Under the pieces are notes generated by a model that was given only the letters and a program-made list of their open reading frames with translations, made no database searches and was not told the origin of the DNA. From Escherichia coli (GTDB taxonomy: Bacteria; Pseudomonadota; Gammaproteobacteria; Enterobacterales; Enterobacteriaceae): DNA of 64,000 nt. The stretch is taken from the NCBI RefSeq assembly GCF_024298765.1, contig NZ_CP101210.1. One strand, 5' to 3'. Shown one piece after another: positions 1-64,000 of the stretch. Both the position numbers and the translations under genes were made by a program. How positions within the stretch are numbered: the stretch's first letter is position 1; every line of letters begins with the position of its first letter.

Positions 1-10
1 AACGCACGAG

Positions 11-1189
11 GTGACTATGCGTCTGTTTTCTATTCCTCCGCCCACGCTACTGGCGGGGTTTCTGGCGGTATTAATTGGCTACGCCAGTTCAGCGGCAATA
101 ATCTGGCAAGCAGCGATTGTCGCCGGAGCCACCACTGCACAAATCTCTGGCTGGATGACGGCGCTGGGGCTGGCAATGGGCGTCAGTACGCTGGCTCTGA
201 CATTATGGTATCGCGTACCTGTTCTCACCGCATGGTCAACGCCTGGCGCGGCTTTGTTGGTCACCGGATTACAGGGACTAACACTTAACGAAGCCATCGG
301 CGTTTTTATTGTCACCAACGCGTTAATAGTCCTCTGCGGCATAACGGGACTCTTTGCTCGTCTGATGCGCATTATTCCGCACTCGCTTGCGGCGGCAATG
401 CTTGCCGGGATTTTATTACGCTTTGGTTTAAAGGCGTTTGCGAGCCTGGATGGTCAATTTACGTTGTGTGGCAGTATGTTGCTGGTATGGCTGGCAACCA
501 AGGCCGTTGCGCCGCGCTATGCGGTAATTGCCGCAATGATTATTGGGATCGTCATCGTTATCGCACAAGGTGACGTTGTCACAAATGATGTTGTCTTTAA
601 ACCCGTTCTCCCCACTTATATTACCCCTGATTTTTCGTTTGCTCACAGCCTGAGCGTTGCACTCCCCCTTTTTCTGGCGACGATGGCATCGCAAAACGCA
701 CCGGGTATCGCAGCAATGAAAGCAGCTGGATATTCGGCTCCTGTTTCGCCATTAATTGTGTTTACTGGATTGCTGGCACTGTTTTTTTCCCCTTTCGGCG
801 TTTATTCCGTCGGTATTGCGGCAATCACCGCGGCTATTTGCCAAAGCCCGGAAGCGCATCCGGATAAAGATCAACGTTGGCTGGCCGCTGCCGTTGCCGG
901 CATTTTTTATTTGATCGCAGGTCTGTTTGGTAGTGCCATTACCGGGATGATGGCTGCCCTGCCCGTAAGTTGGATCCAGATGCTGGCAGGTCTTGCGCTG
1001 TTGAGTACCATTGGCGGCAGTTTGTATCAGGCGCTGCATAATGAGCGTGAGCGCGACGCGGCGGTGGTGGCATTTCTGGTAACGGCAAGTGGATTGACGC
1101 TGGTCGGGATTGGTTCTGCGTTCTGGGGATTAATTGCCGGAGGCGTTTGTTACGTGGTGTTGAATTTAATCGCTAACAGAAACCGATAA
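11..1189 (+). CDS. ydcO: BenE-family (benzoate transporter-like) inner membrane protein YdcO
   Basis: 392-aa ORF (GTG start at 11), polytopic hydrophobic protein; length and position convergent with ydcL match E. coli ydcO. Confidence 0.8.
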   Translation: MTMRLFSIPPPTLLAGFLAVLIGYASSAAIIWQAAIVAGATTAQISGWMTALGLAMGVSTLALTLWYRVPVLTAWSTPGAALLVTGLQGLTLNEAIGVFIVTNALIVLCGITGLFARLMRIIPHSLAAAMLAGILLRFGLKAFASLDGQFTLCGSMLLVWLATKAVAPRYAVIAAMIIGIVIVIAQGDVVTNDVVFKPVLPTYITPDFSFAHSLSVALPLFLATMASQNAPGIAAMKAAGYSAPVSPLIVFTGLLALFFSPFGVYSVGIAAITAAICQSPEAHPDKDQRWLAAAVAGIFYLIAGLFGSAITGMMAALPVSWIQMLAGLALLSTIGGSLYQALHNERERDAAVVAFLVTASGLTLVGIGSAFWGLIAGGVCYVVLNLIANRNR

Positions 1190-1195
1190 TAAAAA

Positions 1196-1215
1196 GCGCC
1201 ATCTAACGATGGCGC
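1196..1215. terminator. Bidirectional hairpin between convergent ydcO and ydcL (gcgccatc-taac-gatggcgc)
   Basis: Perfect 8-bp inverted repeat, A-run on one side, sits in the 34-nt gap between two stop codons. Confidence 0.6.
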
Positions 1216-1223
1216 AACTGGTA

Positions 1224-1892
1224 TTACTTTTTGTTAACGTCAAACATGGTGGCATCGGTCGCCATGTCATCAATAACTTGTTTAATATTTTCGAAAGCCA
1301 TTGGCGTACTTTCGTTATTCAGGTCTTTACCTTCGCCCTGACGAACGACTTTGATAACCGGTTTATTAGTCGCTGCATCAATCAGCTCACCTTCAAAATA
1401 CAGGCGAGTATCCATGGTACGGTGGCCCGTCGCCATTTGCGTCCCCGCAACCACTAATGCAACAGGAACCACTTCATAGAATTGCAGCCCTTCTTTGCTG
1501 GTATCTACACCGGTAATGGCCCCACGGAAAATCAGACTACGCGGCCCAGCGGTGGTAACCAGTGGTTTACGCTGCGCAATCGCTTCTTTCATTTCGGTGT
1601 TGGTATAACTCAAAATTTTATCCAGAACTTTCTGCCCTACCTGGGTAGATGGTTTCGGTACCGGATAATAAGTGACTGGGTTCCAGACGATGCTGTCATA
1701 TTTGCTTTGATCAAAACTCGGGTCTACCCAACGTAAAACAGGTTTACCTGTTGCTGAGGTTGTTTCTTTTAAATCAGAGTAATTGTTTAAAAAACCAGAA
1801 TATTTATCTGGCTGGGTGATTTTAGAGGCACAACCAGACAGAGCCAACAAGCCGCATAAAGCTGCAACTTTCGCAATTGATGTGGTACGCAT
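1224..1892 (-). CDS. ydcL: Lipoprotein YdcL
   Basis: 222-aa ORF with lipoprotein signal peptide and lipobox (LALSGC); synteny downstream of tehB. Confidence 0.85.
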   Translation of the reverse strand: MRTTSIAKVAALCGLLALSGCASKITQPDKYSGFLNNYSDLKETTSATGKPVLRWVDPSFDQSKYDSIVWNPVTYYPVPKPSTQVGQKVLDKILSYTNTEMKEAIAQRKPLVTTAGPRSLIFRGAITGVDTSKEGLQFYEVVPVALVVAGTQMATGHRTMDTRLYFEGELIDAATNKPVIKVVRQGEGKDLNNESTPMAFENIKQVIDDMATDATMFDVNKK

Positions 1893-2005
1893 GAATAGTT
1901 TCCTGAGATGATTATATTACTTTCTAAGTTATAGCAAAAAGCGCCGCTTCGTGTTGTGGCAAAAAAAGTGTTGGTGAAAATAAATTTTTTAGCCCCTTTT
2001 CAGAC

Positions 2006-2068
2006 GACATAGTCAATGCCGAAAAAGACATAGTCAATGCCGAAAAAGGGGCTGCCGAAAAAGGGGCT
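2006..2068. repeat. Tandem 21-bp direct repeat (gacatagtcaatgccgaaaaa x2) plus partial third unit, nested in inverted repeat agcccctttt/aaaaggggct
   Basis: Read directly in the tehB-ydcL intergenic region. Confidence 0.85.
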
Positions 2069-2230
2069 AAGTCAATCATCAGTAGTTAAATTTCAGTAAG
2101 TTAAGCTGCTAAAAAATTTCGACTACTGTGATTAATTTCACATCCATTCGATAAAAAATATGCTTACCGAAAAGAAGAACAGTAAACCATCTCAGCGTGG
2201 GGAATTTTCACGCGCCTTGTTCCTAGCGGG

Positions 2231-2824
2231 TCATTTTTTACGTGCCAGCATCGTGGCGAAACGCAGTTTAATACGATTACCGTTGGCGTCGGTGCGGTGC
2301 AGCTCGCCGACGTCTTCATTGTATTTCACCATCTCCCAGCCTTCGTAATATCGACGTAATTCCCCCTCTTTGAAGGCAAACGGGAAGCCGACGGTACATG
2401 GATAATCAGCGGTATCCATCGCCGCCACAATCAGGTTGTAACCGCCAGGTTTAGTGCAACGTTGCATATTGGCAATCAGCCCTGGGATGGTTTTAGCCTC
2501 AAGGAACATCAGCACCACAGTCGAAAGAATAAAATCATACTGTCCATCAAATGTGAGGTTATTCAGATCAACGACCCGGGTGTGTAAATTCTCCAGATTT
2601 TCAATGGATTTAATCCGCTCGACGTTGGCGATACTCATGGCATTTTTATCCCATGCGTCAACATCATAACCATTGGCTGCCAGGTAAAGACTGTTACGAC
2701 CATTGCCACAGCCCAGATCCAGCGTTTTACCCGGTTTAACCACTTTCACCGCTTCCAGCACTTCAGAGTGTGTGCGAGTTAATTCATATTTATCAGTAAA
2801 ATAGTTTTCGTCACGAATGATCAT
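2231..2824 (-). CDS. tehB: Tellurite resistance SAM-dependent methyltransferase TehB
   Basis: 197-aa ORF recognised as TehB ([22 protein letters not shown]..., [14 protein letters not shown] motif); overlaps tehA stop by 4 nt. Confidence 0.95.
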
Positions 2825-3813
2825 TCTTTGTCCTCTGCTTTCATTAAAACGGCGCGCTCGGTTCTGATTAACAATTTTCCCTGCATCAGAAGCGCAAAAG
2901 TACGGATGAGCAGTATTGCAATAATAAAATTGGTAAAGATAAACAGCGGCACCGCCAGCGTATGGAAAAATCCATTATCGCTGCCACTCCCCAGATGCAA
3001 ACCGGTGGTTGCCAGTGCAGATACGCCGAACGAGAAACTCCAGAATGAAGCATTAAATGGCTGGGAGAGATACCATGGCATCAGACGTAGCATAAACAGC
3101 AGTTGCAGCAGTCCATAACCGAAAAGCATTTTCGCCAGCGTGTCACCCTCGCCGCCGTTGACGCTCAGCCAGGCACTACAGGCCACCAGCGCAGGAGCGA
3201 GCTGAATGCCGAGTGATGTCCGCAGCGCCGTGGGTAATTCTCCCGAACTGCGCAGACGCTGCAAGATCACAGGTTCAAGGCTTAGCCATGAGAAAACGCC
3301 TGCGCCTAAAAACACCAGACCGGCGTCGGTGTAGCCCAACGCACCACAGGCCATTGCGCTGATAAAGTTGTTGGCAACTGTCGGCAGATACAGTCCAGGC
3401 GTGGTAGCTTCTTCAGGGTGAGATCCGCGCCATAATCCCGCAGTTTGCCAGGCGGCATAAGCCAACTGAACCACGACGCCAAAACTGAACAGGCACACCG
3501 CCAGTGGGCGAAACCACGGAACAAAACCAATCGCCACCAGCATCGTCGTTGCCGGAAACAAACTCACAAAACTGCTCAGCACTGGATGGCGCACTTCCGC
3601 CAGCACGCTATGCGGAAAGCGTATGAGTCGGGTAATAAATGCGCTAGTTAATAATCCCCAGATGATCATCGCCAGAATCACCAGCCCATCCCCTAACCAG
3701 TGGCTGACCTGCCAAACCTGGCTGGCATAGCGCCAGGCAAATCCCATCCCTATCGTCCCCAACACAATACCAAAGTAGCCTGCCGGCAAATTGAGCACTT
3801 TATCGCTCTGCAT
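2821..3813 (-). CDS. tehA: Tellurite resistance / dicarboxylate-transporter family membrane protein TehA
   Basis: ORF 2821..3921; start set at internal Met ([19 protein letters not shown]...) to give the 330-aa TehA. Confidence 0.9.
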
Positions 3814-3936
3814 CTTCTTACTCATTTTGTTTAATTTATAAAGTATATTTGAAATGCATTTTATGGAATTTTCTCGAGCATAGCCAGAGCCGCAGAATTT
3901 GCTACGGTTATAGTAAGTCACCTGTGGGAAAACGCT

Positions 3937-4917
3937 ATGCGCAAATATCGTCTAAGTGAAGAACAGCGAGCCTTTAGTTATCAGGATGATGGCACTAAAA
4001 AAAGTGTGTTATTACGGCAGATTATCGCCATGAGCGATTTTAACGATGTGATAGCAGAAACCGCTGGCGGCTGGATCGATCGCGAAACGGTGTTAGCACA
4101 GGAAGGAAATTGCTGGATTTACGACCAGAATGCTATTGCGTTCGGCGGAACGGTGATATCCGGGAATACGCGTATCACCGGCACCAGCGTGCTGTGGGGA
4201 GAGGTTTACGCAACGGATAATGTCTGGATCGATAATAGTGAAATCAGCCAAGGTGCATATATAAGTGACAGCGTCACCATTCGTGACTCATTAGTTTGTG
4301 GTCAATGTAGAATATTTGGTCACGCCTTAATTGATCAACATTCTATGATCGTCGCCGCACAAGGCTTAACGCCCGACCATCAACTCCTGCTACAAATTTA
4401 TGATCGCGCAAGGGTTAGCGCCTCGCGTATTGTTCACCAGGCACAAATTTATGGCGATGCCGTCGTCCGGTATGCTTTTATTGAACATCGCGCCGAAGTT
4501 TTTGATTTTGCCAGCGTTGAAGGTAATGAAGAGAACAACGTCTGGCTATGCGATTGCGCTAAAGTCTACGGTCACGCGCAGGTGAAAGCTGGCATAGAAG
4601 AAGATGCCATTCCGACGATTCATTACAGTTCGCAGGTGGCGGAATATGCCATTGTGGAAGGTAATTGTGTGTTAAAACATCATGTCTTGATTGGCGGAAA
4701 TGCCGTGGTACGTGGCGGACCGATTCTGCTCGACGAGCACGTTGTAATACAAGGTGAGAGCCGTATTACAGGTGCGGTGATAATTGAAAAACATGTGGAG
4801 TTAACCGACCACGCCGTCGTTGAAGCCTTTGATGGCGACACGGTTCATGTCCGTGGTCCAAAAGTCATTAACGGCGAGGAGCGCATTACGCGAACGCCGC
4901 TGGCAGGGTTATTGTGA
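3937..4917 (+). CDS. ydcK: Uncharacterized protein YdcK (left-handed beta-helix / hexapeptide-repeat like)
   Basis: 326-aa ORF divergent from tehA; repetitive V/I-x-G pattern; synteny. Confidence 0.8.
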
Positions 4918-5448
4918 ATCGATAATACGCGCGTATAAGTTCACATCATCATAGGCATCATTCAGGAACTCAGCCTGTTTCAGACAACCTTCAAGGATAA
5001 AACCATTGCGCAAAGCGACCTGGTTGCTTTGCGCATTGTCCACCCGACATTTGATCACGAAGCGTCTAAGTTCACCAGACTGAGCGTAATGATGAATCAA
5101 TGCCTGCAGCGCCTGAGAAATGATCCCCTGCCCCTGATAAGATTCGTCCAGCCAGTAGCCAATTTCAGCGGTTTTATTCAGTGGTTCAATACGATTAAAC
5201 GAGATAACGCCGATAAGTTCATCTTCTTTGAAAATCATGAACATTTTGGCATAGCCGCGTTGATGCAACATCACATTACCCTGCACCGTTTTTCGCGTGT
5301 CCTCTTCACTTTGAACAAACTGCGGCCAGTTTAGCGACTGCTGTAACCAGGTTTTATTTTTACAGATTAACTGATAAAGAGGTGTGACGTGATTTTCTGC
5401 AACAGCATGTAATTCAAGTGATTCGCTTACTTTTATCGTTTCAGTCAT
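4909..5448 (-). CDS. rimL: Ribosomal-protein-L7/L12-serine N-acetyltransferase RimL (GNAT)
   Basis: ORF 4909..5463; start set at [16 protein letters not shown] (179 aa); GNAT acetyl-CoA motif [10 protein letters not shown]. Confidence 0.9.
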
Positions 5449-5474
5449 CTTATCTCCAGTCAATCCATGCAGTT

Positions 5475-5501
5475 GTTAAAAAAGCCGCCTGGCTGGCGGC
5501 T
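5475..5501 (-). terminator. Rho-independent terminator after ydcH
   Basis: Hairpin agccgcc-tggctg-ggcggct followed on the minus strand by a U6 run. Confidence 0.7.
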
Positions 5502-5510
5502 TAGGAAAGT

Positions 5511-5735
5511 TTACACCTCTTTGACGCTCTCCTGCTGCAGGATTTTGAGCATCTCATCTTTTAACTGTAGCTTTTGTTTTTTCATGCGGACCACTTCCGC
5601 ATTGTACCCTCGACCGTCGGAACCTTCCTTTCTGGCAATTTCATGATCAAGTTTATTGTGTTTATCGAACAAGGACATAAAGCGAGGATTTTCGTTTTTC
5701 AGACGGGATATTAAATCTCGGTATTCTGGAAACAT
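5511..5735 (-). CDS. ydcH: DUF465-family small protein YdcH
   Basis: 74-aa ORF (MFPEYRDLISRLKNENPRF...), synteny between rimL and opgD. Confidence 0.8.
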   Translation of the reverse strand: MFPEYRDLISRLKNENPRFMSLFDKHNKLDHEIARKEGSDGRGYNAEVVRMKKQKLQLKDEMLKILQQESVKEV

Positions 5736-5874
5736 ACGCACTCCCTGTTAGTGGCTGACAAGGTGTATCTGAAATACACACCATCAGATTACTCATTTAA
5801 CTTAGGGAAAAATGCGAGCGGGATCGTGTTTAACCAGACGGCACCTCCCGAAGAAGGTGCCGAAGAAAAAACGA

Positions 5875-7530
5875 CTAACTCATCACGCGGTCGTCAACAT
5901 ACTGACGTTTATCCGGCGCTGGCGGGAAATACTGATAGAGCCATGTTTCACTGATAGCGTCGCCCTGACAACGCAGATACATCCGCATATCGACCGGATC
6001 AGTGGAGTCCGAAGTCGGATACCAGTCAAACTGAATACGATAACCATCAATGGGTTCAATATAGAGAATTTCGATTTGCTTCGCTTCCCCACTGGAAAGC
6101 GTAATCACCGGCTCAATGCCTTTTGGCGCGGCAGCTTTCAGATCACCACCAACGAAATCGACGGCAAAACGACGCGCCCATTTTTCGGGATAGTGTTCAC
6201 CTGGCGCCCAACCTTCCGGGAAACCGCCCATGCCGGTACGCGTCGCCATAACGCGCGCTAATGGGCAATGAACAGGCGGTTGCGCACTCCAGTACAGACG
6301 ATACTGGAATGCAAACTCATCACCCGCTTTCACAGCTTTTTCTGGCTGCCAGAAGCAGACAATGTTATCCAGCGTTTCGCCCGTTGTTGGGATTTCCATC
6401 AGGCCGATGGTGCCCTTACCCCACTTGTTACGCGGCTCCACCCACAGACTTGGGCGTTTGTTATACCAGCCCATAATGTCCTGATAATGGGAGAAATCAC
6501 GATCCAGTTGCAATAAACCAAACCCTTTCGGGTTGTTGTCGGTGTAAGCATTGAACTGCAATTTTTGCGGATTATTCAGCGGACGACAAATCCACTCGCC
6601 ATTGCCCCGCCACATGGACAGACGATCTGAGTCATGGATTTGCGGATGAATGGTGTCGCACATCCGACGTTCATTAGTACCGCAGCTGAACATGCTGGTC
6701 ATCGGCGCAATGCCCAGCTGTTTAATGTCTTTGCGCGCATACAGGTGATTTTCCACATCCATAATCACCTGACTTTTCTCACAATGGATAGTGAACTTAT
6801 AGGCACCAGTAATGCTGGCGCTATCGAGCAACGCATAAACGGTAAAGGTGGTTGCCCCCGGTTTTACCGTATCAAACCAGAAGTCAGTAAAGTCGGGGAA
6901 CTCTTCTTTACTGTCGGTGTAAGTGTCGATCGCCAGGCCGCGGGCCGACAAACCGTATTGATATGTATCATCAACCGCGCGGAAATAACTCGCGCCGAGG
7001 AATGATACGACATCACGGCGCGCCAGTTCGGGGGCTTTAAACACGCGAAAACCGGCAAAACCGAGATCGCTTTGCCCTTCTAATTGTTTGGTATCAACAC
7101 CCGCATCGTTGTATTTGAACAACTCCGGGCGAAAGTGAATTTCACGCGCCAGATGTGTTGCGGGATCAACAGAAAACATACGAACGCGGCGACGGAATCC
7201 CATTCCCATATGGAAGAACTGAGCGTCCAGTTGACGGTTCTCAACGTTATGCCAGAGCGATTTTTCGGCGTCGTATTGAATACTGTTATAAGCCTGCGGC
7301 GTCATTGTCGCCAGAGTGTCAGGTAACGGACGCGGCGCACCACGCCACGCTGTTTGCGCTAAGTCGTGCGCCATTGACTGTAGAATGGAGAAGTCAAAAC
7401 GTTGGGTTTGCCCGTCGGCAATATCAGAATCTGCCGCGAATGCCGCCTGAGAAAAAAGAGAAGCAATGCCGCTGGTACCGCACACGGCGGCCATAGCCAT
7501 TGAACCTTTAATAAATCGTCTACGATCCAT
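5875..7530 (-). CDS. opgD: Glucans biosynthesis protein D (OpgD/MdoD), Tat-exported periplasmic protein
   Basis: 551-aa ORF with twin-arginine signal [32 protein letters not shown]. Confidence 0.95.
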
Positions 7531-7754
7531 ACCTGAAAGTGAGTCCTTCTGGTGTTGTGAATGGTCCCGCGCTGGTCGTTTTCAGCGGCAAGAAAGTGCT
7601 TATTTATGACCGCTCACTCTAGACAATATTTATTAATAATCCAATTGTTGAACTGAGAGAATATGCATAAATCGGCAATTTTTTTATGTCGATGGGATGA
7701 GCCTGATTCGTTTGTAAAATCAGGCAAATTTTTGCAAAGGCGGATGGTCAGAAT

Positions 7755-9098
7755 TTAAAGCAAACCACAGCGACGTTTACTGCGTTCTTCCGCTTCCTGA
7801 TAAAGCTGGAACTCATCCAAAACCGGGCAGCCCAACGCCTGCTCAAATGCTTCGCGACTGGCATTACCGTGACTGCGTGCCTGCGTTTCATTACCCAGAT
7901 TTGACTGGAAGATCCCCGCCGCGCTAACAGGCAAGAAATCTTCATAGGTAATGGGTTGCGCCACTACCCAACCACGTTCAATTAAGGGCTGTGGATCGTC
8001 TCCGGGATGAATCGCCTGACGATGCGTCTCACCTGAAGGCGTCAGACGGTACCGGAACCATGCCAACCCTTGCTGACGCATTAAAAACTCACTGTCAGGA
8101 AAAGTGCGGAAGGTTTCCTGTAAATGCATTTGGTGAGTGAGATTATCCTGCCCGGTTCCAGCGTTCCGCAGTAGATCATCATACAGTTGTCGTCCTTTCG
8201 GCGTTAATGCCACGCCACGTTGCTCTATTTCACCAAAGCGCGCGGTATGCGTGCCCTGTTTCTGCCCTGCAAACAACACCGTCTCTTCCAGTGCTTTAAA
8301 GCTAGTCTGGCGTAGTAAAATCGGTACCTCGCGGCGCGGCGGCCCTTCGATCAGAATTTTGGGTTCAATTCCGCATTCAGGCATCATCGACTGCACCCGG
8401 TCAATATCCAGCGTGCGTGGCGTCAGGTGGTTGATATGGCATCCAGGAAAACAGACCACATCAGCAATCAACCGATGTTCGTTGTGCAAGGCGCGATAGG
8501 TTTCTTCATCTACCGTTGCTGACTGGTGCCAACGAAACGTTTCCAGGGCTTCCTGCACAAACTCCTGTGCCTGTGTTTCGTTAAAACCGCCCCGCTGCTC
8601 ATATTCCTCTAACAGTTGTCGACAACGTGGGGTGAAGATATCGCGCTGACGCAGAATCTCCGCCGCTTTCTGGCGCAAAATTTCGTTCTCGATAAGCTCA
8701 AGGCGGAGTAATGAAGTAAAAACGCGGAAGGGATTACGCGCCAGAGAAGCATCATCAATGGGCCGAAATGCTGTCGAATGTACCGGCACCCCCGCCTGCG
8801 AGAGATCGTAATAGCTCACCGGGTACATCCCCATAATGGCAAACATCCGCCGAAGAGTAGCAAGCTCTTGTGCAGTCCCAACACGAATCGCCCCATGACG
8901 TTCAACATTCAGTCGCGCCAGCTCGTCTGCATTTACCATTTTTTCGTGCAGTTGAGGATTGTTTTCCAGCACAGCCAGATTCACATCAGCTACCAGTTCC
9001 AGCAGCGTACCGTACTGCGGAACTTCTTGCTGGTACATGGCTGACATTGCCTGCGAAAACTGTTCCCGAATCTCATCCGCCGTGATGCTGTTCGCCAT
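7755..9098 (-). CDS. ydcJ: DUF1338-family protein YdcJ
   Basis: 447-aa ORF, synteny between opgD and ydcI. Confidence 0.85.
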   Translation of the reverse strand: MANSITADEIREQFSQAMSAMYQQEVPQYGTLLELVADVNLAVLENNPQLHEKMVNADELARLNVERHGAIRVGTAQELATLRRMFAIMGMYPVSYYDLSQAGVPVHSTAFRPIDDASLARNPFRVFTSLLRLELIENEILRQKAAEILRQRDIFTPRCRQLLEEYEQRGGFNETQAQEFVQEALETFRWHQSATVDEETYRALHNEHRLIADVVCFPGCHINHLTPRTLDIDRVQSMMPECGIEPKILIEGPPRREVPILLRQTSFKALEETVLFAGQKQGTHTARFGEIEQRGVALTPKGRQLYDDLLRNAGTGQDNLTHQMHLQETFRTFPDSEFLMRQQGLAWFRYRLTPSGETHRQAIHPGDDPQPLIERGWVVAQPITYEDFLPVSAAGIFQSNLGNETQARSHGNASREAFEQALGCPVLDEFQLYQEAEERSKRRCGLL

Positions 9099-9314
9099 AA
9101 TGTCTGCCTCCAGTGGTCAGTAATCTGGAGTGTAGGTAACCGCATTCACTCTGGCGGGAAGAATTTGCAAACTGTGATCTCGCCGCGAAAACATCAATAT
9201 TATCCATTTCGCTGTAACATAATTGCTTTAATTGTTAATAATATTTTGCAATCAAGTTATCATAATCAAACAACTTCACTTGTCAGCGACACCGCTTCGT
9301 TTTTAACATCGCTT

Positions 9315-10238
9315 ATGGAAAAAAATAGTCTGTTTAGTCAGCGCATCCGTTTGCGCCACCTTCATACATTCGTAGCTGTCGCACAACAAGGAACTTTGGG
9401 GCGCGCGGCTGAAACCCTTAATTTGAGTCAACCTGCGCTCTCTAAGACATTGAATGAACTGGAGCAGCTGACGGGCGCTCGCTTGTTTGAGCGTGGTCGT
9501 CAGGGGGCGCAACTTACCTTACCCGGCGAACAATTTTTAACGCATGCAGTCAGAGTTCTTGACGCCATCAACACTGCCGGACAGTCGCTTCATCGTAAAG
9601 AAGGTCTTAATAATGATGTCGTCAGGGTTGGTGCACTACCTACTGCGGCACTGGGGATATTACCTTCGGTTATAGGCCAGTTTCATCAGCAACAAAAAGA
9701 AACGACCTTGCAAGTTGCGACAATGAGTAACCCTATGATTCTGGCGGGTTTGAAAACCGGGGAAATCGATATCGGCATTGGTCGGATGTCAGATCCTGAA
9801 CTGATGACCGGACTTAATTACGAACTGCTGTTTCTTGAATCGCTGAAGCTGGTTGTCCGCCCTGATCATCCGCTACTTCAGGAGAACGTAACGCTAAGCC
9901 GGGTGCTGGAATGGCCGGTCGTTGTATCACCAGAAGGCACTGCGCCACGCCAGCATTCAGATGCATTAGTGCAGAGCCAGGGATGTAAAATTCCTTCGGG
10001 TTGTATCGAAACGCTGTCTGCTTCGCTATCTCGTCAACTTACGGTTGAATACGATTACGTGTGGTTTGTCCCTTCTGGCGCTGTAAAAGACGACCTGCGT
10101 CATGCCACGCTGGTGGCCCTGCCTGTTCCGGGTCATGGTGCAGGCGAACCGATTGGAATACTGACCCGCGTAGATGCGACGTTCTCTTCTGGTTGCCAGT
10201 TGATGATTAACGCTATTCGAAAATCAATGCCGTTCTGA
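9315..10238 (+). CDS. ydcI: LysR-family transcriptional regulator YdcI
   Basis: ORF 9165..10238; start set at MEKNSLFSQRIRLRHLHTFVAVAQ (307 aa) with N-terminal LysR HTH. Confidence 0.85.
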   Translation: MEKNSLFSQRIRLRHLHTFVAVAQQGTLGRAAETLNLSQPALSKTLNELEQLTGARLFERGRQGAQLTLPGEQFLTHAVRVLDAINTAGQSLHRKEGLNNDVVRVGALPTAALGILPSVIGQFHQQQKETTLQVATMSNPMILAGLKTGEIDIGIGRMSDPELMTGLNYELLFLESLKLVVRPDHPLLQENVTLSRVLEWPVVVSPEGTAPRQHSDALVQSQGCKIPSGCIETLSASLSRQLTVEYDYVWFVPSGAVKDDLRHATLVALPVPGHGAGEPIGILTRVDATFSSGCQLMINAIRKSMPF

Positions 10239-10245
10239 AAGGTGA

Positions 10246-10263
10246 AGGGATCTGTCGATCCCT
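10246..10263. terminator. Bidirectional hairpin between convergent ydcI and trg (agggatc-tgtc-gatccct)
   Basis: 7-bp perfect stem between the two stop codons. Confidence 0.55.
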
Positions 10264-10275
10264 CCTTTAACATTT

Positions 10276-11916
10276 TCACACTGTAGCGAAACTAACTGGT
10301 TCACCAGCTCCGCGAGGTTCTGCCGACACAGAATGTTTGTTCAGACGGAATACGTCCACCGCCTCAGTTAATCGTGCCGCCTGTTCTTCAAGGGACACTG
10401 CCGCTGCTGAGGCCTCTTCTACCAGAGAAGCATTCTGTTGCGTCACCTTATCCATTTCAGATATCGCCTGGCTAACCTGCGTTATACCCCTACTTTGCTC
10501 ATCCGAGGCGGCGGCAATTTCCTGCATGATATGTGTGACACTCGCGACGGCATCAACAATAGTGCTCATGGTTTTCCCGGCCGTGGCCACCTCATCCGAT
10601 CCCAGGTCAATTAACCTGACTGATTCACTGATCAAGCCTTCAATCTCTTTCGCCGCCTGAGCGCTGCGGCTTGCGAGTGTCCGTACTTCGCTGGCGACAA
10701 CGGCAAATCCACGCCCTTGCTCACCCGCTCGCGCGGCTTCAACGGCAGCATTCAGTGCCAGAATATTCGTCTGGAAAGCAATACTGTTGATGACGGCGGT
10801 GATCTCAGAAATTTTCTTCGAACTCGTGGAGATAGCGCCCATCGTTTTTACTACACCGGAAACCGTCTGCCCGCCATCGCTGGCTTTAATAGAAGCCTCT
10901 TGCGCCAGTTTGCTGGCATGATGCGCGTTATCCGCATTCTGTTTCACCGTCGCAGTGAGTTGCTCCATGCTGGCGGCAGTTTGTTCGATTGCCGCCGCTT
11001 GTTCTTCGGTGCGAGATGAAAGGTCCGCATTGCCAGCGGAAATTTCGCTGGTGCCACGATAAATCTCTTCCGCACCCTGTCGAACAGTCCCTACTGTCAT
11101 CCCCAGTGAATGCTGCATTTGCTGTAAATGACGACTTAAGCGACCGATTTCATTACGACCCGCCGGTTCATCATTCATCGTCAGATCGCCACTGGCGATT
11201 TTTTCAATCCGTTGTGCGGCATGTTGCAGTGGACGAATGACGATCCGACGTAGCACCATAAATGTTATCAGCGTCATGACCAGGGCAAGCACAAACGCGC
11301 CAATCATGAACATCCCACCCAGGCGGGTGCGCTGATGGGCCAGTTCCGCCAGTTGGTTGGCTCTGGTGCTACGTATCTTAACGGCTTTGCTCAAAATATC
11401 GGTATAAGCATTATCCAGCGGTCGGATCTGCTCACTTTCATGATTGATAATCGCTTCAAACATGCCATTTTTGGCATATTTCAACATAGGTTGCATACCC
11501 GTGATATAAGCCTGGAAGCGTTGATTTAATTCAGTGTCGAGGGCTTCATCAGCAGGTGTTTTCACCGACCGATTCTGATAAGCACGATAACCTTGCTGCG
11601 ACTGTTTAATCTCCGATTCGGCTTGCGCAATATTTCGCTTCATTGATTCCATTTCCGCAATACGACTCGCTGCCCCGGCCTGAATCATATTGATCCGGGC
11701 TGAACGCAAAAAATCTGAACTGTTCGCTAACCCGGTCCGAATCTCAATCTCCGCAGTAACATCACGCTGATCGCGATCGGCCTGCCAGAGGAAATAGCCA
11801 GCCAGAGCAGAACTTAATGCGAATAGAACTAAGATACCGCCAAGAATGCAGGCAAATAACGGAACCAGCCTGATGTGATGCAAAAAACCTAATCGCTGTG
11901 AGGGAGTTGTATTCAT
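10276..11916 (-). CDS. trg: Methyl-accepting chemotaxis protein III (ribose/galactose sensor) Trg
   Basis: 546-aa ORF with N-terminal TM, HAMP region and conserved MCP signalling domain. Confidence 0.95.
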
Positions 11917-12194
11917 TACCGTTGTCTCTCGTCCAGGTTTACTCCTGATAGAAAGTCATCGGCACTTGACGGTAATTACTTATGACCAAAAACCTCTTTG
12001 CGTCACATTTTTACAACAATTATTGCAGAGAAAATTAATGCTATTGGAATGAAGAGAGTAACGAATGGCTAAACTGGCTAACCCGAATGACGAAAAATTC
12101 TGGAAAACAGCACGCAATTTCGTAAAGTGATTATTTTCGTCCCTAAGGAAACCTCATAGGATGCCTGCGGGTGCCTGAGACTTTCTGTTTTCAG

Positions 12195-12256
12195 GCTAAC
12201 CGGGAATCAGAAAGACGAAGGCCCCGACCGATATTTCTATCAACCGAGGCCAACGA

Positions 12257-12267
<11 letters not shown>
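12195..12267 (-). ncRNA. sokB: Putative SokB antisense RNA of the hokB/mokB locus (position inferred)
   Basis: Expected antisense RNA over the mok start region; candidate promoter TTGCCG-N18-TAAGAT on the minus strand with start near 12267; 3' end not defined. Confidence 0.3.
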
Positions 12268-12464
<197 letters not shown>

Positions 12465-12470
12465 GGGCAA

Positions 12471-12491
12471 GCGCGGGGATTTTCCCCGCGC
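12471..12491. other. GC-rich perfect palindrome at hokB 3' end (gcgcgggga-ttt-tccccgcgc)
   Basis: 9-bp stem 7 nt after hokB stop; likely 3' stem-loop of hok mRNA. Confidence 0.6.
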
Positions 12492-12535
12492 ATCTGACTA
12501 GCAGATTCATTTTCTCATGGCACCCCTTTTACACT

Positions 12536-12709
12536 TCAGTTAATGCATGTTTTTTTCGATGCACTAATAGAACCATCATTACAAACAAATTTGCCGCCTG
12601 CCGTACAGTGTGAGATCCCCCCTTTCGAACCAGAACAGGGTTTGCGCCCGGCATCGGCATAAAAGGAAACAAGCGTTCCTATAACCAAGATAAGTGCCAG
12701 TTTTTTCAT
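12536..12709 (-). CDS. ydcA: Small secreted cysteine-rich protein YdcA
   Basis: Hand-translated 57-aa [60 protein letters not shown] with signal peptide; SD ggaggt upstream. Confidence 0.8.
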
Positions 12710-12879
12710 ATAACCTCCATGATTTATCGAATCTTATGTTCGATTTTAACGTTATACGCTGGTTTATTTTGATACCGTTGATGAGATCAAAGATCGGGTG
12801 AATTGATTAAAAATAAGCCAGATGGACGTATGGGCAAGGATTATGGTTTTATTTGTCATACAAATAAATATAATAGGCG

Positions 12880-12943
12880 CTTCCGATGTAGACCCGTATT
12901 CTTCGCCTGTACCACGGGTCGGTTTTAGTACAGGCGTTTTCTT
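12880..12943 (+). ncRNA. rydC: RydC small RNA (Hfq-dependent)
   Basis: 64-nt sequence cttccgatgtagacccgtattcttcgcctgtaccacgggtcggttttagtacaggcgttttctt matches RydC as I remember it; convergent with cybB. Confidence 0.8.
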
Positions 12944-12953
12944 TAAATATCCT

Positions 12954-13484
12954 TCAGGAACGTTTACGCGGCATCATGCGTAGAAGTGTGTTGTCCTTCC
13001 AGAAATAGTGGTGTGCCAGTGCAGCCGCAGCGTGCAACCCGATGACAAAATATCCCAGATTCGCCAGCGTTTCATGCCACGACTTTAAGCTATCAACCCG
13101 TTCGAAATTGGCCTCTGATGCATAAGGCATCGTCATACCAAACGCAAACCACGGGTTACCCCGGTTATACATCATCACCAAACCAATCACTGGCAGCGCA
13201 ATAAACAGGAGATAAATCACCAAATGGCCCAAATGCGCCAGTCCCGTCATCATCGGTTTTGGCTTAGGTATAATCGGCGGGGTTGGGTATTTCAGTCTTA
13301 ACAAAAGACGAACCACCATCAGTACGAGAATTGAGATGCCACAGGAAACATGAATCATGTTGATGAGGGGCCGATCGCTACGTGGGAAGAAACCACGAAA
13401 CTCCATTGCGCAATACGCTACGATAACCAGCAAAAAGACCAGCCAGTGAATGCTGATTTGTAACCTTGAGTATTTATTTCCCAT
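12954..13484 (-). CDS. cybB: Cytochrome b561 CybB
   Basis: ORF 12954..13520; start set at MGNKYSRLQISIHWLVFLLV (176 aa); multi-TM haem-binding His pattern. Confidence 0.9.
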   Translation of the reverse strand: MGNKYSRLQISIHWLVFLLVIVAYCAMEFRGFFPRSDRPLINMIHVSCGISILVLMVVRLLLRLKYPTPPIIPKPKPMMTGLAHLGHLVIYLLFIALPVIGLVMMYNRGNPWFAFGMTMPYASEANFERVDSLKSWHETLANLGYFVIGLHAAAALAHHYFWKDNTLLRMMPRKRS

Positions 13485-13672
13485 AACATTTCCTGCTTTA
13501 ACATAATTTGCCGTTAACATAACGGGCTTTTCTTAAAATTTCATTAAATATTGTTCACCCGTTTTCAGTACGTTACGTTTCACTGCAAGAATGTAGATTG
13601 CCCATCCCGCCATCCTGGTCTAAGCCTGGAAAGGATCAATTTTCATCCGAACGTTCCTGACAGGAGAAGACC

Positions 13673-14674
13673 ATGAGTAAAGTTGGTATTAATGGTTTTG
13701 GTCGTATCGGTCGACTGGTGTTGCGTCGATTACTTGAAGTCAAAAGCAACATAGACGTTGTCGCTATTAATGATCTCACTTCCCCAAAAATTCTCGCCTA
13801 CCTGCTGAAACATGATTCAAACTACGGACCGTTCCCCTGGAGCGTTGATTTTACGGAAGATTCACTTATCGTTGATGGAAAAAGTATCGCGGTTTACGCC
13901 GAAAAAGAGGCTAAAAATATTCCATGGAAAGCGAAAGGCGCAGAAATCATTGTCGAATGTACTGGCTTTTATACCTCCGCAGAGAAATCGCAGGCGCACC
14001 TTGATGCTGGTGCGAAGAAGGTGTTGATTTCCGCCCCTGCCGGTGAAATGAAAACTATCGTTTATAACGTCAATGACGACACTCTGGATGGCAACGACAC
14101 CATTGTTTCCGTGGCGTCATGCACCACTAACTGCCTTGCGCCGATGGCCAAAGCCTTGCATGACAGTTTCGGGATAGAAGTCGGCACGATGACGACCATT
14201 CATGCCTATACCGGCACCCAGTCACTGGTGGATGGTCCGCGTGGGAAGGATTTACGAGCTTCACGCGCAGCGGCAGAAAATATCATTCCCCACACTACAG
14301 GTGCGGCAAAAGCCATTGGTCTGGTGATCCCGGAACTGAGCGGCAAACTGAAAGGTCATGCGCAACGCGTGCCGGTGAAAACAGGTTCGGTCACTGAGCT
14401 GGTGTCCATTCTCGCAAAAAAAGTGACTGCCGAAGAGGTGAATAACGCACTTAAACAAGCAACCACCAATAACGAGTCATTTGGTTATACCGATGAAGAA
14501 ATAGTCTCTTCCGATATCATTGGCAGCCATTTCGGGTCGGTGTTTGATGCCACGCAAACGGAAATTACCGCCGTGGGCGATTTACAACTGGTGAAAACGG
14601 TCGCCTGGTACGATAACGAATATGGCTTCGTCACACAACTCATTCGCACCCTCGAAAAATTCGCTAAACTCTGA
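13673..14674 (+). CDS. gapC: Glyceraldehyde-3-phosphate dehydrogenase GapC (intact)
   Basis: 333-aa uninterrupted ORF with GAPDH motifs ([18 protein letters not shown]). Confidence 0.85.
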
Positions 14675-14682
14675 CGCACACA

Positions 14683-14703
14683 GGCGGAGGAAAAACCTCC
14701 GCC
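14683..14703. terminator. Bidirectional terminator between gapC and aldA (ggcggagg-aaaaa-cctccgcc)
   Basis: 8-bp perfect stem between convergent stop codons. Confidence 0.65.
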
Positions 14704-14714
14704 TCTTCCACTCA

Positions 14715-16154
14715 TTAAGACTGTAAATAAACCACCTGGGTCTGCAGATATTCATGCAAGCCATGTTTGCCATCTGCGCCGCCAATACCAGATTTACGCC
14801 ATCCGGCGTGGAATCCTTGCATAGCTTCGAAGTTTTCACGGTTGATGTAAGTTTCACCAAACTTCAGCCCTTTAATGCCTTTCATCGCGACGTTCAGATT
14901 TTGGGTATAGATTGATGAGGTCAGGCCGTAATCACTATCATTCGCCATTGAGATAGCCTCTTCCAGCGTGTCAAATGCGACCACCGGCAGAACCGGGCCA
15001 AAGGTTTCCTCATGCATAATCGACATTTCCTGGCGAACATCCAGCAGCAATGTCGGCGGATAATAATATCCTTTCCCCTCTACCGCTTTGCCACCCAACG
15101 CCACTCTCGCCCCTTCTTCTACTGCGCGCGCCACTTTTTGCTCGACCCTTTCCAGCGCCGCGGCGTTAATCAACGGCCCCATCGCAATGTCGTTGCGTTC
15201 AGCGGGGTTACCAAATTGAACCGCCTGCATCGCTTCACCCAGCCGATTGACAAACTGATCATAAATGCCTTTCTGTACATAAACACGTTCTGCACAGTTA
15301 CACACTTGCCCACTATTAATGACGCGTGAATCAACGATGGCTTTGACTGCCAGTTCAAGATCGGCATCGTCCATTACGATAGCCGGTGCTTTACCCCCCA
15401 ATTCCAGGCACACTTTGGTGATGTTTTTCGCCGCAGTCGCCATAATCTTTTCACCTGCAGAGACGCTGCCTGTCATACTGACCATTGCGACCTTTGGGTT
15501 ACCCGCCAGTTCTTGCCCAACGGTTTCACCACGCCCCAGAACAAGGTTAAACACGCCGCGCGGAAGGCCTATTTCATCGACAATTTTGGCGAATGCAATC
15601 GCATTGTTTGGCGTAAATTCACTGGGTTTAATGACGATGGTATTACCGGTCAAAAGAGCGGGAGCCATTTTGCGGGCAATGAGGAAGAACGGGAAGTTCC
15701 ACGGCAGAATGCCGGTAGTCACGCCAAGCGCACGTTTAAACAGAAGAATATTTTCTCCTGGACGATCGCTTTGAATAATCTCGCCTTCATAACGCCGTGC
15801 CCACTCCGCCATGTAATCGATATAGTCCGCAGTAAAAGCCACTTCGACTTCAGCCAGCTGCTGGATCTTACCCCCTTCTTCAACAATCAGCGTACTGATT
15901 TCACTGGCGCGTTCGCGGATCCCGGCGGAGATTTTGCGCAACCAACTGGCGCGTTCAATAGCAGGCAACGCTTCCCATTCTGGTTGTGCACGTTCTGCTG
16001 CATCGATTGCCTTACGGGCATCCTCGGCCTGACCATCGGGAATGCGGGAAATGACAGCCTCTGTAGCAGGGTTTACCACATCAATCCATGCGTCTCCACG
16101 CCAGGTAACAAACTGTCCATCAATATACATAGGATGTTGAACGGGTACTGACAT
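14715..16154 (-). CDS. aldA: Lactaldehyde dehydrogenase AldA
   Basis: 479-aa ORF recognised as AldA (MSVPVQHPMYIDGQFV...), aldehyde dehydrogenase catalytic Cys motif. Confidence 0.95.
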   Translation of the reverse strand: MSVPVQHPMYIDGQFVTWRGDAWIDVVNPATEAVISRIPDGQAEDARKAIDAAERAQPEWEALPAIERASWLRKISAGIRERASEISTLIVEEGGKIQQLAEVEVAFTADYIDYMAEWARRYEGEIIQSDRPGENILLFKRALGVTTGILPWNFPFFLIARKMAPALLTGNTIVIKPSEFTPNNAIAFAKIVDEIGLPRGVFNLVLGRGETVGQELAGNPKVAMVSMTGSVSAGEKIMATAAKNITKVCLELGGKAPAIVMDDADLELAVKAIVDSRVINSGQVCNCAERVYVQKGIYDQFVNRLGEAMQAVQFGNPAERNDIAMGPLINAAALERVEQKVARAVEEGARVALGGKAVEGKGYYYPPTLLLDVRQEMSIMHEETFGPVLPVVAFDTLEEAISMANDSDYGLTSSIYTQNLNVAMKGIKGLKFGETYINRENFEAMQGFHAGWRKSGIGGADGKHGLHEYLQTQVVYLQS

Positions 16155-16350
16155 GAGCGACTCCTGTGATTTATATGTTTGTTTTTGGTAAATGCATTGT
16201 TAATTAACATCAATCATCATAGAGACGGCATCATGAAAGGACAATTCTGTGAAGGGCTTCATAAAAACAAGTATAAAAGGAATAAGAGGCAGAAATAAAA
16301 GGCAGGAGTTATGCCCGTTTGCAAACAAGTGGTTCACAAACGGGCAATTT

Positions 16351-17151
16351 TTAACGTAACGAGCGACTTTCCATCGCCTCGATGAGCACCGCATCGTGTT
16401 TCAGCGTTTGCCATGCCTGGATGACTTCTGCCGGAAAATCAACGTGAACGATAAAATCTCGCCCGCGTGGACCGTAGCCATCGCTATCATCGCGTAAACG
16501 TGGCAGCTCGCCAGTGAGTAGTGAGAGATAACGCTCAACCGGCCATAATCCTTGCAACGGATTAACAAAGATTACACTGTCTGCGTTATTTCCTAACTGA
16601 GGAACGAATCCGGGATAACTTAACCAGCGTGGTGCATCGGGATTGTCCCCAGTCATACGGCGGAACGTCGCCATCGTGCGCCGCTGCATGGTGGGGTCCT
16701 GAACAACGATAGCCGTATGAACTCGTTCTACGGCCTGATTCAATAGCGCGATGCTAAAGCGTGCGTTTTCACCGCAGTTTGTTGACTGGTCTTCAATCCA
16801 GATTTTTTCATGCGGAATGTGCCAGAACTGATGAGCGATATCCGCCAGGATGGTCGCTTCTGCTCTGCCAGTGGTGCGGATAGTGTTGTAGTGCGGATGC
16901 TGTGCGATGGCGCTATACAAAAAAGTTGTCGAGTGACCGATACCACCACTGATCAGTAAAGGAATTTGCTGATCGCGGGCAATCTTACATGCCGCGTCGA
17001 TAGTCGGCATAACCGCATTGCCTGCAAGGATCACGCAATCGGCCTGATACGGCATCTCACCGGAGAAATCATCCTGCGCCAGCCACTGACCGATAACATT
17101 TATGGCATCTATGGTTGCCGGCGAAAGCGTCGGAAACGGGGTAATGTTCAT
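16351..17151 (-). CDS. ydcF: DUF218-family protein YdcF
   Basis: 266-aa ORF, synteny between hrpA and aldA. Confidence 0.85.
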
Positions 17152-17365
17152 GGTTCCTCCTTATCGTTCCCTTAAGAATACTGCGTGAGATAATAGTGAG
17201 AAGCGGAGCACTCTGAAAGGAGGAAGTCCTATTTCCTTAACCGCCACTCCGCAAGCCTGACATATCTTTTAAGGAAATGCTGTAGATAAACATTATTCAT
17301 CTTGCAGCTGAGAATTGTATTTTTCTGAATTCCTGAATTTTTGCCCTTACCGTTTTAGAATTAAT

Positions 17366-17395
17366 AAAAAACCCGGCGCTAAATGCTTACCGGGT
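17366..17395 (-). terminator. Rho-independent terminator after hrpA
   Basis: Hairpin acccgg...ccgggt followed on the minus strand by a U-run. Confidence 0.65.
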
Positions 17396-17422
17396 TTTAG
17401 ATTTATCAGGCAAATAGCAGTG

Positions 17423-20400
17423 TTAACCGCTAATCTGCTCCATCGCCTGCAAAATACGCTTATCTGAAATCGGATAAGGCGTACCAAGTTGTTGAGCGAA
17501 GTAACTAACGCGCAACTCTTCTATCATCCAACGGATCTCTTTCACGTCTTCATCCTCACGACGTGCGGGCGGCAGTTTGTTGATCCATTGCTGCCACGCC
17601 TGCTGGACATTTTCGACTTTCAGCATCTGAGCACGGTCGCGATGTGGGTCAACCGCCAGTTTTTCCAGCCGTTTTTCAATCGCCTGCAAATAACGCAGCG
17701 TGTCGCCCAACCGTTTGAAGCCGTTACCAGTCACAAAACCGCGATACACCAGCCCGCCCATCTGCGCTTTGATGTCAGAAAGCCCCAGCGCCATAGTCAT
17801 ATCCACCCGCCCTTTCAGGCGTTTGTTGATATTGAACACTGCCGTAAGGATTTGCTCGACCTGCTTCGCAATATCCACCACCGTATCGTTCAGTTCAGCG
17901 CGGACTTTCTCATGCAGCGCAGCAAAGCCTTCTTCCGTCCAGACCGGGCCACCATTGGCGTCGATCAGTTGATCCACCCCGCAGGAGATACAGTCGTCGA
18001 TCAGCTCCAGCACTTTGCCATACGGGTTAAAGTACAGCCCCAGCTTGGCTTTGTTCGGTAACTTTTCATGCAAATACTTGATCGGCGATGGAATATTCAG
18101 TAGCAGTAGACGGCGAAGACCGTTCCACATTGCCTGCTTTTGTTCCAGCGGATTATCAAACAGTTTGATCGCCACGCTGTCGCGTTCATCCACTAGCGCT
18201 GGCCACGCCTTCACTTTGTAGTTGCCACGCTTCTGTTCGTAGCTTTCCGGCAGTTGCCCAAAGCTCCAGATATGTAAGCCGCTCTGCTCGATACCGTCAT
18301 CCGCCACCGCAGACAGCGTTTCCTGCACTTTGCCTTTCAGCGCATCTTTCAGATCTTGTAGAGAGCGCCCTTCTTTTAGCTTCTTGTTTTTGTCATCCAC
18401 CACGCGGAAGGTGATTTTCAGGTGATCGGGCACCTGATCCCAGTGCCAGTCTTCGCGGTCAACGGTAACACCGGTCATCCGCCGTAACTCGCGCTCAAGG
18501 CTGTCGAGCAACGGTAACTCCAGCGGTGTGACGCGGCCTAAAAACGCTTCGGCGTAGTTTGGTGCAGGCACAAAATTACGGCGTACCGGTTTCGGCAACG
18601 ATTTAATCAGTGCGATGATCAGTTCACGACGCAGGCCGGGGATTTGCCATTCAAACCCGCTCTCTTCTACCTGATTAAGCAGCGGCAGCGGAATATGCAC
18701 GGTCACACCGTCCGCGTCCGCGCCTGGCTCAAACTGATAGCTCAAACGCAGCTTGAGATTGCCCTGATGCCAGAAGTTCGGGTAATCCAGCTTGCTGATT
18801 TTTTCCGCCCCTTCTTTGATCAACATGCTCTTTTCAAAGTTGAGCAAATCAGGCGTTTCGCGGCTGACTTTTTTCCACCAGCTGTCGAAGTGACGAGCGG
18901 AGATTACATCGTGGCTGATGCGCTGGTCGTAGAACTCAAACAGCGTTTCGTCATCAACCAGAATATCGCGGCGACGTGATTTGTGTTCCAGCTCTTCCAC
19001 TTCGGCCCGCAGTTTCAGGTTTTCACGGAAGAATGCGTGACGCGTCTGCCAGTCACCTTCCACCAGAGCGTGGCGAATAAAGAGTTCACGACATAACGCC
19101 GGATCGATCTGGCTGTAGTTGACCTTACGCGCAGCAACAATCGGCAAACCATAAACAGTGACTTTTTCCGTTGCCATCACCGCGCCCTGCGCCCGTTCCC
19201 AGTGCGGTTCGCTGTAGGTGCGTTTAATCAAATGCTGAGCAACGGGTTCTACCCATTCAGGGTCGATACGCGCAGCAATGCGCCCCCACAGGCGGCTGGT
19301 TTCTACCAGTTCCGCCACCATTACCCATTTCGGCGGCTTTTTGAATAAACCAGAACCGGGAAAGATGGAAAAACGCGCGTTACGTGCGCCGGTATATTCT
19401 TGTTTATCGGCATCTTTCATGCCGATATGGGAAAGCAAACCGGTCAGTAAGGCGATGTGAATTTCGCGATACTCCGCCGGTTCGCTGTTAACCGGAATGC
19501 CAAGTTCTTTCACCACCTGGCGCAACTGGGTGTAGATATCCTGCCATTCGCGCACGCGCAGATAGTTGAGATAATCGGTACGACACAGGCGACGGAAGGC
19601 GTTAGAAGAAAGCGCCTTTTGCTGCTCGCCGAGATAATTCCACAGATTTACAAACGCGAGGAAGTCGGATTCTTTGTCGTGGAAGCGGCGATGTTTTTCG
19701 TCCGATGCCTGCTGTTTGTCCATCGGTCGTTCGCGCGGATCCTGGATGGAGAGCGCGGACGTGATAATCATCGCCTCACGCACGCAGCCATGTTTTTGCG
19801 CTTCCAGCACCATACGCGCCAGACGTGGGTCGACAGGCAACTGCGAGAGCTGGCGACCGAGCGGCGTCAGTTTATAGGCGCTGGCCTGTTCATCAGTGGT
19901 GATCGCGCCCAGTTCTTCGAGCAGACGCACGCCATCCTGGATATTGCGTTTATCCGGTGCTTCGACAAATGGGAACGCGGCGATATCGCCCAACCCCAGC
20001 GCGGTCATCTGTAAAATAACCGAGGCCAGGTTGGTACGCAGAATCTCCGGATCGGTAAATTCCGGGCGCGAAAGGAAATCGTCTTCGGAATAGAGACGAA
20101 TACAGATCCCTTCGGACACACGACCACAGCGGCCTTTACGCTGGTTGGCAGACGCCTGCGAAATGGGCTCAATCGGCAAACGCTGCACTTTGGTGCGATA
20201 GCTGTAGCGGCTGATACGCGCCGTACCTGGGTCGATAACGTATTTAATCCCCGGTACGGTCAGCGACGTTTCCGCGACGTTGGTCGCCAGCACAATGCGC
20301 CGTCCGCTGTGCGACTGGAACACGCGGTTCTGTTCGCTGTTCGAAAGCCGCGCATAAAGCGGCAAGATTTCGGTATGCCGCAGATTTAGCTTGTTCAGCG

Positions 20401-21325
20401 CATCTGCGGTATCGCGAATTTCCCGCTCACCGCTCATAAAGATCAGAATGTCGCCGGAGCTTTCCTGACTCAGTTCGTCTACGGCGTCAAAAATCGCCTG
20501 CAGCTGATCGCGCTCGGTGTCATCGGCTTCTTCAACAATCGGTCGATAGCGCACTTCCACCGGATAGGTCCGACCGGAGACTTCGATAATCGGCGCATTA
20601 TTAAAGTGGCGCGAAAAGCGTTCCGGGTCGATAGTCGCGGAAGTGATAATGATTTTTAGGTCAGGACGCCGCGGTAGCAACTCTTTCAAATAGCCGAGCA
20701 GAAAATCGATATTCAGGCTACGTTCGTGCGCTTCGTCAATAATGATAGTGTCGTACTGCATCAGCAGGCGGTCTTGCTGGATCTCCGCCAGCAGGATACC
20801 GTCGGTCATCAGCTTGACCATCGTGTTATCACTAACGTGATCACTGAAACGCACTTTGTAACCGATGCAACCGCCCGGCTCCGTTTTCAGCTCTTCCGCA
20901 ATACGGTTCGCCACCGTTCGTGCCGCCAGGCGACGCGGTTGGGTATGACCGATCAGCCCTTTAATCCCGCGCCCCAGTTCCATACAGATTTTCGGTAGCT
21001 GAGTCGTTTTACCGGAACCGGTTTCCCCGGCGACGATCACCACCTGGTGATCACGAATCGCTTCGAGTATGTCCTGCTTTTTCTGACTAACCGGCAAATT
21101 GTCCGGATAAGTGATTTCCGGTCGTGCCGCTTCACGCAGCAGGACTTTCCCTGCCGCATGGTCAATCTCTTTCGCCATCTCCTGGAAAATGGCCTGTTGT
21201 GCATCAGGATTTTTAACCTTCTTCACGCCGTGCAGACGGCGAGAAAAACGCAGTCTGTCGCGCAGCATCAGCGAATCCAGCCGCTGCTGCAAGGCCGTAA
21301 AGGTCAATTTTTGTTGTTCTGTCAT
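17423..21325 (-). CDS. hrpA: ATP-dependent RNA helicase HrpA (DEAH-box)
   Basis: 1300-aa ORF with Walker A GETGSGKTTQ and DEAH motif. Confidence 0.95.
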   Translation of the reverse strand: MTEQQKLTFTALQQRLDSLMLRDRLRFSRRLHGVKKVKNPDAQQAIFQEMAKEIDHAAGKVLLREAARPEITYPDNLPVSQKKQDILEAIRDHQVVIVAGETGSGKTTQLPKICMELGRGIKGLIGHTQPRRLAARTVANRIAEELKTEPGGCIGYKVRFSDHVSDNTMVKLMTDGILLAEIQQDRLLMQYDTIIIDEAHERSLNIDFLLGYLKELLPRRPDLKIIITSATIDPERFSRHFNNAPIIEVSGRTYPVEVRYRPIVEEADDTERDQLQAIFDAVDELSQESSGDILIFMSGEREIRDTADALNKLNLRHTEILPLYARLSNSEQNRVFQSHSGRRIVLATNVAETSLTVPGIKYVIDPGTARISRYSYRTKVQRLPIEPISQASANQRKGRCGRVSEGICIRLYSEDDFLSRPEFTDPEILRTNLASVILQMTALGLGDIAAFPFVEAPDKRNIQDGVRLLEELGAITTDEQASAYKLTPLGRQLSQLPVDPRLARMVLEAQKHGCVREAMIITSALSIQDPRERPMDKQQASDEKHRRFHDKESDFLAFVNLWNYLGEQQKALSSNAFRRLCRTDYLNYLRVREWQDIYTQLRQVVKELGIPVNSEPAEYREIHIALLTGLLSHIGMKDADKQEYTGARNARFSIFPGSGLFKKPPKWVMVAELVETSRLWGRIAARIDPEWVEPVAQHLIKRTYSEPHWERAQGAVMATEKVTVYGLPIVAARKVNYSQIDPALCRELFIRHALVEGDWQTRHAFFRENLKLRAEVEELEHKSRRRDILVDDETLFEFYDQRISHDVISARHFDSWWKKVSRETPDLLNFEKSMLIKEGAEKISKLDYPNFWHQGNLKLRLSYQFEPGADADGVTVHIPLPLLNQVEESGFEWQIPGLRRELIIALIKSLPKPVRRNFVPAPNYAEAFLGRVTPLELPLLDSLERELRRMTGVTVDREDWHWDQVPDHLKITFRVVDDKNKKLKEGRSLQDLKDALKGKVQETLSAVADDGIEQSGLHIWSFGQLPESYEQKRGNYKVKAWPALVDERDSVAIKLFDNPLEQKQAMWNGLRRLLLLNIPSPIKYLHEKLPNKAKLGLYFNPYGKVLELIDDCISCGVDQLIDANGGPVWTEEGFAALHEKVRAELNDTVVDIAKQVEQILTAVFNINKRLKGRVDMTMALGLSDIKAQMGGLVYRGFVTGNGFKRLGDTLRYLQAIEKRLEKLAVDPHRDRAQMLKVENVQQAWQQWINKLPPARREDEDVKEIRWMIEELRVSYFAQQLGTPYPISDKRILQAMEQISG

Positions 21326-21516
21326 AACGTTAGTGGGCAGTAGGCTGCCTGATTAATTTTCTTTTAAATGATAGATATAGAGTACCACATCGCGGCTTTC
21401 TATGCGTTGTTCAATAAATTCGAACATAGGCTTCGATTTATTGCGCTATCTCTGTGGCAGGATTGTGAATAAAGTGTCAACAAGCAACGGGGCATCGCCC
21501 ATTCAAACATCTATAA

Positions 21517-22131
<615 letters not shown>

Positions 22132-22145
22132 CCGGACACGGTCTT

Positions 22146-22175
22146 GATGTGGACTGTAGATATTCAGTCCACATC
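22146..22175. other. Perfect 10-bp inverted repeat between convergent azoR and ynbD (gatgtggact/agtccacatc)
   Basis: Read directly; no U-run, so function as terminator is uncertain. Confidence 0.5.
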
Positions 22176-22184
22176 TCAATCCAC

Positions 22185-25248
<3,064 letters not shown>

Positions 25249-25263
25249 TCTCTCTATTTTCCT

Positions 25264-26160
25264 TCAGTAACAGCAATAGCGAATAAAATAAAAAAATACC
25301 GGAGCGGTGAAAATTAATGAGTCAATCCTGTCAAGGAGTCCGCCATGTCCTGGTAATAGTTTTCCACTATCTTTAACACCAACATCTCGTTTGATGGCTG
25401 ACATCACTACATCGCCGCAAAAACCACTAATACCAATTAACAAACCCGCTAATAATGCCTGTAATGTATCTAGCGGTGTCAGTAACGGTCCAATAATCAG
25501 TGACACAATCATGGTAGTGATTACGCCCCCCACCAGACCTTCCAGCGTTTTTCCCGGGCTGACTTTGGGGACCACTTTTCTTCTGCCGCAGGATTTCCCC
25601 CATAAATACTGTGCAATATCGTTTGACTCGGTTAATGCCAAAAGAAATAACACCAGTAACGCCTCGCCCTGGATATTTGTGGTTGGCAACATTAATAACC
25701 AGGCGGTATGACTCAAGGCGAAAACGGTCATTATCCAGCCACAAAAAATGGCGCTCACGGTATGCAGAAAACCGGAGGGTTCACCCACAAAAACTCGCCA
25801 GGTGGCTAATATCAGAAACCCAAACAAAGGTATAAATAACAGAAACAGCTCAAAGCAATTTAAACCGATAAGCAAATAGTTAAGAGGAATAACCCAATAT
25901 AACCAACGCGGAAAATGTACGGATATAAGCGTACAATATTCTTTCAATGCCAGAAAACTTATCAGCGCAAAAAACGTCAACGTCACCCAGCGTGGACCTG
26001 AAATCACCAGTGAAAAACAAATGACGATGCCCCACCAGGTACGAATACGTAATGTAACTTCATCCCCTTTTCTCTCCGGTAACCGCCATACCAGAAAACG
26101 GTTTATCAGCATTGCTAAAATTAACAACGCGAAAAGTGTTGCCAGAGATTTTTCCAGCAT
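25264..26160 (-). CDS. ynbB: Phosphatidate cytidylyltransferase-like membrane protein YnbB
   Basis: 298-aa polytopic ORF, synteny. Confidence 0.85.
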   Translation of the reverse strand: MLEKSLATLFALLILAMLINRFLVWRLPERKGDEVTLRIRTWWGIVICFSLVISGPRWVTLTFFALISFLALKEYCTLISVHFPRWLYWVIPLNYLLIGLNCFELFLLFIPLFGFLILATWRVFVGEPSGFLHTVSAIFCGWIMTVFALSHTAWLLMLPTTNIQGEALLVLFLLALTESNDIAQYLWGKSCGRRKVVPKVSPGKTLEGLVGGVITTMIVSLIIGPLLTPLDTLQALLAGLLIGISGFCGDVVMSAIKRDVGVKDSGKLLPGHGGLLDRIDSLIFTAPVFFYFIRYCCY

Positions 26161-26765
26161 TATTTTTCAGCGTTCATCAGGAGCACACTCCGACAACGAT
26201 TAATCGCAGTCCAGAGAAGCAGAATTGAAGCAATGCTCCATAAAAGATTATTCCATTGCATCCACTGTGGATAAATGGCAACGGCCAGCACCCACAACCC
26301 AAATATTAACGCGCGATCGCTTTTGCCAAATGGACCGGCATAACTGCGAATACCGTTAATCGTCTGCGCGAGTAAACCGCAAAACTCAGTCAATATGGTG
26401 CAAAATAACATGAGTATTACGAGTGATGCGTTACTTTCCGGTAAAAATAAAAACGGTAAATAAAGCGCAATATCGGAAATAACATCGCCAGTTTCATTCA
26501 AAATCGCCCCATGACGTGTTTGCTGATTGCACTCACGCGCCATCATGCCATCCAGCGCATTGAGTGCCATACGGACAAAAAGCACGATGGGCAATAGCAG
26601 AAACATGCCATGATATGGCACCAACGCCAACAACAAACCGGTGAGAAGAGAAAGTGCCAACGCGGCAAGGGTGATCTGATTTGCAGACACTTGCCGCTTA
26701 TGAAGCCAAAACATCGTCGGCCTTAACAGTGACTGAAAGAGCGGTTTTATCTGGTAGAGCGTCAT
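26160..26765 (-). CDS. ynbA: CDP-alcohol phosphatidyltransferase-family membrane protein YnbA
   Basis: ORF 26160..26771 (201-203 aa), synteny; stop overlaps ynbB start. Confidence 0.85.
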   Translation of the reverse strand: MTLYQIKPLFQSLLRPTMFWLHKRQVSANQITLAALALSLLTGLLLALVPYHGMFLLLPIVLFVRMALNALDGMMARECNQQTRHGAILNETGDVISDIALYLPFLFLPESNASLVILMLFCTILTEFCGLLAQTINGIRSYAGPFGKSDRALIFGLWVLAVAIYPQWMQWNNLLWSIASILLLWTAINRCRSVLLMNAEK

Positions 26766-26933
26766 TATCAATCCTTGATAATTCTGTTTGCGCTATGGTG
26801 CATCAATTGCCCTGGCAGAGATATCGCAACACGCCGCTTCATTAAAAATTCAGAATATATCAAGGTATTGGGGCTCACTGTCAGGAATGATTATCCCCAA
26901 TTAATCAAATAGTTAAAAATATTACGCTGTTAT

Positions 26934-28274
26934 TCAATGCAACTCATCAAGTTTTCTCATCGCTTGTTCCCGTATTGCGCGCGTCTTACCGTTAAGCGCC
27001 AGCTGGCGGACTAAATCCAGTTCAGGGTTAACAAGCTCTAACGCCAGCAAAGGATCACGTTTCAGCCTCGCCTTTAATACATCAACTGGAAAACGGGGAT
27101 TATTCATCGCCACAATCCACCACTCGGGATCAATTTCTGCCGCCAGTACTGCAGGCGGTGTGTGGCGGTTGTTAAGTGCGCCGAACTTGAAAAATGTGAG
27201 ATTGCTTTTCGCCAGTGTACTCCACCATATACGATCCGGTTGTTTTGCCAGTACATCCAGTTGTGCTAACGCATCGGGTTCTAGTGCATAATAAACACGT
27301 AACGCTTCGTTAACCTGCGCACGGGAACTGTTTTCCTGCCTCAGAAAAAACTTCGCCCAAATATCATTTCGTGGCGTGTTTTGCTGTAATTCCTTTAAGC
27401 CTTGGGAGAGTTCGCATTATGGCAAGATCAAATGTCGCAATGTCTCGTCCTTCAAATGCAGCAACGTTGCCTTCATCCAGCATTTGCAATTCCTGCAATA
27501 ATTCAGGAGAAGACTTAGGGCGAAACAGCGCTTCTTTTTTCATCTGATTACAGACATTCCCTGCTATGCGAATATTGCTTCGCTTAAAAATTTCTTTCAG
27601 AGCATCTTCATCATTTATTAGGCCCCAATAATATGCATCAGGATTTATTATCATCAGCGCTTTTTTGACATTTTCAGTGTCATTTTTGTCACTCGCACGG
27701 ACCATGAATTCACTATTTGTCGAAGATGCAACAACAGGTGCAATTATGTCATTGATAAATATCCCGCGCGCATTAATACTTCCCTTAATCGTAGACGGAT
27801 TATCGTAATATGAGTCGATAAATACCAGTCCACTTGCATTTATCGAACCGGTAATTAACAGTGGTGAATCCGTAACTATATTCGTTGCCGTTACGTTACG
27901 TTACGTTACGTTACGTTACGTTACGTTACGTTACCGAGAATAACCCATGGATTAGAAAGAGAGAAAGTGGAAATATTACCTTTGACTGTCAAATTGCCAA
28001 GAACAATCAATTTTTGATTACTCTCTATATTACCTTCTACCATTAAATCGCCACGATGCACTTTCCAGTCCGATGCAGATAAACCGACGGGGACAAGATT
28101 CACGCTACTGTTGATAGCTTGTTCAACTTGTTGTTTATCTTCAGCGGTAGCCGCAGAAAAAAATGGTTCAATATCAACTGCATTTACAACACATCGAAGT
28201 TCCGCCTGTACTGGAAGACTCAGCATAAACAGGGGAAGTAAACCTATCCAGCTGCAAATCCTGGGCTTAAACAT
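26934..28274 (-). pseudogene. ydbD: Decayed ydbD-like gene for a secreted protein: N-terminal signal-peptide segment, stop inside a pentanucleotide repeat, further frameshift near 27364-27420
   Basis: Three collinear minus-strand coding segments in different frames (28274-27921, 27900-27364, 27417-26934), hand-translated; sits where ydbD lies between ydbC and ynbA. Confidence 0.5.
27889..27933. repeat. Perfect pentanucleotide microsatellite (CGTTA)9; TAACG on the coding strand
   Basis: Read directly: cg + ttacg x8 + ttac; the minus-strand reading frame terminates at TAA inside the array. Confidence 0.95.
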
Positions 28275-28334
28275 ATGCACTCCATGCCATTAAAAAAGAA
28301 TAAATATCCTCCGGCATAGCCGGAGGTTTTTCAA

Positions 28335-29046
28335 ATGCGCCTATAAGGCTCTCTTACCAGCCGCGCCCTAACAGGCGCACACGATCTGACATTTGCATCC
28401 AACTTCGTTACTTACGGCCCGTAAACGGGCTGCCCGGATAGGGAATCGATAACTGCTCTCCCATTTTATCCTCTTCAAGCTGGTGCTTTATGTAATCCTG
28501 TATCTTCGCCGTGTTCTTACCCACCGTATCGACGTAGTACCCTCTGCACCAGAACTCTCTGTTCCTGTATTTGAATTTCAAATCACCAAACTGCTCGTAA
28601 AGCATCAGACTGCTTTTCCCTTTCAGATATCCCATAAAGCCGGATACACTCATTTTGGGCGGGATCTCCACAAGCATATGGATATGATCTGCACAGCATT
28701 CAGCTTCAAGAATCCGTACGCTTTTCCACTCACACAGCTTTCTCAAAATACTGCCTATTGCTCTACGCTTCTCTCTGTAGAACACTTGTCTTCGGTATTT
28801 TGGCGCAAAAACTATGTGATATTTACAGTTCCATCGGGTGTGCGCTAAGCTCTTTTCGTTCCCCATTGGGACCCCCTTTTGATTTCTTGTTTGACACTTG
28901 CAGTTGCCAGACCGCAAGGTGTTTTAACAAATCAAAAGGGGTTTTAATAACTGGCTCAAAGCTGAAAGCTTTCCGGAACCCCCAGCCTAGCTGGGGGTTT
29001 TCTGTGCACAAACAAAAGGGAAATGCATCTTTCCCTTTTGTATATT
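28335..29046 (-). mobile_element. IS200-type insertion sequence (IS200/IS605 family), ends approximate
   Basis: Y1 transposase gene plus upstream hairpins (aacccccagcctagctgggggtt; aaaagggaaatgcatctttccctttt); no terminal inverted repeats expected; ends estimated from ~707-bp size. Confidence 0.8.
28408..28866 (-). CDS. tnpA: IS200 transposase TnpA (Y1 / HUH family)
   Basis: 152 aa from MGNEKSLAHTRWNCKYHIVFAPKYRRQVFY... with HxH motif (HIHMLVEIPP). Confidence 0.9.
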   Translation of the reverse strand: MGNEKSLAHTRWNCKYHIVFAPKYRRQVFYREKRRAIGSILRKLCEWKSVRILEAECCADHIHMLVEIPPKMSVSGFMGYLKGKSSLMLYEQFGDLKFKYRNREFWCRGYYVDTVGKNTAKIQDYIKHQLEEDKMGEQLSIPYPGSPFTGRK

Positions 29047-29048
29047 CG

Positions 29049-29909
29049 TTATTCTCGCGAAATACCGTCCAACGTAGACAACACTTCCTCAGAAAGATGC
29101 AATTTTTCAGCAGCCATATTCTCCCGTAAATGCGCAACAGAAGACGTCCCTGGGATCAGCAAAATATTCGGTGAACGCTGTAACAGCCACGCCAGCGCCA
29201 CCTGCATTGGTGTTGCGCCCAGGCTCGCTGCTACATCCGAAAGTGTGGAGGATTGCAGCGGCGTAAAGCCCCCAAGCGGAAAGAACGGCACGTAGGCAAT
29301 GCCGTCACGAGCCAAAGCATCAATCATTGCGTCATCAGCACGATGAGCAATGTTGTATTCGTTCTGCACACAGACGATTTCGGTAATCTTACGCGCCTCT
29401 GCAACCTGCGTCGGTGTAACGTTGCTCAGACCAATATGTTTTACCAGGCCTTGTTGTTGCATCTCTGCCAGTACGGTCAGGCTGGCTTCAATCGATCCTT
29501 CCGCTGGGCCATGACCATCCCCCATCATAACGCGCAGGTTAACCACATCCAGTGCGCCCAGCCCGAGATTACGTAGATTATCGTGCACCGCTTTTTGCAG
29601 CTCTGCCGGAGAAAATGCGGGCAACCAGGATGCGTCCTCTCCACGCCGCGCACCAATTTTAGTGACAATTGTCAGGTCGTCAGAGTAAGGATAAAGCGCT
29701 TCGCGGATAATCTGATTGGTGACGTGCGGACCATAAAAGTCGCTGGTATCAATATGATTGACGCCCAATGCCAGCGCCTCACGCAGCACGGTTATAGCGA
29801 CGTGGCGATCTCTTGGGGGGCCAAAAACCCCAGGACCTGCCAGTTGCATCGCGCCATAACCAAGACGGTTAACGGATTTTGTACCGAGAGTAAATGTATT
29901 GCTGCTCAT
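29049..29909 (-). CDS. ydbC: Aldo-keto reductase family NAD(P)H-dependent oxidoreductase YdbC
   Basis: ORF 29049..30062; start set at MSSNTFTLGTKSVNRLGYGAMQLAG (286 aa). Confidence 0.9.
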   Translation of the reverse strand: MSSNTFTLGTKSVNRLGYGAMQLAGPGVFGPPRDRHVAITVLREALALGVNHIDTSDFYGPHVTNQIIREALYPYSDDLTIVTKIGARRGEDASWLPAFSPAELQKAVHDNLRNLGLGALDVVNLRVMMGDGHGPAEGSIEASLTVLAEMQQQGLVKHIGLSNVTPTQVAEARKITEIVCVQNEYNIAHRADDAMIDALARDGIAYVPFFPLGGFTPLQSSTLSDVAASLGATPMQVALAWLLQRSPNILLIPGTSSVAHLRENMAAEKLHLSEEVLSTLDGISRE

Positions 29910-30063
29910 CGCACCCTGCCCTGTAATAAAACGGATTAAGAAAAATAGTATAGAAACGAAAAGAGATAAATAATGCGAAGGCGTAAACAAGATTACTGGA
30001 TGAGTTGCTCTATTGCCCTGAAAGACACCAAAACAAAACGCGTCAAGTACCGCATCCGGCAAT

Positions 30064-30094
30064 AAAAAAACCGCAACCTGTATCAGCGTTGCGG
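30064..30094 (-). terminator. Rho-independent terminator after paaY
   Basis: Hairpin accgcaacc...ggttgcggt followed on the minus strand by U7. Confidence 0.7.
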
Positions 30095-30139
30095 TTTAGG
30101 TATCACATGCTAAAAATTAGAACGTCCAGCATCAGGACG

Positions 30140-30730
30140 TTACTGTTTCGGTCGCAGATTCTCATCAAATACCAGGCGCTGCCTGCCAGGTTCAACTTCC
30201 CGCAATGGCTCAACTTGATGCAACGTCTGCTTACTGCGTGTCACCAGCACCTGATACTCATGCGTGCCCTGCTTTTTCCATGCCAGTTCCTGCTCACTAA
30301 GTTCACGAATCGCTTTTGCCGGGCTGCCGACAATCAGGTAATTAGCAGGCATTTCTGCTTTGGCTTTCACAAATGCGGAAGCGCCAACAATGCTGTTCTC
30401 GCCAATCACCGCACCGTCCATCACTACCGCGTTCATACCCACTAATGCATTGCGGCGGATAATGCAGCCGTGAAGGATAGCGCTATGACCAATATGCCCA
30501 TCTTCTTCCACGACAGTATCCTGATCGGGAAAACCGTGCATAACGCAATTATCCTGAATGTTCGCGCCATCTTTCACCACGATACGACCGAAATCGCCAC
30601 GCAGGCTGGTATTTGGCCCAACGTACACGCCCTTGCCGAGAATAACATCGCCGATCAATACCGCTGTCGGATGGACAAAACTCTCTTCTGGCACAAACGG
30701 AGTCAGACCGTCTATCTGATAAATTGGCAT
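30140..30730 (-). CDS. paaY: Phenylacetate-pathway hexapeptide-repeat protein PaaY
   Basis: 196-aa [32 protein letters not shown]... Confidence 0.9.
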
Positions 30731-30880
30731 AACGCCTCCTGTTCAATATTCAAGCCGCCAAAACGTTGAAAATACAGGCTTCCCGGCGCAGGCAATTCAC
30801 CGACCGAGGTTTCACCTTTTTCACTAACGAACGCTAAAGCAGCAGGCGCTACGCGCTGATAAAGTTTGCCGATAAAGGTT
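30712..30880 (-). pseudogene. paaX: Probable 3' remnant of paaX (C-terminal ~55 codons only)
   Basis: Minus-strand ORF ends 19 nt into paaY as in a paaX-paaY operon; upstream part of the ORF is antisense to the feaR remnant; boundary approximate. Confidence 0.45.
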
Positions 30881-31071
30881 TGGTAGTCGCGCAATATATC
30901 CGTAACCGTCGTCTCGATTTTTGTGCAGATGCGATTCGCCATGCCGCAGATGATGAAAAACTGGCAGGCATTGGCTTTCATTGGGGATTTTCCGACCAGA
31001 GTCATTTTTCAACGGTATTTAAGCAACGCTTTGGGATGACGCCAGGCGAGTATCGACGTAAATTCCGCTAA
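30880..31071 (+). pseudogene. feaR: 3' remnant of an AraC-family regulator, probably feaR (C-terminal HTH only)
   Basis: 63-aa ORF ending ...GFSDQSHFSTVFKQRFGMTPGEYRRKFR, a typical AraC C-terminal helix; convergent with ydbL as feaR is. Confidence 0.5.
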
Positions 31072-31109
31072 CTAATTCGCGTTGCATGTACAGCAACGCG
31101 AATTAGTTA
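31070..31109. terminator. Long perfect hairpin between the feaR remnant and ydbL
   Basis: ~17-bp stem ctaactaattcgcgttgc / gcaacgcgaattagtt. Confidence 0.6.
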
Positions 31110-31242
31110 AAACAGATATTTGACTATGCATTTTTCAGGGCGAAAGGCAATTTGACAGGAATTTTTGAATATTCACGTTGTTTCCGGAAAATAGATTAAT
31201 CGTCTTCTCCTGTAGCGTTATCCCGATATTGCGGTTTTGCTA

Positions 31243-31569
31243 TTAAAATTTTCGCACCCATTTACCGTTTATCCCTTGTACATATTCCCCGGGTTTGGCC
31301 CGTTCTACAAGCTTTTGCCCGGCGAGTTTCGCGATATCATCCACCGACACATTATTCTGCTTTGCCAGTTGTTGATAGCTCGCTTTACGTTCGGCATTGA
31401 TGTCGGTTACTAATTTCTCAGTTTCAGCATCTGTTTTCAGCGCAACCAGATAACCATAAAATGTTTCGCCTACCCGCCCCTGAGTTCTGGCTTCATCCAG
31501 AGTCAATGCCATTACATTGCTGCTTACCAAGCCAACAAGAAATGCACAAAGAAGTAATGTTCTTTTCAT
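31243..31569 (-). CDS. ydbL: DUF1318-family periplasmic protein YdbL
   Basis: ORF 31243..31650; start set at MKRTLLLCAFLVGLVSSNVMA (108 aa, signal peptide). Confidence 0.85.
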   Translation of the reverse strand: MKRTLLLCAFLVGLVSSNVMALTLDEARTQGRVGETFYGYLVALKTDAETEKLVTDINAERKASYQQLAKQNNVSVDDIAKLAGQKLVERAKPGEYVQGINGKWVRKF

Positions 31570-31576
31570 CATCACC

Positions 31577-31762
31577 TCAAAAAAGATCGCTACGGGTCTC
31601 AAGCAGCTCTTCGACATCTTTGTCTGCCTTGATGATGATCTCATGCTCAATTTTAACGTTCATATTGATAGTGATCGGTTCCTTAGGTGCAGCGACTTCA
31701 ATGCGAGGCGTACAGCCAACCAGCATAAAAGATGACGTCAACGCAGCCAGTAAAATTTTCAT
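31577..31762 (-). CDS. ynbE: Small lipoprotein YnbE
   Basis: 61-aa ORF with lipobox (LVGCT); overlaps ydbH stop. Confidence 0.85.
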   Translation of the reverse strand: MKILLAALTSSFMLVGCTPRIEVAAPKEPITINMNVKIEHEIIIKADKDVEELLETRSDLF

Positions 31763-34398
31763 TGTTTATCCTCACACTCTTTTCCTTGCGGACAGTCATT
31801 TCCCGGTAGATGCGCGTTCTGCTCCAGCCATGCCTGGAGATTATCGCCAAAGCGTAAACTGCGCCACAGCGTAAAAATATTCTCTTCATGATGGTAATTA
31901 AGATTTACCGTACCGCTTTTACCATCAACGCGACTGGTACCTGTAATATTGGCCTGCATGGTTAATAAACCGAGATTATCTAAATTAATTTTTGTCGATG
32001 AACGGCTAATTTCCATATAGCGCAACCAGTTAATTGCTGAACCCGCGGTCATATTGTCTTTCACCACCGCATCTGCGGTGTCTTTATCCAGCCGCAAGGT
32101 CATTGGCCCGCTATTTGCCAGCCAGCCGTCTTTCACTATCCATTTTTCGTTGTTTAGCCATAACGGCAATGCACCACTAAATGCCCCGGACATGGCGAAT
32201 TGTTTCGGATTGACGGCGCTAACCAGTTCGCTGGATGAGAGATTATTCAGCCGCAACAGCGCCGAGTCATGTTGCGGCATGCGTAATTGTTTCATCAGCA
32301 CGTTACCGCCTAACACATCGACGCTAACATCAGTCAACAGCAATGGTTCGTCTTCACTCCACGGATAACGCCCTTGCAAATCAGCCGTAATATTTTTCGC
32401 TGTCACCAGATTAATCACTTCGGCAATTCGCAACGTAACGGGGCCGCGAGTCCCCAGATGCCAGGCTCCATCGGCAAAACGGAAAGGCAGGACAAAATCG
32501 ACACCGTTAACCTGATTATCTGGCATCCAGGCACTACCGCCTTTCAACACACCGTGCCCTCCCGCGCGGAATCCTTGTTCAGGCGCAGCTGAAAATGCAA
32601 CCTGAGCATACAGTTCGCCATCGCGTAAGTTCATCTTCCAGTCGGGTGGCACCAGCGGCTGGAATACAGTCAGTGATTGTTTAGGCCACCAGGCGTTACC
32701 GCGCAGACGAATACCGTCCCAGCGACCATTTACCCGAACCGGGCCAATCTCACCAGCATGTAAATCGCCTTTAAAGAGGAAATACGTCGGATCGCGCCCA
32801 TCGACGCTAAATTTTAAGGTTGATGGCGGTAACACACTGCCGCCAGTGAACAGTGTTTGCCCGGCGTCCAGTGACAGCGCGCCGCTGAAGGAGGGATGCT
32901 GTGCGTCACGTACCCAGACGACAGGCTTGTCGAGAATTAATCGCGGCTTTTCTACCGTCATCGTACCGTATTGTAACTGGTCGAAACCGGTGGAGAGATC
33001 GGTCAGCGTAATCGTGCTGTCATGCCACTCACCCTTTCCTGCGACATCCCAGGTGGCATTCATCGGTGTAAAACTGCCTTTTCCCCAGTAGCGCCACTGC
33101 CAGCGGCCAGCGTCAGGGAGAAAATCATTCGCCAGCCCATCCATATGCAGCACGAAATCGCCCAGTTCATTTTCATGCGCCTGCAAAATGGCCTGCAAAC
33201 GTCCGTCAACACCACGTTGGGTGACTTTTACACCCGCTAAAGGCCAGCGGATTTCATCGATGTCCAGCGAATCGATGACTCTTCCCTTCGAACGTAATAA
33301 CGCGCCTGGCTCAAAGGCCAGCGTTGGGTCAGTCAGACTTCCGCTTAGCTGCGCAGGTAAACGGGCATATAAAATGAGGTCCGCCTGTTTCGCTTCACCG
33401 GTCAGTTGCATAGGCAGCTGGCTGTTATCCATGCTTAATTTTCCTGGGCCAAAATTTAGCACCGCGTTGCCTTTACCCGCTTGCCCCTGGGTCAGCACAC
33501 TCAGTCGTCCGCTGACCAGAGCGTTCTCGAGCCCTGCCTGCCAGTTGTCGACTTTGACACCCAGTCGGCCACTCAAAGGAAAACCTGCATACGGCCAGCT
33601 CCAGCGACCATCGCTTACGGTCAATTGTTGACGAGTAATTTGCCACGGCAAATCGAGCAACGGATCGCCGTTATCCCGTGCCAGCACAATCAATTGCCCG
33701 CTATTTTCCTGCCAGTCCAGCTCGGCATCCACCAGTGACGGTTCCTGCGGCAAGTTTAACGTCGCAGTAGCATGGCCACTTACAGGAAGTCCATCCGGCA
33801 CTAGCGGCATAGTAAATTCCCCCACCAGTTTTACCGGCGGCTGATTTTCAAACGCGGCGACATCCAGTTCGCTGACTGTAAGTTGTTGCCCTTTAAGCTG
33901 GCCTTGAAATTTAACTTTTTCGCCCTGATAACGCAGTTGCTGGATATCAGAGGTTAACGCGAGAGAGAGTTTTCCCTGCCACTCCTGCCAGGGAGAAAAA
34001 ATCAGTTTATCGATATTGATCCAGGTGTTAGGCAACATGGCCTGCCACTGCGCGAGGGTTTTTGGAGCGGCAGGCGATTGCTCCGTCTGCGGCAATTTCG
34101 CCAGACAAGCAGAATCAAGTTCTACCGTGCCGACGTTCAATAACCAGCGGCTCGGATGTGAAAGGCTGGCGTTGGTGATATGCGCAAGCTGACAATCTCC
34201 CACCAGATAACGGAGATCGGGAATGATTAAACCTTTACGCGTAATGCGTGGGCTTTCATCTAATGCAATACGTGTCCCGAGCGGTAGCCAGATGCCCGCC
34301 AGCGTGGGAACCCACAAGCCGAGCGTCATCAGCAGCGTCAACGGCACAAGAATAATCAGTAATAACAGCGCGAGAACGGCTTTATATTTACCCAGCAT
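31759..34398 (-). CDS. ydbH: AsmA-like envelope protein YdbH
   Basis: 879-aa ORF with N-terminal TM anchor, synteny. Confidence 0.9.
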   Translation of the reverse strand: MLGKYKAVLALLLLIILVPLTLLMTLGLWVPTLAGIWLPLGTRIALDESPRITRKGLIIPDLRYLVGDCQLAHITNASLSHPSRWLLNVGTVELDSACLAKLPQTEQSPAAPKTLAQWQAMLPNTWINIDKLIFSPWQEWQGKLSLALTSDIQQLRYQGEKVKFQGQLKGQQLTVSELDVAAFENQPPVKLVGEFTMPLVPDGLPVSGHATATLNLPQEPSLVDAELDWQENSGQLIVLARDNGDPLLDLPWQITRQQLTVSDGRWSWPYAGFPLSGRLGVKVDNWQAGLENALVSGRLSVLTQGQAGKGNAVLNFGPGKLSMDNSQLPMQLTGEAKQADLILYARLPAQLSGSLTDPTLAFEPGALLRSKGRVIDSLDIDEIRWPLAGVKVTQRGVDGRLQAILQAHENELGDFVLHMDGLANDFLPDAGRWQWRYWGKGSFTPMNATWDVAGKGEWHDSTITLTDLSTGFDQLQYGTMTVEKPRLILDKPVVWVRDAQHPSFSGALSLDAGQTLFTGGSVLPPSTLKFSVDGRDPTYFLFKGDLHAGEIGPVRVNGRWDGIRLRGNAWWPKQSLTVFQPLVPPDWKMNLRDGELYAQVAFSAAPEQGFRAGGHGVLKGGSAWMPDNQVNGVDFVLPFRFADGAWHLGTRGPVTLRIAEVINLVTAKNITADLQGRYPWSEDEPLLLTDVSVDVLGGNVLMKQLRMPQHDSALLRLNNLSSSELVSAVNPKQFAMSGAFSGALPLWLNNEKWIVKDGWLANSGPMTLRLDKDTADAVVKDNMTAGSAINWLRYMEISRSSTKINLDNLGLLTMQANITGTSRVDGKSGTVNLNYHHEENIFTLWRSLRFGDNLQAWLEQNAHLPGNDCPQGKECEDKQ

Positions 34399-34605
34399 GG
34401 GTAGTTAATATCCTGATTTAGCGAAAAATTAAGCATTCAATACGGGTATTGTGGCATGTTTAACCGTTCAGTTGAAGGTTGCGCCTACACTAAGCATAGT
34501 TGTTGATGAATTTTTCAATATCGCCATAGCTTTCAATTATATTTGAAATTTTGTAAAATATTTTTAGTAGCTTAAATGTGATTCAACATCACTGGAGAAA
34601 GTCTT

Positions 34606-35595
34606 ATGAAACTCGCCGTTTATAGCACAAAACAGTACGACAAGAAGTACCTGCAACAGGTGAACGAGTCCTTTGGCTTTGAGCTGGAATTTTTTGACTT
34701 TCTGCTGACGGAAAAAACCGCTAAAACTGCCAATGGCTGCGAAGCGGTATGTATTTTCGTAAACGATGACGGCAGCCGCCCGGTGCTGGAAGAGCTGAAA
34801 AAGCACGGCGTTAAATATATCGCCCTGCGCTGTGCCGGTTTCAATAACGTCGACCTTGACGCGGCAAAAGAACTGGGGCTGAAAGTAGTCCGTGTTCCAG
34901 CCTATGATCCAGAAGCCGTTGCTGAACACGCCATCGGTATGATGATGACGCTGAACCGTCGTATTCATCGCGCGTATCAGCGTACTCGTGACGCCAACTT
35001 CTCTCTGGAAGGTCTGACCGGCTTTACTATGTATGGAAAAACGGCAGGCGTTATCGGTACCGGTAAAATCGGTGTGGCGATGCTGCGCATTCTGAAAGGT
35101 TTTGGTATGCGTCTGCTGGCGTTCGATCCGTATCCAAGTGCGGCGGCACTGGAACTCGGTGTGGAGTATGTCGATCTGCCAACCCTGTTCTCTGAATCAG
35201 ACGTTATCTCTCTGCACTGCCCGCTGACACCGGAAAACTACCATCTGTTGAACGAAGCCGCCTTCGATCAGATGAAAAATGGCGTGATGATCGTCAATAC
35301 CAGTCGCGGTGCATTGATTGATTCTCAGGCGGCAATTGAAGCGCTGAAAAATCAGAAAATTGGTTCGTTGGGTATGGACGTGTATGAGAACGAACGCGAT
35401 CTGTTCTTTGAAGATAAATCCAACGACGTAATTCAGGATGACGTATTCCGTCGCCTGTCTGCCTGCCACAACGTGCTGTTTACCGGGCATCAGGCATTCC
35501 TGACAGCAGAAGCGCTGACCAGTATTTCTCAGACTACGCTGCAAAACTTAAGCAATCTGGAAAAAGGCGAAACCTGCCCGAACGAACTGGTTTAA
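34606..35595 (+). CDS. ldhA: Fermentative D-lactate dehydrogenase LdhA
   Basis: 329-aa ORF with NAD-binding motif GVIGTGKIG. Confidence 0.95.
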   Translation: MKLAVYSTKQYDKKYLQQVNESFGFELEFFDFLLTEKTAKTANGCEAVCIFVNDDGSRPVLEELKKHGVKYIALRCAGFNNVDLDAAKELGLKVVRVPAYDPEAVAEHAIGMMMTLNRRIHRAYQRTRDANFSLEGLTGFTMYGKTAGVIGTGKIGVAMLRILKGFGMRLLAFDPYPSAAALELGVEYVDLPTLFSESDVISLHCPLTPENYHLLNEAAFDQMKNGVMIVNTSRGALIDSQAAIEALKNQKIGSLGMDVYENERDLFFEDKSNDVIQDDVFRRLSACHNVLFTGHQAFLTAEALTSISQTTLQNLSNLEKGETCPNELV

Positions 35596-35705
35596 TCTTG
35601 CCGCTCCCCTGCATTCCAGGGGAGCTTATTCAGATAATCCCCAAAGACCTTTCATCCTCTATTCTTAAAATAGTCCTGAATCAGAAACAGTAATTGAGAA
35701 CCACA

Positions 35706-36128
35706 ATGAAGAAAGTAGCCGCGCTTGTTGCGCTAAGCCTGCTGATGGCGGGATGTGTAAGTAGTGACAAAATTGCTGTAACGCCAGAACAGCTACAGCA
35801 TCATCGCTTTGTGCTGGAAAGCGTAAACGGTAAGCCCGTGACCAGCGATAAAAATCCGCCAGAAATCAGCTTTGGTGAAAAGATGATGATTTCCGGCAGC
35901 ATGTGTAACCGCTTTAGCGGTGAAGGCAAACTGTCTAATGGTGAACTGACCGCCAAAGGGCTGGCAATGACCCGTATGATGTGCGCTAACCCGCAGCTTA
36001 ATGAACTCGATAACACCATTAGCGAAATGCTGAAAGAAGGTGCACAAGTGGATCTGACCGCGAACCAGTTAACGCTGGCGACCGCGAAACAGACATTAAC
36101 TTATAAGCTGGCGGATTTAATGAATTAA
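35706..36128 (+). CDS. hslJ: Heat-shock lipoprotein HslJ
   Basis: ORF 35694..36128; start set at MKKVAALVALSLLMAGCVSS (140 aa, lipobox). Confidence 0.85.
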   Translation: MKKVAALVALSLLMAGCVSSDKIAVTPEQLQHHRFVLESVNGKPVTSDKNPPEISFGEKMMISGSMCNRFSGEGKLSNGELTAKGLAMTRMMCANPQLNELDNTISEMLKEGAQVDLTANQLTLATAKQTLTYKLADLMN

Positions 36129-36391
36129 TAGCTGCCACAGCTCCCGGCGGCAAGTGACTGTTCGCTACAGCGTTTGCCGTTGGGTAATGCACACATCCCA
36201 ATCGCCGTACCATCCAGTTGGCGGGCAACAGAAAGCGAACCGCCGATCATTGCACAATTTGCTTCTCCACTACTGGACATCGACGCTTTTAAACCTGGCG
36301 CTACGTGCGCCGCAGTCGCCTGCTGAACAGGTTCACTACTACACGCCGACAACAATAAAGCGGCACACCCTACCCAAAACGCTGCTCGCAT
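36125..36391 (-). CDS. ydbJ: DUF333-family lipoprotein YdbJ
   Basis: 88-aa ORF with lipobox (LLSACSS). Confidence 0.8.
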   Translation of the reverse strand: MRAAFWVGCAALLLSACSSEPVQQATAAHVAPGLKASMSSSGEANCAMIGGSLSVARQLDGTAIGMCALPNGKRCSEQSLAAGSCGSY

Positions 36392-36664
36392 CTTTTCTTC
36401 CTCTGATCTTCAAGCCAAACGACACCGCCATAAATAATAGGCAGCACAGAGGGCGGCGTCGAGAGCTGTCCTGCGCGTTGCCCCGCATTTTTACTTTTTT
36501 ATGGCTATTTTTTTGCCCTCTGTTTGATCAAAACATTCATTACGCTAATGTGGGGGACACAAAAGCGAAAATGCAGAAGAAAGCCATTTGCTAAAATTGA
36601 ACGATTACTACTGGGCGCGCAGCAATTTCGTGCGCCCCTCATTTGCGCAATGTAAGGGTGTCAT

Positions 36665-39600
36665 ATGATTACTATTGACGGTAATGGCGCGGTTGCTTCG
36701 GTGGCGTTTCGCACCAGTGAAGTTATCGCCATCTACCCTATTACCCCCAGTTCCACGATGGCAGAACAGGCTGATGCATGGGCCGGAAACGGCTTGAAAA
36801 ACGTTTGGGGAGACACACCACGCGTGGTTGAAATGCAGTCGGAAGCGGGTGCTATCGCTACCGTGCATGGTGCTTTGCAAACTGGTGCCCTCTCAACATC
36901 GTTTACGTCATCGCAGGGTTTGCTGCTGATGATCCCAACGCTGTACAAACTGGCAGGCGAACTGACGCCGTTTGTCCTGCATGTTGCGGCACGTACCGTT
37001 GCCACACATGCACTCTCTATTTTTGGCGATCATTCCGACGTTATGGCGGTGCGCCAGACGGGTTGCGCGATGTTGTGTGCAGCAAGCGTCCAGGAAGCGC
37101 AAGACTTTGCTCTCATTTCGCACATCGCGACGCTGAAAAGCCGCGTGCCATTTATTCATTTCTTTGATGGTTTCCGCACATCTCACGAAATCAATAAAAT
37201 TGTCCCGCTGGCCGATGACACGATTCTTGAACTGATGCCGCAGGCAGAAATTGATGCTCATCGCGCCCGGGCACTCAACCCGGAACATCCGGTGATCCGC
37301 GGTACGTCCGCCAATCCTGACACTTATTTCCAGTCTCGCGAAGCCACCAACCCATGGTACAACGCAGTCTATGACCATGTTGAACAGGCGATGAATGATT
37401 TCGCTGCCGCGACAGGTCGTCAGTATCAGCCGTTTGAGTATTACGGGCATCCGCAAGCGGAACGGGTGATTATCCTGATGGGCTCAGCCATTGGCACATG
37501 TGAAGAAGTGGTTGATGAATTGCTGACCCGTGGCGAAAAAGTCGGCGTGCTGAAAGTTCGCCTGTACCGCCCCTTCTCCGCCAAACACTTGCTGCAAGCT
37601 CTGCCGGGATCCGTGCGCAACGTGGCGGTACTGGACAGAACCAAAGAGTCTGGTGCCCAGGCAGAACCGCTCTATCTGGATGTGATGACCGCACTGGCAG
37701 AAGCCTTTAATAATGGCGAGCGTGAAACCCTGCCCCGTGTCATTGGTGGGCGCTATGGTCTTTCATCCAAAGAATTTGGCCCGGACTGTGTACTGGCGGT
37801 ATTTGCCGAGCTCAACGCGGCTAAACCGAAAGCGCGCTTTACGGTTGGTATTTACGATGATGTAACCAATCTGTCACTGCCGTTGCCGGAAAACACCCTA
37901 CCAAACTCGGCGAAACTGGAAGCCTTGTTTTATGGCCTTGGTAGTGATGGCAGCGTTTCCGCGACCAAAAACAATATCAAGATTATCGGAAATTCCACGC
38001 CGTGGTACGCACAGGGCTATTTTGTTTACGACTCCAAAAAGGCGGGCGGCCTGACGGTTTCTCACCTTCGCGTGAGCGAACAGCCGATTCGTTCCGCTTA
38101 TCTCATTTCCCAGGCTGATTTTGTTGGCTGCCACCAGTTGCAGTTTATCGATAAATATCAGATGGCTGAGCGTTTAAAACCTGGCGGCATTTTCCTGCTT
38201 AACACGCCGTACAGCGCAGCTGAAGTGTGGTCGCGCTTGCCGCAGGAAGTTCAGGCCGTGCTAAACCAGAAAAAAGCGCGCTTCTATGTGATTAACGCGG
38301 CGAAAATCGCCCGCGAATGTGGCCTGGCGGCCCGTATTAATACCGTCATGCAGATGGCTTTTTTCCATCTGACGCAGATTCTGCCTGGCGATAGCGCCCT
38401 GGCAGAATTGCAGGGTGCGATTGCCAAAAGTTACAGTAGCAAAGGCCAGGATCTGGTGGAACGCAACTGGCAGGCTCTGGCGCTGGCACGTGAATCCGTA
38501 GAAGAAGTTCCGTTGCAGCCAGTTAATCCGCATAGCGCCAATCGACCGCCAGTGGTTTCCGATGCCGCTCCTGATTTCGTGAAAACCGTAACCGCTGCGA
38601 TGCTCGCCGGGCTTGGTGATGCCCTCCCCGTTTCGGCGCTGCCGCCAGACGGCACCTGGCCGATGGGCACCACGCGCTGGGAAAAACGCAATATCGCCGA
38701 AGAGATCCCCATCTGGAAAGAGGAACTCTGTACCCAATGTAACCACTGCGTCGCTGCTTGCCCACACTCAGCTATTCGCGCAAAAGTGGTACCGCCTGAA
38801 GCGATGGAAAACGCCCCTGCCAGCCTGCATTCGCTGGATGTGAAATCGCGTGATATGCGCGGGCAGAAATATGTCTTGCAGGTGGCTCCGGAAGATTGCA
38901 CCGGTTGTAACCTGTGCGTCGAAGTTTGCCCGGCGAAAGACCGTCAGAATCCAGAGATTAAAGCCATCAATATGATGTCTCGCCTGGAACATGTCGAAGA
39001 AGAGAAAATCAATTACGATTTCTTCCTCAACCTCCCAGAAATCGACCGTAGCAAACTGGAACGTATTGATATTCGTACATCGCAGCTGATTACACCGCTG
39101 TTTGAATATTCAGGTGCTTGCTCCGGTTGTGGCGAGACGCCGTATATTAAATTGCTGACTCAGCTCTATGGTGACCGGATGTTGATCGCTAACGCCACCG
39201 GCTGTTCTTCAATTTATGGCGGTAACCTGCCCTCTACACCGTATACCACCGATGCCAACGGTCGTGGACCGGCATGGGCGAACTCGCTATTTGAAGATAA
39301 CGCCGAATTTGGCCTTGGTTTCCGCCTGACGGTCGATCAACACCGTGTCCGCGTGCTGCGTCTGCTGGATCAATTTGCCGATAAAATCCCGGCGGAATTA
39401 CTAACTGCGTTGAAATCAGACGCCAAGCCAGAGGTTCGTCGTGAACAGGTTGCAGCTTTACGCCAGCAACTCAAAGATGTTGCCGAAGCACATGAACTGC
39501 TACGTGACGCAGATGCACTGGTAGAAAAATCAATCTGGCTGATTGGTGGTGATGGCTGGGCTTACGATATCGGCTTTGGCGGTCTGGATCATGTATTGAG

Positions 39601-40189
39601 TTTGACGGAAAACGTCAACATTCTGGTGCTGGATACGCAATGCTATTCCAACACCGGTGGTCAGGCGTCGAAAGCGACACCGCTGGGTGCAGTAACTAAG
39701 TTCGGCGAGCACGGCAAACGTAAAGCGCGTAAAGATCTTGGCGTCAGCATGATGATGTACGGTCATGTTTATGTGGCGCAGATTTCTCTCGGCGCGCAGC
39801 TCAACCAGACGGTGAAAGCGATTCAGGAAGCGGAAGCGTATCCGGGGCCATCGCTGATCATCGCTTATAGCCCCTGTGAAGAGCATGGTTACGATCTGGC
39901 ACTCAGTCACGACCAGATGCGCCAACTCACTGCCACCGGCTTCTGGCCGCTATATCGCTTCGATCCACGTCGAGCCGATGAAGGCAAACTGCCGCTGGCA
40001 CTGGATTCACGCCCGCCGTCAGAAGCACTGGAAGAAACGTTACTTCACGAGCAGCGTTTCCGTCGTCTGAATTCGCAGCAGCCAGAAGTGGCAGAACAGT
40101 TATGGAAAGATGCTGCAGCTGATTTGCAAAAACGCTATGACTTCCTGGCACAAATGGCCGGAAAAGCGGAAAAAAGCAACACCGATTAA
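36665..40189 (+). CDS. ydbK: Pyruvate:flavodoxin/ferredoxin oxidoreductase (YdbK / Pfo)
   Basis: 1174-aa ORF with two 4Fe-4S ferredoxin CxxCxxCxxxCP motifs and TPP-binding region. Confidence 0.95.
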   Translation: MITIDGNGAVASVAFRTSEVIAIYPITPSSTMAEQADAWAGNGLKNVWGDTPRVVEMQSEAGAIATVHGALQTGALSTSFTSSQGLLLMIPTLYKLAGELTPFVLHVAARTVATHALSIFGDHSDVMAVRQTGCAMLCAASVQEAQDFALISHIATLKSRVPFIHFFDGFRTSHEINKIVPLADDTILELMPQAEIDAHRARALNPEHPVIRGTSANPDTYFQSREATNPWYNAVYDHVEQAMNDFAAATGRQYQPFEYYGHPQAERVIILMGSAIGTCEEVVDELLTRGEKVGVLKVRLYRPFSAKHLLQALPGSVRNVAVLDRTKESGAQAEPLYLDVMTALAEAFNNGERETLPRVIGGRYGLSSKEFGPDCVLAVFAELNAAKPKARFTVGIYDDVTNLSLPLPENTLPNSAKLEALFYGLGSDGSVSATKNNIKIIGNSTPWYAQGYFVYDSKKAGGLTVSHLRVSEQPIRSAYLISQADFVGCHQLQFIDKYQMAERLKPGGIFLLNTPYSAAEVWSRLPQEVQAVLNQKKARFYVINAAKIARECGLAARINTVMQMAFFHLTQILPGDSALAELQGAIAKSYSSKGQDLVERNWQALALARESVEEVPLQPVNPHSANRPPVVSDAAPDFVKTVTAAMLAGLGDALPVSALPPDGTWPMGTTRWEKRNIAEEIPIWKEELCTQCNHCVAACPHSAIRAKVVPPEAMENAPASLHSLDVKSRDMRGQKYVLQVAPEDCTGCNLCVEVCPAKDRQNPEIKAINMMSRLEHVEEEKINYDFFLNLPEIDRSKLERIDIRTSQLITPLFEYSGACSGCGETPYIKLLTQLYGDRMLIANATGCSSIYGGNLPSTPYTTDANGRGPAWANSLFEDNAEFGLGFRLTVDQHRVRVLRLLDQFADKIPAELLTALKSDAKPEVRREQVAALRQQLKDVAEAHELLRDADALVEKSIWLIGGDGWAYDIGFGGLDHVLSLTENVNILVLDTQCYSNTGGQASKATPLGAVTKFGEHGKRKARKDLGVSMMMYGHVYVAQISLGAQLNQTVKAIQEAEAYPGPSLIIAYSPCEEHGYDLALSHDQMRQLTATGFWPLYRFDPRRADEGKLPLALDSRPPSEALEETLLHEQRFRRLNSQQPEVAEQLWKDAAADLQKRYDFLAQMAGKAEKSNTD

Positions 40190-40218
40190 ATGCACTGGAT
40201 AAGGATTATCCAATTCTA

Positions 40219-40327
40219 AAAAAAAGCCCGGACGACTGTTCGGGCTTGTCTTTTTATATGTTGGAAAATCAGTAGCAATGCAATGGCCCAACAGAAAATA
40301 AAATCTGTGACAATAAAGGCATATAAC
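40219..40327 (-). ncRNA. micC: MicC small RNA (OmpC-repressing, Hfq-dependent)
   Basis: Reverse complement reads gttatatgcctttattgtcacagattttattttctgttgggccattgcattgc... ending in hairpin gcccgaacagtcgtccgggc + U-run; between ydbK and ompN. Confidence 0.85.
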
Positions 40328-40554
40328 CCGCGCAGAATAACGTATAGCAAATTAAAAGTATAATTTTTATTTTGTATGTATTATCTTCAATACATTCACC
40401 AGACTTATTATCATTTCCGTAGAATTATTTGATTAAGGTTTTACTTAAGGCGTAACAAATGATATTTATCGGCTAACTGAACTTCTCCTTTAGGATGTTT
40501 TCACTCCCCGAAATGGGGATAAAAGGCAAATAAAATAACTAAAGGATTTATTCA

Positions 40555-41688
40555 ATGAAAAGCAAAGTACTGGCACTTTTAATTCCTGCCCTGCTCGCCG
40601 CAGGTGCTGCACATGCAGCCGAAGTTTATAATAAAGACGGCAACAAATTAGATCTGTATGGCAAAGTTGATGGCCTGCATTATTTTTCTGATAATTCAGC
40701 GAAAGATGGCGACCAGAGCTATGCGCGTCTGGGTTTTAAAGGCGAAACCCAAATTAACGATCAACTCACTGGCTACGGTCAATGGGAATACAATATTCAG
40801 GCAAACAACACTGAATCTTCAACAAACCAGTCATGGACCCGTCTGGCATTTGCCGGACTGAAATTTGCAGATTACGGTTCTTTCGATTACGGACGTAATT
40901 ATGGCGTAATGTACGACATCGAAGGCTGGACCGATATGCTGCCTGAATTTGGCGGTGACTCTTATACCAATGCAGACAACTTTATGACTGGTCGTGCCAA
41001 CGGCGTCGCGACTTATCGTAATACTGATTTCTTCGGTCTGGTAAATGGTCTGAACTTCGCGGTGCAGTATCAAGGTAACAACGAAGGAGCCAGTAATGGT
41101 CAGGAAGGCACCAACAACGGACGTGATGTTCGCCATGAAAACGGTGACGGCTGGGGTCTTTCCACAACATATGATTTAGGCATGGGCTTTAGCGCTGGTG
41201 CGGCATACACCTCTTCTGACCGCACCAATGACCAGGTTAACCATACTGCGGCGGGTGGTGATAAAGCAGACGCGTGGACTGCTGGGCTAAAATACGATGC
41301 TAACAATATTTACCTGGCAACCATGTATTCAGAAACGCGTAACATGACCCCGTTTGGCGACAGCGATTATGCAGTTGCGAACAAAACCCAGAACTTTGAA
41401 GTTACTGCACAGTACCAGTTTGATTTTGGTCTGCGTCCGGCAGTCTCTTTCCTGATGTCTAAAGGCCGTGACCTGCACGCTGCCGGTGGTGCAGACAACC
41501 CGGCAGGTGTTGATGATAAAGATCTGGTTAAATACGCCGATGTTGGCGCGACTTACTATTTCAATAAAAACATGTCCACTTATGTTGACTATAAAATCAA
41601 CCTGTTGGATGAAGATGACAGCTTCTACGCTGCCAACGGCATCTCTACCGATGATATTGTCGCTTTAGGTCTGGTTTATCAGTTCTAA
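40555..41688 (+). CDS. ompN: Outer membrane porin OmpN
   Basis: 377-aa ORF with signal peptide and C-terminal ...VYQF porin signature. Confidence 0.95.
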
Positions 41689-41696
41689 ATCCTCCT

Positions 41697-41720
41697 GCCC
41701 GCTGTTATGGCGGGCTTTTT
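41697..41720 (+). terminator. Rho-independent terminator of ompN
   Basis: gcccgc-tgttatg-gcgggc followed by ttttt. Confidence 0.8.
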
Positions 41721-41747
41721 CTGCTTATTCTTCCTCCTTTGATCTAA

Positions 41748-42263
<516 letters not shown>

Positions 42264-42270
42264 CACTAAC

Positions 42271-42295
42271 GCCCGCACATTGCTGCGGGCTTTTT
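42271..42295 (+). terminator. Rho-independent terminator of uspF
   Basis: gcccgcacattgctgcgggc + ttttt. Confidence 0.8.
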
Positions 42296-42438
42296 GATTC
42301 ATTTCGCAAATGTGCTGACATTTTCCCCTCTAATCCGTACCATACACGCCACAGTTTTTATATCAGATTTCTTATGCTGGGCGTTCCGGCATGACGCATA
42401 CTCTTCTGATGCCATATAACGAATTGAGTCGCTTTTAA

Positions 42439-43374
42439 ATGTCGCAAAATCAAGAAATTAGTAAGAAAGAACAATACAACCTGAACAAATTACAAAAACG
42501 TCTGCGTCGTAACGTGGGCGAAGCCATTGCTGACTTCAATATGATTGAAGAAGGCGATCGCATCATGGTTTGCCTCTCCGGGGGTAAAGACAGCTATACC
42601 ATGCTGGAAATTCTGCGCAATTTGCAGCAAAGCGCGCCAATCAATTTTTCGCTGGTGGCTGTTAACCTCGATCAAAAGCAACCGGGCTTCCCGGAACACG
42701 TTCTGCCCGAGTATCTTGAAAAGCTGGGCGTTGAGTACAAGATTGTGGAAGAGAACACTTACGGTATCGTGAAAGAGAAGATTCCGGAGGGCAAAACCAC
42801 TTGCTCACTGTGTTCTCGTCTTCGTCGCGGTATCCTTTATCGCACCGCAACGGAACTGGGGGCGACGAAGATCGCGCTGGGTCACCATCGTGACGATATC
42901 CTGCAAACGTTGTTCTTAAATATGTTCTACGGCGGCAAGATGAAAGGTATGCCTCCGAAACTGATGAGCGATGATGGCAAACATATTGTGATTCGTCCGC
43001 TGGCCTACTGCCGCGAGAAAGATATTCAGCGCTTTGCCGATGCAAAAGCGTTCCCGATTATTCCGTGCAACCTGTGCGGTTCACAGCCTAACCTGCAACG
43101 TCAGGTGATTGCTGACATGTTGCGTGACTGGGATAAACGTTATCCAGGGCGTATCGAGACGATGTTCAGCGCGATGCAGAATGTGGTGCCGTCGCATCTG
43201 TGCGATACCAACCTGTTCGATTTCAAAGGTATTACCCACGGTTCTGAAGTGGTTAACGGGGGTGATCTGGCGTTTGATCGCGAAGAGATCCCTCTACAAC
43301 CGGCGGGTTGGCAGCCTGAAGAAGATGAAAATCAGTTGGATGAGTTACGGCTGAATGTGGTTGAAGTGAAATAA
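42439..43374 (+). CDS. ttcA: tRNA 2-thiocytidine(32) synthetase TtcA (intact)
   Basis: 311-aa ORF with PP-loop SGGKDS and CxxC motifs. Confidence 0.95.
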
Positions 43375-43376
43375 CC

Positions 43377-43455
43377 CGGATAGCGCCCGATGCGCAAGCT
43401 TACCGGGCTACTCTTATGGAGGCCGGATAAGACGCGGCCAGCGTCGCATCCGGCA
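43377..43455. repeat. REP (repetitive extragenic palindromic) element(s) between ttcA and dbpA
   Basis: ggccggataagacgcggccagcgtcgcatccggcaa at ~43422-43455 is a classic REP palindrome; second REP-like unit just upstream. Confidence 0.65.
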
Positions 43456-43502
43456 ATCCCGAAGAAGATGTTTACTCTTGCACCCTGCGATTCAACATTT
43501 CA

Positions 43503-44876
43503 TTATTTTAATAACCGCACCCGGCACGTTTTTCCTTTAATCTTCCCGCCCTGTAACTGTTTCCATGCTTTATGAGCAACAGCCTGACGCACCGCGACAT
43601 AGACATGCGCCGGATGCACGGCGATTTTGCCAATATCTGCGCCATCAAGCCCGATATCTCCTGTCAGCGCACCTAATACATCACCCGGGCGCATTTTGGC
43701 TTTTTTCCCGCCATCGATACATAACGTTGCCATTTCTGCTTCCAGCGGCACAATGGAACTATTAACTGGCGGCGTTTGCCAGTTAAGTTTTATCTGCAAC
43801 ATGTCAGAAATGATATTGGCCCGCTGTGCTTCTTCCGGGGCACAGAAACTGATCGCCAGACCGCTATTTCCTGCACGAGCTGTACGACCGATGCGATGTA
43901 CATGAACTTCAGGGTCCCACGCCAGCTCAAAGTTCACCACCAGCTCAAGCGATTTTATATCCAGACCACGCGCAGCAACATCAGTCGCGACCAGTACACG
44001 GGCGCTACCGTTAGCAAAACGTACCAGGGTCTGATCGCGATCGCGTTGCTCCAGATCGCCGTGTAACGACAATGCACTTTGCCCTACTTCATTCAGCGCG
44101 TCGCAGACAGACTGGCAATCTTTTTTGGTATTGCAAAACACCACGCAAGAGGATGGCTGATGCAAGCTTAATAACCGTTGCAACAGAGGAATTTTGCCTT
44201 TGCTGGATGTCTCATAAAATTGTTGTTCAATAGGTGGCAGAGCATCTGTTGAGTCAATTTCAATCGCTAAAGGATCGCGTTGCACTCTTCCGCTGATTGC
44301 GGCGATGGCTTCCGGCCAGGTTGCCGAAAACAGAAGCGTCTGTCGAGATGCTGGCGCAAAACGGATGACATCATCAATGGCATCGCTAAATCCCATATCC
44401 AGCATGCGGTCGGCCTCATCCATCACCAGCGTATTCAACGCATCCAGTGATACCGTGCCTTTTTGCAGATGATCCAGCATACGGCCCGGCGTTGCCACGA
44501 TAATATGCGGCGCATGTTGCAACGAATCACGCTGCATACCGAACGGTTGACCACCGCACAACGTCAAAATTTTGGTATTTGGCAGAAAACGCGCCAGCCG
44601 ACGCAATTCACCTGCCACCTGATCCGCCAGTTCACGCGTAGGACACAGCACTAAAGCCTGGGTTTGAAATAGCGACGCATCAATTTGCTGTAACAAGCCG
44701 AGGCCAAAAGCCGCCGTTTTGCCGCTGCCGGTTTTCGCCTGCACGCGAACATCTTTTCCGGCAAGGATCGTCGGAAGCGCGGCGGCCTGCACCGGCGTCA
44801 TGGTTAAATAACCCAACTCATTAAGGTTCGTGAGTTGGGCGGGAGGCAAAACATTCAGGGTAGAAAAAGCGGACAC
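43503..44876 (-). CDS. dbpA: ATP-dependent RNA helicase DbpA (DEAD-box)
   Basis: 457-aa ORF (GTG start) with Walker A TGSGKT and DEAD motif. Confidence 0.95.
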   Translation of the reverse strand: MSAFSTLNVLPPAQLTNLNELGYLTMTPVQAAALPTILAGKDVRVQAKTGSGKTAAFGLGLLQQIDASLFQTQALVLCPTRELADQVAGELRRLARFLPNTKILTLCGGQPFGMQRDSLQHAPHIIVATPGRMLDHLQKGTVSLDALNTLVMDEADRMLDMGFSDAIDDVIRFAPASRQTLLFSATWPEAIAAISGRVQRDPLAIEIDSTDALPPIEQQFYETSSKGKIPLLQRLLSLHQPSSCVVFCNTKKDCQSVCDALNEVGQSALSLHGDLEQRDRDQTLVRFANGSARVLVATDVAARGLDIKSLELVVNFELAWDPEVHVHRIGRTARAGNSGLAISFCAPEEAQRANIISDMLQIKLNWQTPPVNSSIVPLEAEMATLCIDGGKKAKMRPGDVLGALTGDIGLDGADIGKIAVHPAHVYVAVRQAVAHKAWKQLQGGKIKGKTCRVRLLK

Positions 44877-44905
44877 AATTTATTCTCGTGGTCATCGACG
44901 CAAAG

Positions 44906-45079
44906 TCAGCAGGCGCGTATCCTCGCAGATCTACGCTCACGATGCGACAATTTAATCGGTTCTTCGTCGGGTGGTGGGTCAGGCATGGGTTGCGGGCGAG
45001 GGATCGGATCGGGCACTGGAACAGGATCGCCAGGAATCGGTTCAGGGACAGGAATTTGCAAATAAATAAGTGTCGTCAT
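44906..45079 (-). CDS. Candidate small proline-rich protein (57 aa), unannotated in the ORF track
   Basis: Hand-translated MTTLIYLQIPVPEPIPGDPVPVPDPIPRPQPMPDPPPDEEPIKLSHRERRSARIRAC; SD GGAGGG 4 nt before ATG; ends 30 nt before dbpA start. Confidence 0.35.
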   Translation of the reverse strand: MTTLIYLQIPVPEPIPGDPVPVPDPIPRPQPMPDPPPDEEPIKLSHRERRSARIRAC

Positions 45080-45136
45080 ATTTCCCTCCGGTCATTGGGT
45101 GGACTCTTAAAGGGTAGACGCTGACAAATAACAGGC

Positions 45137-45258
45137 AAAAAAAAGCCGACTCATCAAAGTCGGCGTCGTACGAATCAATTGTGCTATGCAGTAATTCAAA
45201 AAAGGAAGTAAGACAATATGGAGCGCAACGCCCATCGCTTGACGTTGCATTCACCTGC
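45137..45258 (-). ncRNA. fnrS: FnrS small RNA (FNR-activated)
   Basis: Reverse complement reads gcaggtgaatgcaacgtcaagcgatgggcgttgcgctccatattgtcttacttcc... ending in hairpin gccgactttgatgagtcggc + U8; between zntB and dbpA. Confidence 0.85.
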
Positions 45259-45293
45259 AAGAGAGATATTGCCCTGAATGGGTAGAGAGTTTA

Positions 45294-45307
45294 TTGACTT
45301 CGCTCAA
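45294..45307. promoter_or_regulatory. FNR box (TTGAC-N4-CTCAA) centred ~42 bp upstream of the fnrS 5' end
   Basis: 8/10 match to TTGAT-N4-ATCAA at class II spacing. Confidence 0.6.
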
Positions 45308-45353
45308 ACTTTGCGGCGTTTTTGTATACAGACAGCCGGGAAAATTGCTTTTG

Positions 45354-46358
<1,005 letters not shown>

Positions 46359-46591
46359 TTATTTTGTAGTCTAGCCTTCTGGCCCTGTTACGCAACATCT
46401 CATCACCCCATTACCCTGAAATGATTAATAAAATTCTGTCTAAATTGAATACAAAAAGCAAAATGCTTTTCCATATACAAACCGTGTGAAGTGTTAAATA
46501 GCGTCTATCATTATCAGAATTATCTGATCATATGACGTGGCTTTTTTGCGATCGGATAGCAACAAAAATTGATAAAAATAACGGGATCTCA

Positions 46592-47824
46592 ATGATTACG
46601 CACAACTTCAATACCCTGGACTTACTCACCAGTCCTGTCTGGATCGTTTCGCCCTTTGAGGAACAGTTAATTTATGCCAACAGCGCGGCGCGACTGTTGA
46701 TGCAAGACCTCACGTTTAGTCAGCTACGAACCGGTCCCTATTCCGTCTCCTCACAAAAAGAACTGCCGAAATACCTCTCCGATCTGCAAAACCAACACGA
46801 TATTATCGAAATCCTCACCGTTCAGCGCAATGAAGAGGAAACAGCATTGAGCTGTCGGCTTGTTTTGCGAAAGCTGACAGAAGCAGAACCGGTGATTATT
46901 TTCGAAGGTATCGAAGCACCGGCAACGCTGGGTTTAAAAGCCAGTCGCTCGGCAAATTATCAGCGCAAAAAACAAGGTTTTTATGCGCGCTTTTTTCTGA
47001 CTAACTCTGCACCAATGTTGTTGATTGACCCCTCACGAGATGGCCAAATCGTCGATGCTAACCTCGCCGCGCTCAATTTCTATGGCTATAACCATGAAAC
47101 GATGTGCCAGAAACATACTTGGGAAATAAATATGCTCGGGCGACGCGTCATGCCTATCATGCATGAAATTTCGCATTTACCCGGTGGCCATAAGCCTTTG
47201 AATTTTGTTCATAAACTGGCGGATGGTTCGACTCGTCATGTGCAGACCTATGCCGGTCCGATTGAAATTTATGGCGACAAGCTCATGTTATGTATTGTGC
47301 ATGATATTACTGAGCAAAAACGGCTGGAGGAGCAGCTGGAACATGCTGCCCACCATGACGCGATGACCGGATTACTGAATCGGCGACAGTTTTATCACAT
47401 TACCGAGCCAGGCCAAATGCAGCACCTCGCCATCGCTCAGGATTACAGCTTATTGCTCATCGACACCGATCGTTTTAAACACATTAACGATCTCTATGGG
47501 CATTCTAAAGGTGATGAGGTGTTATGCGCCCTCGCCCGCACCCTCGAAAGTTGCGCTCGCAAAGGCGATTTGGTGTTTCGTTGGGGAGGCGAAGAGTTTG
47601 TCTTATTGCTACCAAGAACCCCACTGGATACCGCGCTTTCGCTGGCTGAAACTATCCGCGTAAGCGTGGCAAAAGTGAGTATTTCGGGCTTACCACGCTT
47701 TACCGTCAGCATTGGTGTGGCGCATCACGAAGGAAATGAAAGCATCGATGAACTGTTTAAACGCGTTGATGATGCTTTGTATCGGGCGAAAAATGATGGA
47801 CGCAACCGCGTGCTGGCGGCATAA
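46592..47824 (+). CDS. dgcM: Diguanylate cyclase DgcM (YdaM), PAS-PAS-GGDEF
   Basis: ORF 46532..47824; start set at MITHNFNTLDLLTSPVWIVSP (410 aa); GGEEF active-site motif. Confidence 0.9.
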   Translation: MITHNFNTLDLLTSPVWIVSPFEEQLIYANSAARLLMQDLTFSQLRTGPYSVSSQKELPKYLSDLQNQHDIIEILTVQRNEEETALSCRLVLRKLTEAEPVIIFEGIEAPATLGLKASRSANYQRKKQGFYARFFLTNSAPMLLIDPSRDGQIVDANLAALNFYGYNHETMCQKHTWEINMLGRRVMPIMHEISHLPGGHKPLNFVHKLADGSTRHVQTYAGPIEIYGDKLMLCIVHDITEQKRLEEQLEHAAHHDAMTGLLNRRQFYHITEPGQMQHLAIAQDYSLLLIDTDRFKHINDLYGHSKGDEVLCALARTLESCARKGDLVFRWGGEEFVLLLPRTPLDTALSLAETIRVSVAKVSISGLPRFTVSIGVAHHEGNESIDELFKRVDDALYRAKNDGRNRVLAA

Positions 47825-47844
47825 GCCGCGGATGCGTCTCGAGA

Positions 47845-48408
47845 TCAACGGCTGCGCTTAGCGTGGCGCTCCCAGTTTTCTTGCTTCGCCTGCGCCGTTT
47901 TACGTAGTGCGACGTAACACGCCCCGCTGCCGCCATGATGCGGTAGCGCGGTGCAATATGCCTGAACATCATCAAATTCGGTCAGCCAGCGCGCCACATA
48001 GCTGCGGACAATATTGGCATGCGATTTATCATCCCGCCCTTTACCATGAATAATCAGCACGTTACGCAAACCATCCGCCATGGCTTGTTGAATGAAACTG
48101 AACATCATTTTGCGGCACTCTTCCACCGGCTGGCGCAAAAGATTCAGGCTCGCCTGTTGCGGATATTTACCACTGCGCAGCTTATCCAGCACCCCATGTT
48201 GCAACCCTTCCCGCCGAAACTCCAGCGGCTGACTTAGCGGGATGATGTCGAGAAATCCGGTGGTGAGGAAATTATCAAGTTGCAGCGTGTCGATACGCTG
48301 CGGCGCACGTTGGTTACGCGTTGGATGCCAGTGGACATCTGTAGCACGTTTCAGCGGCTGGACATCTTCCATGGCGTCAAGAAACAGCGATTTGTCGTCA
48401 AGGTTCAT
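47845..48408 (-). CDS. smrA: Smr-domain endonuclease SmrA (YdaL)
   Basis: 187-aa ORF, synteny convergent with dgcM. Confidence 0.9.
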   Translation of the reverse strand: MNLDDKSLFLDAMEDVQPLKRATDVHWHPTRNQRAPQRIDTLQLDNFLTTGFLDIIPLSQPLEFRREGLQHGVLDKLRSGKYPQQASLNLLRQPVEECRKMMFSFIQQAMADGLRNVLIIHGKGRDDKSHANIVRSYVARWLTEFDDVQAYCTALPHHGGSGACYVALRKTAQAKQENWERHAKRSR

Positions 48409-48602
48409 GTAACCTCCTATGCACCTTCACACGTCGTGATTCAGACGGGTTAATTGTTCATACTTACTGCATCGTTCCCTTCACAGATTGAAACAATACT
48501 CTACTTCATACCTGTGAGTATCTGCGCAGGCGGGGCATTTTATACTAGCCTGTTAGCAGTATCGAACAGTTTAGCCCGAGTTTAATTCAGCACAGGCTCC
48601 GA

Positions 48603-57860: not shown

Positions 57861-59474
57861 TCAATGCTTCACAATATACATAGTCCGACTGTACGCCACA
57901 TCTTCCGGGTTATTAATGGGATAACCTTTCAGCCACGGCTTGATTAATCGTCCATTGGTATATTGATAAATTGGTGCAATCGGTGCTTGCTCCATGAGGA
58001 TTTTTTCTGCCGCATTGTAATCGGCATTACGCGCTTTAACGGTATTTTCCGTTGATGCCTGGGCCAGTACTTTGTCGTATGCCGGATTGTTAAAGCGTGA
58101 AATATTTCCTGAATGCGTTGACGTTAATAATGTCAGGAAAGTGGAGGGTTCATTATAATCCCCTACCCACGAGGCTCGGATAACATCAAAATTGCCGGTG
58201 TTACGGCTATCGATATAGGTTTTCCATTCCTGATTTTGCAATTTAACATCTAAGCCAAGGTTCTTTTTCCACATTGATGCTACAGCAATCGCAATTTTTT
58301 GATGGTTTTCTGAAGTGTTATACAAAAGCGTCAGCTTCAGCGGTTTTTGCGGACCATAACCAGCTGCGCTCAACAAAGTTTTTGCCTGCGCATTCAGTTC
58401 TTCCTGACTCATTTGTTCAAACGGCGAAGGTTCCGGCGTAAATCCTGCAGTAACATCTGGTGTAAAATGCCACGCTGGCTTTTCGCCCGTTCCCAACACT
58501 TTTTCGGTCATCAGGCGGCGATCTATCGTCATACTTAATGCCAGGCGAACACGCTGATCGGCCGTCGGCCCTTTTTGCGTGTTAAACGCATAATAATAGG
58601 TCCCGAGCTGTGGCGGCGTATAAACCTGCCCCGGAATATCCTTCAACAGCTTCTGATACATATTTTTCGGGAAGGATTCGGTGATATCAATATCCCCCGC
58701 GAGATAACGCTTAGTGGCTGCGGATTCCTGATTAATTGGCAGGAAGGTCACTTTTTGCAGCACCGTTTTGGCGTTATCCCAATAATGGGTATTCGGTACC
58801 ACGACCAGTTTTTCATTGACTACGCGCTCTTTAAGAACATAAGCGCCATTACCGATCAGATTTCCGGGTTTCGTCCACTCTTTACTGCTTTCTACGTTGG
58901 CTTTTTGCACCGGGAAGAAGGCAAAGTTAGCGGTTAAATTCACAAACCACGGCAACGGTTTATCAAGCTGGATTTTCAAAGTTTGGGCATCAACTGCGGT
59001 GACGCCAAGCTGGTCAGGCGCGGCTTTACCATCAATAATCGCCTGTGCGTTGTTGATTCCCGCCAGCGCGGCAAACCATGCAAATGGCGACAATGTTTTT
59101 GGGTCCACCAGACGTTGCCAGCTGTAGACAAAATCTTGCGCCGTTACCGGTGTGCCATCCGCCCATTTTGCGTTATCGCGCAGGGTAAAAGTCCAGATAC
59201 GGTTGTCATTACTTTTCCACTGAGTCGCAACGCCGGGGACAATCTCCCCTTTCTCGTTCTGATTCACCAGTCCTTCAAACAGATCGCGAATGACCTGAAT
59301 CTCTGGCAGGCCCACGGCTTTAGCGGGATCCAGCGACGCAGGCTCATCTTTAATGTGGCGCACCAGCTCCTGCTTCTCTGCCAGTACTGTGCCGCTCGGA
59401 ACTTCAGCAGCATACGAAAGAGAAATGCTGCTGACCAACAGCGCACAACACGTGACTGAAACAGAGTGCTTCAT
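57861..59474 (-). CDS. mppA: Periplasmic murein tripeptide-binding protein MppA
   Basis: ORF 57861..59495; start set at MKHSVSVTCCALLVSSISLSYA (537 aa, signal peptide); oligopeptide-binding fold. Confidence 0.9.
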   Translation of the reverse strand: MKHSVSVTCCALLVSSISLSYAAEVPSGTVLAEKQELVRHIKDEPASLDPAKAVGLPEIQVIRDLFEGLVNQNEKGEIVPGVATQWKSNDNRIWTFTLRDNAKWADGTPVTAQDFVYSWQRLVDPKTLSPFAWFAALAGINNAQAIIDGKAAPDQLGVTAVDAQTLKIQLDKPLPWFVNLTANFAFFPVQKANVESSKEWTKPGNLIGNGAYVLKERVVNEKLVVVPNTHYWDNAKTVLQKVTFLPINQESAATKRYLAGDIDITESFPKNMYQKLLKDIPGQVYTPPQLGTYYYAFNTQKGPTADQRVRLALSMTIDRRLMTEKVLGTGEKPAWHFTPDVTAGFTPEPSPFEQMSQEELNAQAKTLLSAAGYGPQKPLKLTLLYNTSENHQKIAIAVASMWKKNLGLDVKLQNQEWKTYIDSRNTGNFDVIRASWVGDYNEPSTFLTLLTSTHSGNISRFNNPAYDKVLAQASTENTVKARNADYNAAEKILMEQAPIAPIYQYTNGRLIKPWLKGYPINNPEDVAYSRTMYIVKH

Positions 59475-59531
59475 AAGTTTCCCTCTAACCGACATTAAAA
59501 TTGATGCGTAATTATTTGTTTCGCCTTAAAG

Positions 59532-59561
59532 AAATGCAAACAACTTCCATCAAAAAAGTGA
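59532..59561. promoter_or_regulatory. Conserved ~30-nt motif aaatgcaaacaacttcc-NN-caaaaaagtga (copy 1, 58-87 nt upstream of mppA start)
   Basis: 28/30 identity with copy 2 at 62643-62672. Confidence 0.5.
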
Positions 59562-59810
59562 CAAAGGAAGCATCAAATGTTTTAAGTATCAATATATCAA
59601 ATCAGATTTAGTGTAAATAATAGTCTCCAAAATGCGGTAAAGCACATAGAACTCCGAACACTACGTTCGGGCTTCGCACGTTCAAACCCGTTTTCGGTAT
59701 CATAATCAGCATCTGTCGCCATTGTACGAAGAATAAAAAATAACCAAAACGTTGAAAGGAACTGAGAATACGTTAAGAGAAAAATTAAATTAATGTATCA
59801 GCAAGTAGTG

Positions 59811-60710
59811 CTAAACAGCACCTTTATACTTCAGCCTATCTATAAATAATGAGAATGCCGAGCCAGCATGTCGACGGTGTGGATAGTACAGGTGATAACC
59901 GGGTAAATCTGGTGTGAATTTATCCAAAACACGTATCAGTTTTTTTTCTTTAATAGCCCGCTCAACCTGATCATAAGGTAGATACGCCAATCCATGCCCA
60001 TCAATTGCAGCATCAATGATCAGGTCTATCGTATTCAGTAAAAGCTGACCTTCCATGCGAACACGAACTTCACGTCCACCGCGTATTAATCTCCAGCGAT
60101 TTGCTGTACCCGATGTGGGAAGATACAAATTAATTGCCTGATGATCTATTAATTGTGACACTGAGGTTGGAGCACTTCGACGAGAAAAATAATCCGGTGA
60201 GCCAACAATAGCCATTGGTATATCTGGCCCGATTCGAATGGCGATCATATCTTTATCCATCTCCCCACCCAGACGGACGCCTGCATCAAAACGTTCAGAA
60301 ACGACATCGGTCAAACCATAATCAATGGTAAGCTGGATATCAATTTCAGGATGCGATTTCAGGAATGTGCGCATAGCTGGTAACAATATCGTTTTTGCTG
60401 CATGTTCTACAGTAGTAATACGTATTGTCCCGGATGGGCGGTTCTGCAGATCGCTCAGGGATGTCAGGGCAGAATCTATGTCATGCAACATAGGGCCAAG
60501 AACAGACAAAAGATGCTCGCCCGCTTCAGTGGGTACAACGCTGCGCGTGGTTCGTGTCAGAAGCCGCAATCCCAATCGTTCTTCTATACGGCGCACTATC
60601 TGGCTTAAAGCTGACTGCGCCATGCTCAGGCGGGCTGCTGCGCGAGTGAAGCTACGCTCCTCTGCAACGACGACAAACGCCATCAGATCAGCGATTTCTT
60701 CACGCTTCAT
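59811..60710 (-). CDS. pgrR: LysR-family regulator YcjZ (PgrR, regulator of peptidoglycan recycling)
   Basis: 299-aa ORF with N-terminal LysR HTH; divergent from ycjY. Confidence 0.9.
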   Translation of the reverse strand: MKREEIADLMAFVVVAEERSFTRAAARLSMAQSALSQIVRRIEERLGLRLLTRTTRSVVPTEAGEHLLSVLGPMLHDIDSALTSLSDLQNRPSGTIRITTVEHAAKTILLPAMRTFLKSHPEIDIQLTIDYGLTDVVSERFDAGVRLGGEMDKDMIAIRIGPDIPMAIVGSPDYFSRRSAPTSVSQLIDHQAINLYLPTSGTANRWRLIRGGREVRVRMEGQLLLNTIDLIIDAAIDGHGLAYLPYDQVERAIKEKKLIRVLDKFTPDLPGYHLYYPHRRHAGSAFSLFIDRLKYKGAV

Positions 60711-60749
60711 TCAGTATCTCCATACAATCTATTAATCATTTAAATGATA

Positions 60750-60777
60750 GGTCTAATCATGATTTTGGGTCTAATCA
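60750..60777. promoter_or_regulatory. Direct repeats ggtctaatca (x2, 18-bp period) plus palindrome atcatttaaatgat in the ycjZ-ycjY divergent promoter
   Basis: Read directly; candidate LysR-type operator. Confidence 0.4.
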
Positions 60778-60835
60778 ACTTAATGATCAATATCTATAGT
60801 GATATCACCAACCGTCAAAACGAACCGACAACTCC

Positions 60836-61768
60836 ATGAGGAACGGAATGATGAATAATAAAGTCAGCTTCACTAACAGCAATAATCCAACCATCTCTTT
60901 GTCTGCAGTGATCTATTTCCCTCCAAAATTTGATGAAACCCGTCAGTATCCGGCAATTGTGGTATCTCACCCAGGTGGGGGCGTTAAAGAGCAAACGGCT
61001 GGAACCTATGCCGAAAAACTGGCGGAAAAGGGATTTGTCACTATTGCTTATGACGCATCTTATCAAGGTGAAAGCGGCGGCGAGCCGCGTCAGTTAGAAA
61101 ACCCATACATTCGTACTGAAGACGTCAGTGCCGTGATTGATTACCTGACAACGCTTTCTTATGTCGACAATAGCCGAATTGGTGCGATGGGAATTTGTGC
61201 CGGTGCAGGATATACAGCCAATGCTGCAATTCAGGATCGCCGCATCAAGGCCATCGGTACTGTTAGTGCGGTCAATATTGGTTCGATGTTCCGTAATGGT
61301 TGGGAAAACAATGTGAAATCTATAGATGCCCTACCATACGTTGACGCGGGTTCAAACGCCCGAACCAGCGATATTAGCAGCAGAGAATACGCCACTATGC
61401 CACTGGCACCAATGAAGGAGTCCGATGCGCCGAACGAAGAACTGCGTCAGGCCTGGGAGTATTACCATACCCCTCGCGCGCAGTATCCAACAGCACCGGG
61501 TTACGCTACTTTGCGCAGCCTTAACCAGATTATTACCTATGATGCTTACCATATGGCGGAAGTGTACCTGACTCAGCCGATACAGATTGTGGCGGGCAGC
61601 CAGGCAGGGAGCAAATGGATGAGTGACGACCTGTACGATCGAGCATCAAGCCAGGATAAACGCTATCACATTGTTGAAGGCGCAAACCATATGGATCTTT
61701 ATGACGGCAAAGTCTATGTGGCTGAAGCAATTTCAGTATTAGCTCCGTTCTTTGAGGAAACTCTGTAA
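60836..61768 (+). CDS. ycjY: Alpha/beta-hydrolase YcjY
   Basis: 310-aa ORF (start may be a few codons later), synteny. Confidence 0.8.
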   Translation: MRNGMMNNKVSFTNSNNPTISLSAVIYFPPKFDETRQYPAIVVSHPGGGVKEQTAGTYAEKLAEKGFVTIAYDASYQGESGGEPRQLENPYIRTEDVSAVIDYLTTLSYVDNSRIGAMGICAGAGYTANAAIQDRRIKAIGTVSAVNIGSMFRNGWENNVKSIDALPYVDAGSNARTSDISSREYATMPLAPMKESDAPNEELRQAWEYYHTPRAQYPTAPGYATLRSLNQIITYDAYHMAEVYLTQPIQIVAGSQAGSKWMSDDLYDRASSQDKRYHIVEGANHMDLYDGKVYVAEAISVLAPFFEETL

Positions 61769-61838
61769 TGAAACATATTCAAATCCGTAATAGTGATATG
61801 GCCTGGCATATTGCTGCCAATAATCTGGGAAAAGTTTC

Positions 61839-62477
61839 ATGAAAAATGTACTGATTCTTGGTGCTGGCGGTCAGATAGCCCGCCATGTGATTAATCAACT
61901 GGCAGATAAACAAACCATTAAACAAACTTTATTTGCCCGTCAGCCAGCAAAAATCCACAAACCCTATCCCACTAATAGCAAGATTATTATGGGGGATGTA
62001 CTGAATCATGCAGCACTGAAGCAGGCCATGCAGGGACAGGATGTTGTGTATGCCAACCTTACGGGGGAAGATTTAGATATTCAGGCAAATTCAGTGATCG
62101 CTGCGATGAAAGCCGGTGATGTTAAACGTCTGATCTTTGTTCTTTCCCTCGGTATTTATGATGAAGTTCCAGGAAAATTTGGCGAATGGAATAATGCAGT
62201 TATTGGTGAACCCCTAAAACCATTCCGCAGGGCTGCAGATGCAATTGAGGCTTCTGGACTGGAATATACAATTCTTCGCCCTGCCTGGCTGACTGATGAA
62301 GATATTATTGATTATGAGCTTACCTCACGCAATGAACCATTCAAAGGTACGATCGTATCACGTAAGAGTGTCGCAGCATTAATTACAGATATCATCGATA
62401 AACCTGAGAAACACATTGGTGAGAATATAGGAATCAATCAACCCGGGACTGATGGCGATAAGCCATTCTTCATGTAA
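61839..62477 (+). CDS. ymjC: NAD(P)H-binding (NmrA/SDR-like) protein, intact ymjC/ymjD-type gene
   Basis: 212-aa uninterrupted ORF with Rossmann motif GAGGQIA. Confidence 0.7.
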   Translation: MKNVLILGAGGQIARHVINQLADKQTIKQTLFARQPAKIHKPYPTNSKIIMGDVLNHAALKQAMQGQDVVYANLTGEDLDIQANSVIAAMKAGDVKRLIFVLSLGIYDEVPGKFGEWNNAVIGEPLKPFRRAADAIEASGLEYTILRPAWLTDEDIIDYELTSRNEPFKGTIVSRKSVAALITDIIDKPEKHIGENIGINQPGTDGDKPFFM

Positions 62478-62495
62478 ATCAATTATATAGCTACC

Positions 62496-62530
62496 ATCGT
62501 ACTGTACTATGTGCAGTACGATTTATTAAA
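62496..62530 (+). terminator. Hairpin after ymjC (atcgtactg...cagtacgat) followed by T-rich run
   Basis: 9-bp perfect stem. Confidence 0.55.
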
Positions 62531-62642
62531 CTTATTAAGGTGAACTGATCAATCAGATGCGATTAACATGTGTAGAACCAGTAAGAATAAAATACGCCAT
62601 GTATATAACATTACGACAATTCTAATATCTGCACATCAATGA

Positions 62643-62672
62643 AAATGCAAACAACTTCCGGCAAAAAAGTGA
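62643..62672. promoter_or_regulatory. Conserved ~30-nt motif (copy 2, ~95-125 nt upstream of mpaA start)
   Basis: 28/30 identity with copy 1 at 59532-59561. Confidence 0.5.
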
Positions 62673-62767
62673 TACAAGATCGATAACATAGCGTTGAAGA
62701 AAAGGATTTGATAATCCGCAAAATTTGCACAACACTGCCTGTAATACTTCCTGAACCAGAGACGATC

Positions 62768-63496
62768 ATGACCGTAACTCGCCCACGCGCCGAACGCGGC
62801 GCATTTCCGCCCGGTACAGAACATTACGGACGTTCATTATTGGGCGCGCCGTTAATCTGGTTTCCGGCCCCTGCAGCCAGTCACGAAAGTGGTTTGATTC
62901 TGGCTGGCACTCACGGTGATGAAAACTCTTCGATCGTCACGCTCTCCTGTGCTCTGCGGACTTTGACACCGTCTTTGCGCCGCCATCATGTGGTGCTGTG
63001 TGTGAATCCTGACGGCTGCCAGTTAGGGTTACGGGCCAATGCTAATGGTGTGGATTTAAACCGAAACTTTCCGGCGGCGAACTGGAAGGAAGGTGAAACC
63101 GTTTATCGCTGGAACAGCGCCGCTGAAGAACGTGATGTCGTATTGCTGACAGGTGACAAACCTGGCTCCGAACCTGAAACCCAGGCGCTGTGCCAGCTTA
63201 TACACCGCATTCAACCTGCCTGGGTGGTCTCATTCCACGATCCGCTGGCCTGTATTGAAGATCCCAGACACAGCGAATTAGGTGAATGGCTGGCCCAGGC
63301 GTTTGAATTGCCTCTGGTAACCAGCGTCGGTTATGAAACGCCTGGCTCTTTCGGTAGTTGGTGTGCAGATCTCAACTTGCATTGCATCACCGCAGAGTTT
63401 CCACCCATCTCCTCCGACGAAGCCAGCGAAAAATATCTCTTTGCGATGGCAAACTTGCTGCGCTGGCATCCTAAAGATGCAATTCGCCCGTCGTGA
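62768..63496 (+). CDS. mpaA: Murein peptide amidase A (gamma-D-Glu-Dap amidase) MpaA
   Basis: ORF 62708..63496; start set at MTVTRPRAERGAFPPGTEHYG (242 aa); zinc-carboxypeptidase-like HxxE motif. Confidence 0.9.
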   Translation: MTVTRPRAERGAFPPGTEHYGRSLLGAPLIWFPAPAASHESGLILAGTHGDENSSIVTLSCALRTLTPSLRRHHVVLCVNPDGCQLGLRANANGVDLNRNFPAANWKEGETVYRWNSAAEERDVVLLTGDKPGSEPETQALCQLIHRIQPAWVVSFHDPLACIEDPRHSELGEWLAQAFELPLVTSVGYETPGSFGSWCADLNLHCITAEFPPISSDEASEKYLFAMANLLRWHPKDAIRPS

Positions 63497-64000
63497 ACTG
63501 AAGCGCCGGTTCCACATCTACCGCCAGCCAGGTCGGTCCGTCAAGATCGGCGAAACTGACCTGCGGCACCAGCGGTAAAGCGGCGCTAATGGCCCGAGAG
63601 GTACACAACATGCAGCCCAGCATCAGACGAAAACCTTGTGCACGCGCTTCAGTCGCCAGCGCCAGCGCTTCCGTCAGACCACCGGTTTTATCAAGCTTAA
63701 TGTTAACCATCTCATAGCGCCCTTTCAGCGCCTTCAGATTGCTACGAGTATGACAACTTTCATCAGCACAAATCGGTAACGGATGAATAAAATTCTCCAG
63801 CGCCGCATCGTCCTGCGCAGGGAGCGGTTGTTCAAGCATCGCAACGCCTAAATCCGCCAATAGCTGGCAACGCGCCGCCAACCCTTCTGCACGCCAGGAT
63901 TCATTTGCGTCAACGATCAGCGTCGCATCGGGCACAGCGGTGCGAATTGCCACCATCCGCTCACTGATAAGATGGTTATCCAGCTTTACTTTCAGTAATT
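63471..64000 (-). CDS. ycjG: L-Ala-D/L-Glu epimerase YcjG (enolase superfamily), C-terminal part; gene continues beyond the window
   Basis: Minus-strand ORF open to the window edge; stop overlaps mpaA end. Confidence 0.85.
   Translation of the reverse strand, partial: LLKVKLDNHLISERMVAIRTAVPDATLIVDANESWRAEGLAARCQLLADLGVAMLEQPLPAQDDAALENFIHPLPICADESCHTRSNLKALKGRYEMVNIKLDKTGGLTEALALATEARAQGFRLMLGCMLCTSRAISAALPLVPQVSFADLDGPTWLAVDVEPALQFTTGELHL

Follow-up and report, generated by a model that had tools for sequence, protein, structure and literature searches.

A compound tandem repeat inside the hairpin downstream of tehAB varies in copy number within one Escherichia coli lineage

Two overlapping tandem repeats lie inside an inverted repeat between tehB and ydcL of Escherichia coli, which raises the question of what this structure is and whether the number of its repeats matters. 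We analyzed a 64,000-nucleotide stretch of E. coli DNA (contig NZ_CP101210.1; hereafter the window), in which the minus strand carries tehA, tehB, a 338-bp spacer, and ydcL, in that order. An earlier note, made from the letters of the sequence, had suggested that the structure may be a duplication-prone element with a regulatory or protein-binding role. We favor another answer, to which we give a probability of about 0.6: the structure is a 3′-end or terminator hairpin of tehAB, on which near-neutral duplications by slippage have been superimposed in a single lineage.

The array consists of two perfect, overlapping repeats enclosed by a pair of complementary arms. Tandem Repeats Finder reports a period of 21 at 2006–2048 (2.0 copies, 100% matches, unit GACATAGTCAATGCCGAAAAA) and a period of 15 at 2038–2068 (2.1 copies, 100% matches, unit TGCCGAAAAAGGGGC); the two arrays share ten bases. 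The unit copies are thus head to tail and identical at both periods, as in a variable-number tandem repeat (VNTR). Both arrays are enclosed by the inverted repeat AGCCCCTTTT/AAAAGGGGCT, which a repeat search extends to a perfect 12-bp inverted repeat (100%), TTAGCCCCTTTT at 1989–2000 and AAAAGGGGCTAA at 2059–2070. The arm AGCCCCTTTT is perfectly complementary to AAAAGGGGCT at two places, 2044–2053 and 2059–2068. These searches bear out the nested arrangement set down in the earlier note. Its placement, ~100–180 nt upstream of ydcL and downstream of tehAB, also agrees with our coordinates: the array lies 99–178 nt before the ydcL ATG and at least 161 nt downstream of the tehB stop. Allowing up to three mismatches, no copy of the 21-mer beyond these two occurs in the whole 64-kb window (0.01 expected by chance). 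The K-12 reference annotation contains nothing, RNAs included, in the tehB–ydcL spacer.

Table 1. Features of the window around the tehB–ydcL spacer (position 1 is the first base of the window).
Feature	Position	Strand	Remarks
ydcO	11–1189	+	Gene call
ydcL (DUF3313 lipoprotein), downstream of the hairpin	1224–1892	−	Gene call
Predicted ydcL promoter region	1922–1965	−	Box TTTTTGCCACAACA at 1965–1952 and sigma-S-type extended −10 TGCTATAACTTA at 1936–1925
Tract after the hairpin	1977–1990	−	AAAAAA, then UUUAUUUU; U-rich part ~7 nt past the stem
Whole hairpin element	1989–2070	−	Sense is the tehB/ydcL strand; 36 nt longer than the 46-nt common E. coli form
Arm AGCCCCTTTT	1991–2000	+	On the sense strand, the single 3′ arm AAAAGGGGCU
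21-bp unit, copy 1, GACATAGTCAATGCCGAAAAA	2006–2026	+	Corresponds to the loop of the ancestral hairpin
21-bp unit, copy 2	2027–2047	+	Not in K-12, O157, or UTI89
15-bp unit, copy 1, TGCCGAAAAAGGGGC	2038–2052	+	Holds the first AAAAGGGGC arm; overlaps the end of 21-bp copy 2
15-bp unit, copy 2, plus one base	2053–2068	+	Holds the second AAAAGGGGCT arm; not in K-12, O157, or UTI89
tehB, last gene of tehAB	2231–2824	−	Gene call; hairpin in its 3′ flank

Insertion sequences distinguish some strains at this locus. The ydcO–ydcL gap of the window is 34 bp long (1190–1223) and contains a shared hairpin at 1196–1215. The same gap in K-12 holds an IS609 insertion (insQ/tnpB plus a tnpA pseudogene, ~1.75 kb), which the window strain lacks. 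In E. coli CT01 (NZ_CP081791.1, locus L006, 3044–3895), IS1A is inserted in the tehB–ydcL spacer; there, the query matches over 104 nt only, in one piece, indicating that the hairpin region is disrupted or displaced.

The element is predicted to fold into a stable hairpin on the tehB/ydcL sense strand, where the Escherichia form reads UUAGCCCCUUUUU-CGGCAUUGACUAUGUCGUCU-GAAAAGGGGCUGA. RNA folding of this strand gives −26.3 kcal/mol (z = −5.3) for the K-12 allele and −32 kcal/mol (z = −3.7) for the window allele; both folds are stable, G+C-rich stem-loops of the kind found in intrinsic terminators. The opposite strand of K-12 folds less well (−18.8 kcal/mol, z = −3.8). The K-12 sense fold is an interrupted 19-bp hairpin: lower and upper stems of 13 and 6 bp are separated by a 3-nt bulge, and the loop has 5 nt.

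The duplications leave this fold standing in our models. We denote alleles by their number of 21-mers (A) and 15-mers (B), so that the window is A2B2, and modeled all nine combinations of A1–3 and B1–3 in the sense orientation. Their energies range from −26 to −43 kcal/mol, and the 3′ arm AAAAGGGGCU is paired with a 5′ arm at a probability of ~1.0 in all nine. In these sense-strand models, a duplicated 15-mer contributes a spare 5′ arm, and a duplicated 21-mer makes the loop longer and introduces a small internal helix. No modeled allele shows any sign of losing the hairpin.

E. albertii and four divergent lineages of Escherichia also retain the stem. Across eight Escherichia sequences, 93.8% of cells are paired, compared with at most 72% when the partners are slid. 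Covariation among these eight close, low-divergence sequences was not significant (131–333 of 500 shuffles reached the observed values), and only one stem pair changes on both sides. A permissive Rfam 15 scan of positions 1100–3000 returned best scores of 15.6–20.2 bits, against gathering thresholds of 40–100, with E values of at least 0.46.

Most E. coli genomes carry a single copy of each unit. Aligned with K-12 MG1655, O157 strain 180-PT54, UTI89, and FDAARGOS_1289, the window has one extra 36-bp block, made up of one 21-mer and one 15-mer. These four strains are A1B1 and have the simple form AGCCCCTTTT-cagacgacatagtcaatgccg(a/c)-AAAAGGGGCT, a plain hairpin with a stem of 10–13 bp. We matched the locus in 5,412 of 5,426 complete E. 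coli genomes, and matches sampled across the ranking almost all span 414–416 bp of sequence, compared with 451 bp for the query. The single-copy state accounts for ~98.6% of the 5,426 genomes. A 30-mer across the 21-mer junction, which marks two or more 21-mers, was found in 71 genomes; the corresponding 30-mer for two or more 15-mers was likewise found in 71, and four genomes combine one 21-mer with at least two 15-mers. From these junction counts, which are not a full enumeration, we infer a tally of ~66 A2B2, 2 A3B2, 3 A2B1, 3 A1B2, and 1 A1B3, or 75 genomes in all (1.4%).

Several of these alleles were read directly from their loci. A 57-mer query specific for A2B1 also joins as two pieces in A2B2 genomes; seven candidate loci were therefore inspected letter by letter. 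Direct reading gave A2B2 for the window, 13P477T, and others; A3B2 for 2012C-4502 and MDR_56; A2B1 for 200164 and GPEC996; A1B2 for 2014C-3338; A1B3 for strain 104; and A2B2 with a G-to-A SNP in the outer arm for 22AR0750. E166, which has been sequenced twice, is assigned to A1B2 by the search for one 21-mer with at least two 15-mers only. Copy number thus differs between strains at an orthologous locus (A1B1, A1B2, A1B3, A2B1, A2B2, and A3B2), and the array is not invariant across E. coli, a comparison that the earlier note had proposed. An assembly artifact is excluded by the presence of the same or related alleles in ~75 complete genomes that were assembled independently. Five of the ~5,430 spacer matches are on records labeled as plasmids, which may be mislabeled replicons or plasmid-borne chromosomal segments.

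The expanded alleles belong to one E. coli lineage, comprising the ~75 genomes that have the flanking haplotype of the window. Every expanded-allele genome whose annotation was read encodes TehB WP_000586735.1, and all of these except MDR_56 encode YdcL WP_001261034.1. When the window was collapsed to A1B1 and used as a query, only 69 genomes were at least 99% identical, and the best 60 were all split matches. Together with the shared TehB and YdcL proteins, this shows that the expanded alleles occur on what is essentially one fixed flanking haplotype. The commonest state, A2B2, is probably also the ancestral one, with the rarer alleles arising by later gains and losses of single units. Among the matches listed, 35 of 60 carriers came from chickens, turkeys, or other birds. 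The description of the element as duplication-prone therefore holds inside this lineage, where the 21-mer and the 15-mer change in number independently of each other and five expanded alleles occur, but not for the species at large. The array could serve as a typing marker for the lineage or its sub-lineages; a literature search for tehB together with VNTR found no described marker at this locus.

The E. coli hairpin departs from a canonical intrinsic terminator in what follows its stem. A consensus scan called no canonical terminator at the hairpin on either strand, and, as far as the sequence goes, the earlier remark that the structure is non-canonical, with no U-run after it, holds. Past the stem, the sense strand reads AAAAAAUUUAUUUU and the other strand AAGUCAAUC, with no U-tract starting at 0–2 nt. 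Instead, the E. coli sense strand continues as (G/A)AAAAA, and only then as UUUAUUUU. With its U-rich tract ~7 nt past the stem, the hairpin is non-canonical as a terminator, and since neither strand has a U-tract directly after the stem, efficient intrinsic termination is doubtful.

A hairpin at this position is nevertheless widespread among related genera, where it often has the canonical form with a U-tract. We compared 80 ydcL loci, using one genome per species. In all tehB–ydcL loci with a spacer shorter than 400 bp, the strongest hairpin of the spacer lies downstream of tehB. In the 40+ tehB–ydcL loci, the end of the hairpin is mostly 95–105 nt before the ydcL ATG (range, 75–115 nt), a spacing shared by Escherichia, Citrobacter, Salmonella, Kluyvera, Trabulsiella, Yokenella, and others. 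A few genera with long spacers have it farther upstream, at 153–207 nt. A hairpin is found at the same distance from ydcL in ~35 loci in which the co-directional gene ahead of ydcL is not tehB. Among the latter, Enterobacter, Leclercia, Lelliottia, Raoultella, and Klebsiella grimontii have a textbook intrinsic terminator (e.g., CTGCCCGGCGCGCCTCCGGGCAG followed by TCTTTTTGC), and the tehB–ydcL loci of Trabulsiella, Yokenella, and Atlantibacter also have a hairpin with a U-tract. The comparable U-rich tract of these relatives comes directly after the stem. In total, the E. coli hairpin follows the last gene of its operon at a position where ~75 loci have a hairpin, many with U-tracts. This shared position makes a terminator or 3′-end role the best reading of the E. 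coli hairpin.

Not all relatives have the canonical form. Citrobacter and Salmonella have a hairpin of unrelated sequence, likewise with no U-tract abutting the stem. Their hairpin (loci L025–L044; e.g., GCGTTCAGCAttttttgTGCTGAGCGC) sits at the position of the E. coli hairpin and has a T-run in its loop; by eye, a smaller alternative helix followed by the T-run seems possible, which hints at two mutually exclusive folds. Within Escherichia, a strain with a 127-bp deletion beside tehB (locus L020) still has the hairpin, which there lies ~35 nt past the stop codon. In the supplementary tables of Adams 2021, SMRT-Cappable-seq, and TERMITe, we found no 3′ end or transcription start site for tehB, ydcL, or K-12 coordinates 15021xx–15024xx; tehAB may be too weakly expressed for its 3′ ends to appear there.

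The sequences conserved across genera are located downstream of the hairpin. Two blocks, TTTTTG(C/T)CACAAC and TTTGCTATAACTT, occur there in nearly all genera, and conservation of both ydcL promoter blocks extends over more than 60 loci of Enterobacteriaceae. Judged by its letters, the TTTGCTATAACTT block is a predicted extended −10 of the sigma-S type, which is consistent with a genomic SELEX peak of the RpoS holoenzyme within the tehB–ydcL spacer (PMC5493296). The box TTTTTGCCACAACA could be a factor site; its spacing is wrong for a −35 element.

On the tehB side, 57 bp from the hairpin, there is a predicted CRP site, TGTGATTAATTTCACA. It is a perfect TGTGA-N6-TCACA (2127–2142) and the single match to this consensus in 64 kb, against 0.08 expected. 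E. albertii and divergent Escherichia loci retain the site; Escherichia sp. MOD1-EC7003 has lost it through a 127-bp deletion. It lies ~212 bp from the putative ydcL start in the window and ~176 bp in K-12. Nothing relevant emerged from a literature search that combined tehB with CRP and SELEX. We rejected a CRP-dependent promoter for a transcript through the hairpin, as the putative −10 is weak and not conserved. A sigma-70-like TTCACA-16-TATGCT (2137–2164), antisense to tehB, overlaps the CRP site and is followed by a 62-aa ORF (2160–2348, plus strand) antisense to the 3′ end of tehB; both are probably due to chance.

We interpret the locus as having two layers. The older layer is a hairpin that all Escherichia carry as a single copy between tehB and ydcL, at the site of the intrinsic terminator of the upstream gene in other Enterobacteriaceae. 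In the tehAB mRNA, it most likely forms as a 3′-end hairpin, where it may act as a weak, non-canonical terminator, as a barrier to 3′ exonucleases, or as both. It would also keep read-through from reaching the sigma-S-type promoter of ydcL, which lies ~60 nt downstream. In the younger layer, two overlapping segments of the hairpin, namely the 21-bp loop segment and a 15-bp segment with one arm, were tandemly duplicated in one E. coli lineage. Each unit now varies between one and three copies, presumably through replication slippage or unequal recombination between perfect copies. The borders of the 21-mer and the 15-mer at the initial duplications have a microhomology of 1 nt only; flanking repeats thus do not explain how these duplications originated. 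Because no allele loses its base stem, the variation is probably neutral or close to neutral, neutrality being our assumption. The compound repeat is more than chance, and is an ordinary, mildly unstable copy-number polymorphism.

The strongest rival, which we nonetheless consider unlikely, is that the element is a cis-regulatory DNA site through which a transcription factor acts on ydcL, with repeat number tuning or switching the gene in the manner of a contingency locus. The element is placed ~55–150 bp upstream of the putative sigma-S-type ydcL −10, with the perfect CRP consensus 57 bp farther upstream. Two copies of the heptamer ATTGACT, spaced 24 nt apart, are unchanged in every Escherichia locus; duplication of the 21-mer adds a third heptamer. 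Copy number does differ among close relatives. The loop CATTGACTAT is also invariant in Escherichia and would not be needed by a purely structural terminator, which leaves room for a protein site. However, no factor is known for the ATTGACT motif, and the conserved ydcL promoter blocks are downstream of the hairpin, not inside it. The hairpins of other genera have unrelated sequences, usually with a U-tract, which points to structure and not to a sequence-specific site. The copy-number pattern also argues against a switch: the single copy is fixed in nearly all E. coli genomes, and the lineage has one to three copies of long units, whereas phase-variable loci typically have many short ones. 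The repeat tract lies upstream of the ydcL promoter blocks, not between a −35 and a −10, and in no conserved ORF. The regulatory or protein-binding role raised in the earlier note received no positive support.

Less probable still is that the hairpin belongs to another transcript, either as the 3′ end of a short independent RNA (a small RNA) or as part of a long ydcL 5′ leader. Such a transcript would begin past the CRP site, within the portion of the spacer that is specific to Escherichia. The conservation of that perfect site in E. albertii and divergent Escherichia would fit this arrangement, as would a weak −10-like TAACTT, read by eye on the sense strand at about class II distance, which would put the hairpin ~20–100 nt into the transcript. 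Yet this −10 is not conserved in two of the compared loci (L021 and L024), and a consensus scan finds no sense-strand promoter here. There is also no Rfam match, no RNA annotated in the K-12 reference spacer, and no transcript in the 3′-end and start-site tables searched.

It is also very improbable that the copy-number changes are non-neutral, altering read-through into ydcL or its activation, with gains and losses serving as a tuning knob in a largely poultry-associated lineage. Such an effect would be exerted through the spare 5′ arm and longer loop of the tehAB 3′ hairpin or, alternatively, by shifting the CRP site 15, 21, or 36 bp farther from the sigma-S promoter.

We give almost no credence to two further explanations. 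The repeats could encode in-frame peptide repeats of a small gene, since an ORF is present (1924–2079, minus strand; 51 aa, or 39 aa in K-12) and units of 21 and 15 are multiples of three that keep the frame in every allele. Nevertheless, E. albertii has ATA and Escherichia sp. E1V33 has ACG in place of its ATG, and indels of one base change the reading frame in O157, E. albertii, and E1V33. No Shine–Dalgarno sequence precedes the ATG, and the ORF traverses the ydcL promoter; we rejected it as coding because neither start codon nor frame is conserved in relatives. Membership in a family of dispersed repeats or mobile elements (REP/BIME, ERIC, MITE, or an IS200/IS605-type end) would match the palindromic structure and the nearby insertions (IS609 adjoining ydcL in K-12, IS1 in this spacer in one strain). 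However, a word-11 blastn search with the 75-nt K-12 element across 5,406 genomes placed it at a median of one site in each, the few extra places being the repeat alleles themselves, and the window has no other copy and retains the hairpin while lacking IS609. The element, single-copy in E. coli, is therefore not a REP/BIME, ERIC, or MITE, and the search for other copies of the unit that the earlier note had suggested found no dispersed ones.

The proposed tehAB 3′-end hairpin with its superimposed duplications is of little importance for biology at large. It does provide a clean case in which two overlapping tandem duplications arose in a hairpin and then fluctuated in copy number. As a positional match to the canonical terminators of sister genera that has lost the adjacent U-tract, the Escherichia hairpin is also a minor test case for a degenerate terminator.

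Three known kinds of element come nearest to this locus. With the intergenic VNTRs, or minisatellites, of E. coli MLVA typing, it shares perfect head-to-tail intergenic units (15 and 21 bp) and a copy number that differs among closely related isolates. Unlike MLVA loci, the tehB–ydcL array is a compound of two overlapping units with one to three copies, and is polymorphic only in a lineage of ~75 of 5,426 genomes. The protective stem-loops at Rho-dependent 3′ ends (Dar and Sorek 2018, PMC6061677) are likewise stable operon-end hairpins that lack a U-tract. By analogy with these post-Rho stem-loops, the hairpin could mark a processed 3′ end and stabilize the mRNA, although the ydcL promoter ~60 nt downstream leaves little room for a Rho-dependent zone of the kind described there. 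In comparison with intrinsic terminators, the E. coli stem is not abutted by a U-tract, and its loop is long (~22 nt, with an inner helix of 3–6 bp). Like them, the predicted structure is a stem-loop of high G+C content in the sense RNA, set between the last gene, tehB, and the promoter that follows, and it shares this position with the hairpin-plus-U-tract terminators of Enterobacter, Trabulsiella, Yokenella, Raoultella, and others.

Follow-up and report, generated by a model that had tools for sequence, protein, structure and literature searches.

Intact gapC in an Escherichia coli genome: an allele probably encoding a second glyceraldehyde-3-phosphate dehydrogenase, and its relation to the K-12 pseudogene

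In Escherichia coli K-12 the gapC locus holds a pseudogene, and the finding of an uninterrupted reading frame at the same place in another genome raises the question of whether that strain possesses a second, working glyceraldehyde-3-phosphate dehydrogenase (GAPDH) or a gene that has simply not yet acquired its lesion. The frame considered here lies within a 64,000-nucleotide stretch of E. coli DNA (hereafter the window), and the explanation that we regard as very probable is that the window carries an intact allele encoding a second, expressed and condition-specific GAPDH, and that the K-12 pseudogene derives from such an intact form, codon 39 having first mutated to a stop and a homopolymer having slipped thereafter.

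The gapC reading frame and its disruption in K-12

From its sequence, the product of the frame is assigned as a type I phosphorylating, NAD-dependent GAPDH, and the interval between cybB and aldA as the gapC locus (Table 1). The first-pass annotation had described an uninterrupted gene of 333 codons, and this description holds, with correct coordinates and length, as neither the open reading frame (ORF) scan nor re-inspection of the sequence found a stop or a frameshift within the coding region. The other ORFs within these coordinates are short (65-92 amino acids each) and either out-of-frame or antisense, and in genomes with the identical sequence RefSeq annotates the gene as intact (WP_000048661.1).

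The canonical GAPDH motifs attributed to the frame in the same annotation are all present, namely GFGRIGR at residues 8-14 (including R11), D34 and SCTTNC at residues 149-154 with C150, followed in the C-terminal part by H177, T180, T182, R232 and WYDNE at residue 312. Of these, C150, H177, T180, T182 and R232 correspond to residues found to be essential or phosphate-binding in the work on the PDB 7C5F series (PMC8615399). Furthermore, GapC matches the NCBIfam GAPDH-I equivalog TIGR01534 over the whole profile (1-330 of 330) with 448.4 bits, where the curated cutoff is 367.2, and it contains both Pfam domains, the NAD-binding Rossmann domain Gp_dh_N (PF00044; residues 3-102, 123 bits) and the catalytic domain Gp_dh_C (PF02800; residues 155-313, 196 bits).

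Table 1. Positions of gapC, of sites within and around it, and of the adjoining genes in the window.
Feature	Position	Strand	Remarks
cybB (cytochrome b561 / superoxide oxidase)	12954..13484	-	upstream, divergent from gapC; annotation of identical genomes
cybB-gapC divergent intergenic region	13485..13672	+	188 bp; 181/188 identical to K-12; presumed gapC promoter region
Shine-Dalgarno sequence AGGAG of gapC	13662..13666	+	6 nt 5' of the ATG; read from the sequence; kept in K-12
gapC coding sequence	13673..14674	+	333 codons plus TGA; ATG start; type I NAD-dependent glyceraldehyde-3-phosphate dehydrogenase (assigned)
First base of codon 39	13787..13787	+	AAA (Lys), TAA in K-12; pairwise and multiple alignments
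Catalytic Cys150 codon (TGC)	14120..14122	+	inside SCTTNC; residue motif check
A7 homopolymer (GCA AAA AAA)	14416..14422	+	codons 248-250; site of the K-12 A7 to A6 frameshift
GC-rich hairpin	14682..14704	.	stem of 9 bp and loop AAAAA; separates gapC from the convergent aldA
aldA (aldehyde dehydrogenase A)	14715..16154	-	downstream, convergent with gapC; ORF list and annotation of identical genomes

The order cybB-gapC-aldA is the same in K-12 and in every sampled strain, and the wider neighborhood comprises hokB/sokB, RydC and trg upstream and ydcF and hrpA downstream. The cybB ORF runs mechanically to an ATG at 13520 (188 amino acids) as against the RefSeq start at 13484 (176 amino acids), and the longer form would reduce the spacer between cybB and gapC. 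Directly past the 3' end of cybB lie, as in K-12, the hokB/sokB type I toxin-antitoxin locus, with its sok RNA at 12169..12320, and the small RNA RydC (12880..12943, + strand). On the other side of gapC, the hairpin that separates it from aldA has a predicted RNA folding energy of -18.2 kcal/mol (z = -4.3 relative to shuffles) and is kept in K-12 with one extra loop base; it has no T-run and was not called by the terminator scan, and it is likely to be a transcript-end structure shared by the two genes.

The K-12 counterpart is annotated in MG1655 as the pseudogene b4493 (formerly gapC_1/gapC_2, b1417/b1416), and in BW25113 it carries the RefSeq flag 'frameshifted; internal stop'. Alignment of the window with K-12 gapC (97.5% identity over 1002 nt, with 24 substitutions and one 1-base deletion) locates two lesions in the latter, a change of codon 39 from AAA to TAA and the loss of one base in the A7 homopolymer of codons 248-250, which is thereby shortened to A6, and so bears out the earlier statement that gapC is a pseudogene in K-12. 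The K-12 gene also carries an R18G substitution, and none of the three changes is found in the window, whereas the locus itself, its orientation between cybB and aldA, the upstream region and the downstream hairpin are shared.

Codons 248-250, GGA AAA AAA in the majority of strains, read GCA AAA AAA in the window, and the A7 tract is present in all 16 of the sampled 1002-bp alleles as well as in the window, with A6 found only in K-12 BW25113. The allele of strain PK8241 has both the K-12 stop and R18G but retains A7; the nonsense mutation therefore preceded the slippage frameshift, and the PK8241 allele looks like an intermediate stage of pseudogenization.

Intact and disrupted alleles across E. 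coli

Of 5426 complete E. coli genomes, 5409 contain gapC at a coverage of at least 80%. Alleles at codon 39 were counted with 55-mers centered on this codon, for which the 28-base seed of megablast ensures that only genomes with the same central base are matched, and the window allele (AAA) was thus recorded in 3881 genomes and the K-12 allele (TAA) in 1155. A further 368 genomes match exactly an O157-type AAA haplotype, also an intact allele, which the window 55-mer misses because flanking SNPs break all of its 28-mers (leaving about 380 genomes unaccounted for). The three haplotypes together account for 5404 of the 5417 matched genomes; a sense codon at position 39 is found in approximately 78% of complete genomes (ca. 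4,250/5,426), and the K-12 stop in approximately 21%.

The second K-12 lesion, in the form of the exact frameshift haplotype, was counted in 1046 genomes, a figure that refers to the band of at least 99% identity only, since the 28-mer seeds of the frameshift 55-mer survive in A7 genomes owing to the homopolymer and its total of 2613 matched genomes is readable in that band alone. In a sample spread over the ranking of matches, 7 of 39 full-length matches are one base short, like K-12, and 15 of the 16 retrieved copies of 1002 bp carry an intact-protein annotation, the remaining copy having an internal stop. Judged by these genome sequences, an intact gapC is the majority and normal state of E. 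coli and is not peculiar to the window strain. River water, swine, duck, chicken, cattle and humans have also yielded isolates with the K-12 allele, and because this allele is not confined to laboratory strains it represents a natural lineage polymorphism.

Five gapC copies in records labelled as plasmids were considered as possible evidence of a mobile gene and rejected, as the records measure either 4.8-4.9 Mb, being chromosomes under the wrong label, or 250-385 kb, with no evidence of mobility. Two Pantoea megaplasmids carry a gap gene that is 74% identical to gapC.

At least 12 independent complete genomes agree with the part of the window that surrounds gapC (1..25000) at essentially 100% identity, and 71 genomes match it at 99% or more; among them are the O78:H4 APEC strain E12049, several further isolates from birds, and isolates from pigs, river water, wastewater and humans. 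Over positions 1..42488 the window is collinear with E12049 at 99.993% identity; beyond this point E12049 has sitABCD and a prophage after uspF, and the window carries other ORFs. According to the annotation of the 99.993%-identical genome, the paa (phenylacetate)/tynA/fea region is largely absent at 30140..31071; what remains there is paaY, a 3' piece of paaX (30712..30864) and, at 30865..31071, a truncated helix-turn-helix gene. A DUF2773 bactofilin gene (26934..28274) is annotated in a near-identical genome as a pseudogene (frameshifted; internal stop), and an IS200C transposase gene (28408..28866, - strand) adjoins a match to the Hfq-binding RNA STnc490 (28876..28999, - strand, 146 bits). 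The window also contains the RNAs MicC (40210..40330), FnrS (45141..45258) and McaS (53191..53286).

Selection, expression and possible function

Among 16 intact alleles (the window and 15 others) the mean dS is 0.099 and the mean dN 0.0038 (dN/dS 0.039), and third codon positions hold 67 of the 79 segregating sites. Variation in the protein is limited to 11 amino-acid positions, and the catalytic residues are not among them. This pattern of substitution indicates that gapC is under strong purifying selection. The window gene is by strong inference functional, and the earlier suggestion that this strain may carry a second functional GAPDH appears well supported, both by the dN/dS ratio of about 0.04 and by the activity of an enzyme, EcGAPDH1, that is identical at 332 of 333 residues.

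As in the standard GAPDH mechanism, Cys150 would attack glyceraldehyde-3-phosphate (G3P), His177 would assist hydride transfer to NAD+, and inorganic phosphate would free 1,3-bisphosphoglycerate from the thioacyl intermediate. In the window strain the gene would be expressed, probably from a sigma-S- or carbon-limitation-responsive promoter in the spacer between cybB and gapC, and its product may serve as a second, condition-specific GAPDH that the cell would use in stationary phase, for gluconeogenesis or while living outside its host.

The window allele is itself distinctive at codon 248, which is GCA (Ala) as compared with GGA (Gly) in all 17 other sampled alleles, making G248A private among the 18 compared, and it has in addition a set of private synonymous changes. 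Residue 248 is a variable surface residue, and because the equivalent in GapA is Glu the position evidently tolerates variation. A more far-reaching account, to which as a whole we would attach only slight credence, is that GapC is a non-redundant isozyme, induced by sigma-S or carbon starvation, used outside the host or gluconeogenically and kept by most E. coli through strong purifying selection, that its loss in the sublineage containing K-12 (ca. 21%, including wild isolates) is an ancestral natural polymorphism rather than a consequence of laboratory domestication, and that the G248A allele of the window lineage, which resembles O78:H4 APEC, could differ functionally.

It is improbable that the ORF, while intact, is silent, or that it represents a cryptic gene that has recently begun to decay, makes no physiological contribution and has yet to suffer its lesion in the window lineage. 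Such a reading would accommodate the dispensability of gapC in at least ca. 21% of complete genomes (those with the K-12 stop) as well as the outcome of a sigma-70 and terminator consensus scan of 13400..14800, which found no convincing gapC promoter and only a single sigma-70-like site (13478..13507, at the cybB start), against 2.1 expected by chance from shuffles. However, the low dN/dS over phylogenetically spread alleles argues against a silent and decaying gene and cannot be reconciled with neutral drift, the locus is kept in nearly all complete genomes (the 5409 counted above), and a good Shine-Dalgarno sequence precedes the start codon. Moreover, sigma-S RNA polymerase occupies the promoter region, and transcription takes place there, even in K-12: a ChIP-seq peak of this polymerase lies in the K-12 gapC-cybB spacer (PMC4447067), gapC transcripts are rpoS-dependent and drop upon rpoS inactivation (PMC2759082), and gapC_1 is tabulated among the genes changed in carbon-limited growth (PMC4512719).

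Still less credible is that GapC is an enzyme of GAPDH fold with a different main substrate or role, such as an Epd/GapB-like erythrose-4-phosphate dehydrogenase (E4PD) or an ArsJ-partnered GAPDH of arsenate resistance. GapC does show weak similarity to the corresponding models, but it remains far below the E4PD cutoffs (281 bits versus 539 for NF010058; 277 versus 530.6 for TIGR01532) and that of the ArsJ-associated GAPDH NF033735 (307.9 bits versus 450), and passes the GAPDH-I equivalog instead. Furthermore, its neighbors are cybB and aldA, with neither arsJ nor pdx genes adjoining, and the near-identical EcGAPDH1 turns over G3P with NAD+ (PMC8615399); on scores and neighboring genes, both assignments were rejected. 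Finally, the possibility that misassembly or misread bases in the A7 tract or codon 39 make the gene look intact may be dismissed, even though some sequencing technologies are error-prone at homopolymer runs, because the near-perfect identity of the surrounding 25,000 nucleotides to at least 12 independent genomes speaks against an accident, the same gapC sequence recurs in dozens of independently assembled complete genomes, and A6 is confined to K-12 BW25113 among the alleles sampled.

Comparison with previously described GAPDH enzymes

The intact gene, its enzyme and the contrast with K-12 (the last from the 1990s) are already known. As cited in PMC2949598, Espinosa-Urgel and Kolter (1998; pmid 9622357) reported an uninterrupted gapC in environmental isolates, with expression in fresh water, and a truncated one in laboratory strains; their work on the gene is also cited by PMC1796617. 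The contrast between intact and truncated gapC was already reported by Hidalgo (1996; pmid 9019141). The gene has moreover been used as a species marker for E. coli (PMC10614358, citing Hidalgo et al., 1996 and UniProt P58072), the cited UniProt entry being the GapC of O157:H7 and thus the orthologue of the window protein. The importance of the present observation beyond correct annotation is small: K-12 is atypical at this locus, and metabolic models or gene-essentiality inferences that are based on K-12 and treat gapA as the sole GAPDH gene may not transfer to the roughly four-fifths of E. coli genomes in which a second active GAPDH would be encoded.

GapC is only distantly related to the housekeeping glycolytic GAPDH of E. 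coli, GapA (b1779). The two proteins share the fold, the family and the SCTTNC motif, but GapC is only 46% identical to K-12 GapA (154/333), and it is therefore a distant paralogue and not a gapA duplicate. GapA is the 'eukaryote-like' enzyme of the pair, and GapC is of the typical bacterial type. In a PDB sequence search with GapC, the best matches after EcGAPDH1 score 482-409 bits, and no entry resembling K-12 GapA is among the best 60 matches listed.

The closest characterized relative of the window protein is EcGAPDH1 (PDB 7C5F/7C5G/7C5I/7C5M/7C5O, of the series 7C5F-7C5R), the primary characterization of which is attributed in PMC8615399 to Zhang et al. (2020, Acta Cryst F 76:406; PMC7470045). 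The name gapC is not used in the EcGAPDH1 structural paper (PMC8615399). The purified enzyme catalyzes the NAD+-dependent oxidation of G3P with a Km for G3P of 0.73 mM, the published assays having been carried out under non-physiological conditions (pH 10, 50 °C), and its activity is abolished by C150A and decreased about 10^4-fold by C150S and H177A; crystal structures of the tetramer, with NAD, G3P, phosphate and the thioacyl intermediate, are available (PMC8615399). EcGAPDH1 and the window GapC agree in length, in C150 and H177, in the NAD-binding residues and in the phosphate sites, and the one difference between the two proteins is residue 248, which is Gly in EcGAPDH1 and Ala in the window.

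Follow-up and report, generated by a model that had tools for sequence, protein, structure and literature searches.

The 64,000-nt stretch of E. coli DNA analysed here (the window) carries a perfect pentanucleotide microsatellite inside the remains of the gene ydbD, and this tract is probably a lineage-specific VNTR that evolves neutrally in a dead copy of the gene. The tract and the degenerate unit beside it are:

27889-27933, minus strand (ydbD sense; CGTTA on the plus strand): (TAACG)9 microsatellite, one TAA per unit, from TRF, the sequence itself and the 4–21 units found in 75 complete genomes.
27883-27888, minus strand: degenerate flanking unit G-CAACG; K-12 and 3,746 genomes read GGTAACGTGACGGCAACG.

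Direct reading of 27889-27933 gives nine perfect CGTTA units on the plus strand, and TRF returns 27889-27934 with period 5, 9.2 copies, 100% matches, zero indels and consensus CGTTA. These are short perfect units joined head to tail, as in a microsatellite or VNTR, and the only TRF repeat in the 64-kb window with a period of at most 6 and at least 3 copies; from first principles, such a tract would be expected by chance about 64000 × 4^-40, or roughly 5e-20, times. Across 100,044 bacterial and archaeal species, with one genome scanned per species, (CGTTA)≥5 turned up in just 13 stretches, none of them enterobacterial, and a review citing Gur-Arie 2000 (PMC7015867) gives zero pentanucleotide repeats for E. 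coli K-12. The initial annotation had described the tract as perfect and unusual for E. coli, a description that these data bear out. Together with the ancestral TAACG-TGACG, the G-CAACG flank is a putative cryptic proto-repeat.

Long arrays of CGTTA also occur in unrelated bacteria (L023 23-97, four arrays in L024, L012 541-590 and L018 148-172): Moorena producens 3L has several, of up to 15 units, while the numbers are 11 in a Rhodopila MAG and 9 in Brachyspira catarrhinii. Elsewhere in the window, the intergenic stretch 2006-2068 is bordered by two minus-strand ORFs (1224-1892; 2231-2824) and contains a 21-nt sequence in perfect duplicate (GACATAGTCAATGCCGAAAAA x2), overlapped by a 15-nt duplication (TGCCGAAAAAGGGGC x2.1) that lies beside an inverted repeat (AGCCCCTTTT / AAAAGGGGCT).

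Our survey covered 5,426 complete genomes of E. coli, and some 3,930 of them have the ydbD repeat site. The expanded tract is present in 75 (1.4%), with 4–21 units in 15 alleles (mode 9–10, mean 9.8). Carriers number 1 with 4 units, 1 with 5, 6 with 6, 9 with 7, 7 with 8, 16 with 9, 15 with 10, 6 with 11, 5 with 12, 1 with 13, 2 with 14, 1 with 15, 2 with 18, 1 with 19 and 2 with 21 (total 75), which corresponds to a Simpson diversity of tract length of about 0.88 within the carrier clade. The 90-nt flanks are 100% identical among the 60 carrier matches listed, so that strains differ by whole units between conserved flanks. The ancestral imperfect allele GTAACGTGACGG was found in 3,746 of the 5,426 genomes by a search with GGTAACGTGACGG that doubled as a positive control. 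The perfect two-unit tract is present in 0 of the 5,426, no three-unit allele was seen among the complete genomes, and a JGI metagenome scan for alleles of 2–8 units gave no match.

Tract length changes faster than the surrounding DNA. No SNP separates the strains GPEC1165 (21 units), GPEC1042 (19 units) and GPEC464 (18 units) in 28 kb of flank; in the same comparison, CS18F (5 units) is 1 SNP from this trio, the window (9 units) is 2 SNPs from it and strain 200177 (6 units) 4–6 SNPs. Length change thus outpaces point substitution, running from 5 to 21 units at 0–2 SNPs per 28 kb. A single poultry collection from Georgia holds alleles of 8, 9, 10, 11, 12, 18, 19 and 21 units. The initial annotation had predicted a hypervariable locus, and the comparison across genomes agrees: 15 alleles among 75 carriers, with 18, 19 and 21 units at 0 SNPs.

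Assemblies are error-prone at tandem repeats, and a sequencing or assembly artefact had been raised from the start as a possible explanation of the tract. However, the tract stands in 75 independent complete assemblies from many laboratories, the differences are always whole units, and the exact truncated product is recorded in 2,556 blocks of public assemblies. Strains sequenced twice are concordant (E166, 9/9; 2020N21-246, 7/7), which indicates that the length differences are biological. We regard the chance of an artefact as negligible, and the first observation, that the tract is a real feature of the DNA, is confirmed.

The carriers include APEC O78:H4 strains and APEC O2-211; the latter belongs to ST117, a major E. 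coli lineage that is avian-pathogenic and, in humans, extraintestinal (PMC6256689, for APEC O2-211). The ST117-like subclade can be recognized by an insertion upstream of ydbD:

28301-29009, minus strand: IS200C, 26 nt upstream of the ydbD ATG, with tnpA at 28408-28866; in the ST117-like subclade only.

IS200C is present in the ST117-like carriers and absent from 2014C-3338, 2017.09.02CC, DETEC-S792 and SRR11410523, and is therefore a marker of the subclade. It has a terminator-like hairpin at 28308-28326. The element lies in the 63-nt pdxI-ydbD spacer, adjoining the pdxI terminator hairpin (29012-29041). Three complete-genome carriers are without it, 2014C-3338 (4 units), 2017.09.02CC (7 units) and DETEC-S792 (15 units), and these are 170–390 SNPs apart in 28 kb; the tract therefore predates the ST117-like subclade. 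On the same differences we rejected a single recent clone as the source of all 75 carriers.

The gene that holds the tract has been reduced to the following parts:

26934-28274, minus strand: ydbD pseudogene, bactofilin-like/DUF2773, 768 aa when intact, from PGAP, synteny and 94–96% identity to intact alleles.
28203-28274, minus strand: signal-peptide-like N terminus MFKPRICSWIGLLPLFMLSLPVQA, with a basic n-region, a hydrophobic core and VQA, read from the translation.
27921-28274, minus strand: truncated ORF of 117 codons plus a TAA from the third repeat unit, from the ORF list and translation.
27364-27705, minus strand: 113-aa ORF between the repeat and the deletion junction, from the ORF list and translation.
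27380-27395, minus strand: junction of a 1001-nt frameshifting deletion, with microhomology AAGGAATT, from alignment to an intact allele.
26934-27113, minus strand: C-terminal DUF2773 remnant, a stranded 59-aa ORF; PF10971 matches the equivalent 57-aa ORF.

In a genome identical over this stretch, PGAP labels 26934-28274 'DUF2773 domain-containing bactofilin, frameshifted; internal stop'. The gene order pdxI-ydbD-ynbA(BCD) is that of K-12 and, with the sequence identity to b1407, identifies the locus as the orthologue of K-12 ydbD, which is intact at 2307 nt (b1407, 768 aa). Pfam places DUF2773 at residues 688–768 of K-12 YdbD (E 2e-45) and a weak bactofilin match at 78–138 (E 0.05); the repeat site, codons 115–118, falls within the latter. 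In the window no intact ORF runs to the C-terminal DUF2773: the tract supplies stops, 1001 nt are deleted (2307 + 35 − 1341 = 1001 nt) and DUF2773 is left stranded. Alignment to the closest intact allele reveals the +35-nt tract and the deletion and no other indels. The 113-aa ORF at 27364-27705 is in the frame that ydbD would have with two units, and its end, ...GITAKHATK*, is caused by the deletion. For annotation, two or more separate lesions account for the pseudogene calls at ydbD, and the length of the tract is uninformative about function.

On the minus strand the TAACG repeat translates as ...ILGNVT*RNVT*RNVT*, with a TAA in every frame within 15 nt. Since each unit brings one TAA and successive 5-nt units fall in different frames, all three frames are closed from three units upwards, as translation of the three phases of TAACG confirms and as the initial annotation had argued; every expanded allele accordingly encodes the identical 117-aa N-terminal stub. 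The same annotation put the truncation at about 119 residues, a length that holds when counted from the GTG at 28280, whereas the PGAP start in the identical genome, the ATG at 28274, gives 117 aa. Exact look-up in public protein records found no 119-aa product from the GTG start; gene callers take the ATG at 28274. The N terminus MFKPRICSWIGLLPLFMLSLPVQA looks like a Sec signal peptide, consistent with the proposal that the tract lies in the gene of a secreted-type protein.

Coding repeats that switch genes on and off are well known in other bacteria. In Neisseria opa, CTCTT repeats in the leader-peptide region produce phase variation through slipped-strand mispairing, and in Haemophilus influenzae the tetranucleotide contingency loci of lic and mod are kept by selection for switching. 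The repeats of Type III mod genes have been surveyed (PMC5909438). The initial annotation suggested an on/off switch for a truncated secreted product, and the ydbD tract could be read as a contingency locus of this kind, with slippage toggling ydbD or the truncated product in the manner of opa CTCTT: its 5-nt unit is not a multiple of three and lies within the coding region (codons 115–118), in the first third of the gene, the encoded protein begins with a signal-peptide-like segment, and the tract is highly variable in length. It shares with opa the pentanucleotide unit, the position in the 5′ part of an exported-protein gene and the change of length by whole units, and with lic and mod the long perfect tracts, units of at least 4 nt and an instability largely independent of mismatch repair.

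By contrast with opa, in which CTCTT is translatable in every frame and one length in three is ON, the TAACG of ydbD stops all frames, has no ON allele and is followed by a gene whose remainder is deleted; unlike lic and mod, it lies in a pseudogene that shows no sign of selection. No frame reads through the tract at three or more units, and the observed expanded alleles (4–21 units) all give the same 117-aa product. Instead of ON and OFF alleles side by side upstream of an intact ORF, there are 0 of 75 carriers ON, and the downstream 1001-nt frameshifting deletion is fixed in 75 of 75; because the deletion lies downstream in every complete-genome carrier, contraction of the tract is unable to restore the protein. 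In the ST117 subclade, IS200C and its terminator-like hairpin also part the gene from upstream DNA. On/off switching of full-length YdbD by the tract is refuted, and a contingency locus of any form is very improbable.

The tract might act on the plus strand as a (RYVTL)n ORF, or tune the downstream ynbABCD: an open 53-aa ORF is listed at 27885-28046, with a TTG start and (RYVTL)3 encoded by the tract, and a promoter-like site at 27855-27882 scores 10/12. Yet promoter-like sites are as frequent in shuffles (4 found, 4.5 expected), the TTG start has no Shine-Dalgarno-like sequence upstream in our reading of the sequence, the ORF arises merely as a by-product of the tract, and the start of ynbA is about 1.1 kb distant. 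A plus-strand function is exceedingly improbable, and we judged both the 53-aa ORF and the promoter-like site spurious by-products of the repeat.

The deletion junction is found in exactly 75 of the 5,426 complete genomes, the same count as the tract, and because the two co-occur in 75 of 75 carriers, the complete genomes alone cannot order them. We therefore draw on an exact look-up of hypothetical ydbD products in about 15 billion public proteins. The six places read among the 2,556 blocks that record the 117-aa stub have 7–11 units and the deletion. The 291-aa product of the deletion with an unexpanded site, which for the two-unit allele would end ...GITAKHATK* on translation, is present in 36 blocks, including NCBI GDC61684.1; a homology search with this product listed just other truncated YdbD forms, whereas the exact look-up found the exact protein. 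Perfect (TAACG)2 accompanies the deletion in Logan SRR11410523, which has 2 mismatches to the window in 20.5 kb and is without IS200C, and in NCBI GCA_961209845.1. The imperfect allele accompanies the deletion in ERZ24909976 (75 kb), ERZ24911354 (73 kb) and ERZ18534468, and also on several metagenome contigs of ST117-like background.

These unexpanded alleles on the deletion haplotype suggest that the deletion came first and that the microsatellite arose in a gene already dead. We consider it probable that the deletion preceded the expansion; some of the unexpanded examples are metagenome contigs, and this order is thus not proven. The proposal that the repeat inactivated the gene becomes unlikely, because the same deletion is present with the ancestral non-repeat site in public assemblies.

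The opposite order, in which repeat expansion was the first lesion to kill ydbD and the deletion and IS200 came later, is left open by the 75/75 co-occurrence in complete genomes. It can also appeal to neighbour-joining trees of the 8.5-kb and 6.9-kb flanks, in which imperfect, two-unit and expanded alleles are interleaved, as they could be if the unexpanded alleles were secondary, through contraction and short-patch recombination or as chimeras. Common E. coli haplotypes match this haplotype exactly over the interval −110 to +108 nt about the site, so that neither short recombinant patches nor chimeras among metagenome contigs would leave a trace, and clade members differ by only 0–4 SNPs in the 2.9 kb around ydbD (the exceptions being DETEC-S792 with 9 and 2017.09.02CC with 21), so that contraction, intraclade recombination or chimeric assembly could mimic the picture. 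However, several assemblies combine the deletion with the imperfect GTG allele, two single-strain-looking contigs of 73–75 kb among them; expansion first would need contraction together with an exact A-to-G reversion, or a patch of <220 nt; and among the complete genomes and the public-assembly places read, no assembly had the tract without the deletion. We judge expansion first to be unlikely.

On one metagenome contig (ERZ27238354 k111, MEGAHIT; L043 1-1815), two tandem 291-aa ydbD remnant ORFs are called, probably an assembly artefact; this contig calls for caution over metagenome contigs in the argument on the order of events.

The interleaving has a further possible cause. The tract may have been born independently several times in sublineages of the deletion clade: each of the three allele states (imperfect, (TAACG)2 and expanded) is seen on two or more flank backgrounds, and the states are interleaved in both trees. 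If this reflects repeated births and not recombination, a site-specific mutational mechanism is implied. The same G-to-A change would, however, be required at least 3–4 times, and we saw no sequence that could template it; recombination within the clade is invisible among members 0–4 SNPs apart in the 2.9 kb around ydbD, and several of the imperfect examples are metagenome contigs. Multiple births are, in our assessment, rather improbable.

Our preferred reading, a neutral VNTR in a dead gene, would have the following history. The starting state would be that of most E. coli, GG-TAACG-TGACG-GCAACG (Gly-Asn-Val-Thr-Ala-Thr). In the clade that includes avian and extraintestinal ST117, ydbD would most likely already have been broken by the 1001-nt deletion when a synonymous G-to-A change (GTG to GTA) created two perfect TAACG units. 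Replication slippage may then have enlarged the two-unit tract, whose length, free of selection, would drift by whole units between 4 and 21, faster than flanking SNPs accumulate. Five-nucleotide loops would evade efficient repair by MutS; Parker and Marinus are said to have found in 1992 that MutS-dependent repair is inefficient on loops of this size. The slipped strands might be stabilised by hairpins that pair ACGT with ACGT on either strand. The two tract strands fold with minimum free energies of −11.3 and −11.7 kcal/mol and are no stabler than dinucleotide shuffles (z ~0 to 0.5); since the shuffles fold equally well, the hairpins are no evidence beyond composition.

The wider ydbD record in the species includes other losses. 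The gene is truncated elsewhere by unrelated lesions, in 321-, 227- and 434-aa clusters of 603, 1,449 and 905 members. In about 970 complete genomes nothing matches the ydbD region, and about 490 match its 3′ end alone (27300-27400, as against 27400-28290), which points to other, larger ydbD deletions in the species. Judged from these losses, ydbD is dispensable in nature. The truncated YdbD forms seen were P0001, P0005, P0007, P0009 and P0010, one of which is an A-rich-run frameshift giving ...NQMKKKRCFALSLLLS. A 165-aa ORF starting MVRASDK (P0015) was rejected as a lead; it comes from a frameshifted lineage unrelated to this one, in which the imperfect allele is present and the tract is not.

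At another place in the window, all that is left of paaX is its C-terminal end (30712-30864), which borders directly on part of a helix-turn-helix gene (30865-31071). This clade lacks both the paa operon and the ydbA autotransporter; in K-12 and S1-ESP-03-A, ydbA is found at this place. On the metagenome contig ERZ27280847, paaD-paaX are intact, yet the ydbD deletion is present. Three genes downstream of ydbD, ynbD is a pseudogene in non-IS200 sublineages, with an internal stop or a split into 274 and 142 aa (L003 14337-15629; L010 9388-10679; L037 and L039 14739-16055). The neighbourhood ydbD-ynbABCD may, as the state of ynbD suggests, be decaying more widely in part of the clade.

The tract can also be set beside the repeats by which E. 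coli is typed. The generic E. coli MLVA scheme uses CVN001-017 and CCR001 (PMC3407997, PMC3877011), markers at which, as at ydbD, the copy number of a short tandem repeat separates near-identical isolates. Those loci were defined on reference genomes without the ydbD tract, K-12 and O157 carrying the non-repeat allele, and CVN016 varies in ST10, ST38, ST405 and ST648, lineages in which the tract is absent. In the literature searched, which did not extend to the original MLVA primer tables, ydbD is not paired with 'tandem repeat' and the repeat is not printed. The generic MLVA loci do not appear to include the ydbD tract. The simple-sequence repeats of K-12 are comparable in being slippage-prone in a genome without contingency loci, but according to PMC7015867, which covers Gur-Arie 2000 and Metzgar 2001, they reach at most 4 tetranucleotide units, whereas the ydbD tract reaches 21 pentanucleotide units (105 nt). 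As a bacterial VNTR, the tract is a fresh example of a known phenomenon.

The tract could sharpen typing of ST117 at the level of the outbreak or flock, with 15 alleles in 75 carriers and variation between isolates identical over 28 kb; at no more than about 105 nt, it is readable from ordinary short reads. Long microsatellites with units of more than 3 nt are almost absent from E. coli, and a birth in a dead gene with precursors still circulating would make a useful case for the origin of repeats and their drift without selection. Public data may even hold every stage in the life of a microsatellite on one haplotype (imperfect, two-unit and 4–21 units), a doubtful proposition at present. If it is true, wild E. 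coli would offer a rare natural system for the length threshold and the expansion or contraction bias of a hairpin-capable repeat expected to evade mismatch repair.

Follow-up and report, generated by a model that had tools for sequence, protein, structure and literature searches.

The ydbD locus and its neighbours

In the window, i.e. the whole 64,000-nt stretch of Escherichia coli DNA analysed here, the minus strand carries, in this order, paaY, pdxI (ydbC), the tnpA gene of an IS200 element, a remnant of ydbD, ynbA, ynbB and ynbC (Table 1). The order pdxI-ydbD-ynbA-ynbB is that of K-12, the position of ydbD between pdxI (ydbC) and ynbA being conserved. The distance between pdxI and ynbA, inclusive of the IS200 element, was measured as about 2.28 kb, in agreement with the 2.3 kb reported for this interval in the first-pass annotation of the same DNA.

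The remnant was assigned to ydbD by synteny and by the 96-97% nucleotide identity of all its retained parts to K-12 ydbD, with start and stop as in K-12. Pairwise alignment to the K-12 derivative J53 (ydbD of 2307 nt, 768 aa) gave three collinear blocks, and tblastn placed K-12 YdbD aa 1-121 at 28274-27912 (89% identity), aa 115-286 at 27897-27382 (95%) and aa 615-768 at 27398-26937 (98%). Thousands of complete E. coli genomes have a ydbD that aligns with the interval at 96-98% identity. Most of these alignments stretch over about 2.5 kb of the genome while taking up only about 1.5 kb of window query, hence sequence is missing from the copy in the window. Judged on sequence identity and gene order, the interval is a true orthologue of K-12 ydbD.

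The longest ORF across 26934-28280 is of 119 aa, and an intact frame of about 768 codons is absent there. In RefSeq, an identical allele is labelled by PGAP as a pseudogene ("frameshifted; internal stop"), as is the locus in other genomes with the deletion described below, and in strain APEC E12049 the PGAP pseudogene has exactly the extent and the repeat copy number seen in the window.

As regards the protein, the only Pfam family above threshold in K-12 YdbD was DUF2773 (PF10971, aa 688-768), which is retained in segment 3 of the remnant (E = 3e-46). A sub-threshold match to Bactofilin (PF04519; E = 0.0024, 18.5 bits against a cut-off of 27.9) covers aa 78-138, so that this region is the one cut by the repeat, at residue ~115. 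A scan of K-12 YdbD against NCBIfam returned no family, and a Pfam scan of segments 1 and 2 returned nothing at E < = 0.01. The N-terminus (MFKPRICSWIGLLPLFMLSLPVQA/ELR) looks, by eye, like a Sec signal peptide, and a secreted, beta-helix-like protein is plausible from the sequence. We considered YdbD as a protein that probably starts with a signal peptide, may contain a bactofilin-like beta-helix and ends in DUF2773; it has no established function. Among the titles and abstracts listed, no work on the function of E. coli ydbD or on this allele was apparent.

Table 1. Features of the ydbD locus, in coordinates of the window (position 1 is its first letter)
Feature	Position	Strand	Description
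paaY	30140-30730	minus	intact
pdxI (ydbC)	29049-29909	minus	
IS200C insertion	28301-29009	minus	709 bp; tnpA 28408-28866, 152 aa; boundaries by alignment to IS-free alleles
ydbD pseudogene, whole remnant	26934-28274	minus	1341 nt, against 2307 nt in K-12
Segment 1	27921-28274	minus	117 codons from the ATG, with a signal-peptide-like N-terminus and the first part of the putative beta-helix region; ended by a TAA from the third repeat unit
(GTAAC)9	27889-27934	minus	perfect pentanucleotide microsatellite; TRF: period 5, 9.2 copies, 100% matches
Segment 2	27364-27900	minus	equivalents of K-12 aa 115-286, 95% identity; stop at 27364-27366
Deletion junction	27388-27395	minus	single copy of the 8-bp microhomology AAGGAATT
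Segment 3	26934-27416	minus	equivalents of K-12 aa 615-768, 98% identity, including DUF2773; native stop at 26934-26936
ynbA	26160-26771	minus	

Lesions of the ydbD copy

Tandem Repeats Finder returned, for the interval, a single array, the (GTAAC)9 tract, which reads CGTTA/GTTAC on the plus strand. In K-12 and O157:H7 the corresponding sequence is GGT AAC GTG ACG GCA, i.e. GTAAC-GTGAC-G, two imperfect copies in which the dimer encodes Gly-Asn-Val-Thr. In the window GTAAC is present nine times and is followed by G-GCA, a gain of 35 nt relative to K-12 and O157. The N-terminal frame reads GGT AAC GTA ACG TAA, and its ORF stops in the third unit, at 27921-27923 (...GNVT-TAA). Stops fall three times per frame within the tract (27923/27908/27893; 27928/27913/27898; 27933/27918/27903). 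In fact, since 5 and 3 have no common factor, every frame meets a TAA once per 15 nt, and with a TAA in all frames any tract of at least three copies, long or short, stops translation at residue 117. Either slippage or a G-to-A change may have turned the ancestral dimer GTAAC-GTGAC perfect, and the perfect dimer would then have expanded, presumably by slipped-strand mispairing.

On the plus strand, an antisense ORF of 53 aa (27885-28046; MPLRYVTLRYVT...; MPLRYVTLRYVTLRYVTENN...) crosses the repeat. As GTTAC is free of stops in all frames of that strand, each added copy would lengthen this ORF; we found no evidence for a gene and we regarded it as a by-product of the repeat.

The second lesion is a deletion. 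The 8-bp sequence AAGGAATT occurs at CDS positions 845 and 1846 in both K-12 and O157 ydbD, and the single copy in the window has on its left the context of position 845 and on its right that of position 1846. The missing sequence is exactly the interval from repeat to repeat, 1001 nt in length, corresponding to K-12 residues ~287-614 (about 328 codons). Such a junction would be left by a deletion between the two copies, either microhomology-mediated and RecA-independent or by replication slippage. For both lesions, the mutational mechanisms are those that we infer from a comparison of the window with K-12 and O157.

These two changes determine the reading frames. Segment 1, whose translation (MFKPRICSWIGLLPLFMLSLPVQAELR...WVILGNVT*) is 89% identical to K-12 aa 1-121, and segment 3 share one frame (codon-start coordinate mod 3 = 2); segment 2 alone differs (mod 3 = 0), being put out of register by the 35 nt that the repeat gained, and it runs across the deletion junction. 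Relative to K-12 ydbD, the gain of 35 nt and the loss of 1001 nt add up to -966 nt. This sum is divisible by 3, with which the common frame of segments 1 and 3 agrees. Between 27364 and 27420 the middle frame crosses the junction into out-of-frame C-terminal sequence, and the C-terminal frame opens there.

The first-pass annotation had proposed a decayed ydbD-like gene, truncated by the repeat, much shorter than the 768-aa K-12 protein and split into three collinear minus-strand open stretches. All of this holds: the stretches are present at 28274-27921, 27900-27364 and 27416-26934; segment 1 ends inside the repeat, which supplies a TAA in whatever frame it is read; the remnant has 1341 nt against 2307 nt in K-12; and the decay is attested by the orthology to K-12 ydbD, the TAA in the repeat, the 1001-nt deletion and the PGAP pseudogene call. 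Two details had to be corrected. The stretches had been assigned to three different frames, and only two are used. Moreover, a frameshift had been placed near 27364-27420, where there is no small indel and where, at 27388-27395, the junction of the 1001-nt deletion lies. An internal deletion, which had been mentioned as a possibility, proved to be the main lesion, and the proposed stepwise pseudogenisation by repeat expansion, loss of frame and internal deletion is supported by the lesions found in comparison with K-12 and O157.

A further lesion, in addition to those proposed earlier, is the insertion of IS200C. The element is about 0.7 kb in length and has a single Y1 transposase (of the ~150 aa class) and a terminal hairpin, as is proper to the IS200/IS605 family; its end sequence has more than 13,000 matches in E. 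coli genomes. It is placed directly behind the pdxI terminator hairpin; on its other side comes the ribosome-binding site of ydbD, whose ATG is 27 bp downstream of the element. The end facing ydbD contains a terminator-like hairpin at 28308-28326 (by consensus match only).

The deletion allele in other genomes and the variation of its repeat

The distribution of the allele was analysed with a 141-nt probe across the deletion junction, searched in 5426 complete E. coli genomes. We considered as carriers of the deletion allele the 75 genomes that covered the probe in full, each with at least 99% identity (100% in all 60 carriers among the matches listed). About 3850 other genomes matched the probe as two separated halves, and about 1500 of the 5426 (~28%) gave no match. 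Many carriers are chicken, turkey or other avian isolates, O78:H4 APEC strains are among them, and human, pig, dog and water isolates are represented too. One carrier, APEC O2-211, belongs to ST117 (PMC6256689). The 1001-nt deletion together with the expanded repeat, with or without IS200, marks a lineage that includes ST117 APEC.

IS200 is present at the ydbD site in 63 genomes and absent in 12 of the 75 deletion carriers. Two of these 12 alleles were read directly, those of 2014C-3338 (4 copies of the repeat) and MDR_56 (6 copies). Since some deletion carriers lack it, the insertion is younger than the deletion. The repeat expansion and the deletion would both have come before IS200; all 75 genomes carry both, and either order of the two would fit. 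IS200C would then have inserted in a sub-lineage, cutting the remnant off from upstream transcription and bringing a terminator-like hairpin immediately ahead of it.

The surroundings of the locus are eroded as well. At about 30731-31071, beside paaY, a paaX fragment without its N-terminus abuts a feaR fragment (C-terminal HTH, plus strand, 30880-31071), and both are annotated by PGAP as partial pseudogenes in APEC E12049. The DNA between feaR and paaX, which on the K-12 map we take to be the feaB-tynA-paa cluster, has apparently been deleted in the lineage of the deletion allele. The gap between paaY and pdxI is only ~230 bp (29910-30139) and contains no autotransporter gene (ydbA); in K-12 and O157:H7, ydbA is found just upstream of pdxI, as a pseudogene in K-12. 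In NZ_CP041304.1 (strain MSHS 133), which belongs to the deletion-allele lineage, the downstream gene ynbB is also truncated, with ISVsa5 (IS4-like) adjoining. An independent inactivation of ydbD was found in NZ_AP027759.1 (strain 2017-02-1CC), where the N-terminus is missing and the gene adjoins an IS5 that abuts a truncated feaB; given this separate loss, ydbD and its neighbourhood decay repeatedly in E. coli. The decay of the gene in itself matters little, as ydbD has no established function, gives no match to the probe in about 28% of complete genomes and is truncated by other routes elsewhere.

For the copy number of the repeat, we used the alignment spans for about 60-62 genomes and the direct reading of 13 loci, and all spot-checks agreed. 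Spans of the matches listed were preferred to coverage and identity because, with a 146-nt query and with a synthetic 3-copy query, BLAST pieces overlap within the repeat and inflate both values. Among the 75 deletion-allele genomes, 15 lengths of the GTAAC tract occur, the shortest of 4 and the longest of 21 copies (20-105 nt), and all of them differ by multiples of 5 nt. Precisely, the number of genomes per copy number was 4:1, 5:1, 6:6, 7:9, 8:7, 9:16, 10:15, 11:6, 12:5, 13:1, 14:2, 15:1, 18:2, 19:1 and 21:2.

Fifteen public alleles were taken in full, with flanks of 340 nt ahead of the tract and 1900 nt behind it. Thirteen of them had flanks with 0 differences from the window, and the remaining two differed at no more than 2 positions; the same 15 alleles plus the window had 8 different tract lengths, and all the length differences were exact multiples of 5 nt. 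As for the full-length alleles, 57 out of 57 had the 2-copy span of 111 nt (57 of ~3800, sampled evenly down the ranking; 26 rows with consistent spans); a sample of this size could miss a rare full-length allele with an expanded tract. The tract has, thus, what defines a VNTR or microsatellite, i.e. perfect head-to-tail repeats, a polymorphic number of them, and flanks that differ at 0-2 of 2240 bp.

One could ask whether the length differences are artefacts of sequencing or assembly. Long-read assemblies can miscount repeats, and many of the records are recent, chromosome-level and of uncertain polishing. However, errors of this kind are hard to reconcile with differences in exact 5-nt multiples between perfect flanks, and with a tract of 20-105 nt, which is well inside single reads of any platform. 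In addition, apparent duplicate assemblies of one strain agree (E166, 9 and 9 copies; 2020N21-246, 7 and 7), as do OZ547164 and OZ546951, both of 4,946,734 bp, and the 57 sampled 2-copy alleles show no such variation. We hence consider an artefact very improbable.

A non-functional ydbD remnant with a probably drifting repeat

We considered the interval as a non-functional remnant of ydbD that bears three independent lesions, an expanded repeat, an internal deletion and a later IS200C insertion, and in which the length of the tract drifts without acting as an on/off switch; we assign to this reading a probability of roughly 0.93. The remnant is presumably not expressed, although the cell could yet produce the 117-aa N-terminal peptide, whose Shine-Dalgarno sequence and start codon are preserved.

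The alternative that fares best, though still a decidedly improbable one, starts from that peptide: the 117-aa product (signal peptide plus ~95 residues) would be a retained small secreted protein and the locus a remodelled gene. None of the 15 alleles taken in full has lost the start codon, the Shine-Dalgarno sequence (GGAG) or the 117-codon ORF, and 0 differences were seen over 340 nt, but the flanks that are certainly dead show zero differences too, so that this conservation is uninformative on selection. Furthermore, IS200 and its terminator-like hairpin stand immediately upstream in 63 of the 75 genomes, and the fragment ends amid the weak bactofilin-like match (aa 78-138), hence with an incomplete beta-helix.

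Slightly less probable still is that (GTAAC)n is the switch of a contingency locus, in which a YdbD-derived protein, secreted or on the surface, would be switched between on and off by slippage. The repeat does lie inside the coding region, just past the signal-peptide-like N-terminus, and its copy number is highly variable among near-identical genomes, both of which are traits of a phase-variable gene; a copy number that restores the ORF (an ON state), however, is missing. With a TAA in every frame, no tract of at least 3 copies can be read through, and the downstream 1001-nt deletion shifts the frame again. All the sampled full-length, presumably functional alleles have 2 imperfect copies and no expanded tract. 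The copy numbers themselves (n = 0, 1 and 2 mod 3 in 32, 27 and 16 genomes, respectively) show no clear preference, which is weak evidence as the genomes are non-independent. We discarded the phase switch on the basis of three of these points, i.e. no readable length from 3 copies upwards, a second break downstream and the lack of the tract in the intact alleles sampled. The literature found on phase variation by pentanucleotide repeats concerned other species only, with no E. coli case in it. The locus is in this respect a textbook warning against taking every variable repeat within a coding region for a phase switch, the unit here encoding a stop in each frame.

Finally, the first-pass annotation had named what would overturn its proposal: that the segments come from some other gene, shorter and intact, or that the locus is not orthologous to K-12 ydbD. 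Nothing was found in favour of this reading, and it is practically discounted by the identity to K-12 ydbD over all the retained parts, by the equal neighbours on both sides, by tblastn and alignment, which place all the segments in ydbD, by the longest ORF and by the PGAP call.

The pseudogene status is already in RefSeq, and the expansion of simple sequence repeats, microhomology deletion and IS200 insertion are all well known. The hypervariable (GTAAC)n, on the other hand, may be an undescribed VNTR: we found no literature linking ydbD to a tandem repeat, and no E. coli case among the papers on pentanucleotide phase variation. Work on the combination of ST117, pseudogene and phylogroup G was not found either. 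Considering the non-functional remnant as the correct reading, the tract would be a neutral, lineage-specific, hypermutable microsatellite, the neutrality of its length being suggested by its setting in a dead gene; once the gene was dead, the tract would have been released from selection, and its length would keep drifting. On balance we lean, by a small margin, towards a stronger claim, i.e. that (GTAAC)n arose de novo in the dead gene of one lineage (ST117 and related avian, pig and human isolates) and mutates at such a pace that it tells apart isolates whose flanks agree over kilobases. If true, it would be a free typing and clock marker, of very high resolution, for a poultry-associated pathogen, and would show, in a natural setting, to what length a short-unit repeat can grow in E. 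coli after selection on the host gene ends. In any case, the repeat varies much more than the DNA around it and could serve as a marker for typing or for mutation rate.

Four comparisons with known systems summarise the locus. K-12 ydbD (b1407; WP_000910026.1, 'DUF2773 domain-containing bactofilin', 768 aa) shares with the window copy its position, start, stop and C-terminal DUF2773; in contrast, the window copy lacks codons ~287-614, has 7 extra GTAAC units with an in-frame TAA and an IS200 27 bp upstream, and cannot encode the 768-aa protein. The junction resembles those of microhomology-mediated (RecA-independent) deletions between short direct repeats in that one copy of the 8-bp repeat is left; for ydbD we infer this mechanism from the structure of the junction.

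Contingency loci based on simple sequence repeats include the CTCTT repeats of Neisseria opa and the tetranucleotide repeats in the lic and mod genes of Haemophilus. Like them, ydbD has a perfect short-unit repeat in the 5′ coding region, with rapid gain and loss of whole units; unlike them, it has no ON state, given the stop in each frame and the downstream deletion, and the tract appears to have arisen only in a dead allele.

VNTR loci are used for MLVA typing of E. coli, e.g. the O157 loci with units of 6-7 bp. As in these, the short-unit repeat of ydbD differs in number between close isolates while its flanks are essentially invariant (15 alleles checked); unlike in the O157 loci, its unit is of 5 bp and it is confined to one lineage, that of the ydbD-deletion allele, which includes ST117.

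Follow-up and report, generated by a model that had tools for sequence, protein, structure and literature searches.

The interval between pdxI (ydbC) and ydbD in the DNA analysed here, a stretch of 64,000 nt of Escherichia coli (contig NZ_CP101210.1; hereafter the window), holds, with a probability that we put at roughly 90%, a single intact IS200C element that inserted, co-oriented with pdxI, within the T-run of this gene's predicted terminator (Table 1). The copy as such is ordinary and already annotated: in RefSeq the identical DNA bears the label 'IS200/IS605-like element IS200C family transposase', and the name IS200C is the RefSeq/PGAP label of the identical protein, WP_000526135.1, which is encoded here and in copies at other loci. 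The upstream gene is annotated as pdxI in strain 104 (NZ_CP029164.1), where the DNA is 100% identical. A first-pass annotation of the window had recognized a 152-aa IS200-type transposase with its characteristic upstream hairpins, and both are borne out by profile searches (Pfam, E = 3.8e-38; STnc490, 146 bits). The span that it gave, 28300-29051, does contain a real element, but the element itself occupies 28299..29009 and the earlier span hence takes in the putative native terminator.

Table 1. Features of the pdxI-ydbD interval, in window coordinates and in the direction of transcription.
Feature	Position	Strand	Description	Basis
pdxI (ydbC) CDS	29909..29049	minus	286 aa, stop TAA 29051..29049	Pfam Aldo_ket_red, E = 1.3e-49
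Native pdxI terminator-like hairpin	29041..29012	minus	ACAAAAGGGAAA-GATGCA-TTTCCCTTTTGT, then T-run	left flank of IS200C
IS200C	29009..28299	minus	711 bp, GTGCACAG...GGAGGATATTTATT	empty/occupied comparison, ends common to other copies
IS200C left-end (LE) hairpin	28999..28977	minus	AACCCCCAGC-TAG-GCTGGGGGTT, conserved GAAAA before it	pattern search, fold
tnpA 5'UTR structured region	28999..28876	minus	LE hairpin, small hairpin, Shine-Dalgarno-sequestering stem-loop	Rfam RF01405
tnpA	28866..28408	minus	152-aa intact Y1 HUH transposase	Pfam PF01797 (Y1_Tnp), E = 3.8e-38
IS200C right end (RE)	28331..28299	minus	GAAAAA + hairpin CCTCCGGC-TAT-GCCGGAGG (28326..28308) + 9-nt tail ATATTTATT (28307..28299)	
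Right flank	28298..28275	minus	distal T-run CTTTTTT (28298..28292) and ydbD ribosome-binding region, 24 nt	collinear with empty sites
ydbD (DUF2773/bactofilin-like) pseudogene	28274..26934	minus	ATG at 28274	BLAST against intact ydbD, strain ST70 (NZ_CP102244.1, a close strain with an empty site)

The ends of the element were fixed by comparison with five empty alleles of the pdxI site, in K-12 and four other strains. Occupied and empty sites differ by exactly 711 bp, with target bases neither lost nor duplicated, in agreement with the earlier statement that the element inserted without target-site duplication. In the alignment, the empty site reads TAA-CGAATAT-ACAAAAGGGAAA-GATGCA-TTTCCCTTTTGT-TT followed by CTTTTTTAATGG, and the 711-bp element lies between these two parts; the ancestral site thus consists of the stop codon, seven nucleotides, the hairpin and TT on one side of the insertion point, and of CTTTTTT, 17 nucleotides and the ydbD ATG on the other. 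With the element at this point, the pdxI hairpin and the first 8 nt of its tail remain with ydbC, on the LE side, and the proposal that the element separates ydbC from its terminator does not hold. The ends are uncertain by at most two T, with 29011..28301 fitting equally well, because T occurs at the junctions in both the element and the flank. Between the stop codon and the first nucleotide of the element (29009), which had been thought to be contiguous, lie 39 nt containing the pdxI hairpin and TTTTGTTT. On the other side, the start of ydbD does follow just downstream, at a distance of 24 nt (from the element end at 28299 to the ATG) and not of about 60 nt. A non-templated G at the junction was considered and rejected, the G being a native polymorphism (TTTTGTTT versus TTTTTTT in K-12) that is present in non-K-12 empty sites.

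The comparison with K-12 that the first-pass annotation had recommended also shows that occupancy is not universal. The pdxI-ydbD site is uninterrupted in 4,345 of 5,426 complete E. coli genomes, and the LE junction of the occupied site is found in 62 (~1%). The 30 full-length matches listed for this copy agree with it at 100% of 861 bp, an identity that may point to one insertion event behind the 62 occupied genomes. The strains that carry the copy have 7-13 matching places per chromosome, and IS200C places number roughly 13,000 across the 5,426 genomes. GC skew is negative along the whole plus strand of the window, by which measure the IS200C top strand is the G-rich strand and the lagging-strand template. 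The downstream gene has been broken by a (GTAAC)9 expansion (27934..27890) and an internal deletion of ~980 bp (near 27395..27380), and in the identical DNA of strain 104 its annotation reads 'frameshifted; internal stop'. Neither 28150..29150 nor the empty site gave a sigma-70-like promoter in a crude scan, which lends no support to a promoter effect; promoter or polar effects of IS200C on ydbD are possible.

At the empty site, the pdxI hairpin comprises a 12-bp stem, a 6-nt loop and the tail TTCTTTTTTA, and starts 7 nt past the stop codon. It has the make-up of an intrinsic terminator, a stem-loop with a U-tract lying 3' of the stop in the sense orientation, scores as terminator-like when read in the direction of pdxI (empty locus L094), and occurs at all the empty sites examined, those of K-12 and of four further strains. 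Its folding energy is -10.8 kcal/mol as DNA (z = -5.5) and -17.2 kcal/mol as RNA (z = -4.6), and we predict the hairpin at 29041..29012 to be the native intrinsic terminator of pdxI. The occupied site retains this hairpin together with UUUUGUUU, while the distal U6 is displaced, and the extended stem of the hairpin shares its base with the proximal T-tract TTTTGTTT (29017..29010). A simple scanner gives no pdxI-sense terminator call at the hairpin of the occupied site, because the extended stem consumes TTTTGT and the distal T6 has been moved 711 bp off; pdxI termination could therefore be weakened.

In the first-pass annotation, the original ydbC terminator was a different hairpin, cctccggcatagccggagg (28308..28326), and the element had come to lie between the ydbC stop and this native structure, which would now be cut off from ydbC. 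The hairpin does exist, it abuts the element end and is followed by T-rich sequence, and a terminator-like score is obtained on either strand when the right flank is included, yet the reading is now barely credible. None of the five empty sites (K-12 and four others) contains this hairpin, and another one, found in all of them, lies between the ydbC stop and the element; the element does adjoin a native hairpin, but on its left side and not on its right. Furthermore, the hairpin and its tail ATATTTATT recur without change in 6/6 further complete IS200C copies, which were examined at unrelated loci and have variable flanks beyond, and the hairpin is conserved in IS200-group elements of other genera. 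Its pairing is 100% in a set of 20 elements that span several phyla, and two of the pairs show compensatory substitutions; one pair occurs as four pair types, and 0/500 shuffles matched the observed covariation score. Lastly, the 'U-run' described after the hairpin is tttttc on the plus strand, opposite to ydbC, and complements the conserved GAAAAA found ahead of the RE hairpin. As judged from these sequence comparisons, the hairpin at 28326..28308 is the element's own right end, not native DNA.

The composition of the element places it in the IS200 group of the IS200/IS605 family: it encodes a Y1 HUH TnpA, its tnpA (459 bp) is the sole credible ORF in the 711 bp, with neither tnpB nor iscB, it has no terminal inverted repeats and instead carries subterminal hairpins at each end, both on the minus strand, and it made no target duplication. 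The PF01797 match spans profile positions 2-121 of 121, the protein aligns with solved TnpA structures (2ec2, 4e-23; IS608 2a6m, 4e-19), and in the 2ec2 alignment the HUH stretch (DHIHM) and the Tyr of RGYY are conserved. The stems of the two ends are alike (CCCCCAGC/GCTGGGGG at LE versus CCTCCGGC/GCCGGAGG at RE). The LE hairpin, element nt 11-33, is the counterpart of the bidirectional terminator at nt 12-34 of Salmonella IS200, which blocks ~85% of impinging transcription (PMC4513863, PMC5435999). It is also the first helix of a match to the Rfam model STnc490 (RF01405) that covers model positions 1-124 of 124 with 146.4 bits (gathering score 56; E = 2.3e-31). Roles for the Shine-Dalgarno-sequestering stem-loop and for the antisense sRNA art200 have been described in Salmonella IS200 (PMC4513863) and, by analogy, art200 would be encoded opposite the tnpA 5'UTR, on the plus strand of the window. 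A weak Rfam match to snoR118 (E = 0.84) was set aside as chance.

The placement of this copy recurs at other loci. Eight E. coli IS200C sites were examined, taken singly from RefSeq matches, and the copies after tkt, fdnI, galU, plaP and ydgA each lie behind the hairpin and T-run of the gene, co-oriented with it. The K-12 empty site matches at galU except for one homopolymer T; the element ends are not fixable at fdnI and ydgA, where the K-12 regions diverge downstream of the hairpin, or at plaP-sbcB, where K-12 has extra genes. Among the matches listed from a TnpA scan of genome contigs, E. coli, Salmonella and Yersinia were not represented. In 53/64 independent IS200-group insertions a terminator-like hairpin ends 2-10 nt before the element. 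The background for the same hairpin placement is 0.33% at random positions and rises to 2.0% behind TT and to 4.4% behind a T-rich pentamer, so that the observed 83% represents a ~19-fold excess over the T-rich background (p = 5.5e-61). The insertion point has its mode at 6-7 nt past the last G:C pair of the hairpin, T occupies positions -1/-2 in 62-63 of the 64 sites, and a co-oriented ORF ends within 150 nt upstream in 44/63. A clear hairpin is missing at ~17% of the 64 sites, which nonetheless have TT at -1/-2. The GAAAA motif is conserved 5' of both subterminal hairpins. Placement of the IS200 group behind terminators is already known statistically from a 2025-26 preprint: 40.2% of 20,314 IS200-family copies have a terminator just upstream, outside the element, against ~0.4-7% in 11 rows of its table for other IS families (IS1182, 7.1%; IS1595, 4.1%; IS3, 3.0%; bioRxiv 10.1101/2025.07.22.666184). 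A full-text search of the literature found no explicit statement of IS200 insertion into terminator T-tracts, yielding only these statistics and an anecdotal report of IS1541 between pheL and pheA in Yersinia.

By analogy with the 'peel and paste' transposition of IS608 and ISDra2, TnpA would excise the element as a single-stranded circle and paste it 3' of a T-rich single-stranded target, which would be recognized through the conserved GAAAA on the 5' side of each subterminal hairpin; the preferred context would be a terminator hairpin with a T-tail, as it appears to be for most members of the IS200 group. The conserved GAAAA, the T-rich contexts of cleavage and the orientation on the lagging-strand template lend this scheme indirect support. 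At the pdxI site, termination is expected to be largely preserved and residual read-through to run into the LE hairpin; given the ~85% stop seen in Salmonella IS200, tnpA should therefore be almost silent. The RE hairpin with AUAUUUAUUCUUUUUU would add a terminator-like site 24 nt upstream of ydbD, which is expected to be isolated from upstream transcription and is a pseudogene in this lineage regardless.

The association of IS200-group elements with terminators lends itself to more than one explanation. Their transposases may actively home to intrinsic terminators, a reading to which we give just short of an even chance: on the lagging-strand template, an extruded terminator hairpin with 6-9 T-rich nt behind it would mimic the RE (hairpin plus ATATTTATT) and in this way offer its T-run to the GAAAA guide, so that the element would be pasted near the end of a host transcript. 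The association could also stem from purifying selection alone, to which we give somewhat below even odds. TnpA would then need no more than a short T-rich target and only harmless insertions, in quiet spots behind terminators, would survive, which makes the hairpin association a survivorship pattern. Insertions into most T-runs would be purged, as these fall within genes or promoters; the sites with TT at -1/-2 and no clear hairpin fit such a process, and the preprint cited above takes the pattern to reflect a niche in which expression of the transposase is kept low. Selection accounts less readily for the tight setting of the insertion point and for the far lower values of the other IS families in those 11 rows of the preprint's table (~0.4-7% against 40% for IS200); the enrichment even over T-rich pentamers (83% versus 4.4%) also speaks against it, although all three observations are compatible with selection too.

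It is unlikely that this particular copy has been retained for a benefit to the host, either as a source of the 5'tnpA and art200 regulatory RNAs or as an insulator between pdxI and ydbD. Its 5'UTR matches the Rfam model over the full length, the 5'tnpA RNA of Salmonella controls invF along with many further genes (PMC5435999; 10.1101/2024.06.26.600842), and the 30 matches listed are identical over 861 bp. Such identity, however, may just reflect recent clonal descent, and with 7-13 matching places per chromosome the pdxI-ydbD copy is not special.

For the window itself the finding means little, as it concerns a routine copy beside a gene that is dead in this lineage. The corrected anatomy has a wider bearing, since the same mistaking of the RE for a terminator is possible for annotation pipelines and readers elsewhere. 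The site furthermore illustrates at base level the rule that IS200-group elements lie 2-10 nt after terminator hairpins in several phyla, which agrees with the large-scale statistical report (10.1101/2025.07.22.666184) and suggests a testable targeting mechanism. An IS200 insertion turns one terminator-like site into three, formed by the host, LE and RE hairpins, and with three such sites in a row the downstream gene is likelier to be insulated than activated. If IS200-group transposases do home to terminators, the near-silence and long persistence of IS200 would be built into its choice of target and would not result from selection on random insertions.

Among known systems, the closest likeness is to Salmonella IS200, with which E. 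coli IS200C shares a size of ~710 bp, a 152-aa tnpA, the LE hairpin, the Shine-Dalgarno-sequestering stem-loop and the RE hairpin, as well as the lack of inverted repeats and of target duplication; there is no structural difference. Besides length, the sole contrast of this copy with IS200C and IS200 is its lineage-specific site between pdxI and ydbD (62/5,426). At 711 bp, the copy is longer than Salmonella IS200, for which 707 bp is quoted (PMC4513863). The two-T ambiguity moves the ends without changing the length, and therefore does not explain this difference. IS608 of H. pylori and ISDra2 of D. radiodurans share with IS200C the Y1 HUH transposase, subterminal hairpins on the same strand, absence of target duplication, insertion 3' of a short target that abuts the LE, and a top strand on the lagging-strand template, the latter reportedly described for the IS200/IS605 family by Ton-Hoang and colleagues in 2010. 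These elements, however, carry tnpB and target TTAC or TTGAT, whereas IS200C has no tnpB and a T-run as target, usually with a host hairpin before it; by analogy, its guide/target pairing would join GAAAA to the T-run.

Group IIC introns resemble the IS200 group in inserting just after intrinsic-terminator stem-loops, and Robart, Seo and Zimmerly are said to have described in 2007 their insertion behind terminator stem-loops at the 3' ends of genes. Such a site does the least damage to the host and gives the least expression of the element. The likeness is one of function only, as a ribozyme with a reverse transcriptase is a wholly different element with a different chemistry. Insertion 3' of stem-loops beyond what the target sequence accounts for is likewise seen in the IS200 group (53/64 versus 4.4%) and, if homing proves true, IS200 would be the DNA-transposon counterpart of these introns. 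The TnpA_REP proteins of REPtrons are related Y1 transposases that recognize host hairpins (REP), and REPs resemble the subterminal hairpins of the IS200/IS605 family (PMC3333891). REPtrons, however, are immobile, confined to a single locus and flanked by BIMEs, whereas IS200C is mobile and the hairpins that flank it are unique gene terminators, not REPs.

The first-pass annotation placed an IS200-type element beside ydbC (pdxI here), and this identification stands: the transposase domain, the full-model STnc490 match and the RefSeq annotation of identical DNA establish a real and already known IS200C element, lying, like all genes relevant to the locus, on the minus strand of the window (see table). 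Many RefSeq chromosomes are 100% identical to 28250..29110 across 861/861 bases (megablast), and in these the gene annotated as 'IS200/IS605-like element IS200C family transposase', from which the name used here is taken, has pdxI and a DUF2773 (ydbD) gene as neighbours. The transposase aligns with solved TnpA structures (2ec2 at 4e-23, IS608 2a6m at 4e-19), and its HUH stretch and tyrosine are conserved in the 2ec2 alignment. The element has all testable traits of the IS200 group: its TnpA is of the Y1 HUH type, tnpB and inverted repeats are lacking, there are two subterminal hairpins, the target is not duplicated, and the 5'UTR has the IS200 structure. The element is hence a known kind of feature, with its anatomy now corrected. 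The Rfam match covers the left-end (LE) hairpin and the 5'UTR stem-loop on the tnpA-sense strand; art200 (formerly STnc490) has been described as antisense to the tnpA 5'UTR (PMC4513863), and what the Rfam model describes seems to be the structure of the sense strand.

Features of the pdxI-ydbD locus, in window coordinates
Feature	Coordinates	Strand	Basis
pdxI (ydbC), aldo/keto reductase, 286 aa	29909..29049	minus	Pfam E=1.3e-49
pdxI stop codon TAA	29051..29049	minus	ORF list
Native predicted pdxI terminator, 12-bp-stem hairpin + T-run	29041..29012	minus	Empty vs occupied site
Structured IS200 5'UTR region, 124 nt, upstream of tnpA	28999..28876	minus	Rfam STnc490, full model, 146 bits
Y1 HUH transposase tnpA, 152 aa	28866..28408	minus	Pfam PF01797 E=3.8e-38
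Perfect (GTAAC)9 array in ydbD	27934..27890	minus-strand reading	Comparison with intact ydbD
ydbD internal deletion, about 980 bp	near 27395..27380		BLAST vs strain ST70

Comparison with the K-12 locus, proposed in the first-pass annotation, shows an uninterrupted site there. In K-12 the intergenic sequence is TAA-CGAATAT-ACAAAAGGGAAAGATGCATTTCCCTTTTTTTCTTTTTTAATGGCATGGAGTGCAT-ATG(ydbD), all four non-K-12 empty sites compared read ...CATTTCCCTTTTGTTTCTTTTTTAATGG..., and the occupied site in the window reads ...CATTTCCCTTTTGTTT|GTGCACAGAAAACCCCC...CCGGAGGATATTTATT|CTTTTTTAATGG. Occupied and empty sites differ by exactly 711 bp (29009..28299), with zero bases duplicated or lost, bearing out the earlier proposal of insertion without target duplication; the ends 29011..28301 are equally possible, since two junction T can be assigned to either side. 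The same comparison identifies the native predicted pdxI terminator (DNA fold -10.8 kcal/mol, z=-5.5; RNA fold -17.2 kcal/mol), which a simple scanner calls terminator-like in the pdxI sense at the empty site, with the tail TTCTTTTTTA. In the window, pdxI is still followed directly by this hairpin and TTTTGTTT, which lie to the left of the element, so that the insertion does not, as had been supposed, part the ydbC stop codon from its terminator.

The cctccgg hairpin cctccggcatagccggagg (28308..28326), previously read as the original ydbC terminator, is instead the element's own right end (RE). None of the five empty sites has it, and with an identical 9-nt tail, ATATTTATT, it ends each of six other complete IS200C copies at other loci, beyond which the flanks are unrelated. 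It also occurs in IS200 relatives from Citrobacter, Vibrio, Erwinia, Edwardsiella, Budvicia and the Firmicutes; in an alignment of 20 right ends, 160/160 pair cells are paired, four pair types occur at one of the stem positions, and the covariation score is reached by 0/500 shuffles. The LE hairpin, CCCCCAGC-TAG-GCTGGGGG, closely resembles it (CCTCCGGC-TAT-GCCGGAGG), and GAAAA precedes both. Two subterminal hairpins on one strand are a hallmark of the IS200/IS605 family. Absence from empty sites, presence in other copies, covariation and likeness to LE together refute the central reading of the earlier annotation, and its 'U-run' is a plus-strand T-run complementary to GAAAAA, on the wrong strand for ydbC.

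Placement behind a terminator is not peculiar to pdxI. In E. coli, other IS200C copies immediately follow tkt, fdnI, galU, plaP and ydgA, each in the orientation of the gene and right behind its own hairpin and T-run; at galU, comparison with the empty site of K-12 confirms the hairpin as host DNA. Among 64 independent sites (8 from E. coli and 56 further IS200-group loci chosen among at least 80 from a scan with each species represented by one genome), a strict terminator-like hairpin has its 3' arm ending 2-10 nt before the element's first base in 53 (83%), and several of the other 11 have imperfect hairpins. In E. coli DNA the same test is passed by 0.33% of random positions, 2.0% of positions after TT and 4.4% after a T-rich pentamer (53/64 vs 4.4%, binomial p=5.5e-61). 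In the flank preceding the element, positions -1 and -2 are T in 62-63 of the 64 sites and positions -4 and -5 in 54, the commonest insertion point being 6-7 nt past the last G:C pair. At 44/63 sites a same-strand open frame, 100 codons or longer, ends no more than 150 nt upstream, and a divergent frame alone is found at 1/63. A recent preprint reports the same pattern statistically, with a terminator upstream and outside in 40.2% of 20,314 IS200-family copies and inside the element in 0.2% (10.1101/2025.07.22.666184), and the anecdotal position of the Yersinia IS1541 between the pheL attenuator and pheA fits as well (PMC3082878). By its placement behind a terminator hairpin, as at the group's other sites, the window copy is a textbook example of the usual niche. 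It departs from the pattern in one respect: ydbD, the gene that follows, runs in the same direction and begins only 24 nt past the element (not ~60 nt, as first estimated), whereas convergent genes flank the element at each of the five other E. coli chromosomal sites.

In one Oscillospiraceae MAG (L040, about 1290..1360), an IS200 relative follows the terminator hairpin of an apparent tRNA gene (...GGTCGCGTGTTCAAGTCACG...), from which the preferred context seems to be any terminator, beyond protein-coding genes. In Enterobacter sp. Bisph1 (L009, about 2064..2105), a second LE-like hairpin (CCCCAGTCAGGCTGGGG) directly follows an IS200 RE, and the LE of that copy is replaced by unrelated sequence; the region may hold remnants of IS200, in tandem or rearranged. 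The plasmid IS200C copies L088 (NZ_OZ547137.1) and L089 (NZ_CP126947.1) have a truncated tnpA annotated as partial, and the left side of L088 lacks the typical hairpin and T-run; they may be older remnants or rearrangement products.

Termination behind pdxI should largely persist, because the hairpin and an 8-nt U-rich tract are retained; at the occupied site the distal U6 is displaced and the scanner no longer calls a pdxI-sense terminator. Leftover read-through would reach the LE hairpin, whose Salmonella IS200 counterpart is a bidirectional terminator halting about 85% of impinging transcripts (PMC4513863; PMC5435999). The RE hairpin with ATATTTATTCTTTTTT scans as a further terminator-like site, and a promoter scan found no sigma-70-like promoter in 28150..29150. 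The expected net effect on ydbD is insulation, not activation.

The LE junction (121-bp probe, covered at least 80%) is present in 62 of 5,426 complete E. coli genomes, and the uninterrupted site (141-bp K-12 probe) is covered in 4,345. Both junctions are 100% identical in the 30 listed occupied genomes, mostly from poultry, pigs and humans, which suggests a single insertion in one lineage. Relative to the intact ydbD of strain ST70 (L094), repeat expansion and deletion together make ydbD a pseudogene in this lineage, and strain 104, identical at this locus, carries it as 'frameshifted; internal stop'. Five intact alleles have only GTAACGTGAC in place of (GTAAC)9, whose additional 35 nt cause a frameshift and a stop codon immediately following ...LGNVT; the deletion junction shows about 16 nt of overlap between two BLAST segments. 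Pentanucleotide microsatellites of this length are unusual in E. coli, and the array might act as a switch prone to slippage or might just reflect the decay of a dead gene. Upstream of pdxI (about 30140..31100; 5891..6822 in comparison locus L002), the strain 104 annotation leaves only paaY and a paaX fragment, adjoining a helix-turn-helix gene fragment and then ydbL, without ydbA or the other genes of the phenylacetate (paa) operon; K-12 has ydbA upstream of pdxI, and strain ST70 an intact paaK-paaX-paaY-pdxI.

The GC skew of the plus strand is negative throughout the window, making the element's top strand the G-rich strand and thus the lagging-strand template. By the IS608/ISDra2 paradigm, TnpA would excise a single-stranded circle and insert it into single-stranded DNA, 3' of a short target. 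IS608 and ISDra2 read their target through bases 5' of the hairpin foot; by analogy, the IS200C counterpart would be the conserved A-run, complementary to the T-rich target and the T-rich RE. Two explanations of the association with terminators appear about equally probable. An extruded terminator hairpin followed by 6-9 T-rich nt may mimic the element's own RE and be chosen as target, and such extrusion would leave the T-run single-stranded; alternatively, only insertions behind terminators may be harmless and survive. The possibility of wider reach is active terminator homing by the IS200 TnpA. Group IIC introns also insert after terminators, and IS200C, although unrelated to them, resembles them in this choice of target.

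Follow-up and report, generated by a model that had tools for sequence, protein, structure and literature searches.

A feaR–paaX deletion joint at the feaRB-tynA-paa locus of an Escherichia coli chromosome

The feaRB-tynA-paaZABCDEFGHIJKXY locus of Escherichia coli, with the core genes ydbH-ynbE-ydbL on one flank and pdxI/ydbD/ynbA-D on the other, has been recorded as variable in several strain comparisons, of which the passages dealing with this locus are considered here (PMC4951805, PMC5422975, PMC4640556). The stretch between ydbL and ynbC was described as a region of heterogeneity in which ydbA is variably present (PMC4951805, Goldstone et al. 2016), and in one strain panel the paa genes were missing from the single B2 and the single E genome (PMC5422975, Leimbach et al. 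2017). A PCR survey detected tynA in 7% of uropathogenic (UPEC) isolates, in none of the O157:H7 isolates and in none of the NBM class, and strain CFT073 was reported to be without 33 kb at this locus (PMC4640556, Elovaara et al. 2015). The last two genes, paaXY, were described as one auto-regulated operon (PMC4640556, citing Fernandez et al. 2014).

Here, we describe the same locus in a window of 64,000 nucleotides of E. coli DNA, the whole stretch that was analysed, from a strain that is ST117-like and poultry-associated as judged by its nearest relatives. An initial annotation, made from the letters of the window, had proposed a deletion scar in place of the paa cluster and of ydbA. We confirm this observation and support its interpretation, with one amendment: the scar does replace the paa cluster, but the absence of ydbA is a separate event, as the two gaps are kept apart by an intact paaY.

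Genes and remnants at the locus

On the left of the locus, pdxI (ydbC, pyridoxine 4-dehydrogenase) is intact at 29049–29909 on the minus strand, as judged from its open reading frame, the alignment to K-12 and the PGAP annotation of the near-identical locus of strain 104. It is followed, after a spacer of exactly 230 nt, by an intact 196-codon paaY at 30140–30730 (minus strand), which encodes a hexapeptide-repeat thioesterase and was recognized from its open reading frame, the Pfam family Hexapep (E=3.9e-15), the alignment to K-12 PaaY (190 of 197 positions identical, stop included) and the PGAP name paaY. This is the intact gene and the spacing that the initial annotation had given.

Two truncated genes come next. 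The first, at 30712–30863 on the minus strand, is a 152-nt 3' stump of paaX (50 codons plus the stop) that keeps the native 19-nt overlap with the start of paaY, as in K-12, and differs from K-12 paaX at 1 of 151 compared positions; a Pfam search with the 50-residue fragment gave no match, the stump being too short, so its identity comes from the nucleotide alignment to K-12 paaX and from PGAP. The second, at 30864–31071 on the plus strand, is a 208-nt 3' stump of feaR (68 codons plus the stop) that covers the AraC-type helix-turn-helix part; 3 of its 208 positions are different in K-12 feaR, it matches the Pfam families HTH_18 (E=1.9e-15) and HTH_AraC, and PGAP, too, annotates it as a pseudogene. 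The derivation of both stumps from paaX and feaR was therefore correctly proposed, while their sizes, put at about 55 and about 60 codons, were slightly off. They meet at the joint ...GCGCTGATAAA|GTTTGCCGATAAAGG... at 30863|30864, which BLAST and alignments equate with K-12 1464338 | 1446585 and which falls inside the range of 30860–30900 that had been suggested for it.

To the right, a repeat search found a perfect 17-nt inverted repeat (31069–31109) between the convergent feaR and ydbL; it is also present in K-12 and is probably a bidirectional terminator. An intact ydbL at 31243–31569 on the minus strand (open reading frame, PGAP) is the first gene of a conserved right flank that runs ydbL-ynbE-ydbH on the minus strand and then ldhA. 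The order ydbH-ynbE-ydbL ... paaY-pdxI is collinear with K-12 when reverse-complemented, and the orientation is equal. The chromosome of E. coli strain 104, a chicken isolate (NZ_CP029164.1), has no mismatch and one 5-nt indel over 13.35 kb around the locus, and is identical over a query of 1,351 nt across the remnants (DDV95_RS17565, DDV95_RS17570). The PGAP annotation of that record already flags both stumps as pseudogenes 'missing N-terminus', naming the first 'PaaX, missing N-terminus' and the second just 'helix-turn-helix domain-containing protein', with no mention of a deletion.

Several other features set parts of the window apart from K-12 or from strain 104. Between pdxI and ydbD, at 26934–28917, there is an IS200C-type tnpA (open reading frame 28408–28917, minus strand), and the frame of ydbD (DUF2773) is degraded; the strain 104 annotation has it frameshifted with an internal stop, and it is intact in ST648 and K-12. 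At ~41800–43400 (uspF-ttcA-dbpA; coordinates extrapolated from the strain 104 annotation) ttcA adjoins uspF with no prophage between them, a site at which K-12 carries the Rac prophage. A block absent from K-12 lies at 48603–51145, between smrA and an abg remnant, and holds genes for a DHA2-type MFS efflux protein, an HlyD-family protein and an AraC-family regulator; the efflux gene is an open frame of 504 residues in the window and frameshifted in strain 104. An AraC-family regulator gene that is intact in strain 104 is split (51239–51520 and 52602–53120) by a 1,057-bp insertion sequence at 51510–52566, which shows that the window does not come from strain 104 itself. The element has inverted repeats GGCTTTGTTGAATAAATC, is flanked by the 9-bp duplicated target site AAGCGGAAA and looks like a member of the IS903/IS5 family; its transposase, of 322 residues, is of the DDE type (Pfam DDE_Tnp_1_5, E=3.8e-40, and DDE_Tnp_1). 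According to the strain 104 annotation, a partial LysR-family pseudogene (~53294–53489, minus strand) is followed by a 144-nt 3' fragment of an AbgT-family transporter gene (~53510–53653, plus strand) just upstream of ogt (53664–54179), which, if the K-12 gene order is taken as the model, suggests a second putative deletion scar at ~53294–53653, with loss of the abgR-abgA-abgB-abgT operon for p-aminobenzoyl-glutamate. Finally, strain 104 carries an ISVsa5 (IS4-like) beside a LysR-family regulator gene after mppA (22761–24998 of its fetched locus), whereas the corresponding part of the window (59811–60710) is without ISVsa5 and has a longer LysR-family open reading frame of 299 codons, in genomes that are otherwise near-identical.

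Breakpoints and the separate ydbA gap

When window positions 29900–31250 were compared by BLAST with 5,426 complete E. coli genomes, strains that bear the cluster gave a match in two parts, one covering paaY-paaX as far as query position 967, the other covering feaR-ydbL from query position 962 onwards. In line with the BLASTN comparison to K-12 that the initial annotation had recommended, three-way alignments that include K-12 show that feaR is retained up to K-12 position 1446585 and paaX from 1464338, and that the 17,752 bp from 1446586 to 1464337 are absent at the locus. The missing segment comprises the 5' two-thirds of feaR, feaB, tynA, paaZ, paaA-K and the 5' five-sixths of paaX, and thus bears out the proposed loss from within feaR through to paaX. 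Both sides of the joint align to K-12 at 96–99% identity over hundreds of bases, and with the joint shared by 259 complete genomes, chance plays no part. Since the genes are truncated on both edges, the difference is a deletion here and not an insertion in K-12.

In the orientation of the window, the sequences at the break are GCGCTGATAAATGTTGATAC in K-12 paaX, CCGAATGTTTGCCGATAAAGG in K-12 feaR and GCGCTGATAAAGTTTGCCGATAAAGG in the window. Both parental K-12 sequences contain AATGTT at the break, an offset match of 6 nt, but the product has AA-GTT and is one T short, which shows also as a 1-nt gap in the paaX-side BLAST alignments (103 query bases against 104 subject bases); read strictly, the homology at the joint is 0 nt. 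The joint sequence is wholly accounted for by paaX and feaR, and a repeat search found no insertion sequence, target-site duplication or direct repeat of at least 12 nt bearing on it. The ancestor would have had the K-12-type arrangement ydbL - feaR - feaB - tynA - paaZ - paaA-K - paaX - paaY, in which one event of illegitimate recombination, without a mobile element, would have joined a point in feaR to a point in paaX, removed the 17,752 bp, with the non-functional 3' ends of both genes remaining as stumps in a tail-to-tail arrangement. The presence of AATGTT in both parents and of a product short of one T suggests end joining assisted by microhomology, or replication slippage, with an extra loss of 1 nt, although a blunt joint formed without homology would fit equally well.

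The gap at ydbA has edges of its own. From pdxI onwards, the 230-nt spacer aligns with the K-12 sequence upstream of pdxI, as far as the 3' tip of ydbA and with this tip included. A hairpin with 10-nt arms followed by a T-run on the minus strand (30068–30097), found as an inverted repeat and by alignment to K-12, is the terminator that lies 3' of ydbA in K-12 and has been retained in the window. Alignment to the 3' end of K-12 ydbA further identifies the last 9 nt of the gene, ACGTTCTAA, stop codon included, at 30117–30125 on the minus strand; they are the only trace of ydbA and form the right boundary of a deletion of ydbA/ynbG that is separate from the paa scar, and BLAST homology to ydbA-containing genomes likewise ends at 30125. 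A linker of 14 nt without an aligned K-12 counterpart (30126–30139) leads from this remnant to the paaY stop. Directly after that stop, the linker and the ydbA remnant pair at the novel joint in a hairpin of 7 bp, AACGTCC...GGACGTT, with a T-rich tract behind it (30121–30141, minus strand); the structure is a candidate terminator of paaY. The missing K-12 interval begins shortly behind paaY and extends almost to the end of ydbA, with ynbG, ydbA and the IS2/IS30 copies in it. The retained stop codon, a short remnant, favours a putative deletion rather than an insertion for this event as well. Adjacency of paaY and pdxI without ydbA is found in 2,040 of the 5,426 genomes, and in many of these paaX and the paa genes are intact; ST131 has ydbA without paa. 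The paa and ydbA gaps are therefore independent.

Distribution and origin of the joint

With a 580-nt query across the joint and an E-value threshold strict enough to admit full-length matches alone, the exact joint was found in 259 of the 5,426 complete genomes, in all of them on the chromosome, and its carriers include ST117-type poultry strains, ST648 and E2348/69. They fall into bands of identity to the window. A first group of 78 genomes at 99% or more holds APEC O78:H4, APEC O2-211, MDR_56 and many chicken and turkey isolates, which we take to be ST117 of phylogroup G; 'strain ST648', IMT16316 and MS6198, presumably phylogroup F, stand at 98.6%, smaller groups at 97.8–98.8%, and the records of E2348/69, which we assume to belong to B2, at 94.8%. 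Two of the joint-bearing genomes carry an IS2 or IS1414 within the joint region.

Six aligned lineages share an identical 40-mer over the joint, missing T included, while the neighbouring sequences tell a mosaic history. In paaY, ST117 differs from O158:H23 at 2 of 572 nt and from ST648 at 20 of 572, and in ydbL it differs from E2348/69 at 5 of 408 nt and from ST648 at 21 of 408. Over 360 nt of stump sequence there is no difference between ST117 and ST648, in which both flanks are 3–6% divergent; the paaX stump of E2348/69 differs from that of the other joint lineages at 9–10 of 152 positions, mostly with a change of amino acid. As the joint is identical and the flanks are mosaic, one origin followed by recombination is the reading adopted here: the six sampled lineages and the identity bands fit a joint that would have arisen once and whose flanks later recombined, and spread by descent and spread by transfer both fit the mosaic flanks as far as the sequences can tell. 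The mosaic flanks also show a deletion allele persisting while the neighbouring DNA recombines.

We hold it as highly probable that the feaR–paaX joint goes back to a single deletion of one origin, with flanks reshuffled afterwards, and that the ydbA/ynbG deletion is separate and much more widespread. The opposite direction of change would make the K-12 arrangement the derived one, with feaRB-tynA-paa as an inserted island and the window as the ancestral empty site, in keeping with the passages on this locus that describe a heterogeneous region as inserted between core genes (PMC4951805) and with the 43% of complete genomes that are without most of the segment. An empty site would, however, hold no gene halves, whereas the 3' stumps of feaR and paaX are 98–99% identical to the full-length K-12 genes and the cluster's last gene, paaY, has been kept; moreover, lineages differ in their joints and stump lengths, as repeated deletions would give, and an ancestral empty site is on these grounds highly improbable. 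A sequencing or assembly artefact in the form of a collapsed contig has a negligible probability, as many laboratories have independently assembled complete genomes with this joint, 259 in all.

Instead of a single origin, the same joint could have formed recurrently in separate lineages at an AATGTT hot spot of microhomology, for which the hexamer at the break in both parents and the finding of the joint in genomes with flanks 3–6% different would speak. The idiosyncratic loss of the T is nevertheless common to 6 of 6 sampled lineages, the complete identity of the ST117 and ST648 stumps between diverged flanks indicates one allele in different backgrounds, a match of 6 nt is too weak for repeated identical deletions of 17.75 kb, and the deletion in ST131 used other breakpoints, so that we consider recurrence very unlikely. 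The absence of both regions relative to K-12, together with the IS2 and IS30 inside K-12 ydbA, could also suggest one large deletion that took paa and ydbA at once, or a loss mediated by these elements. Against this stand the intact paaY between the gaps, the occurrence of the ydbA-less joint in about 2,040 genomes, many of which have kept paaX and paa intact, the reverse combination in ST131 (ydbA present, paa deleted), and the lack of any insertion sequence or target-site duplication at either joint, which leave such a combined or IS-mediated event an extremely slight chance.

The loss is not peculiar to the source strain: 3,098 of the 5,426 genomes (57%) contain 80% or more of the 17,752-bp segment, and 1,512 genomes give no match to it at all. 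It is an ordinary deletion polymorphism, already annotated, at a locus already described as variable, and it has little importance past bookkeeping, with no new gene, mechanism or system.

Predicted consequences of the loss and comparison with known alleles

The open reading frames and the syntenic annotation hold no paa gene other than paaY and the paaX stump, and no tynA or feaB gene, in the 64-kb window. Whether paa genes might lie elsewhere in the genome, which the initial annotation had named as a point against its reading, was approached by proxy through the nearest genomes. The joint region and 300-nt K-12 probes for tynA, paaA and paaH were combined in one chimeric query and run at megablast sensitivity, with chromosome records kept separate from plasmids; in the best 60 of the 259 complete genomes that bear the joint, all 99.9–100% identical to the window over the joint region, the three probes had no match elsewhere on the chromosome. 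From the established pathway, the strain is predicted to be unable to oxidise 2-phenylethylamine (TynA, FeaB, FeaR) and unable to degrade phenylacetate (PaaZ, PaaA-K), and the scar accordingly predicts that neither compound would be used as a carbon source.

The intact paaY is left without its operon partner. As paaXY is reported to be one operon, the region upstream of paaX, where the promoter is expected, is deleted here, and a simple promoter scan of 30731–31243 on the minus strand, a weak negative, gave no sigma-70-like site ahead of paaY. An open reading frame of 97 codons (30712–31005, minus strand) fuses antisense feaR to the PaaX tail and is open in all six lineages; at such low divergence, an open frame would carry no meaning. 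In the sampled joint-bearing genomes paaY is intact, with a pN/pS of 0.11–0.30 between haplotypes; these values were rejected as a sign of selection after the deletion, as the haplotypes may predate it or come from paa+ strains. In E2348/69, the paaY stop codon TAA is mutated to TCA and the frame extends to 615 nt. We regard paaY as an incidental survivor, because its haplotypes may be older than the deletion and because ST131 tolerates a truncated paaY.

A more elaborate scenario would have the allele passed between B2 (E2348/69), F (ST648) and G (ST117) by homologous recombination, the loss being advantageous in extraintestinal or avian niches, and the orphan paaY kept functional, expressed through read-through from ydbL and with translational coupling to the chimeric 97-codon frame. 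This we consider unlikely; if it were true, the possible gains of the loss would include avoidance of the H2O2 made by TynA or of reactive intermediates of the pathway.

The window stands beside other alleles of the locus. Strains that are like the window in that tynA and paa are absent appear in the relevant passages of the earlier studies (PMC4951805, PMC5422975, PMC4640556). These passages give presence or absence together with other internal deletions (a paaA-paaK fusion, a loss of paaZABCDE and the gap in CFT073), and a base-resolution description of the feaR–paaX joint was not found in them. In ST131 (e.g., EC958, NZ_CP102947.1), as in the window, feaB-tynA-paa is gone and a 3' stump of feaR stands beside ydbL; unlike in the window, this feaR stump of 252 nt is fused to a truncated paaY of 329 nt, there is no paaX stump, and ydbA is present. 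The ST131-type joint occurs in 564 genomes. Since each of the two alleles keeps sequence that is missing from the other, the deletions in the window and in ST131 are independent. A feaR breakpoint shared with the ST131-type matches was considered, since these begin exactly there, and rejected, the alignment showing the ST131 feaR stump to be 45 nt longer. The exact feaR–paaX joint is a convenient lineage marker, from which the ST131 joint is distinct. E. coli B REL606, like the window, has lost the paa genes at the same locus; unlike the window, it keeps feaR, feaB and tynA, which make up 25% of the segment.

Follow-up and report, generated by a model that had tools for sequence, protein, structure and literature searches.

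Genes and intergenic features at the ttcA locus

The window, by which we mean the whole 64-kb stretch of E. coli DNA that was analyzed, carries uspF, ttcA, and dbpA next to one another. The genes and the features between them are as follows.

41829..42263, plus strand: uspF, a host gene that in K-12 borders the Rac prophage on its far (ttcC') side; 303 bits against NCBIfam NF011581 (cutoff 166)
42264..42438, plus strand: uspF-ttcA intergenic region, 175 nt, without prophage DNA
42439..43374, plus strand: ttcA, tRNA 2-thiocytidine(32) synthetase; ATG start, 311 codons plus stop (936 nt)
43375..43502, no strand: ttcA-dbpA spacer, exactly 128 nt; not an att site
43375..43407, no strand: degenerate REP-like palindrome (CCCGG...CCGGG) directly after the ttcA stop codon; a stem in the MFE fold
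43422..43454, no strand: canonical REP hairpin with arms GCCGGATAAGACGC and GCGTCGCATCCGGC; 14-nt inverted repeat whose arms are 86% complementary
43503..44876, minus strand: dbpA, ATP-dependent RNA helicase, 457 aa, convergent with ttcA

The identities of these genes were confirmed by protein family scores and by the annotation of related genomes. TtcA scored 513.6 bits against the NCBIfam equivalog NF007972 (cutoff 272), with residues 3-290 covered, which places it in this family, and DbpA scored 768.5 bits against NF008744 (cutoff 524) and is also annotated as dbpA in the matching genome. Likewise, uspF is annotated as such in the near-identical genome NZ_CP029164.1. An earlier note on this DNA had described ttcA as a full 311-codon gene, and the open reading frame at 42439..43374 together with the NF007972 score bears this out.

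The uspF-ttcA intergenic region is collinear base for base with the region between uspF and ttcC' in K-12, with the exception of a single 1-nt indel in a T-run. At 42271..42290, a hairpin resembling a terminator of uspF precedes a T-run, which is a consensus match only, and the region presumably also holds the native ttcA promoter. A promoter consensus scan of this spacer returned one weak match, no more than was obtained with shuffled controls.

On the other side of ttcA, the coordinates, the length of 128 nt, and the REP palindromes that the earlier note had reported for the ttcA-dbpA spacer are all correct. The REP half-site pattern has an exact match in both arms of the hairpin at 43422..43454, and a 45-nt segment around this hairpin occurs at 40 or more places per genome (at least 40) in 5425 of 5426 E. 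coli genomes. This copy number, together with the pattern and the palindrome, therefore marks the hairpin as a genuine dispersed REP. Compared with the REP elements of E. coli in general, it is likewise an imperfect GC-rich palindrome of the GCCGGATGCGACG...CGTCTTATCCGGC type in an extragenic position between convergent genes, and we found no difference. The palindrome at 43375..43407 contains a partial half-site, GCCCGATGCG, and is kept in K-12. The RefSeq feature table of K-12 lists no REP annotation for the spacer. Predicted folding of the full spacer is more stable than that of its shuffled versions (z = -3.2), and the REP pair plausibly serves as a transcript-end hairpin for both ttcA and dbpA. 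It is a conserved feature of the host, unrelated to Rac integration.

Position of the Rac prophage in K-12

In K-12 MG1655 (NC_000913.3), ttcA lies on the minus strand at 1411013..1411948, and its first 50 nt fall within the feature annotated as “cryptic prophage Rac” (1411899..1434958). The integrase gene intR (1412000..1413235) lies just 5' of the ttcA start. The opposite end of Rac is marked by a 51-nt pseudogene, ttcC' (1434958..1435008), followed by uspF, ompN, micC, and ydbK; this pseudogene is the remnant of the native ttcA 5' end, located 23 kb from ttcA and beside uspF. Integration of Rac at the 5' end of ttcA has also been stated in three publications (PMC4632033, PMC6379469, PMC11014345). 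The earlier note had placed Rac at the 3' end of ttcA in K-12, and this is wrong, as the K-12 annotation, the repeated 26-bp core described below, and these papers all place the prophage at the 5' end. We did not find any Rac-bounding repeats in the ttcA-dbpA spacer of K-12.

The attachment core in the window

Two further features lie within and around the first codons of ttcA.

42463..42488, plus strand: very probably the unoccupied attB core of Rac-type (IntR) prophages, AAGAAAGAACAATACAACCTGAACAA; 26 bp, ttcA codons 9-17
42446..42488, plus strand: extended att homology, over which the alignments to the attL side and the attR side of K-12 overlap; 43 nt, imperfect

These were delimited by a three-way alignment of positions 42340..42560 of the window with both Rac junctions of K-12. 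Up to and including 42488, the window matches the uspF/ttcC' side of K-12, which beyond this point enters Rac DNA. From 42463 onward, the window is identical to the intR/ttcA side, which before this point is phage DNA with a diverged version of the first eight ttcA codons. The 26-bp stretch common to the window and both junctions is AAGAAAGAACAATACAACCTGAACAA. It occurs exactly twice in the Rac locus of K-12, at both annotated prophage ends, and in the window it is present in one copy with 0 mismatches, which is still the only copy when up to 3 mismatches are allowed. Phage Rac-SA53 (KU052037.1) has an independent annotation of a 26-bp attP at the equivalent position, and this attP differs from the K-12 core at 3 positions.

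A BLASTn comparison with the Rac junctions of K-12, which the earlier note had suggested as a check, gave a consistent picture. Homology to the right flank runs uninterrupted over 39449..42488 and homology to the left flank over 42446..47387, and the two overlap over 42446..42488, which includes the core. Host sequence from both sides of Rac is thus contiguous across the core in the window. In occupied genomes, the megablast breakpoint falls at query position 747, which corresponds to position 42446 of the window.

BLASTn and tBLASTx searches of the 64-kb window with the whole 23.3-kb Rac locus of K-12 matched only the two host flanks. We did not find intR, xisR, or remnants of either directly upstream of ttcA, where there is only the 175-nt host intergenic region, and neither a duplicated att core nor a ttcC' pseudogene was found in the window. 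An unbroken run leads from uspF through the native 5' region of ttcA, ttcA itself, and the REP spacer to dbpA, and no integration event is present. The comparison with the occupied locus of K-12 MG1655 (ttcA-intR...Rac...ttcC'-uspF) summarizes both the likeness and the difference: the host flanks of the window are 98.3-98.5% identical to those of K-12, dbpA is the same, and the length of ttcA and the 128-nt REP spacer are also the same, whereas K-12 has a prophage of 23,060 bp with a copy of the 26-bp core on either side, a TtcA N-terminus that comes from the phage (MQENQQIT), and the pseudogene ttcC', all of which the window lacks. A closer counterpart is the attB of rac-free or rac-cured strains, which carry the TtcA' allele (Liu et al. 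2015, Sci Rep 5:16074, PMC4632033). It has the same position at the ttcA 5' end, the same core, the same MSQNQEIS signature, and the same uspF-ttcA-dbpA neighborhood, and the window differs from it by strain-level SNPs only, such as that giving G290 in place of the C290 of K-12.

We conclude, with a probability of roughly 97%, that the 5' end of ttcA in the window contains an intact and unoccupied attB of the kind used by Rac-type lambdoid prophages, whose core is at 42463..42488. The anatomy of the locus, the coordinates of the core, the lack of Rac sequence in the window, and the population frequency given below are direct observations.

ttcA length and the ttcA-dbpA spacer in occupied genomes

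The earlier note had also called the Rac site unoccupied, and it was right in that no Rac prophage lies at the ttcA locus of the window, but both the location it gave for the site and the evidence it offered were wrong. Its evidence consisted of the integrity of ttcA and the ttcA-dbpA spacer. In K-12, which is Rac-positive, this spacer is also 128 nt long and ~95% identical to that of the window. Three further occupied examples have the same arrangement of a 936-nt ttcA, a 128-nt spacer, and then dbpA: strain 123, which carries a full Rac-like prophage (recE-recT-ralR-xisR-intR-ttcA); E2348/69, which carries a ~2.3 kb remnant with an integrase fragment; and ON470595.1. All three of these have an integrase gene or a fragment of one directly upstream of ttcA. 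The occupied site of E2348/69 (locus L006, 3759..5942) holds a remnant only, made up of the integrase fragment plus a frameshifted ABC permease gene. As the length of ttcA and the spacer are the same in Rac-bearing genomes, they cannot tell occupied from empty sites; ttcA is full length with or without a prophage because the phage supplies a replacement 5' end. The integrity of ttcA and the ttcA-dbpA spacer therefore do not DISCRIMINATE, and the same argument would give the answer “empty” for K-12 itself.

The phage collection, searched with the region from uspF through ttcA to the spacer, bears on the reading in which the 3' end of ttcA is the Rac att site and the REP-containing spacer is the empty site. 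Apart from the statement of the earlier note itself, what speaks for this reading is that matches in the phage database do cover the spacer: ON470595.1 and KU052037.1 cover ttcA and the spacer, while ON032529.1 covers the uspF-side flank. However, ON470595.1 is prophage-derived, with a ~14 kb host flank annotated as ttcA, dbpA, zntB, dgcM, and smrA, and KU052037.1 is also prophage-derived and begins inside ttcA. Both records align to the window from 42446, where the att homology begins, and the match of ON032529.1 stops at 42488, where the core ends. The earlier note had named phage-derived sequence within the spacer as contrary to its claim, and while such matches were formally returned, those to ON470595.1 and KU052037.1 are host flank (ttcA, dbpA, zntB, dgcM) within prophage records and indicate no phage DNA, so we rejected them. 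The matches support an att site at the 5' end. The boundaries of Rac and the repeated 26-bp core are both at the ttcA 5' end, and the same spacer is found in K-12 and the three occupied cases, which rules out a site at the 3' end for practical purposes; we regard it as vanishingly improbable.

The TtcA N-terminus and the presumed integration mechanism

While the length of TtcA is the same in the window and in K-12, its first residues differ. The two proteins are identical at 306 of 311 positions, the differences being S2Q, Q3E, E6Q, S8T, and G290C. The window protein starts with MSQNQEIS, the native sequence, versus MQENQQIT in K-12, where TtcA begins MQENQQITKKEQ. In the alignment, the N-terminus of the window agrees with the ttcC' remnant of K-12, which identifies it as the native one. 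A four-residue form designated TtcA' has been reported in rac-free strains; it is produced by Rac excision and is regarded as ancestral (Liu et al., PMC4632033). By its sequence, the TtcA of the window is this TtcA' form of Liu et al. 2015, with the ancestral N-terminus. Published accounts of the effect of excision are in conflict, as it has been reported to change four TtcA residues (PMC4632033) or to involve three base changes, with only Q6E and T8S in TtcA (PMC11014345). The native and K-12 alleles compared here differ at four N-terminal residues (window 42442..42462). A two-residue outcome such as that in PMC11014345 would imply strand exchange 5' of the 26-bp core, in the imperfect homology. 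The N-terminus supplied by the phage varies among Rac-like phages, and in Rac-SA53 (KU052037.1 722..771) the encoded sequence is MQENQKNTKKEIYNLNKL.

For the events behind this arrangement, we infer from the literature a mechanism based on IntR and XisR in which precise excision would regenerate exactly the sequence of the window. The tyrosine integrase IntR would recombine the phage attP with the attB core, and XisR would help in excision. The attP would bear a ttcA-like start that consists of about 8 diverged codons plus upstream sequence. Upon integration, intR would come to lie next to the ttcA start on its upstream side, and phage-borne versions would take the place of the ttcA promoter and of codons 1-8; because the first codons are replaced in this way, ttcA would stay at 311 codons. 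The native ttcA 5' end would be left 23 kb away, beside uspF, as the pseudogene ttcC', and precise excision would restore the sequence seen in the window. The prophage e14 in icd (PMC6379469) is a similar case, as there too the phage carries a diverged gene end, the host gene remains intact, and a short pseudogene lies at the far end. Unlike Rac, which replaces the 5' end of ttcA plus the upstream region, e14 replaces the 3' end of icd (PMC6379469).

Distribution and history of the site in E. coli

Of 5410 complete E. coli genomes, 2488 (~46%) matched a 300-nt probe centered on the core without interruption. In the remaining ~54%, the probe breaks at the ttcA 5' end, and a 3.2-kb probe gave the same picture. 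An empty Rac site with the ancestral ttcA allele is therefore an ordinary state, and one that is already known. Of 5426 E. coli genomes, only 1643 contain the full ralR-recT-recE segment of K-12, and many occupied sites must therefore hold remnants or divergent Rac-like phages.

It is possible, though we consider it doubtful, that the site in the window is empty through precise IntR/XisR excision of a former Rac-like prophage rather than because the lineage was never lysogenized. When Rac is excised experimentally from K-12, precisely this attB and the N-terminus of TtcA' are restored (PMC4632033), and a deletion of 23,060 bp has been reported (PMC11014345). The interruption of the site in ~54% of genomes also suggests that gain and loss are evidently frequent. 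However, precise excision leaves no scar, so the resulting sequence is the same as that of a site that was never occupied, and Liu et al. interpret TtcA' as ancestral (PMC4632033).

The absence of Rac from this locus had been extended in the earlier note to the strain as a whole, which was said to lack the Rac toxin and recombination genes. This is an overreach, as it holds only for these 64 kb, in which we did not find any homologs of recE, recT, ralR, or kilR. A strain-wide absence cannot be drawn from the visible 64 kb because 4521 of 5426 E. coli genomes (83%) contain partial recE-like matches, often in other prophages. The chances are about even that Rac-type functions (RecE/RecT-like recombinases and RalR- or KilR-like toxins) are encoded by another prophage outside the window. 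Many of the partial ralR-recT-recE matches in those 4521 genomes are annotated RecE-family exonucleases in other prophages, which argues for this; against it stand the lack of any of these genes in the 64-kb window and the specificity of IntR-type phages for ttcA, which makes a bona fide Rac elsewhere unlikely.

Other features of the window

The genome closest to the window is that of E. coli strain 104 (NZ_CP029164.1), with 99.98% identity over ~30 kb. Compared with it, the window has an extra IS903B and is without the ISVsa5 of that strain, an IS4-like insertion that would correspond to position ~59959..59970 of the window, so the window belongs to a close relative of strain 104 rather than to strain 104 itself. 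The insertion sequence and the small RNAs assigned with Rfam are listed here.

51511..52566: IS903B (IS5 family), 1056 bp, with direct repeats at 51501-51510 and 52567-52576
12169..12320, plus strand: Sok (SokB)
12880..12943, plus strand: RydC
40210..40330, minus strand: MicC, between ydbK and ompN
45141..45258, minus strand: FnrS, between dbpA/ynaL and zntB
53191..53286, plus strand: McaS

The IS903B copy is bounded by the terminal inverted repeats GGCTTTGTTGAATAAATC. Its target duplication lies within AAGCGGAAAG, and its 322-aa transposase ORF is on the minus strand. It interrupts the gene of an AraC-family regulator that is intact in NZ_CP029164.1. Between smrA and McaS, at ~48.6-53.7 kb, there is a cluster that is extra relative to K-12, with genes for a DHA2 MFS transporter (the strain 104 copy is frameshifted), an HlyD-family protein, and an AraC-family regulator. 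Nearby, at ~53294..53653, only fragments of abgR and abgT are present, and abgAB is absent relative to K-12.

FnrS, MicC, McaS, SokB, and RydC are all at the positions expected from K-12. At ~30.1-31.1 kb (locus L004, 8441..9372), only paaY and a fragment of paaX are left, joined to part of a feaR-like helix-turn-helix gene. Going by the annotation of the near-identical genome, the paa/tynA/fea cluster of K-12 appears to be deleted in the window, and the distance from RydC to ydbK, which is only ~24 kb, is consistent with this deletion. An IS200C transposase gene at ~28410..28999, extra relative to K-12, adjoins an Rfam match to STnc490 at 28876..28999 on the minus strand (146 bits). STnc490 is an IS200-associated RNA.

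Implications for Rac occupancy and TtcA

The finding of an empty site carries little weight beyond annotation, and its useful part is the corrected location of the site (5' rather than 3') together with a criterion for occupancy. To tell whether Rac is present, one has to look at the uspF-ttcA junction on the 5' side of the gene or at the N-terminus of TtcA, whereas the integrity of ttcA and the ttcA-dbpA spacer are unusable for this, as both are unchanged in lysogens. As the attB is intact and its core and arms are identical or nearly identical to those of Rac, the strain should be open to lysogenization, for example by Rac-SA53. We offer tentatively the prediction that active Rac-like phages can lysogenize this strain and that variable exchange yields chimeric TtcA N-termini. 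Over the 43 nt of imperfect homology at 42446..42488, exchange could take place at more than one position and give rise to such chimeras, which might reconcile the four-residue (PMC4632033) and two-residue (PMC11014345) changes reported upon excision. If this is true, integration would replace the TtcA N-terminus and the ttcA promoter of the host with the versions carried by the phage.

Follow-up and report, generated by a model that had tools for sequence, protein, structure and literature searches.

Protein-level and nucleotide-level constraint in ynaL, an annotated small-protein gene between fnrS and dbpA of Escherichia coli

We identified the proline-rich open reading frame (ORF) that separates the small RNA gene fnrS from the helicase gene dbpA in Escherichia coli as ynaL, a small-protein gene that is already known to be translated and is restricted to the Enterobacteriaceae. 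The finding itself is ordinary, an annotated small-protein gene rediscovered in a 64,000-nucleotide stretch of contig NZ_CP101210.1 (assembly GCF_024298765.1; the whole stretch is hereafter the window). What is new relative to the literature that we searched is anatomical and hypothesis-generating only: the gene is under dual constraint, a hairpin is predicted at its 3' end and a subfamily of the protein carries an alternative tail. The best explanation, to which we assign a probability of about 0.8, is that YnaL is a free-standing small protein and that the end of its gene overlaps a cis element linked to dbpA. Our literature search retrieved no function for YnaL, and a single paper among those searched mentions the protein together with dbpA. 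The anatomy thus offers handles on the role of YnaL and on the expression of dbpA: a core selected as peptide, a tail frozen as nucleotides with a probable hairpin, a likely promoter of its own and lineages that uncouple the ORF from the element.

Identity, distribution and expression signals of ynaL

The ynaL coding sequence occupies positions 44906..45079 on the minus strand (ATG start, 57 codons plus a TGA stop) and translates into MTTLIYLQIPVPEPIPGDPVPVPDPIPRPQPMPDPPPDEEPIKLSHRERRSARIRAC, the same 57-aa sequence that a preliminary description of this DNA had obtained by hand. The coordinates agreed as well, as did the GGAGGG Shine-Dalgarno (SD) sequence (45084..45089, minus strand) placed 4 nt (AAAT) ahead of the ATG; the GGAGG/AGGG and the ATG are conserved in all loci. 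Upstream lies fnrS (45141..45258, minus strand; Rfam FnrS, 134.8 bits), which is the upstream neighbor of ynaL-type ORFs in every arrangement that we examined. Downstream is the gene for the ATP-dependent RNA helicase DbpA (43503..44876, minus strand), which starts with GTG. The spacings given in the preliminary description (~58 nt past fnrS and 30 nt ahead of dbpA) were close to those that we found: ~60 nt from the Rfam boundary of fnrS to the ynaL ATG (57 nt per the K-12 annotation), and a 29-nt spacer (44877..44905, minus strand) from the ynaL stop to the dbpA GTG at 44876, with a weak SD-like GAGA inside.

The same description had called the ORF unannotated, which existing records contradict. 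RefSeq lists it as the small-protein gene ynaL, encoding “proline-rich small protein YnaL” or “protein YnaL” (WP_001296046.1), and the K-12 copy is b4743 (1409308..1409481), between fnrS (b4699) and dbpA (b1343). The protein matches the Pfam family PF23677 (YnaL) over residues 1-57 of 57 with 136.9 bits, compared with a cut-off of 27 (E = 2.1e-40). Its 57-aa sequence is that of the family, the HMM match covers its full length and the gene is likewise flanked by fnrS and dbpA; nothing sets it apart from the family, of which it is the founding member. Two papers already report the ORF. The exact YnaL sequence is among 36 small proteins detected via chromosomal SPA tagging and immunoblot, in a study that also places it next to dbpA and mentions its positive result in a tetracycline ribosome-profiling screen (VanOrsdel, 2018; PMC6001520). 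That screen gives the identical 57-aa small ORF among its start sites (Nakahigashi, 2016; PMC4909307, supplement file 3), so the profiling check proposed in the preliminary description had already been answered in print.

The 701-nt zntB-dbpA region that contains ynaL is present at 95% identity or more in 5392 of 5426 complete E. coli genomes. An IS200C-family element is inserted inside this region in one E. coli strain (NZ_CM142927.1). The YnaL family comprises 162 protein clusters from Escherichia, Salmonella, Citrobacter, Enterobacter, Klebsiella, Raoultella, Kosakonia, Leclercia, Lelliottia and other genera. Searching 1.84 billion representatives with a profile yielded only 37 hits, nearly all of them small proteins, and the family is narrow and found only in the Enterobacteriaceae. 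The SD, ATG and reading frame are conserved in 29 of 29 genome loci from Escherichia to Enterobacter and are also kept in five further loci that were fetched by exact protein (Klebsiella, Raoultella, Kosakonia, Leclercia and Superficieibacter). The gene order zntB-(fnrS)-ynaL-dbpA-ttcA is shared by the 29 loci and the five additional ones, and in all of them the ynaL stop lies 14–30 nt upstream of the dbpA GTG. Because SD, ATG and frame are conserved in all loci and the indels seen are in frame, the ORF is far beyond what chance would produce. These indels are an in-frame 33-nt deletion in E. coli E69 (L009 3001-3141), which leaves a 46-aa YnaL, and an in-frame 30-nt (10-residue) duplication in the Salmonella protein P0053. 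Both are located between PxP repeats and look like frame-preserving repeat slippage.

A putative promoter lies directly past fnrS. Its -35 hexamer, TTGCCT (45133..45138, minus strand; 4/6 consensus matches), overlaps the end of the T-run of the fnrS terminator, and its putative -10 hexamer, TACCCT (45111..45116, minus strand; 3/6 matches, namely T, A and the final T), is part of a 7-mer, CTACCCT, that is invariant in the inter-genus alignment. The 16-nt spacing between the hexamers is found in 55 of 61 unique locus variants, with a spacer of variable sequence; the exceptions are the ORF-less Kluyvera-type loci and three Citrobacter sp. loci in which the ORF is present. A sigma-70 promoter calls for two hexamers, 16–18 nt apart, with at least 4/6 matches each; a promoter consensus scan left the pair unflagged. 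We consider TTGCCT-N16-TACCCT a probable ynaL promoter. By-eye comparison with the consensus sequences of FNR, CRP, ArcA, sigma-54, sigma-E and sigma-28 gave no convincing site. Downstream, a scan found no terminator-like site between ynaL and dbpA and, given also the 29-nt gap, the two genes are likely to be co-transcribed in E. coli. RNAduplex, a crude method for this purpose, paired FnrS with the ynaL-dbpA mRNA no better than it paired shuffled sequences (z from -0.8 to +1.9).

A core selected as peptide and a tail frozen as nucleotides

The YnaL protein has three layers: a variable N-terminus, an acidic core of PxP repeats and a basic tail. In the protein alignment, the N-terminus varies and the remainder, DPVPxPDPIPRPQPMPDPPPDEEPIKLSH...RSARIRAC, is nearly invariant. 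The PxP core spans ~23 residues, [S]DPVPTDPVPxPDPIPRPQPMPDPPP, with 6 D+E vs. 1 K+R and a net charge of -5; the tail has a charge of +5. The proline-rich core (codons 18-38, DPVPVPDPIPRPQPMPDPPPD; 44966..45028, minus strand) carries the signature of protein-level purifying selection, with pS of 0.61, pN of 0.08 and a pN/pS ratio of 0.13, compared with 0.095 for dbpA and 0.10 for zntB in the same 33 loci. Judged by these substitution patterns, the core is the part of YnaL that is selected as peptide. In the basic tail, PIKLSH...RSARIRAC, the codons are conserved at the nucleotide and not at the amino-acid level. A disordered or extended conformation is expected for YnaL. Of 120 family cluster representatives, 110 contain PPP, which forms part of DPPPD in the window sequence; some lineages have DPSPD or DPPQE in its place. 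Ribosome stalling at a polyproline stretch such as DPPPD is plausible from what is generally known about EF-P.

Past the core, the mode of constraint changes. Block A (codons 39-46, GAAGAACCGATTAAATTGTCGCAT; 44942..44965, minus strand) has synonymous sites that almost never vary. It is followed by 9 nt (codons 47-49; 44933..44941, minus strand) that are free in sequence and fixed in length, and then by block B (AGATCTGCGAGGATACGCGCC, codons 50-56; 44912..44932, minus strand), which is invariant at the nucleotide level, including its rare codons AGA, AGG and ATA; the only base that varies changes GCG to GAG. Codons 39-46 and 50-56 have a pS of 0.04 and a pN of 0.036, for a pN/pS of ~1. The codon for P41 is CCG in 34 of 34 loci, as opposed to the three or four codons used for the other prolines. 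As a baseline, only 2.1% of the invariant-residue codons of dbpA and 2.6% of those of zntB are also codon-invariant, and runs of 12 or more invariant nucleotides occur in neither gene. When set against this baseline, the frozen synonymous sites indicate that the last third of ynaL is constrained as nucleic acid.

Folding predicts an RNA hairpin in this tail (44909..44940, minus strand) that ends one nt ahead of the ynaL stop codon. It comprises a variable lower stem, an AG/AC internal loop, a 4-bp AUCU/GGAU stem and a GCGA loop of the GNRA type, which is GAGA instead in Kosakonia-type loci. The variable 9 nt provide the 5' strand of the predicted lower stem and tend to pair with the invariant ACGCGCCUGC via different sequences and registers (GCAGGCGC, GCGGGCGC, CACGGGCGC and CAGGCGCGG). 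Among 46 unique variants, the native order of the 9 nt folds more stably than shuffles (mean z of -0.91), and for 15 of the 46 variants at most 5% of the 9-nt shuffles fold as well. In the hairpin alignment, 75.9% of cells are paired vs. 25–52% in slid controls, four pairs change on both sides and the covariation score was reached by 1 of 500 shuffles; the shuffle controls overstate the support because the sequences are related, and the upper stem never varies and so cannot show covariation. The E. coli hairpin is modest (-9.8 kcal/mol, z = -0.30), the folding energy of the junction is not unusual (z = 0.22 over 123 nt, and 1.92) and an RNAalifold consensus of the whole junction reached only -7 kcal/mol, with covariation contributing little. 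These predictions suggest that the frozen tail holds a probable RNA hairpin with a GNRA loop that, in function, would belong to the dbpA junction and not to the peptide. Rfam covariance models run on window positions 44000..46000 (E ≤ 1) matched FnrS only, with none over blocks A and B.

Block B is present as a single copy in the window. An 18-mer, TCTGCGAGGATACGCGCC, recurs in unrelated GC-rich genomes (L039, L052, L068, L074 and others) as the codons of a CEDTR motif read in another frame, in genes that apparently encode RsmI-type methyltransferases. Matches to block B in metagenomes outside ynaL loci were mostly CEDTR-motif coding sequence and were set aside as chance matches.

Lineages that uncouple the ORF, the element and dbpA

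A metagenome scan for block B and the follow-up of named genomes revealed three informative arrangements. In Kluyvera ascorbata (L159 3690-3830) and two metagenome contigs (L125 and L135), the order is zntB-fnrS-dbpA, without the proline-rich ORF. The SD, the ATG and the proline-rich region (~130 nt, the 5' two-thirds of ynaL) are gone from these loci; block B and the 9-nt spacer are intact and block A is recognizable, with its core GATTA..TGTCGCATC kept in Kluyvera even though the ORF is missing there. In the one contig that we checked, ZntB shares 95% identity with its K. ascorbata counterpart. The Kluyvera-type loci retain an open 14-codon remnant frame (TTG/ATG-SH...RSARIRAC) without an SD. 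A sub-threshold Rfam isrO match over FnrS in one of them (L135 7836-7982; 23 bits vs. a gathering threshold of 42) is probably noise. Two Kosakonia-like contigs (L049 and L112) have an early TAA before block B and conserve block B.

The reverse arrangement is found in Phytobacter diazotrophicus (L164 2501-2677), Franconibacter (L162 3463-3615) and one metagenome lineage (L165 2501-2632), where zntB-fnrS is followed by a ynaL-like ORF with the same core and a different, also proline-rich tail (...PQPIPDPPLEPDPKPIVDPPPYMR). These three loci have no dbpA downstream and neither block A nor block B. The L165 ORF is followed by a terminator-like hairpin, inspection by eye shows one in Franconibacter as well, and the next gene is a convergent ttcA. 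The L165 dbpA is 1.9 kb away, behind another terminator and with a different upstream region. Even without dbpA downstream, the core has a pN of 0–0.06 for a pS of 0.57–0.72. The loci appear to define a second YnaL subfamily, with an alternative proline-rich C-terminus and no downstream dbpA. Because Kluyvera has the element without the ORF and Phytobacter, Franconibacter and L165 have the ORF without the element, the proline-rich peptide and the frozen element behave, on this comparative evidence, as separable modules, the peptide traveling with fnrS and the element with dbpA. At the Yokenella locus, we found neither ynaL nor dbpA.

The same lineages bear on what kind of element the frozen tail is. 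Rather than as an RNA hairpin, blocks A and B could act at the DNA level, as a promoter or operator of dbpA inside ynaL (e.g., with TGnGAGGAT as an extended -10). The 9-nt spacer is constant in length, including in the non-coding copy of Kluyvera, and the one variable position of block B, where GCG becomes GAG, coincides with the “n” of TGn. Further, the TTGCCT-N16-TACCCT spacing is broken in Kluyvera, so that dbpA would need another promoter there, and the relocated dbpA of L165 has, by eye, TGCTAGCAT in a block-B-like sequence. However, the consensus scan returned no promoter-like site at blocks A and B, and the best -35 candidate, TTGTCG, is 20 nt away. The variable strand stays complementary to its partner via different sequences and G-U pairs, a pattern that fits a sense-strand RNA better than DNA bound by a protein. 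On balance, we regard a DNA element as possible, tending toward unlikely.

Relationship to dbpA and to known regulatory systems

The preliminary description had left two readings of the ORF side by side, a small proline-rich protein and a regulatory leader peptide for dbpA. The first stands, as the ORF is translated and its core is under selection; the second is undercut by the separation of ORF and dbpA in nature. In its strict form, the leader reading takes ynaL as a cis-acting leader or arrest ORF only, in which EF-P-dependent slowing of the ribosome at DPPPD, or slowing at the rare AGA/AGG/AUA codons, remodels the mRNA and sets dbpA translation, much as in secM-secA or with the leaders mgtP and mgtL, and the peptide has no role. 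The layout of the junction invites this reading: in every canonical locus the ORF stops 14–30 nt ahead of dbpA, the dbpA start codon is GTG and its SD is weak, PPP is carried by 110 of the 120 cluster representatives and the 3' end of ynaL runs into a conserved RNA element. It is also possible to draw a helix between ynaL GUCGCA and dbpA UGUGAC, with 97.7% of cells paired. Its extended form (ynaL GAAGAA/CG/GUCGCA with dbpA UGUGAC/CG/UUUUUC) is highly paired as well; however, its two strands hardly vary, we saw no double changes that would count as compensatory and Kluyvera lacks the outer half. Nor did ensemble modeling with a ribosome at P37, H46 or R55 consistently open the dbpA start region. 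Purifying selection still acts on the proline-rich ORF of Phytobacter, Franconibacter and L165, none of which has dbpA downstream of it, dbpA and the element persist in Kluyvera after loss of the ORF, and DPSPD or DPPQE replaces DPPPD in some lineages. The natural lineages, the absence of PPP from some of them and the modeling all disfavor a role as dbpA leader only, which we consider improbable.

At positions 44871-44876 (minus strand), dbpA of this strain reads GTG TCC (Ser2), in place of the GTG ACC (Thr2) of 24 of the 25 taxa compared, a difference that costs the drawn ynaL-dbpA helix one pair.

Known leader systems provide a further comparison. Like ynaL, secM is a small ORF that ends near its downstream gene (secA), encodes a conserved peptide and has a 3' end that overlaps a conserved RNA. 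The SecM arrest motif is FxxxxWIxxxxGIRAGP. YnaL, by contrast, has no such arrest motif: only “IRA” is common to both, the F/W/I spacing is missing and no signal peptide is evident. The RIRA of the YnaL tail is what we take to be a faint echo of the GIRAGP of SecM. Also unlike secM-secA, ynaL and dbpA occur apart in some genera and the sequestering helix is unsupported. Since the motif is absent and the linkage to dbpA is not obligate, YnaL does not appear to be a SecM-type arrest peptide. In Salmonella, the proline-codon leaders mgtP (of mgtCBR) and mgtL (of mgtA) sense Pro-tRNA or EF-P activity. They resemble ynaL as short ORFs with consecutive proline codons upstream of a gene, and a dependence on EF-P is plausible for ynaL. 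However, YnaL conserves a long PxP peptide rather than just proline codons, and its ORF survives without the downstream gene.

The dbpA element has a precedent in deaD, a DEAD-box helicase gene that is autoregulated through its 5' leader (Ojha and Jain, 2020; PMC7430678). The parallel is that of leader control of an E. coli DEAD-box helicase gene, with a conserved hairpin just upstream of dbpA. However, the dbpA element has no similarity to the 23S rRNA target of DbpA, and any DbpA binding or autoregulation at this element would be hypothetical. Mimicry of 23S rRNA by the dbpA leader was rejected, as local alignments did not outscore shuffles, either for the 153-nt DbpA substrate region (P = 0.75) or for the whole 23S rRNA (P = 0.96).

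As a protein, YnaL shares with the proline-rich spacer of TonB and with proline-rich antimicrobial peptides (PrAMPs) the alternating X-Pro repeats and an expected polyproline-II segment. TonB models scored well short of their cut-offs on YnaL (11 bits vs. 33 for Pfam TonB_N and 20.8 vs. 315 for NCBIfam TonB), and a search of PDB chain sequences (E ≤ 10) produced no YnaL match. PrAMPs are cationic, with PRP-type sequences, whereas the YnaL core is acidic, with a net charge of -5, and has no export signal. YnaL is, as far as its sequence tells, neither SecM-type nor TonB-type nor PrAMP-like.

The free-standing small protein that we favor could be made and act as follows. Transcription of ynaL would begin at its own promoter directly past the fnrS terminator and run on into dbpA. 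Ribosomes finishing ynaL would melt the predicted hairpin just ahead of the stop codon, and termination 29 nt from the weak dbpA GTG may allow some translational coupling. YnaL itself would act as a free protein, most likely through its acidic, polyproline-II-type PxP core as a binding segment. DbpA is a helicase that acts on the peptidyl-transferase-center region of 23S rRNA. A bolder proposal, and a long shot in our estimation, is that, in the canonical arrangement, the GNRA hairpin is a new cis-regulatory RNA of dbpA, with translation of the polyproline ORF as its readout, or else an operator bound by DbpA or another protein. If true, DbpA synthesis would be tied to the capacity of ribosomes for proline peptide-bond formation, through EF-P-dependent passage of DPPPD followed by melting of the hairpin.

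The last reading, a chance open frame or a true gene in the antisense glycine-rich ORF (76 aa; 44835..45065, plus strand), which draws on the short, low-complexity sequence and on an antisense frame that is open in the window and shares its wobble positions with ynaL (so that codon periodicity alone cannot tell the frames apart), has virtually no chance of being correct and is already refuted by antisense stop codons in 28 of 34 loci, the conservation of the ynaL SD, ATG and frame across genera and the published tagged protein (VanOrsdel, 2018) and ribosome-profiling start (Nakahigashi, 2016). The antisense ORF is a shadow of the CCN codons of ynaL and not a gene, just as the preliminary description had read it. 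Another small ORF annotated by RefSeq in the window is ynaN (b4773 in K-12), a 15-codon ORF just upstream of zntB (~46351-46398, minus strand).
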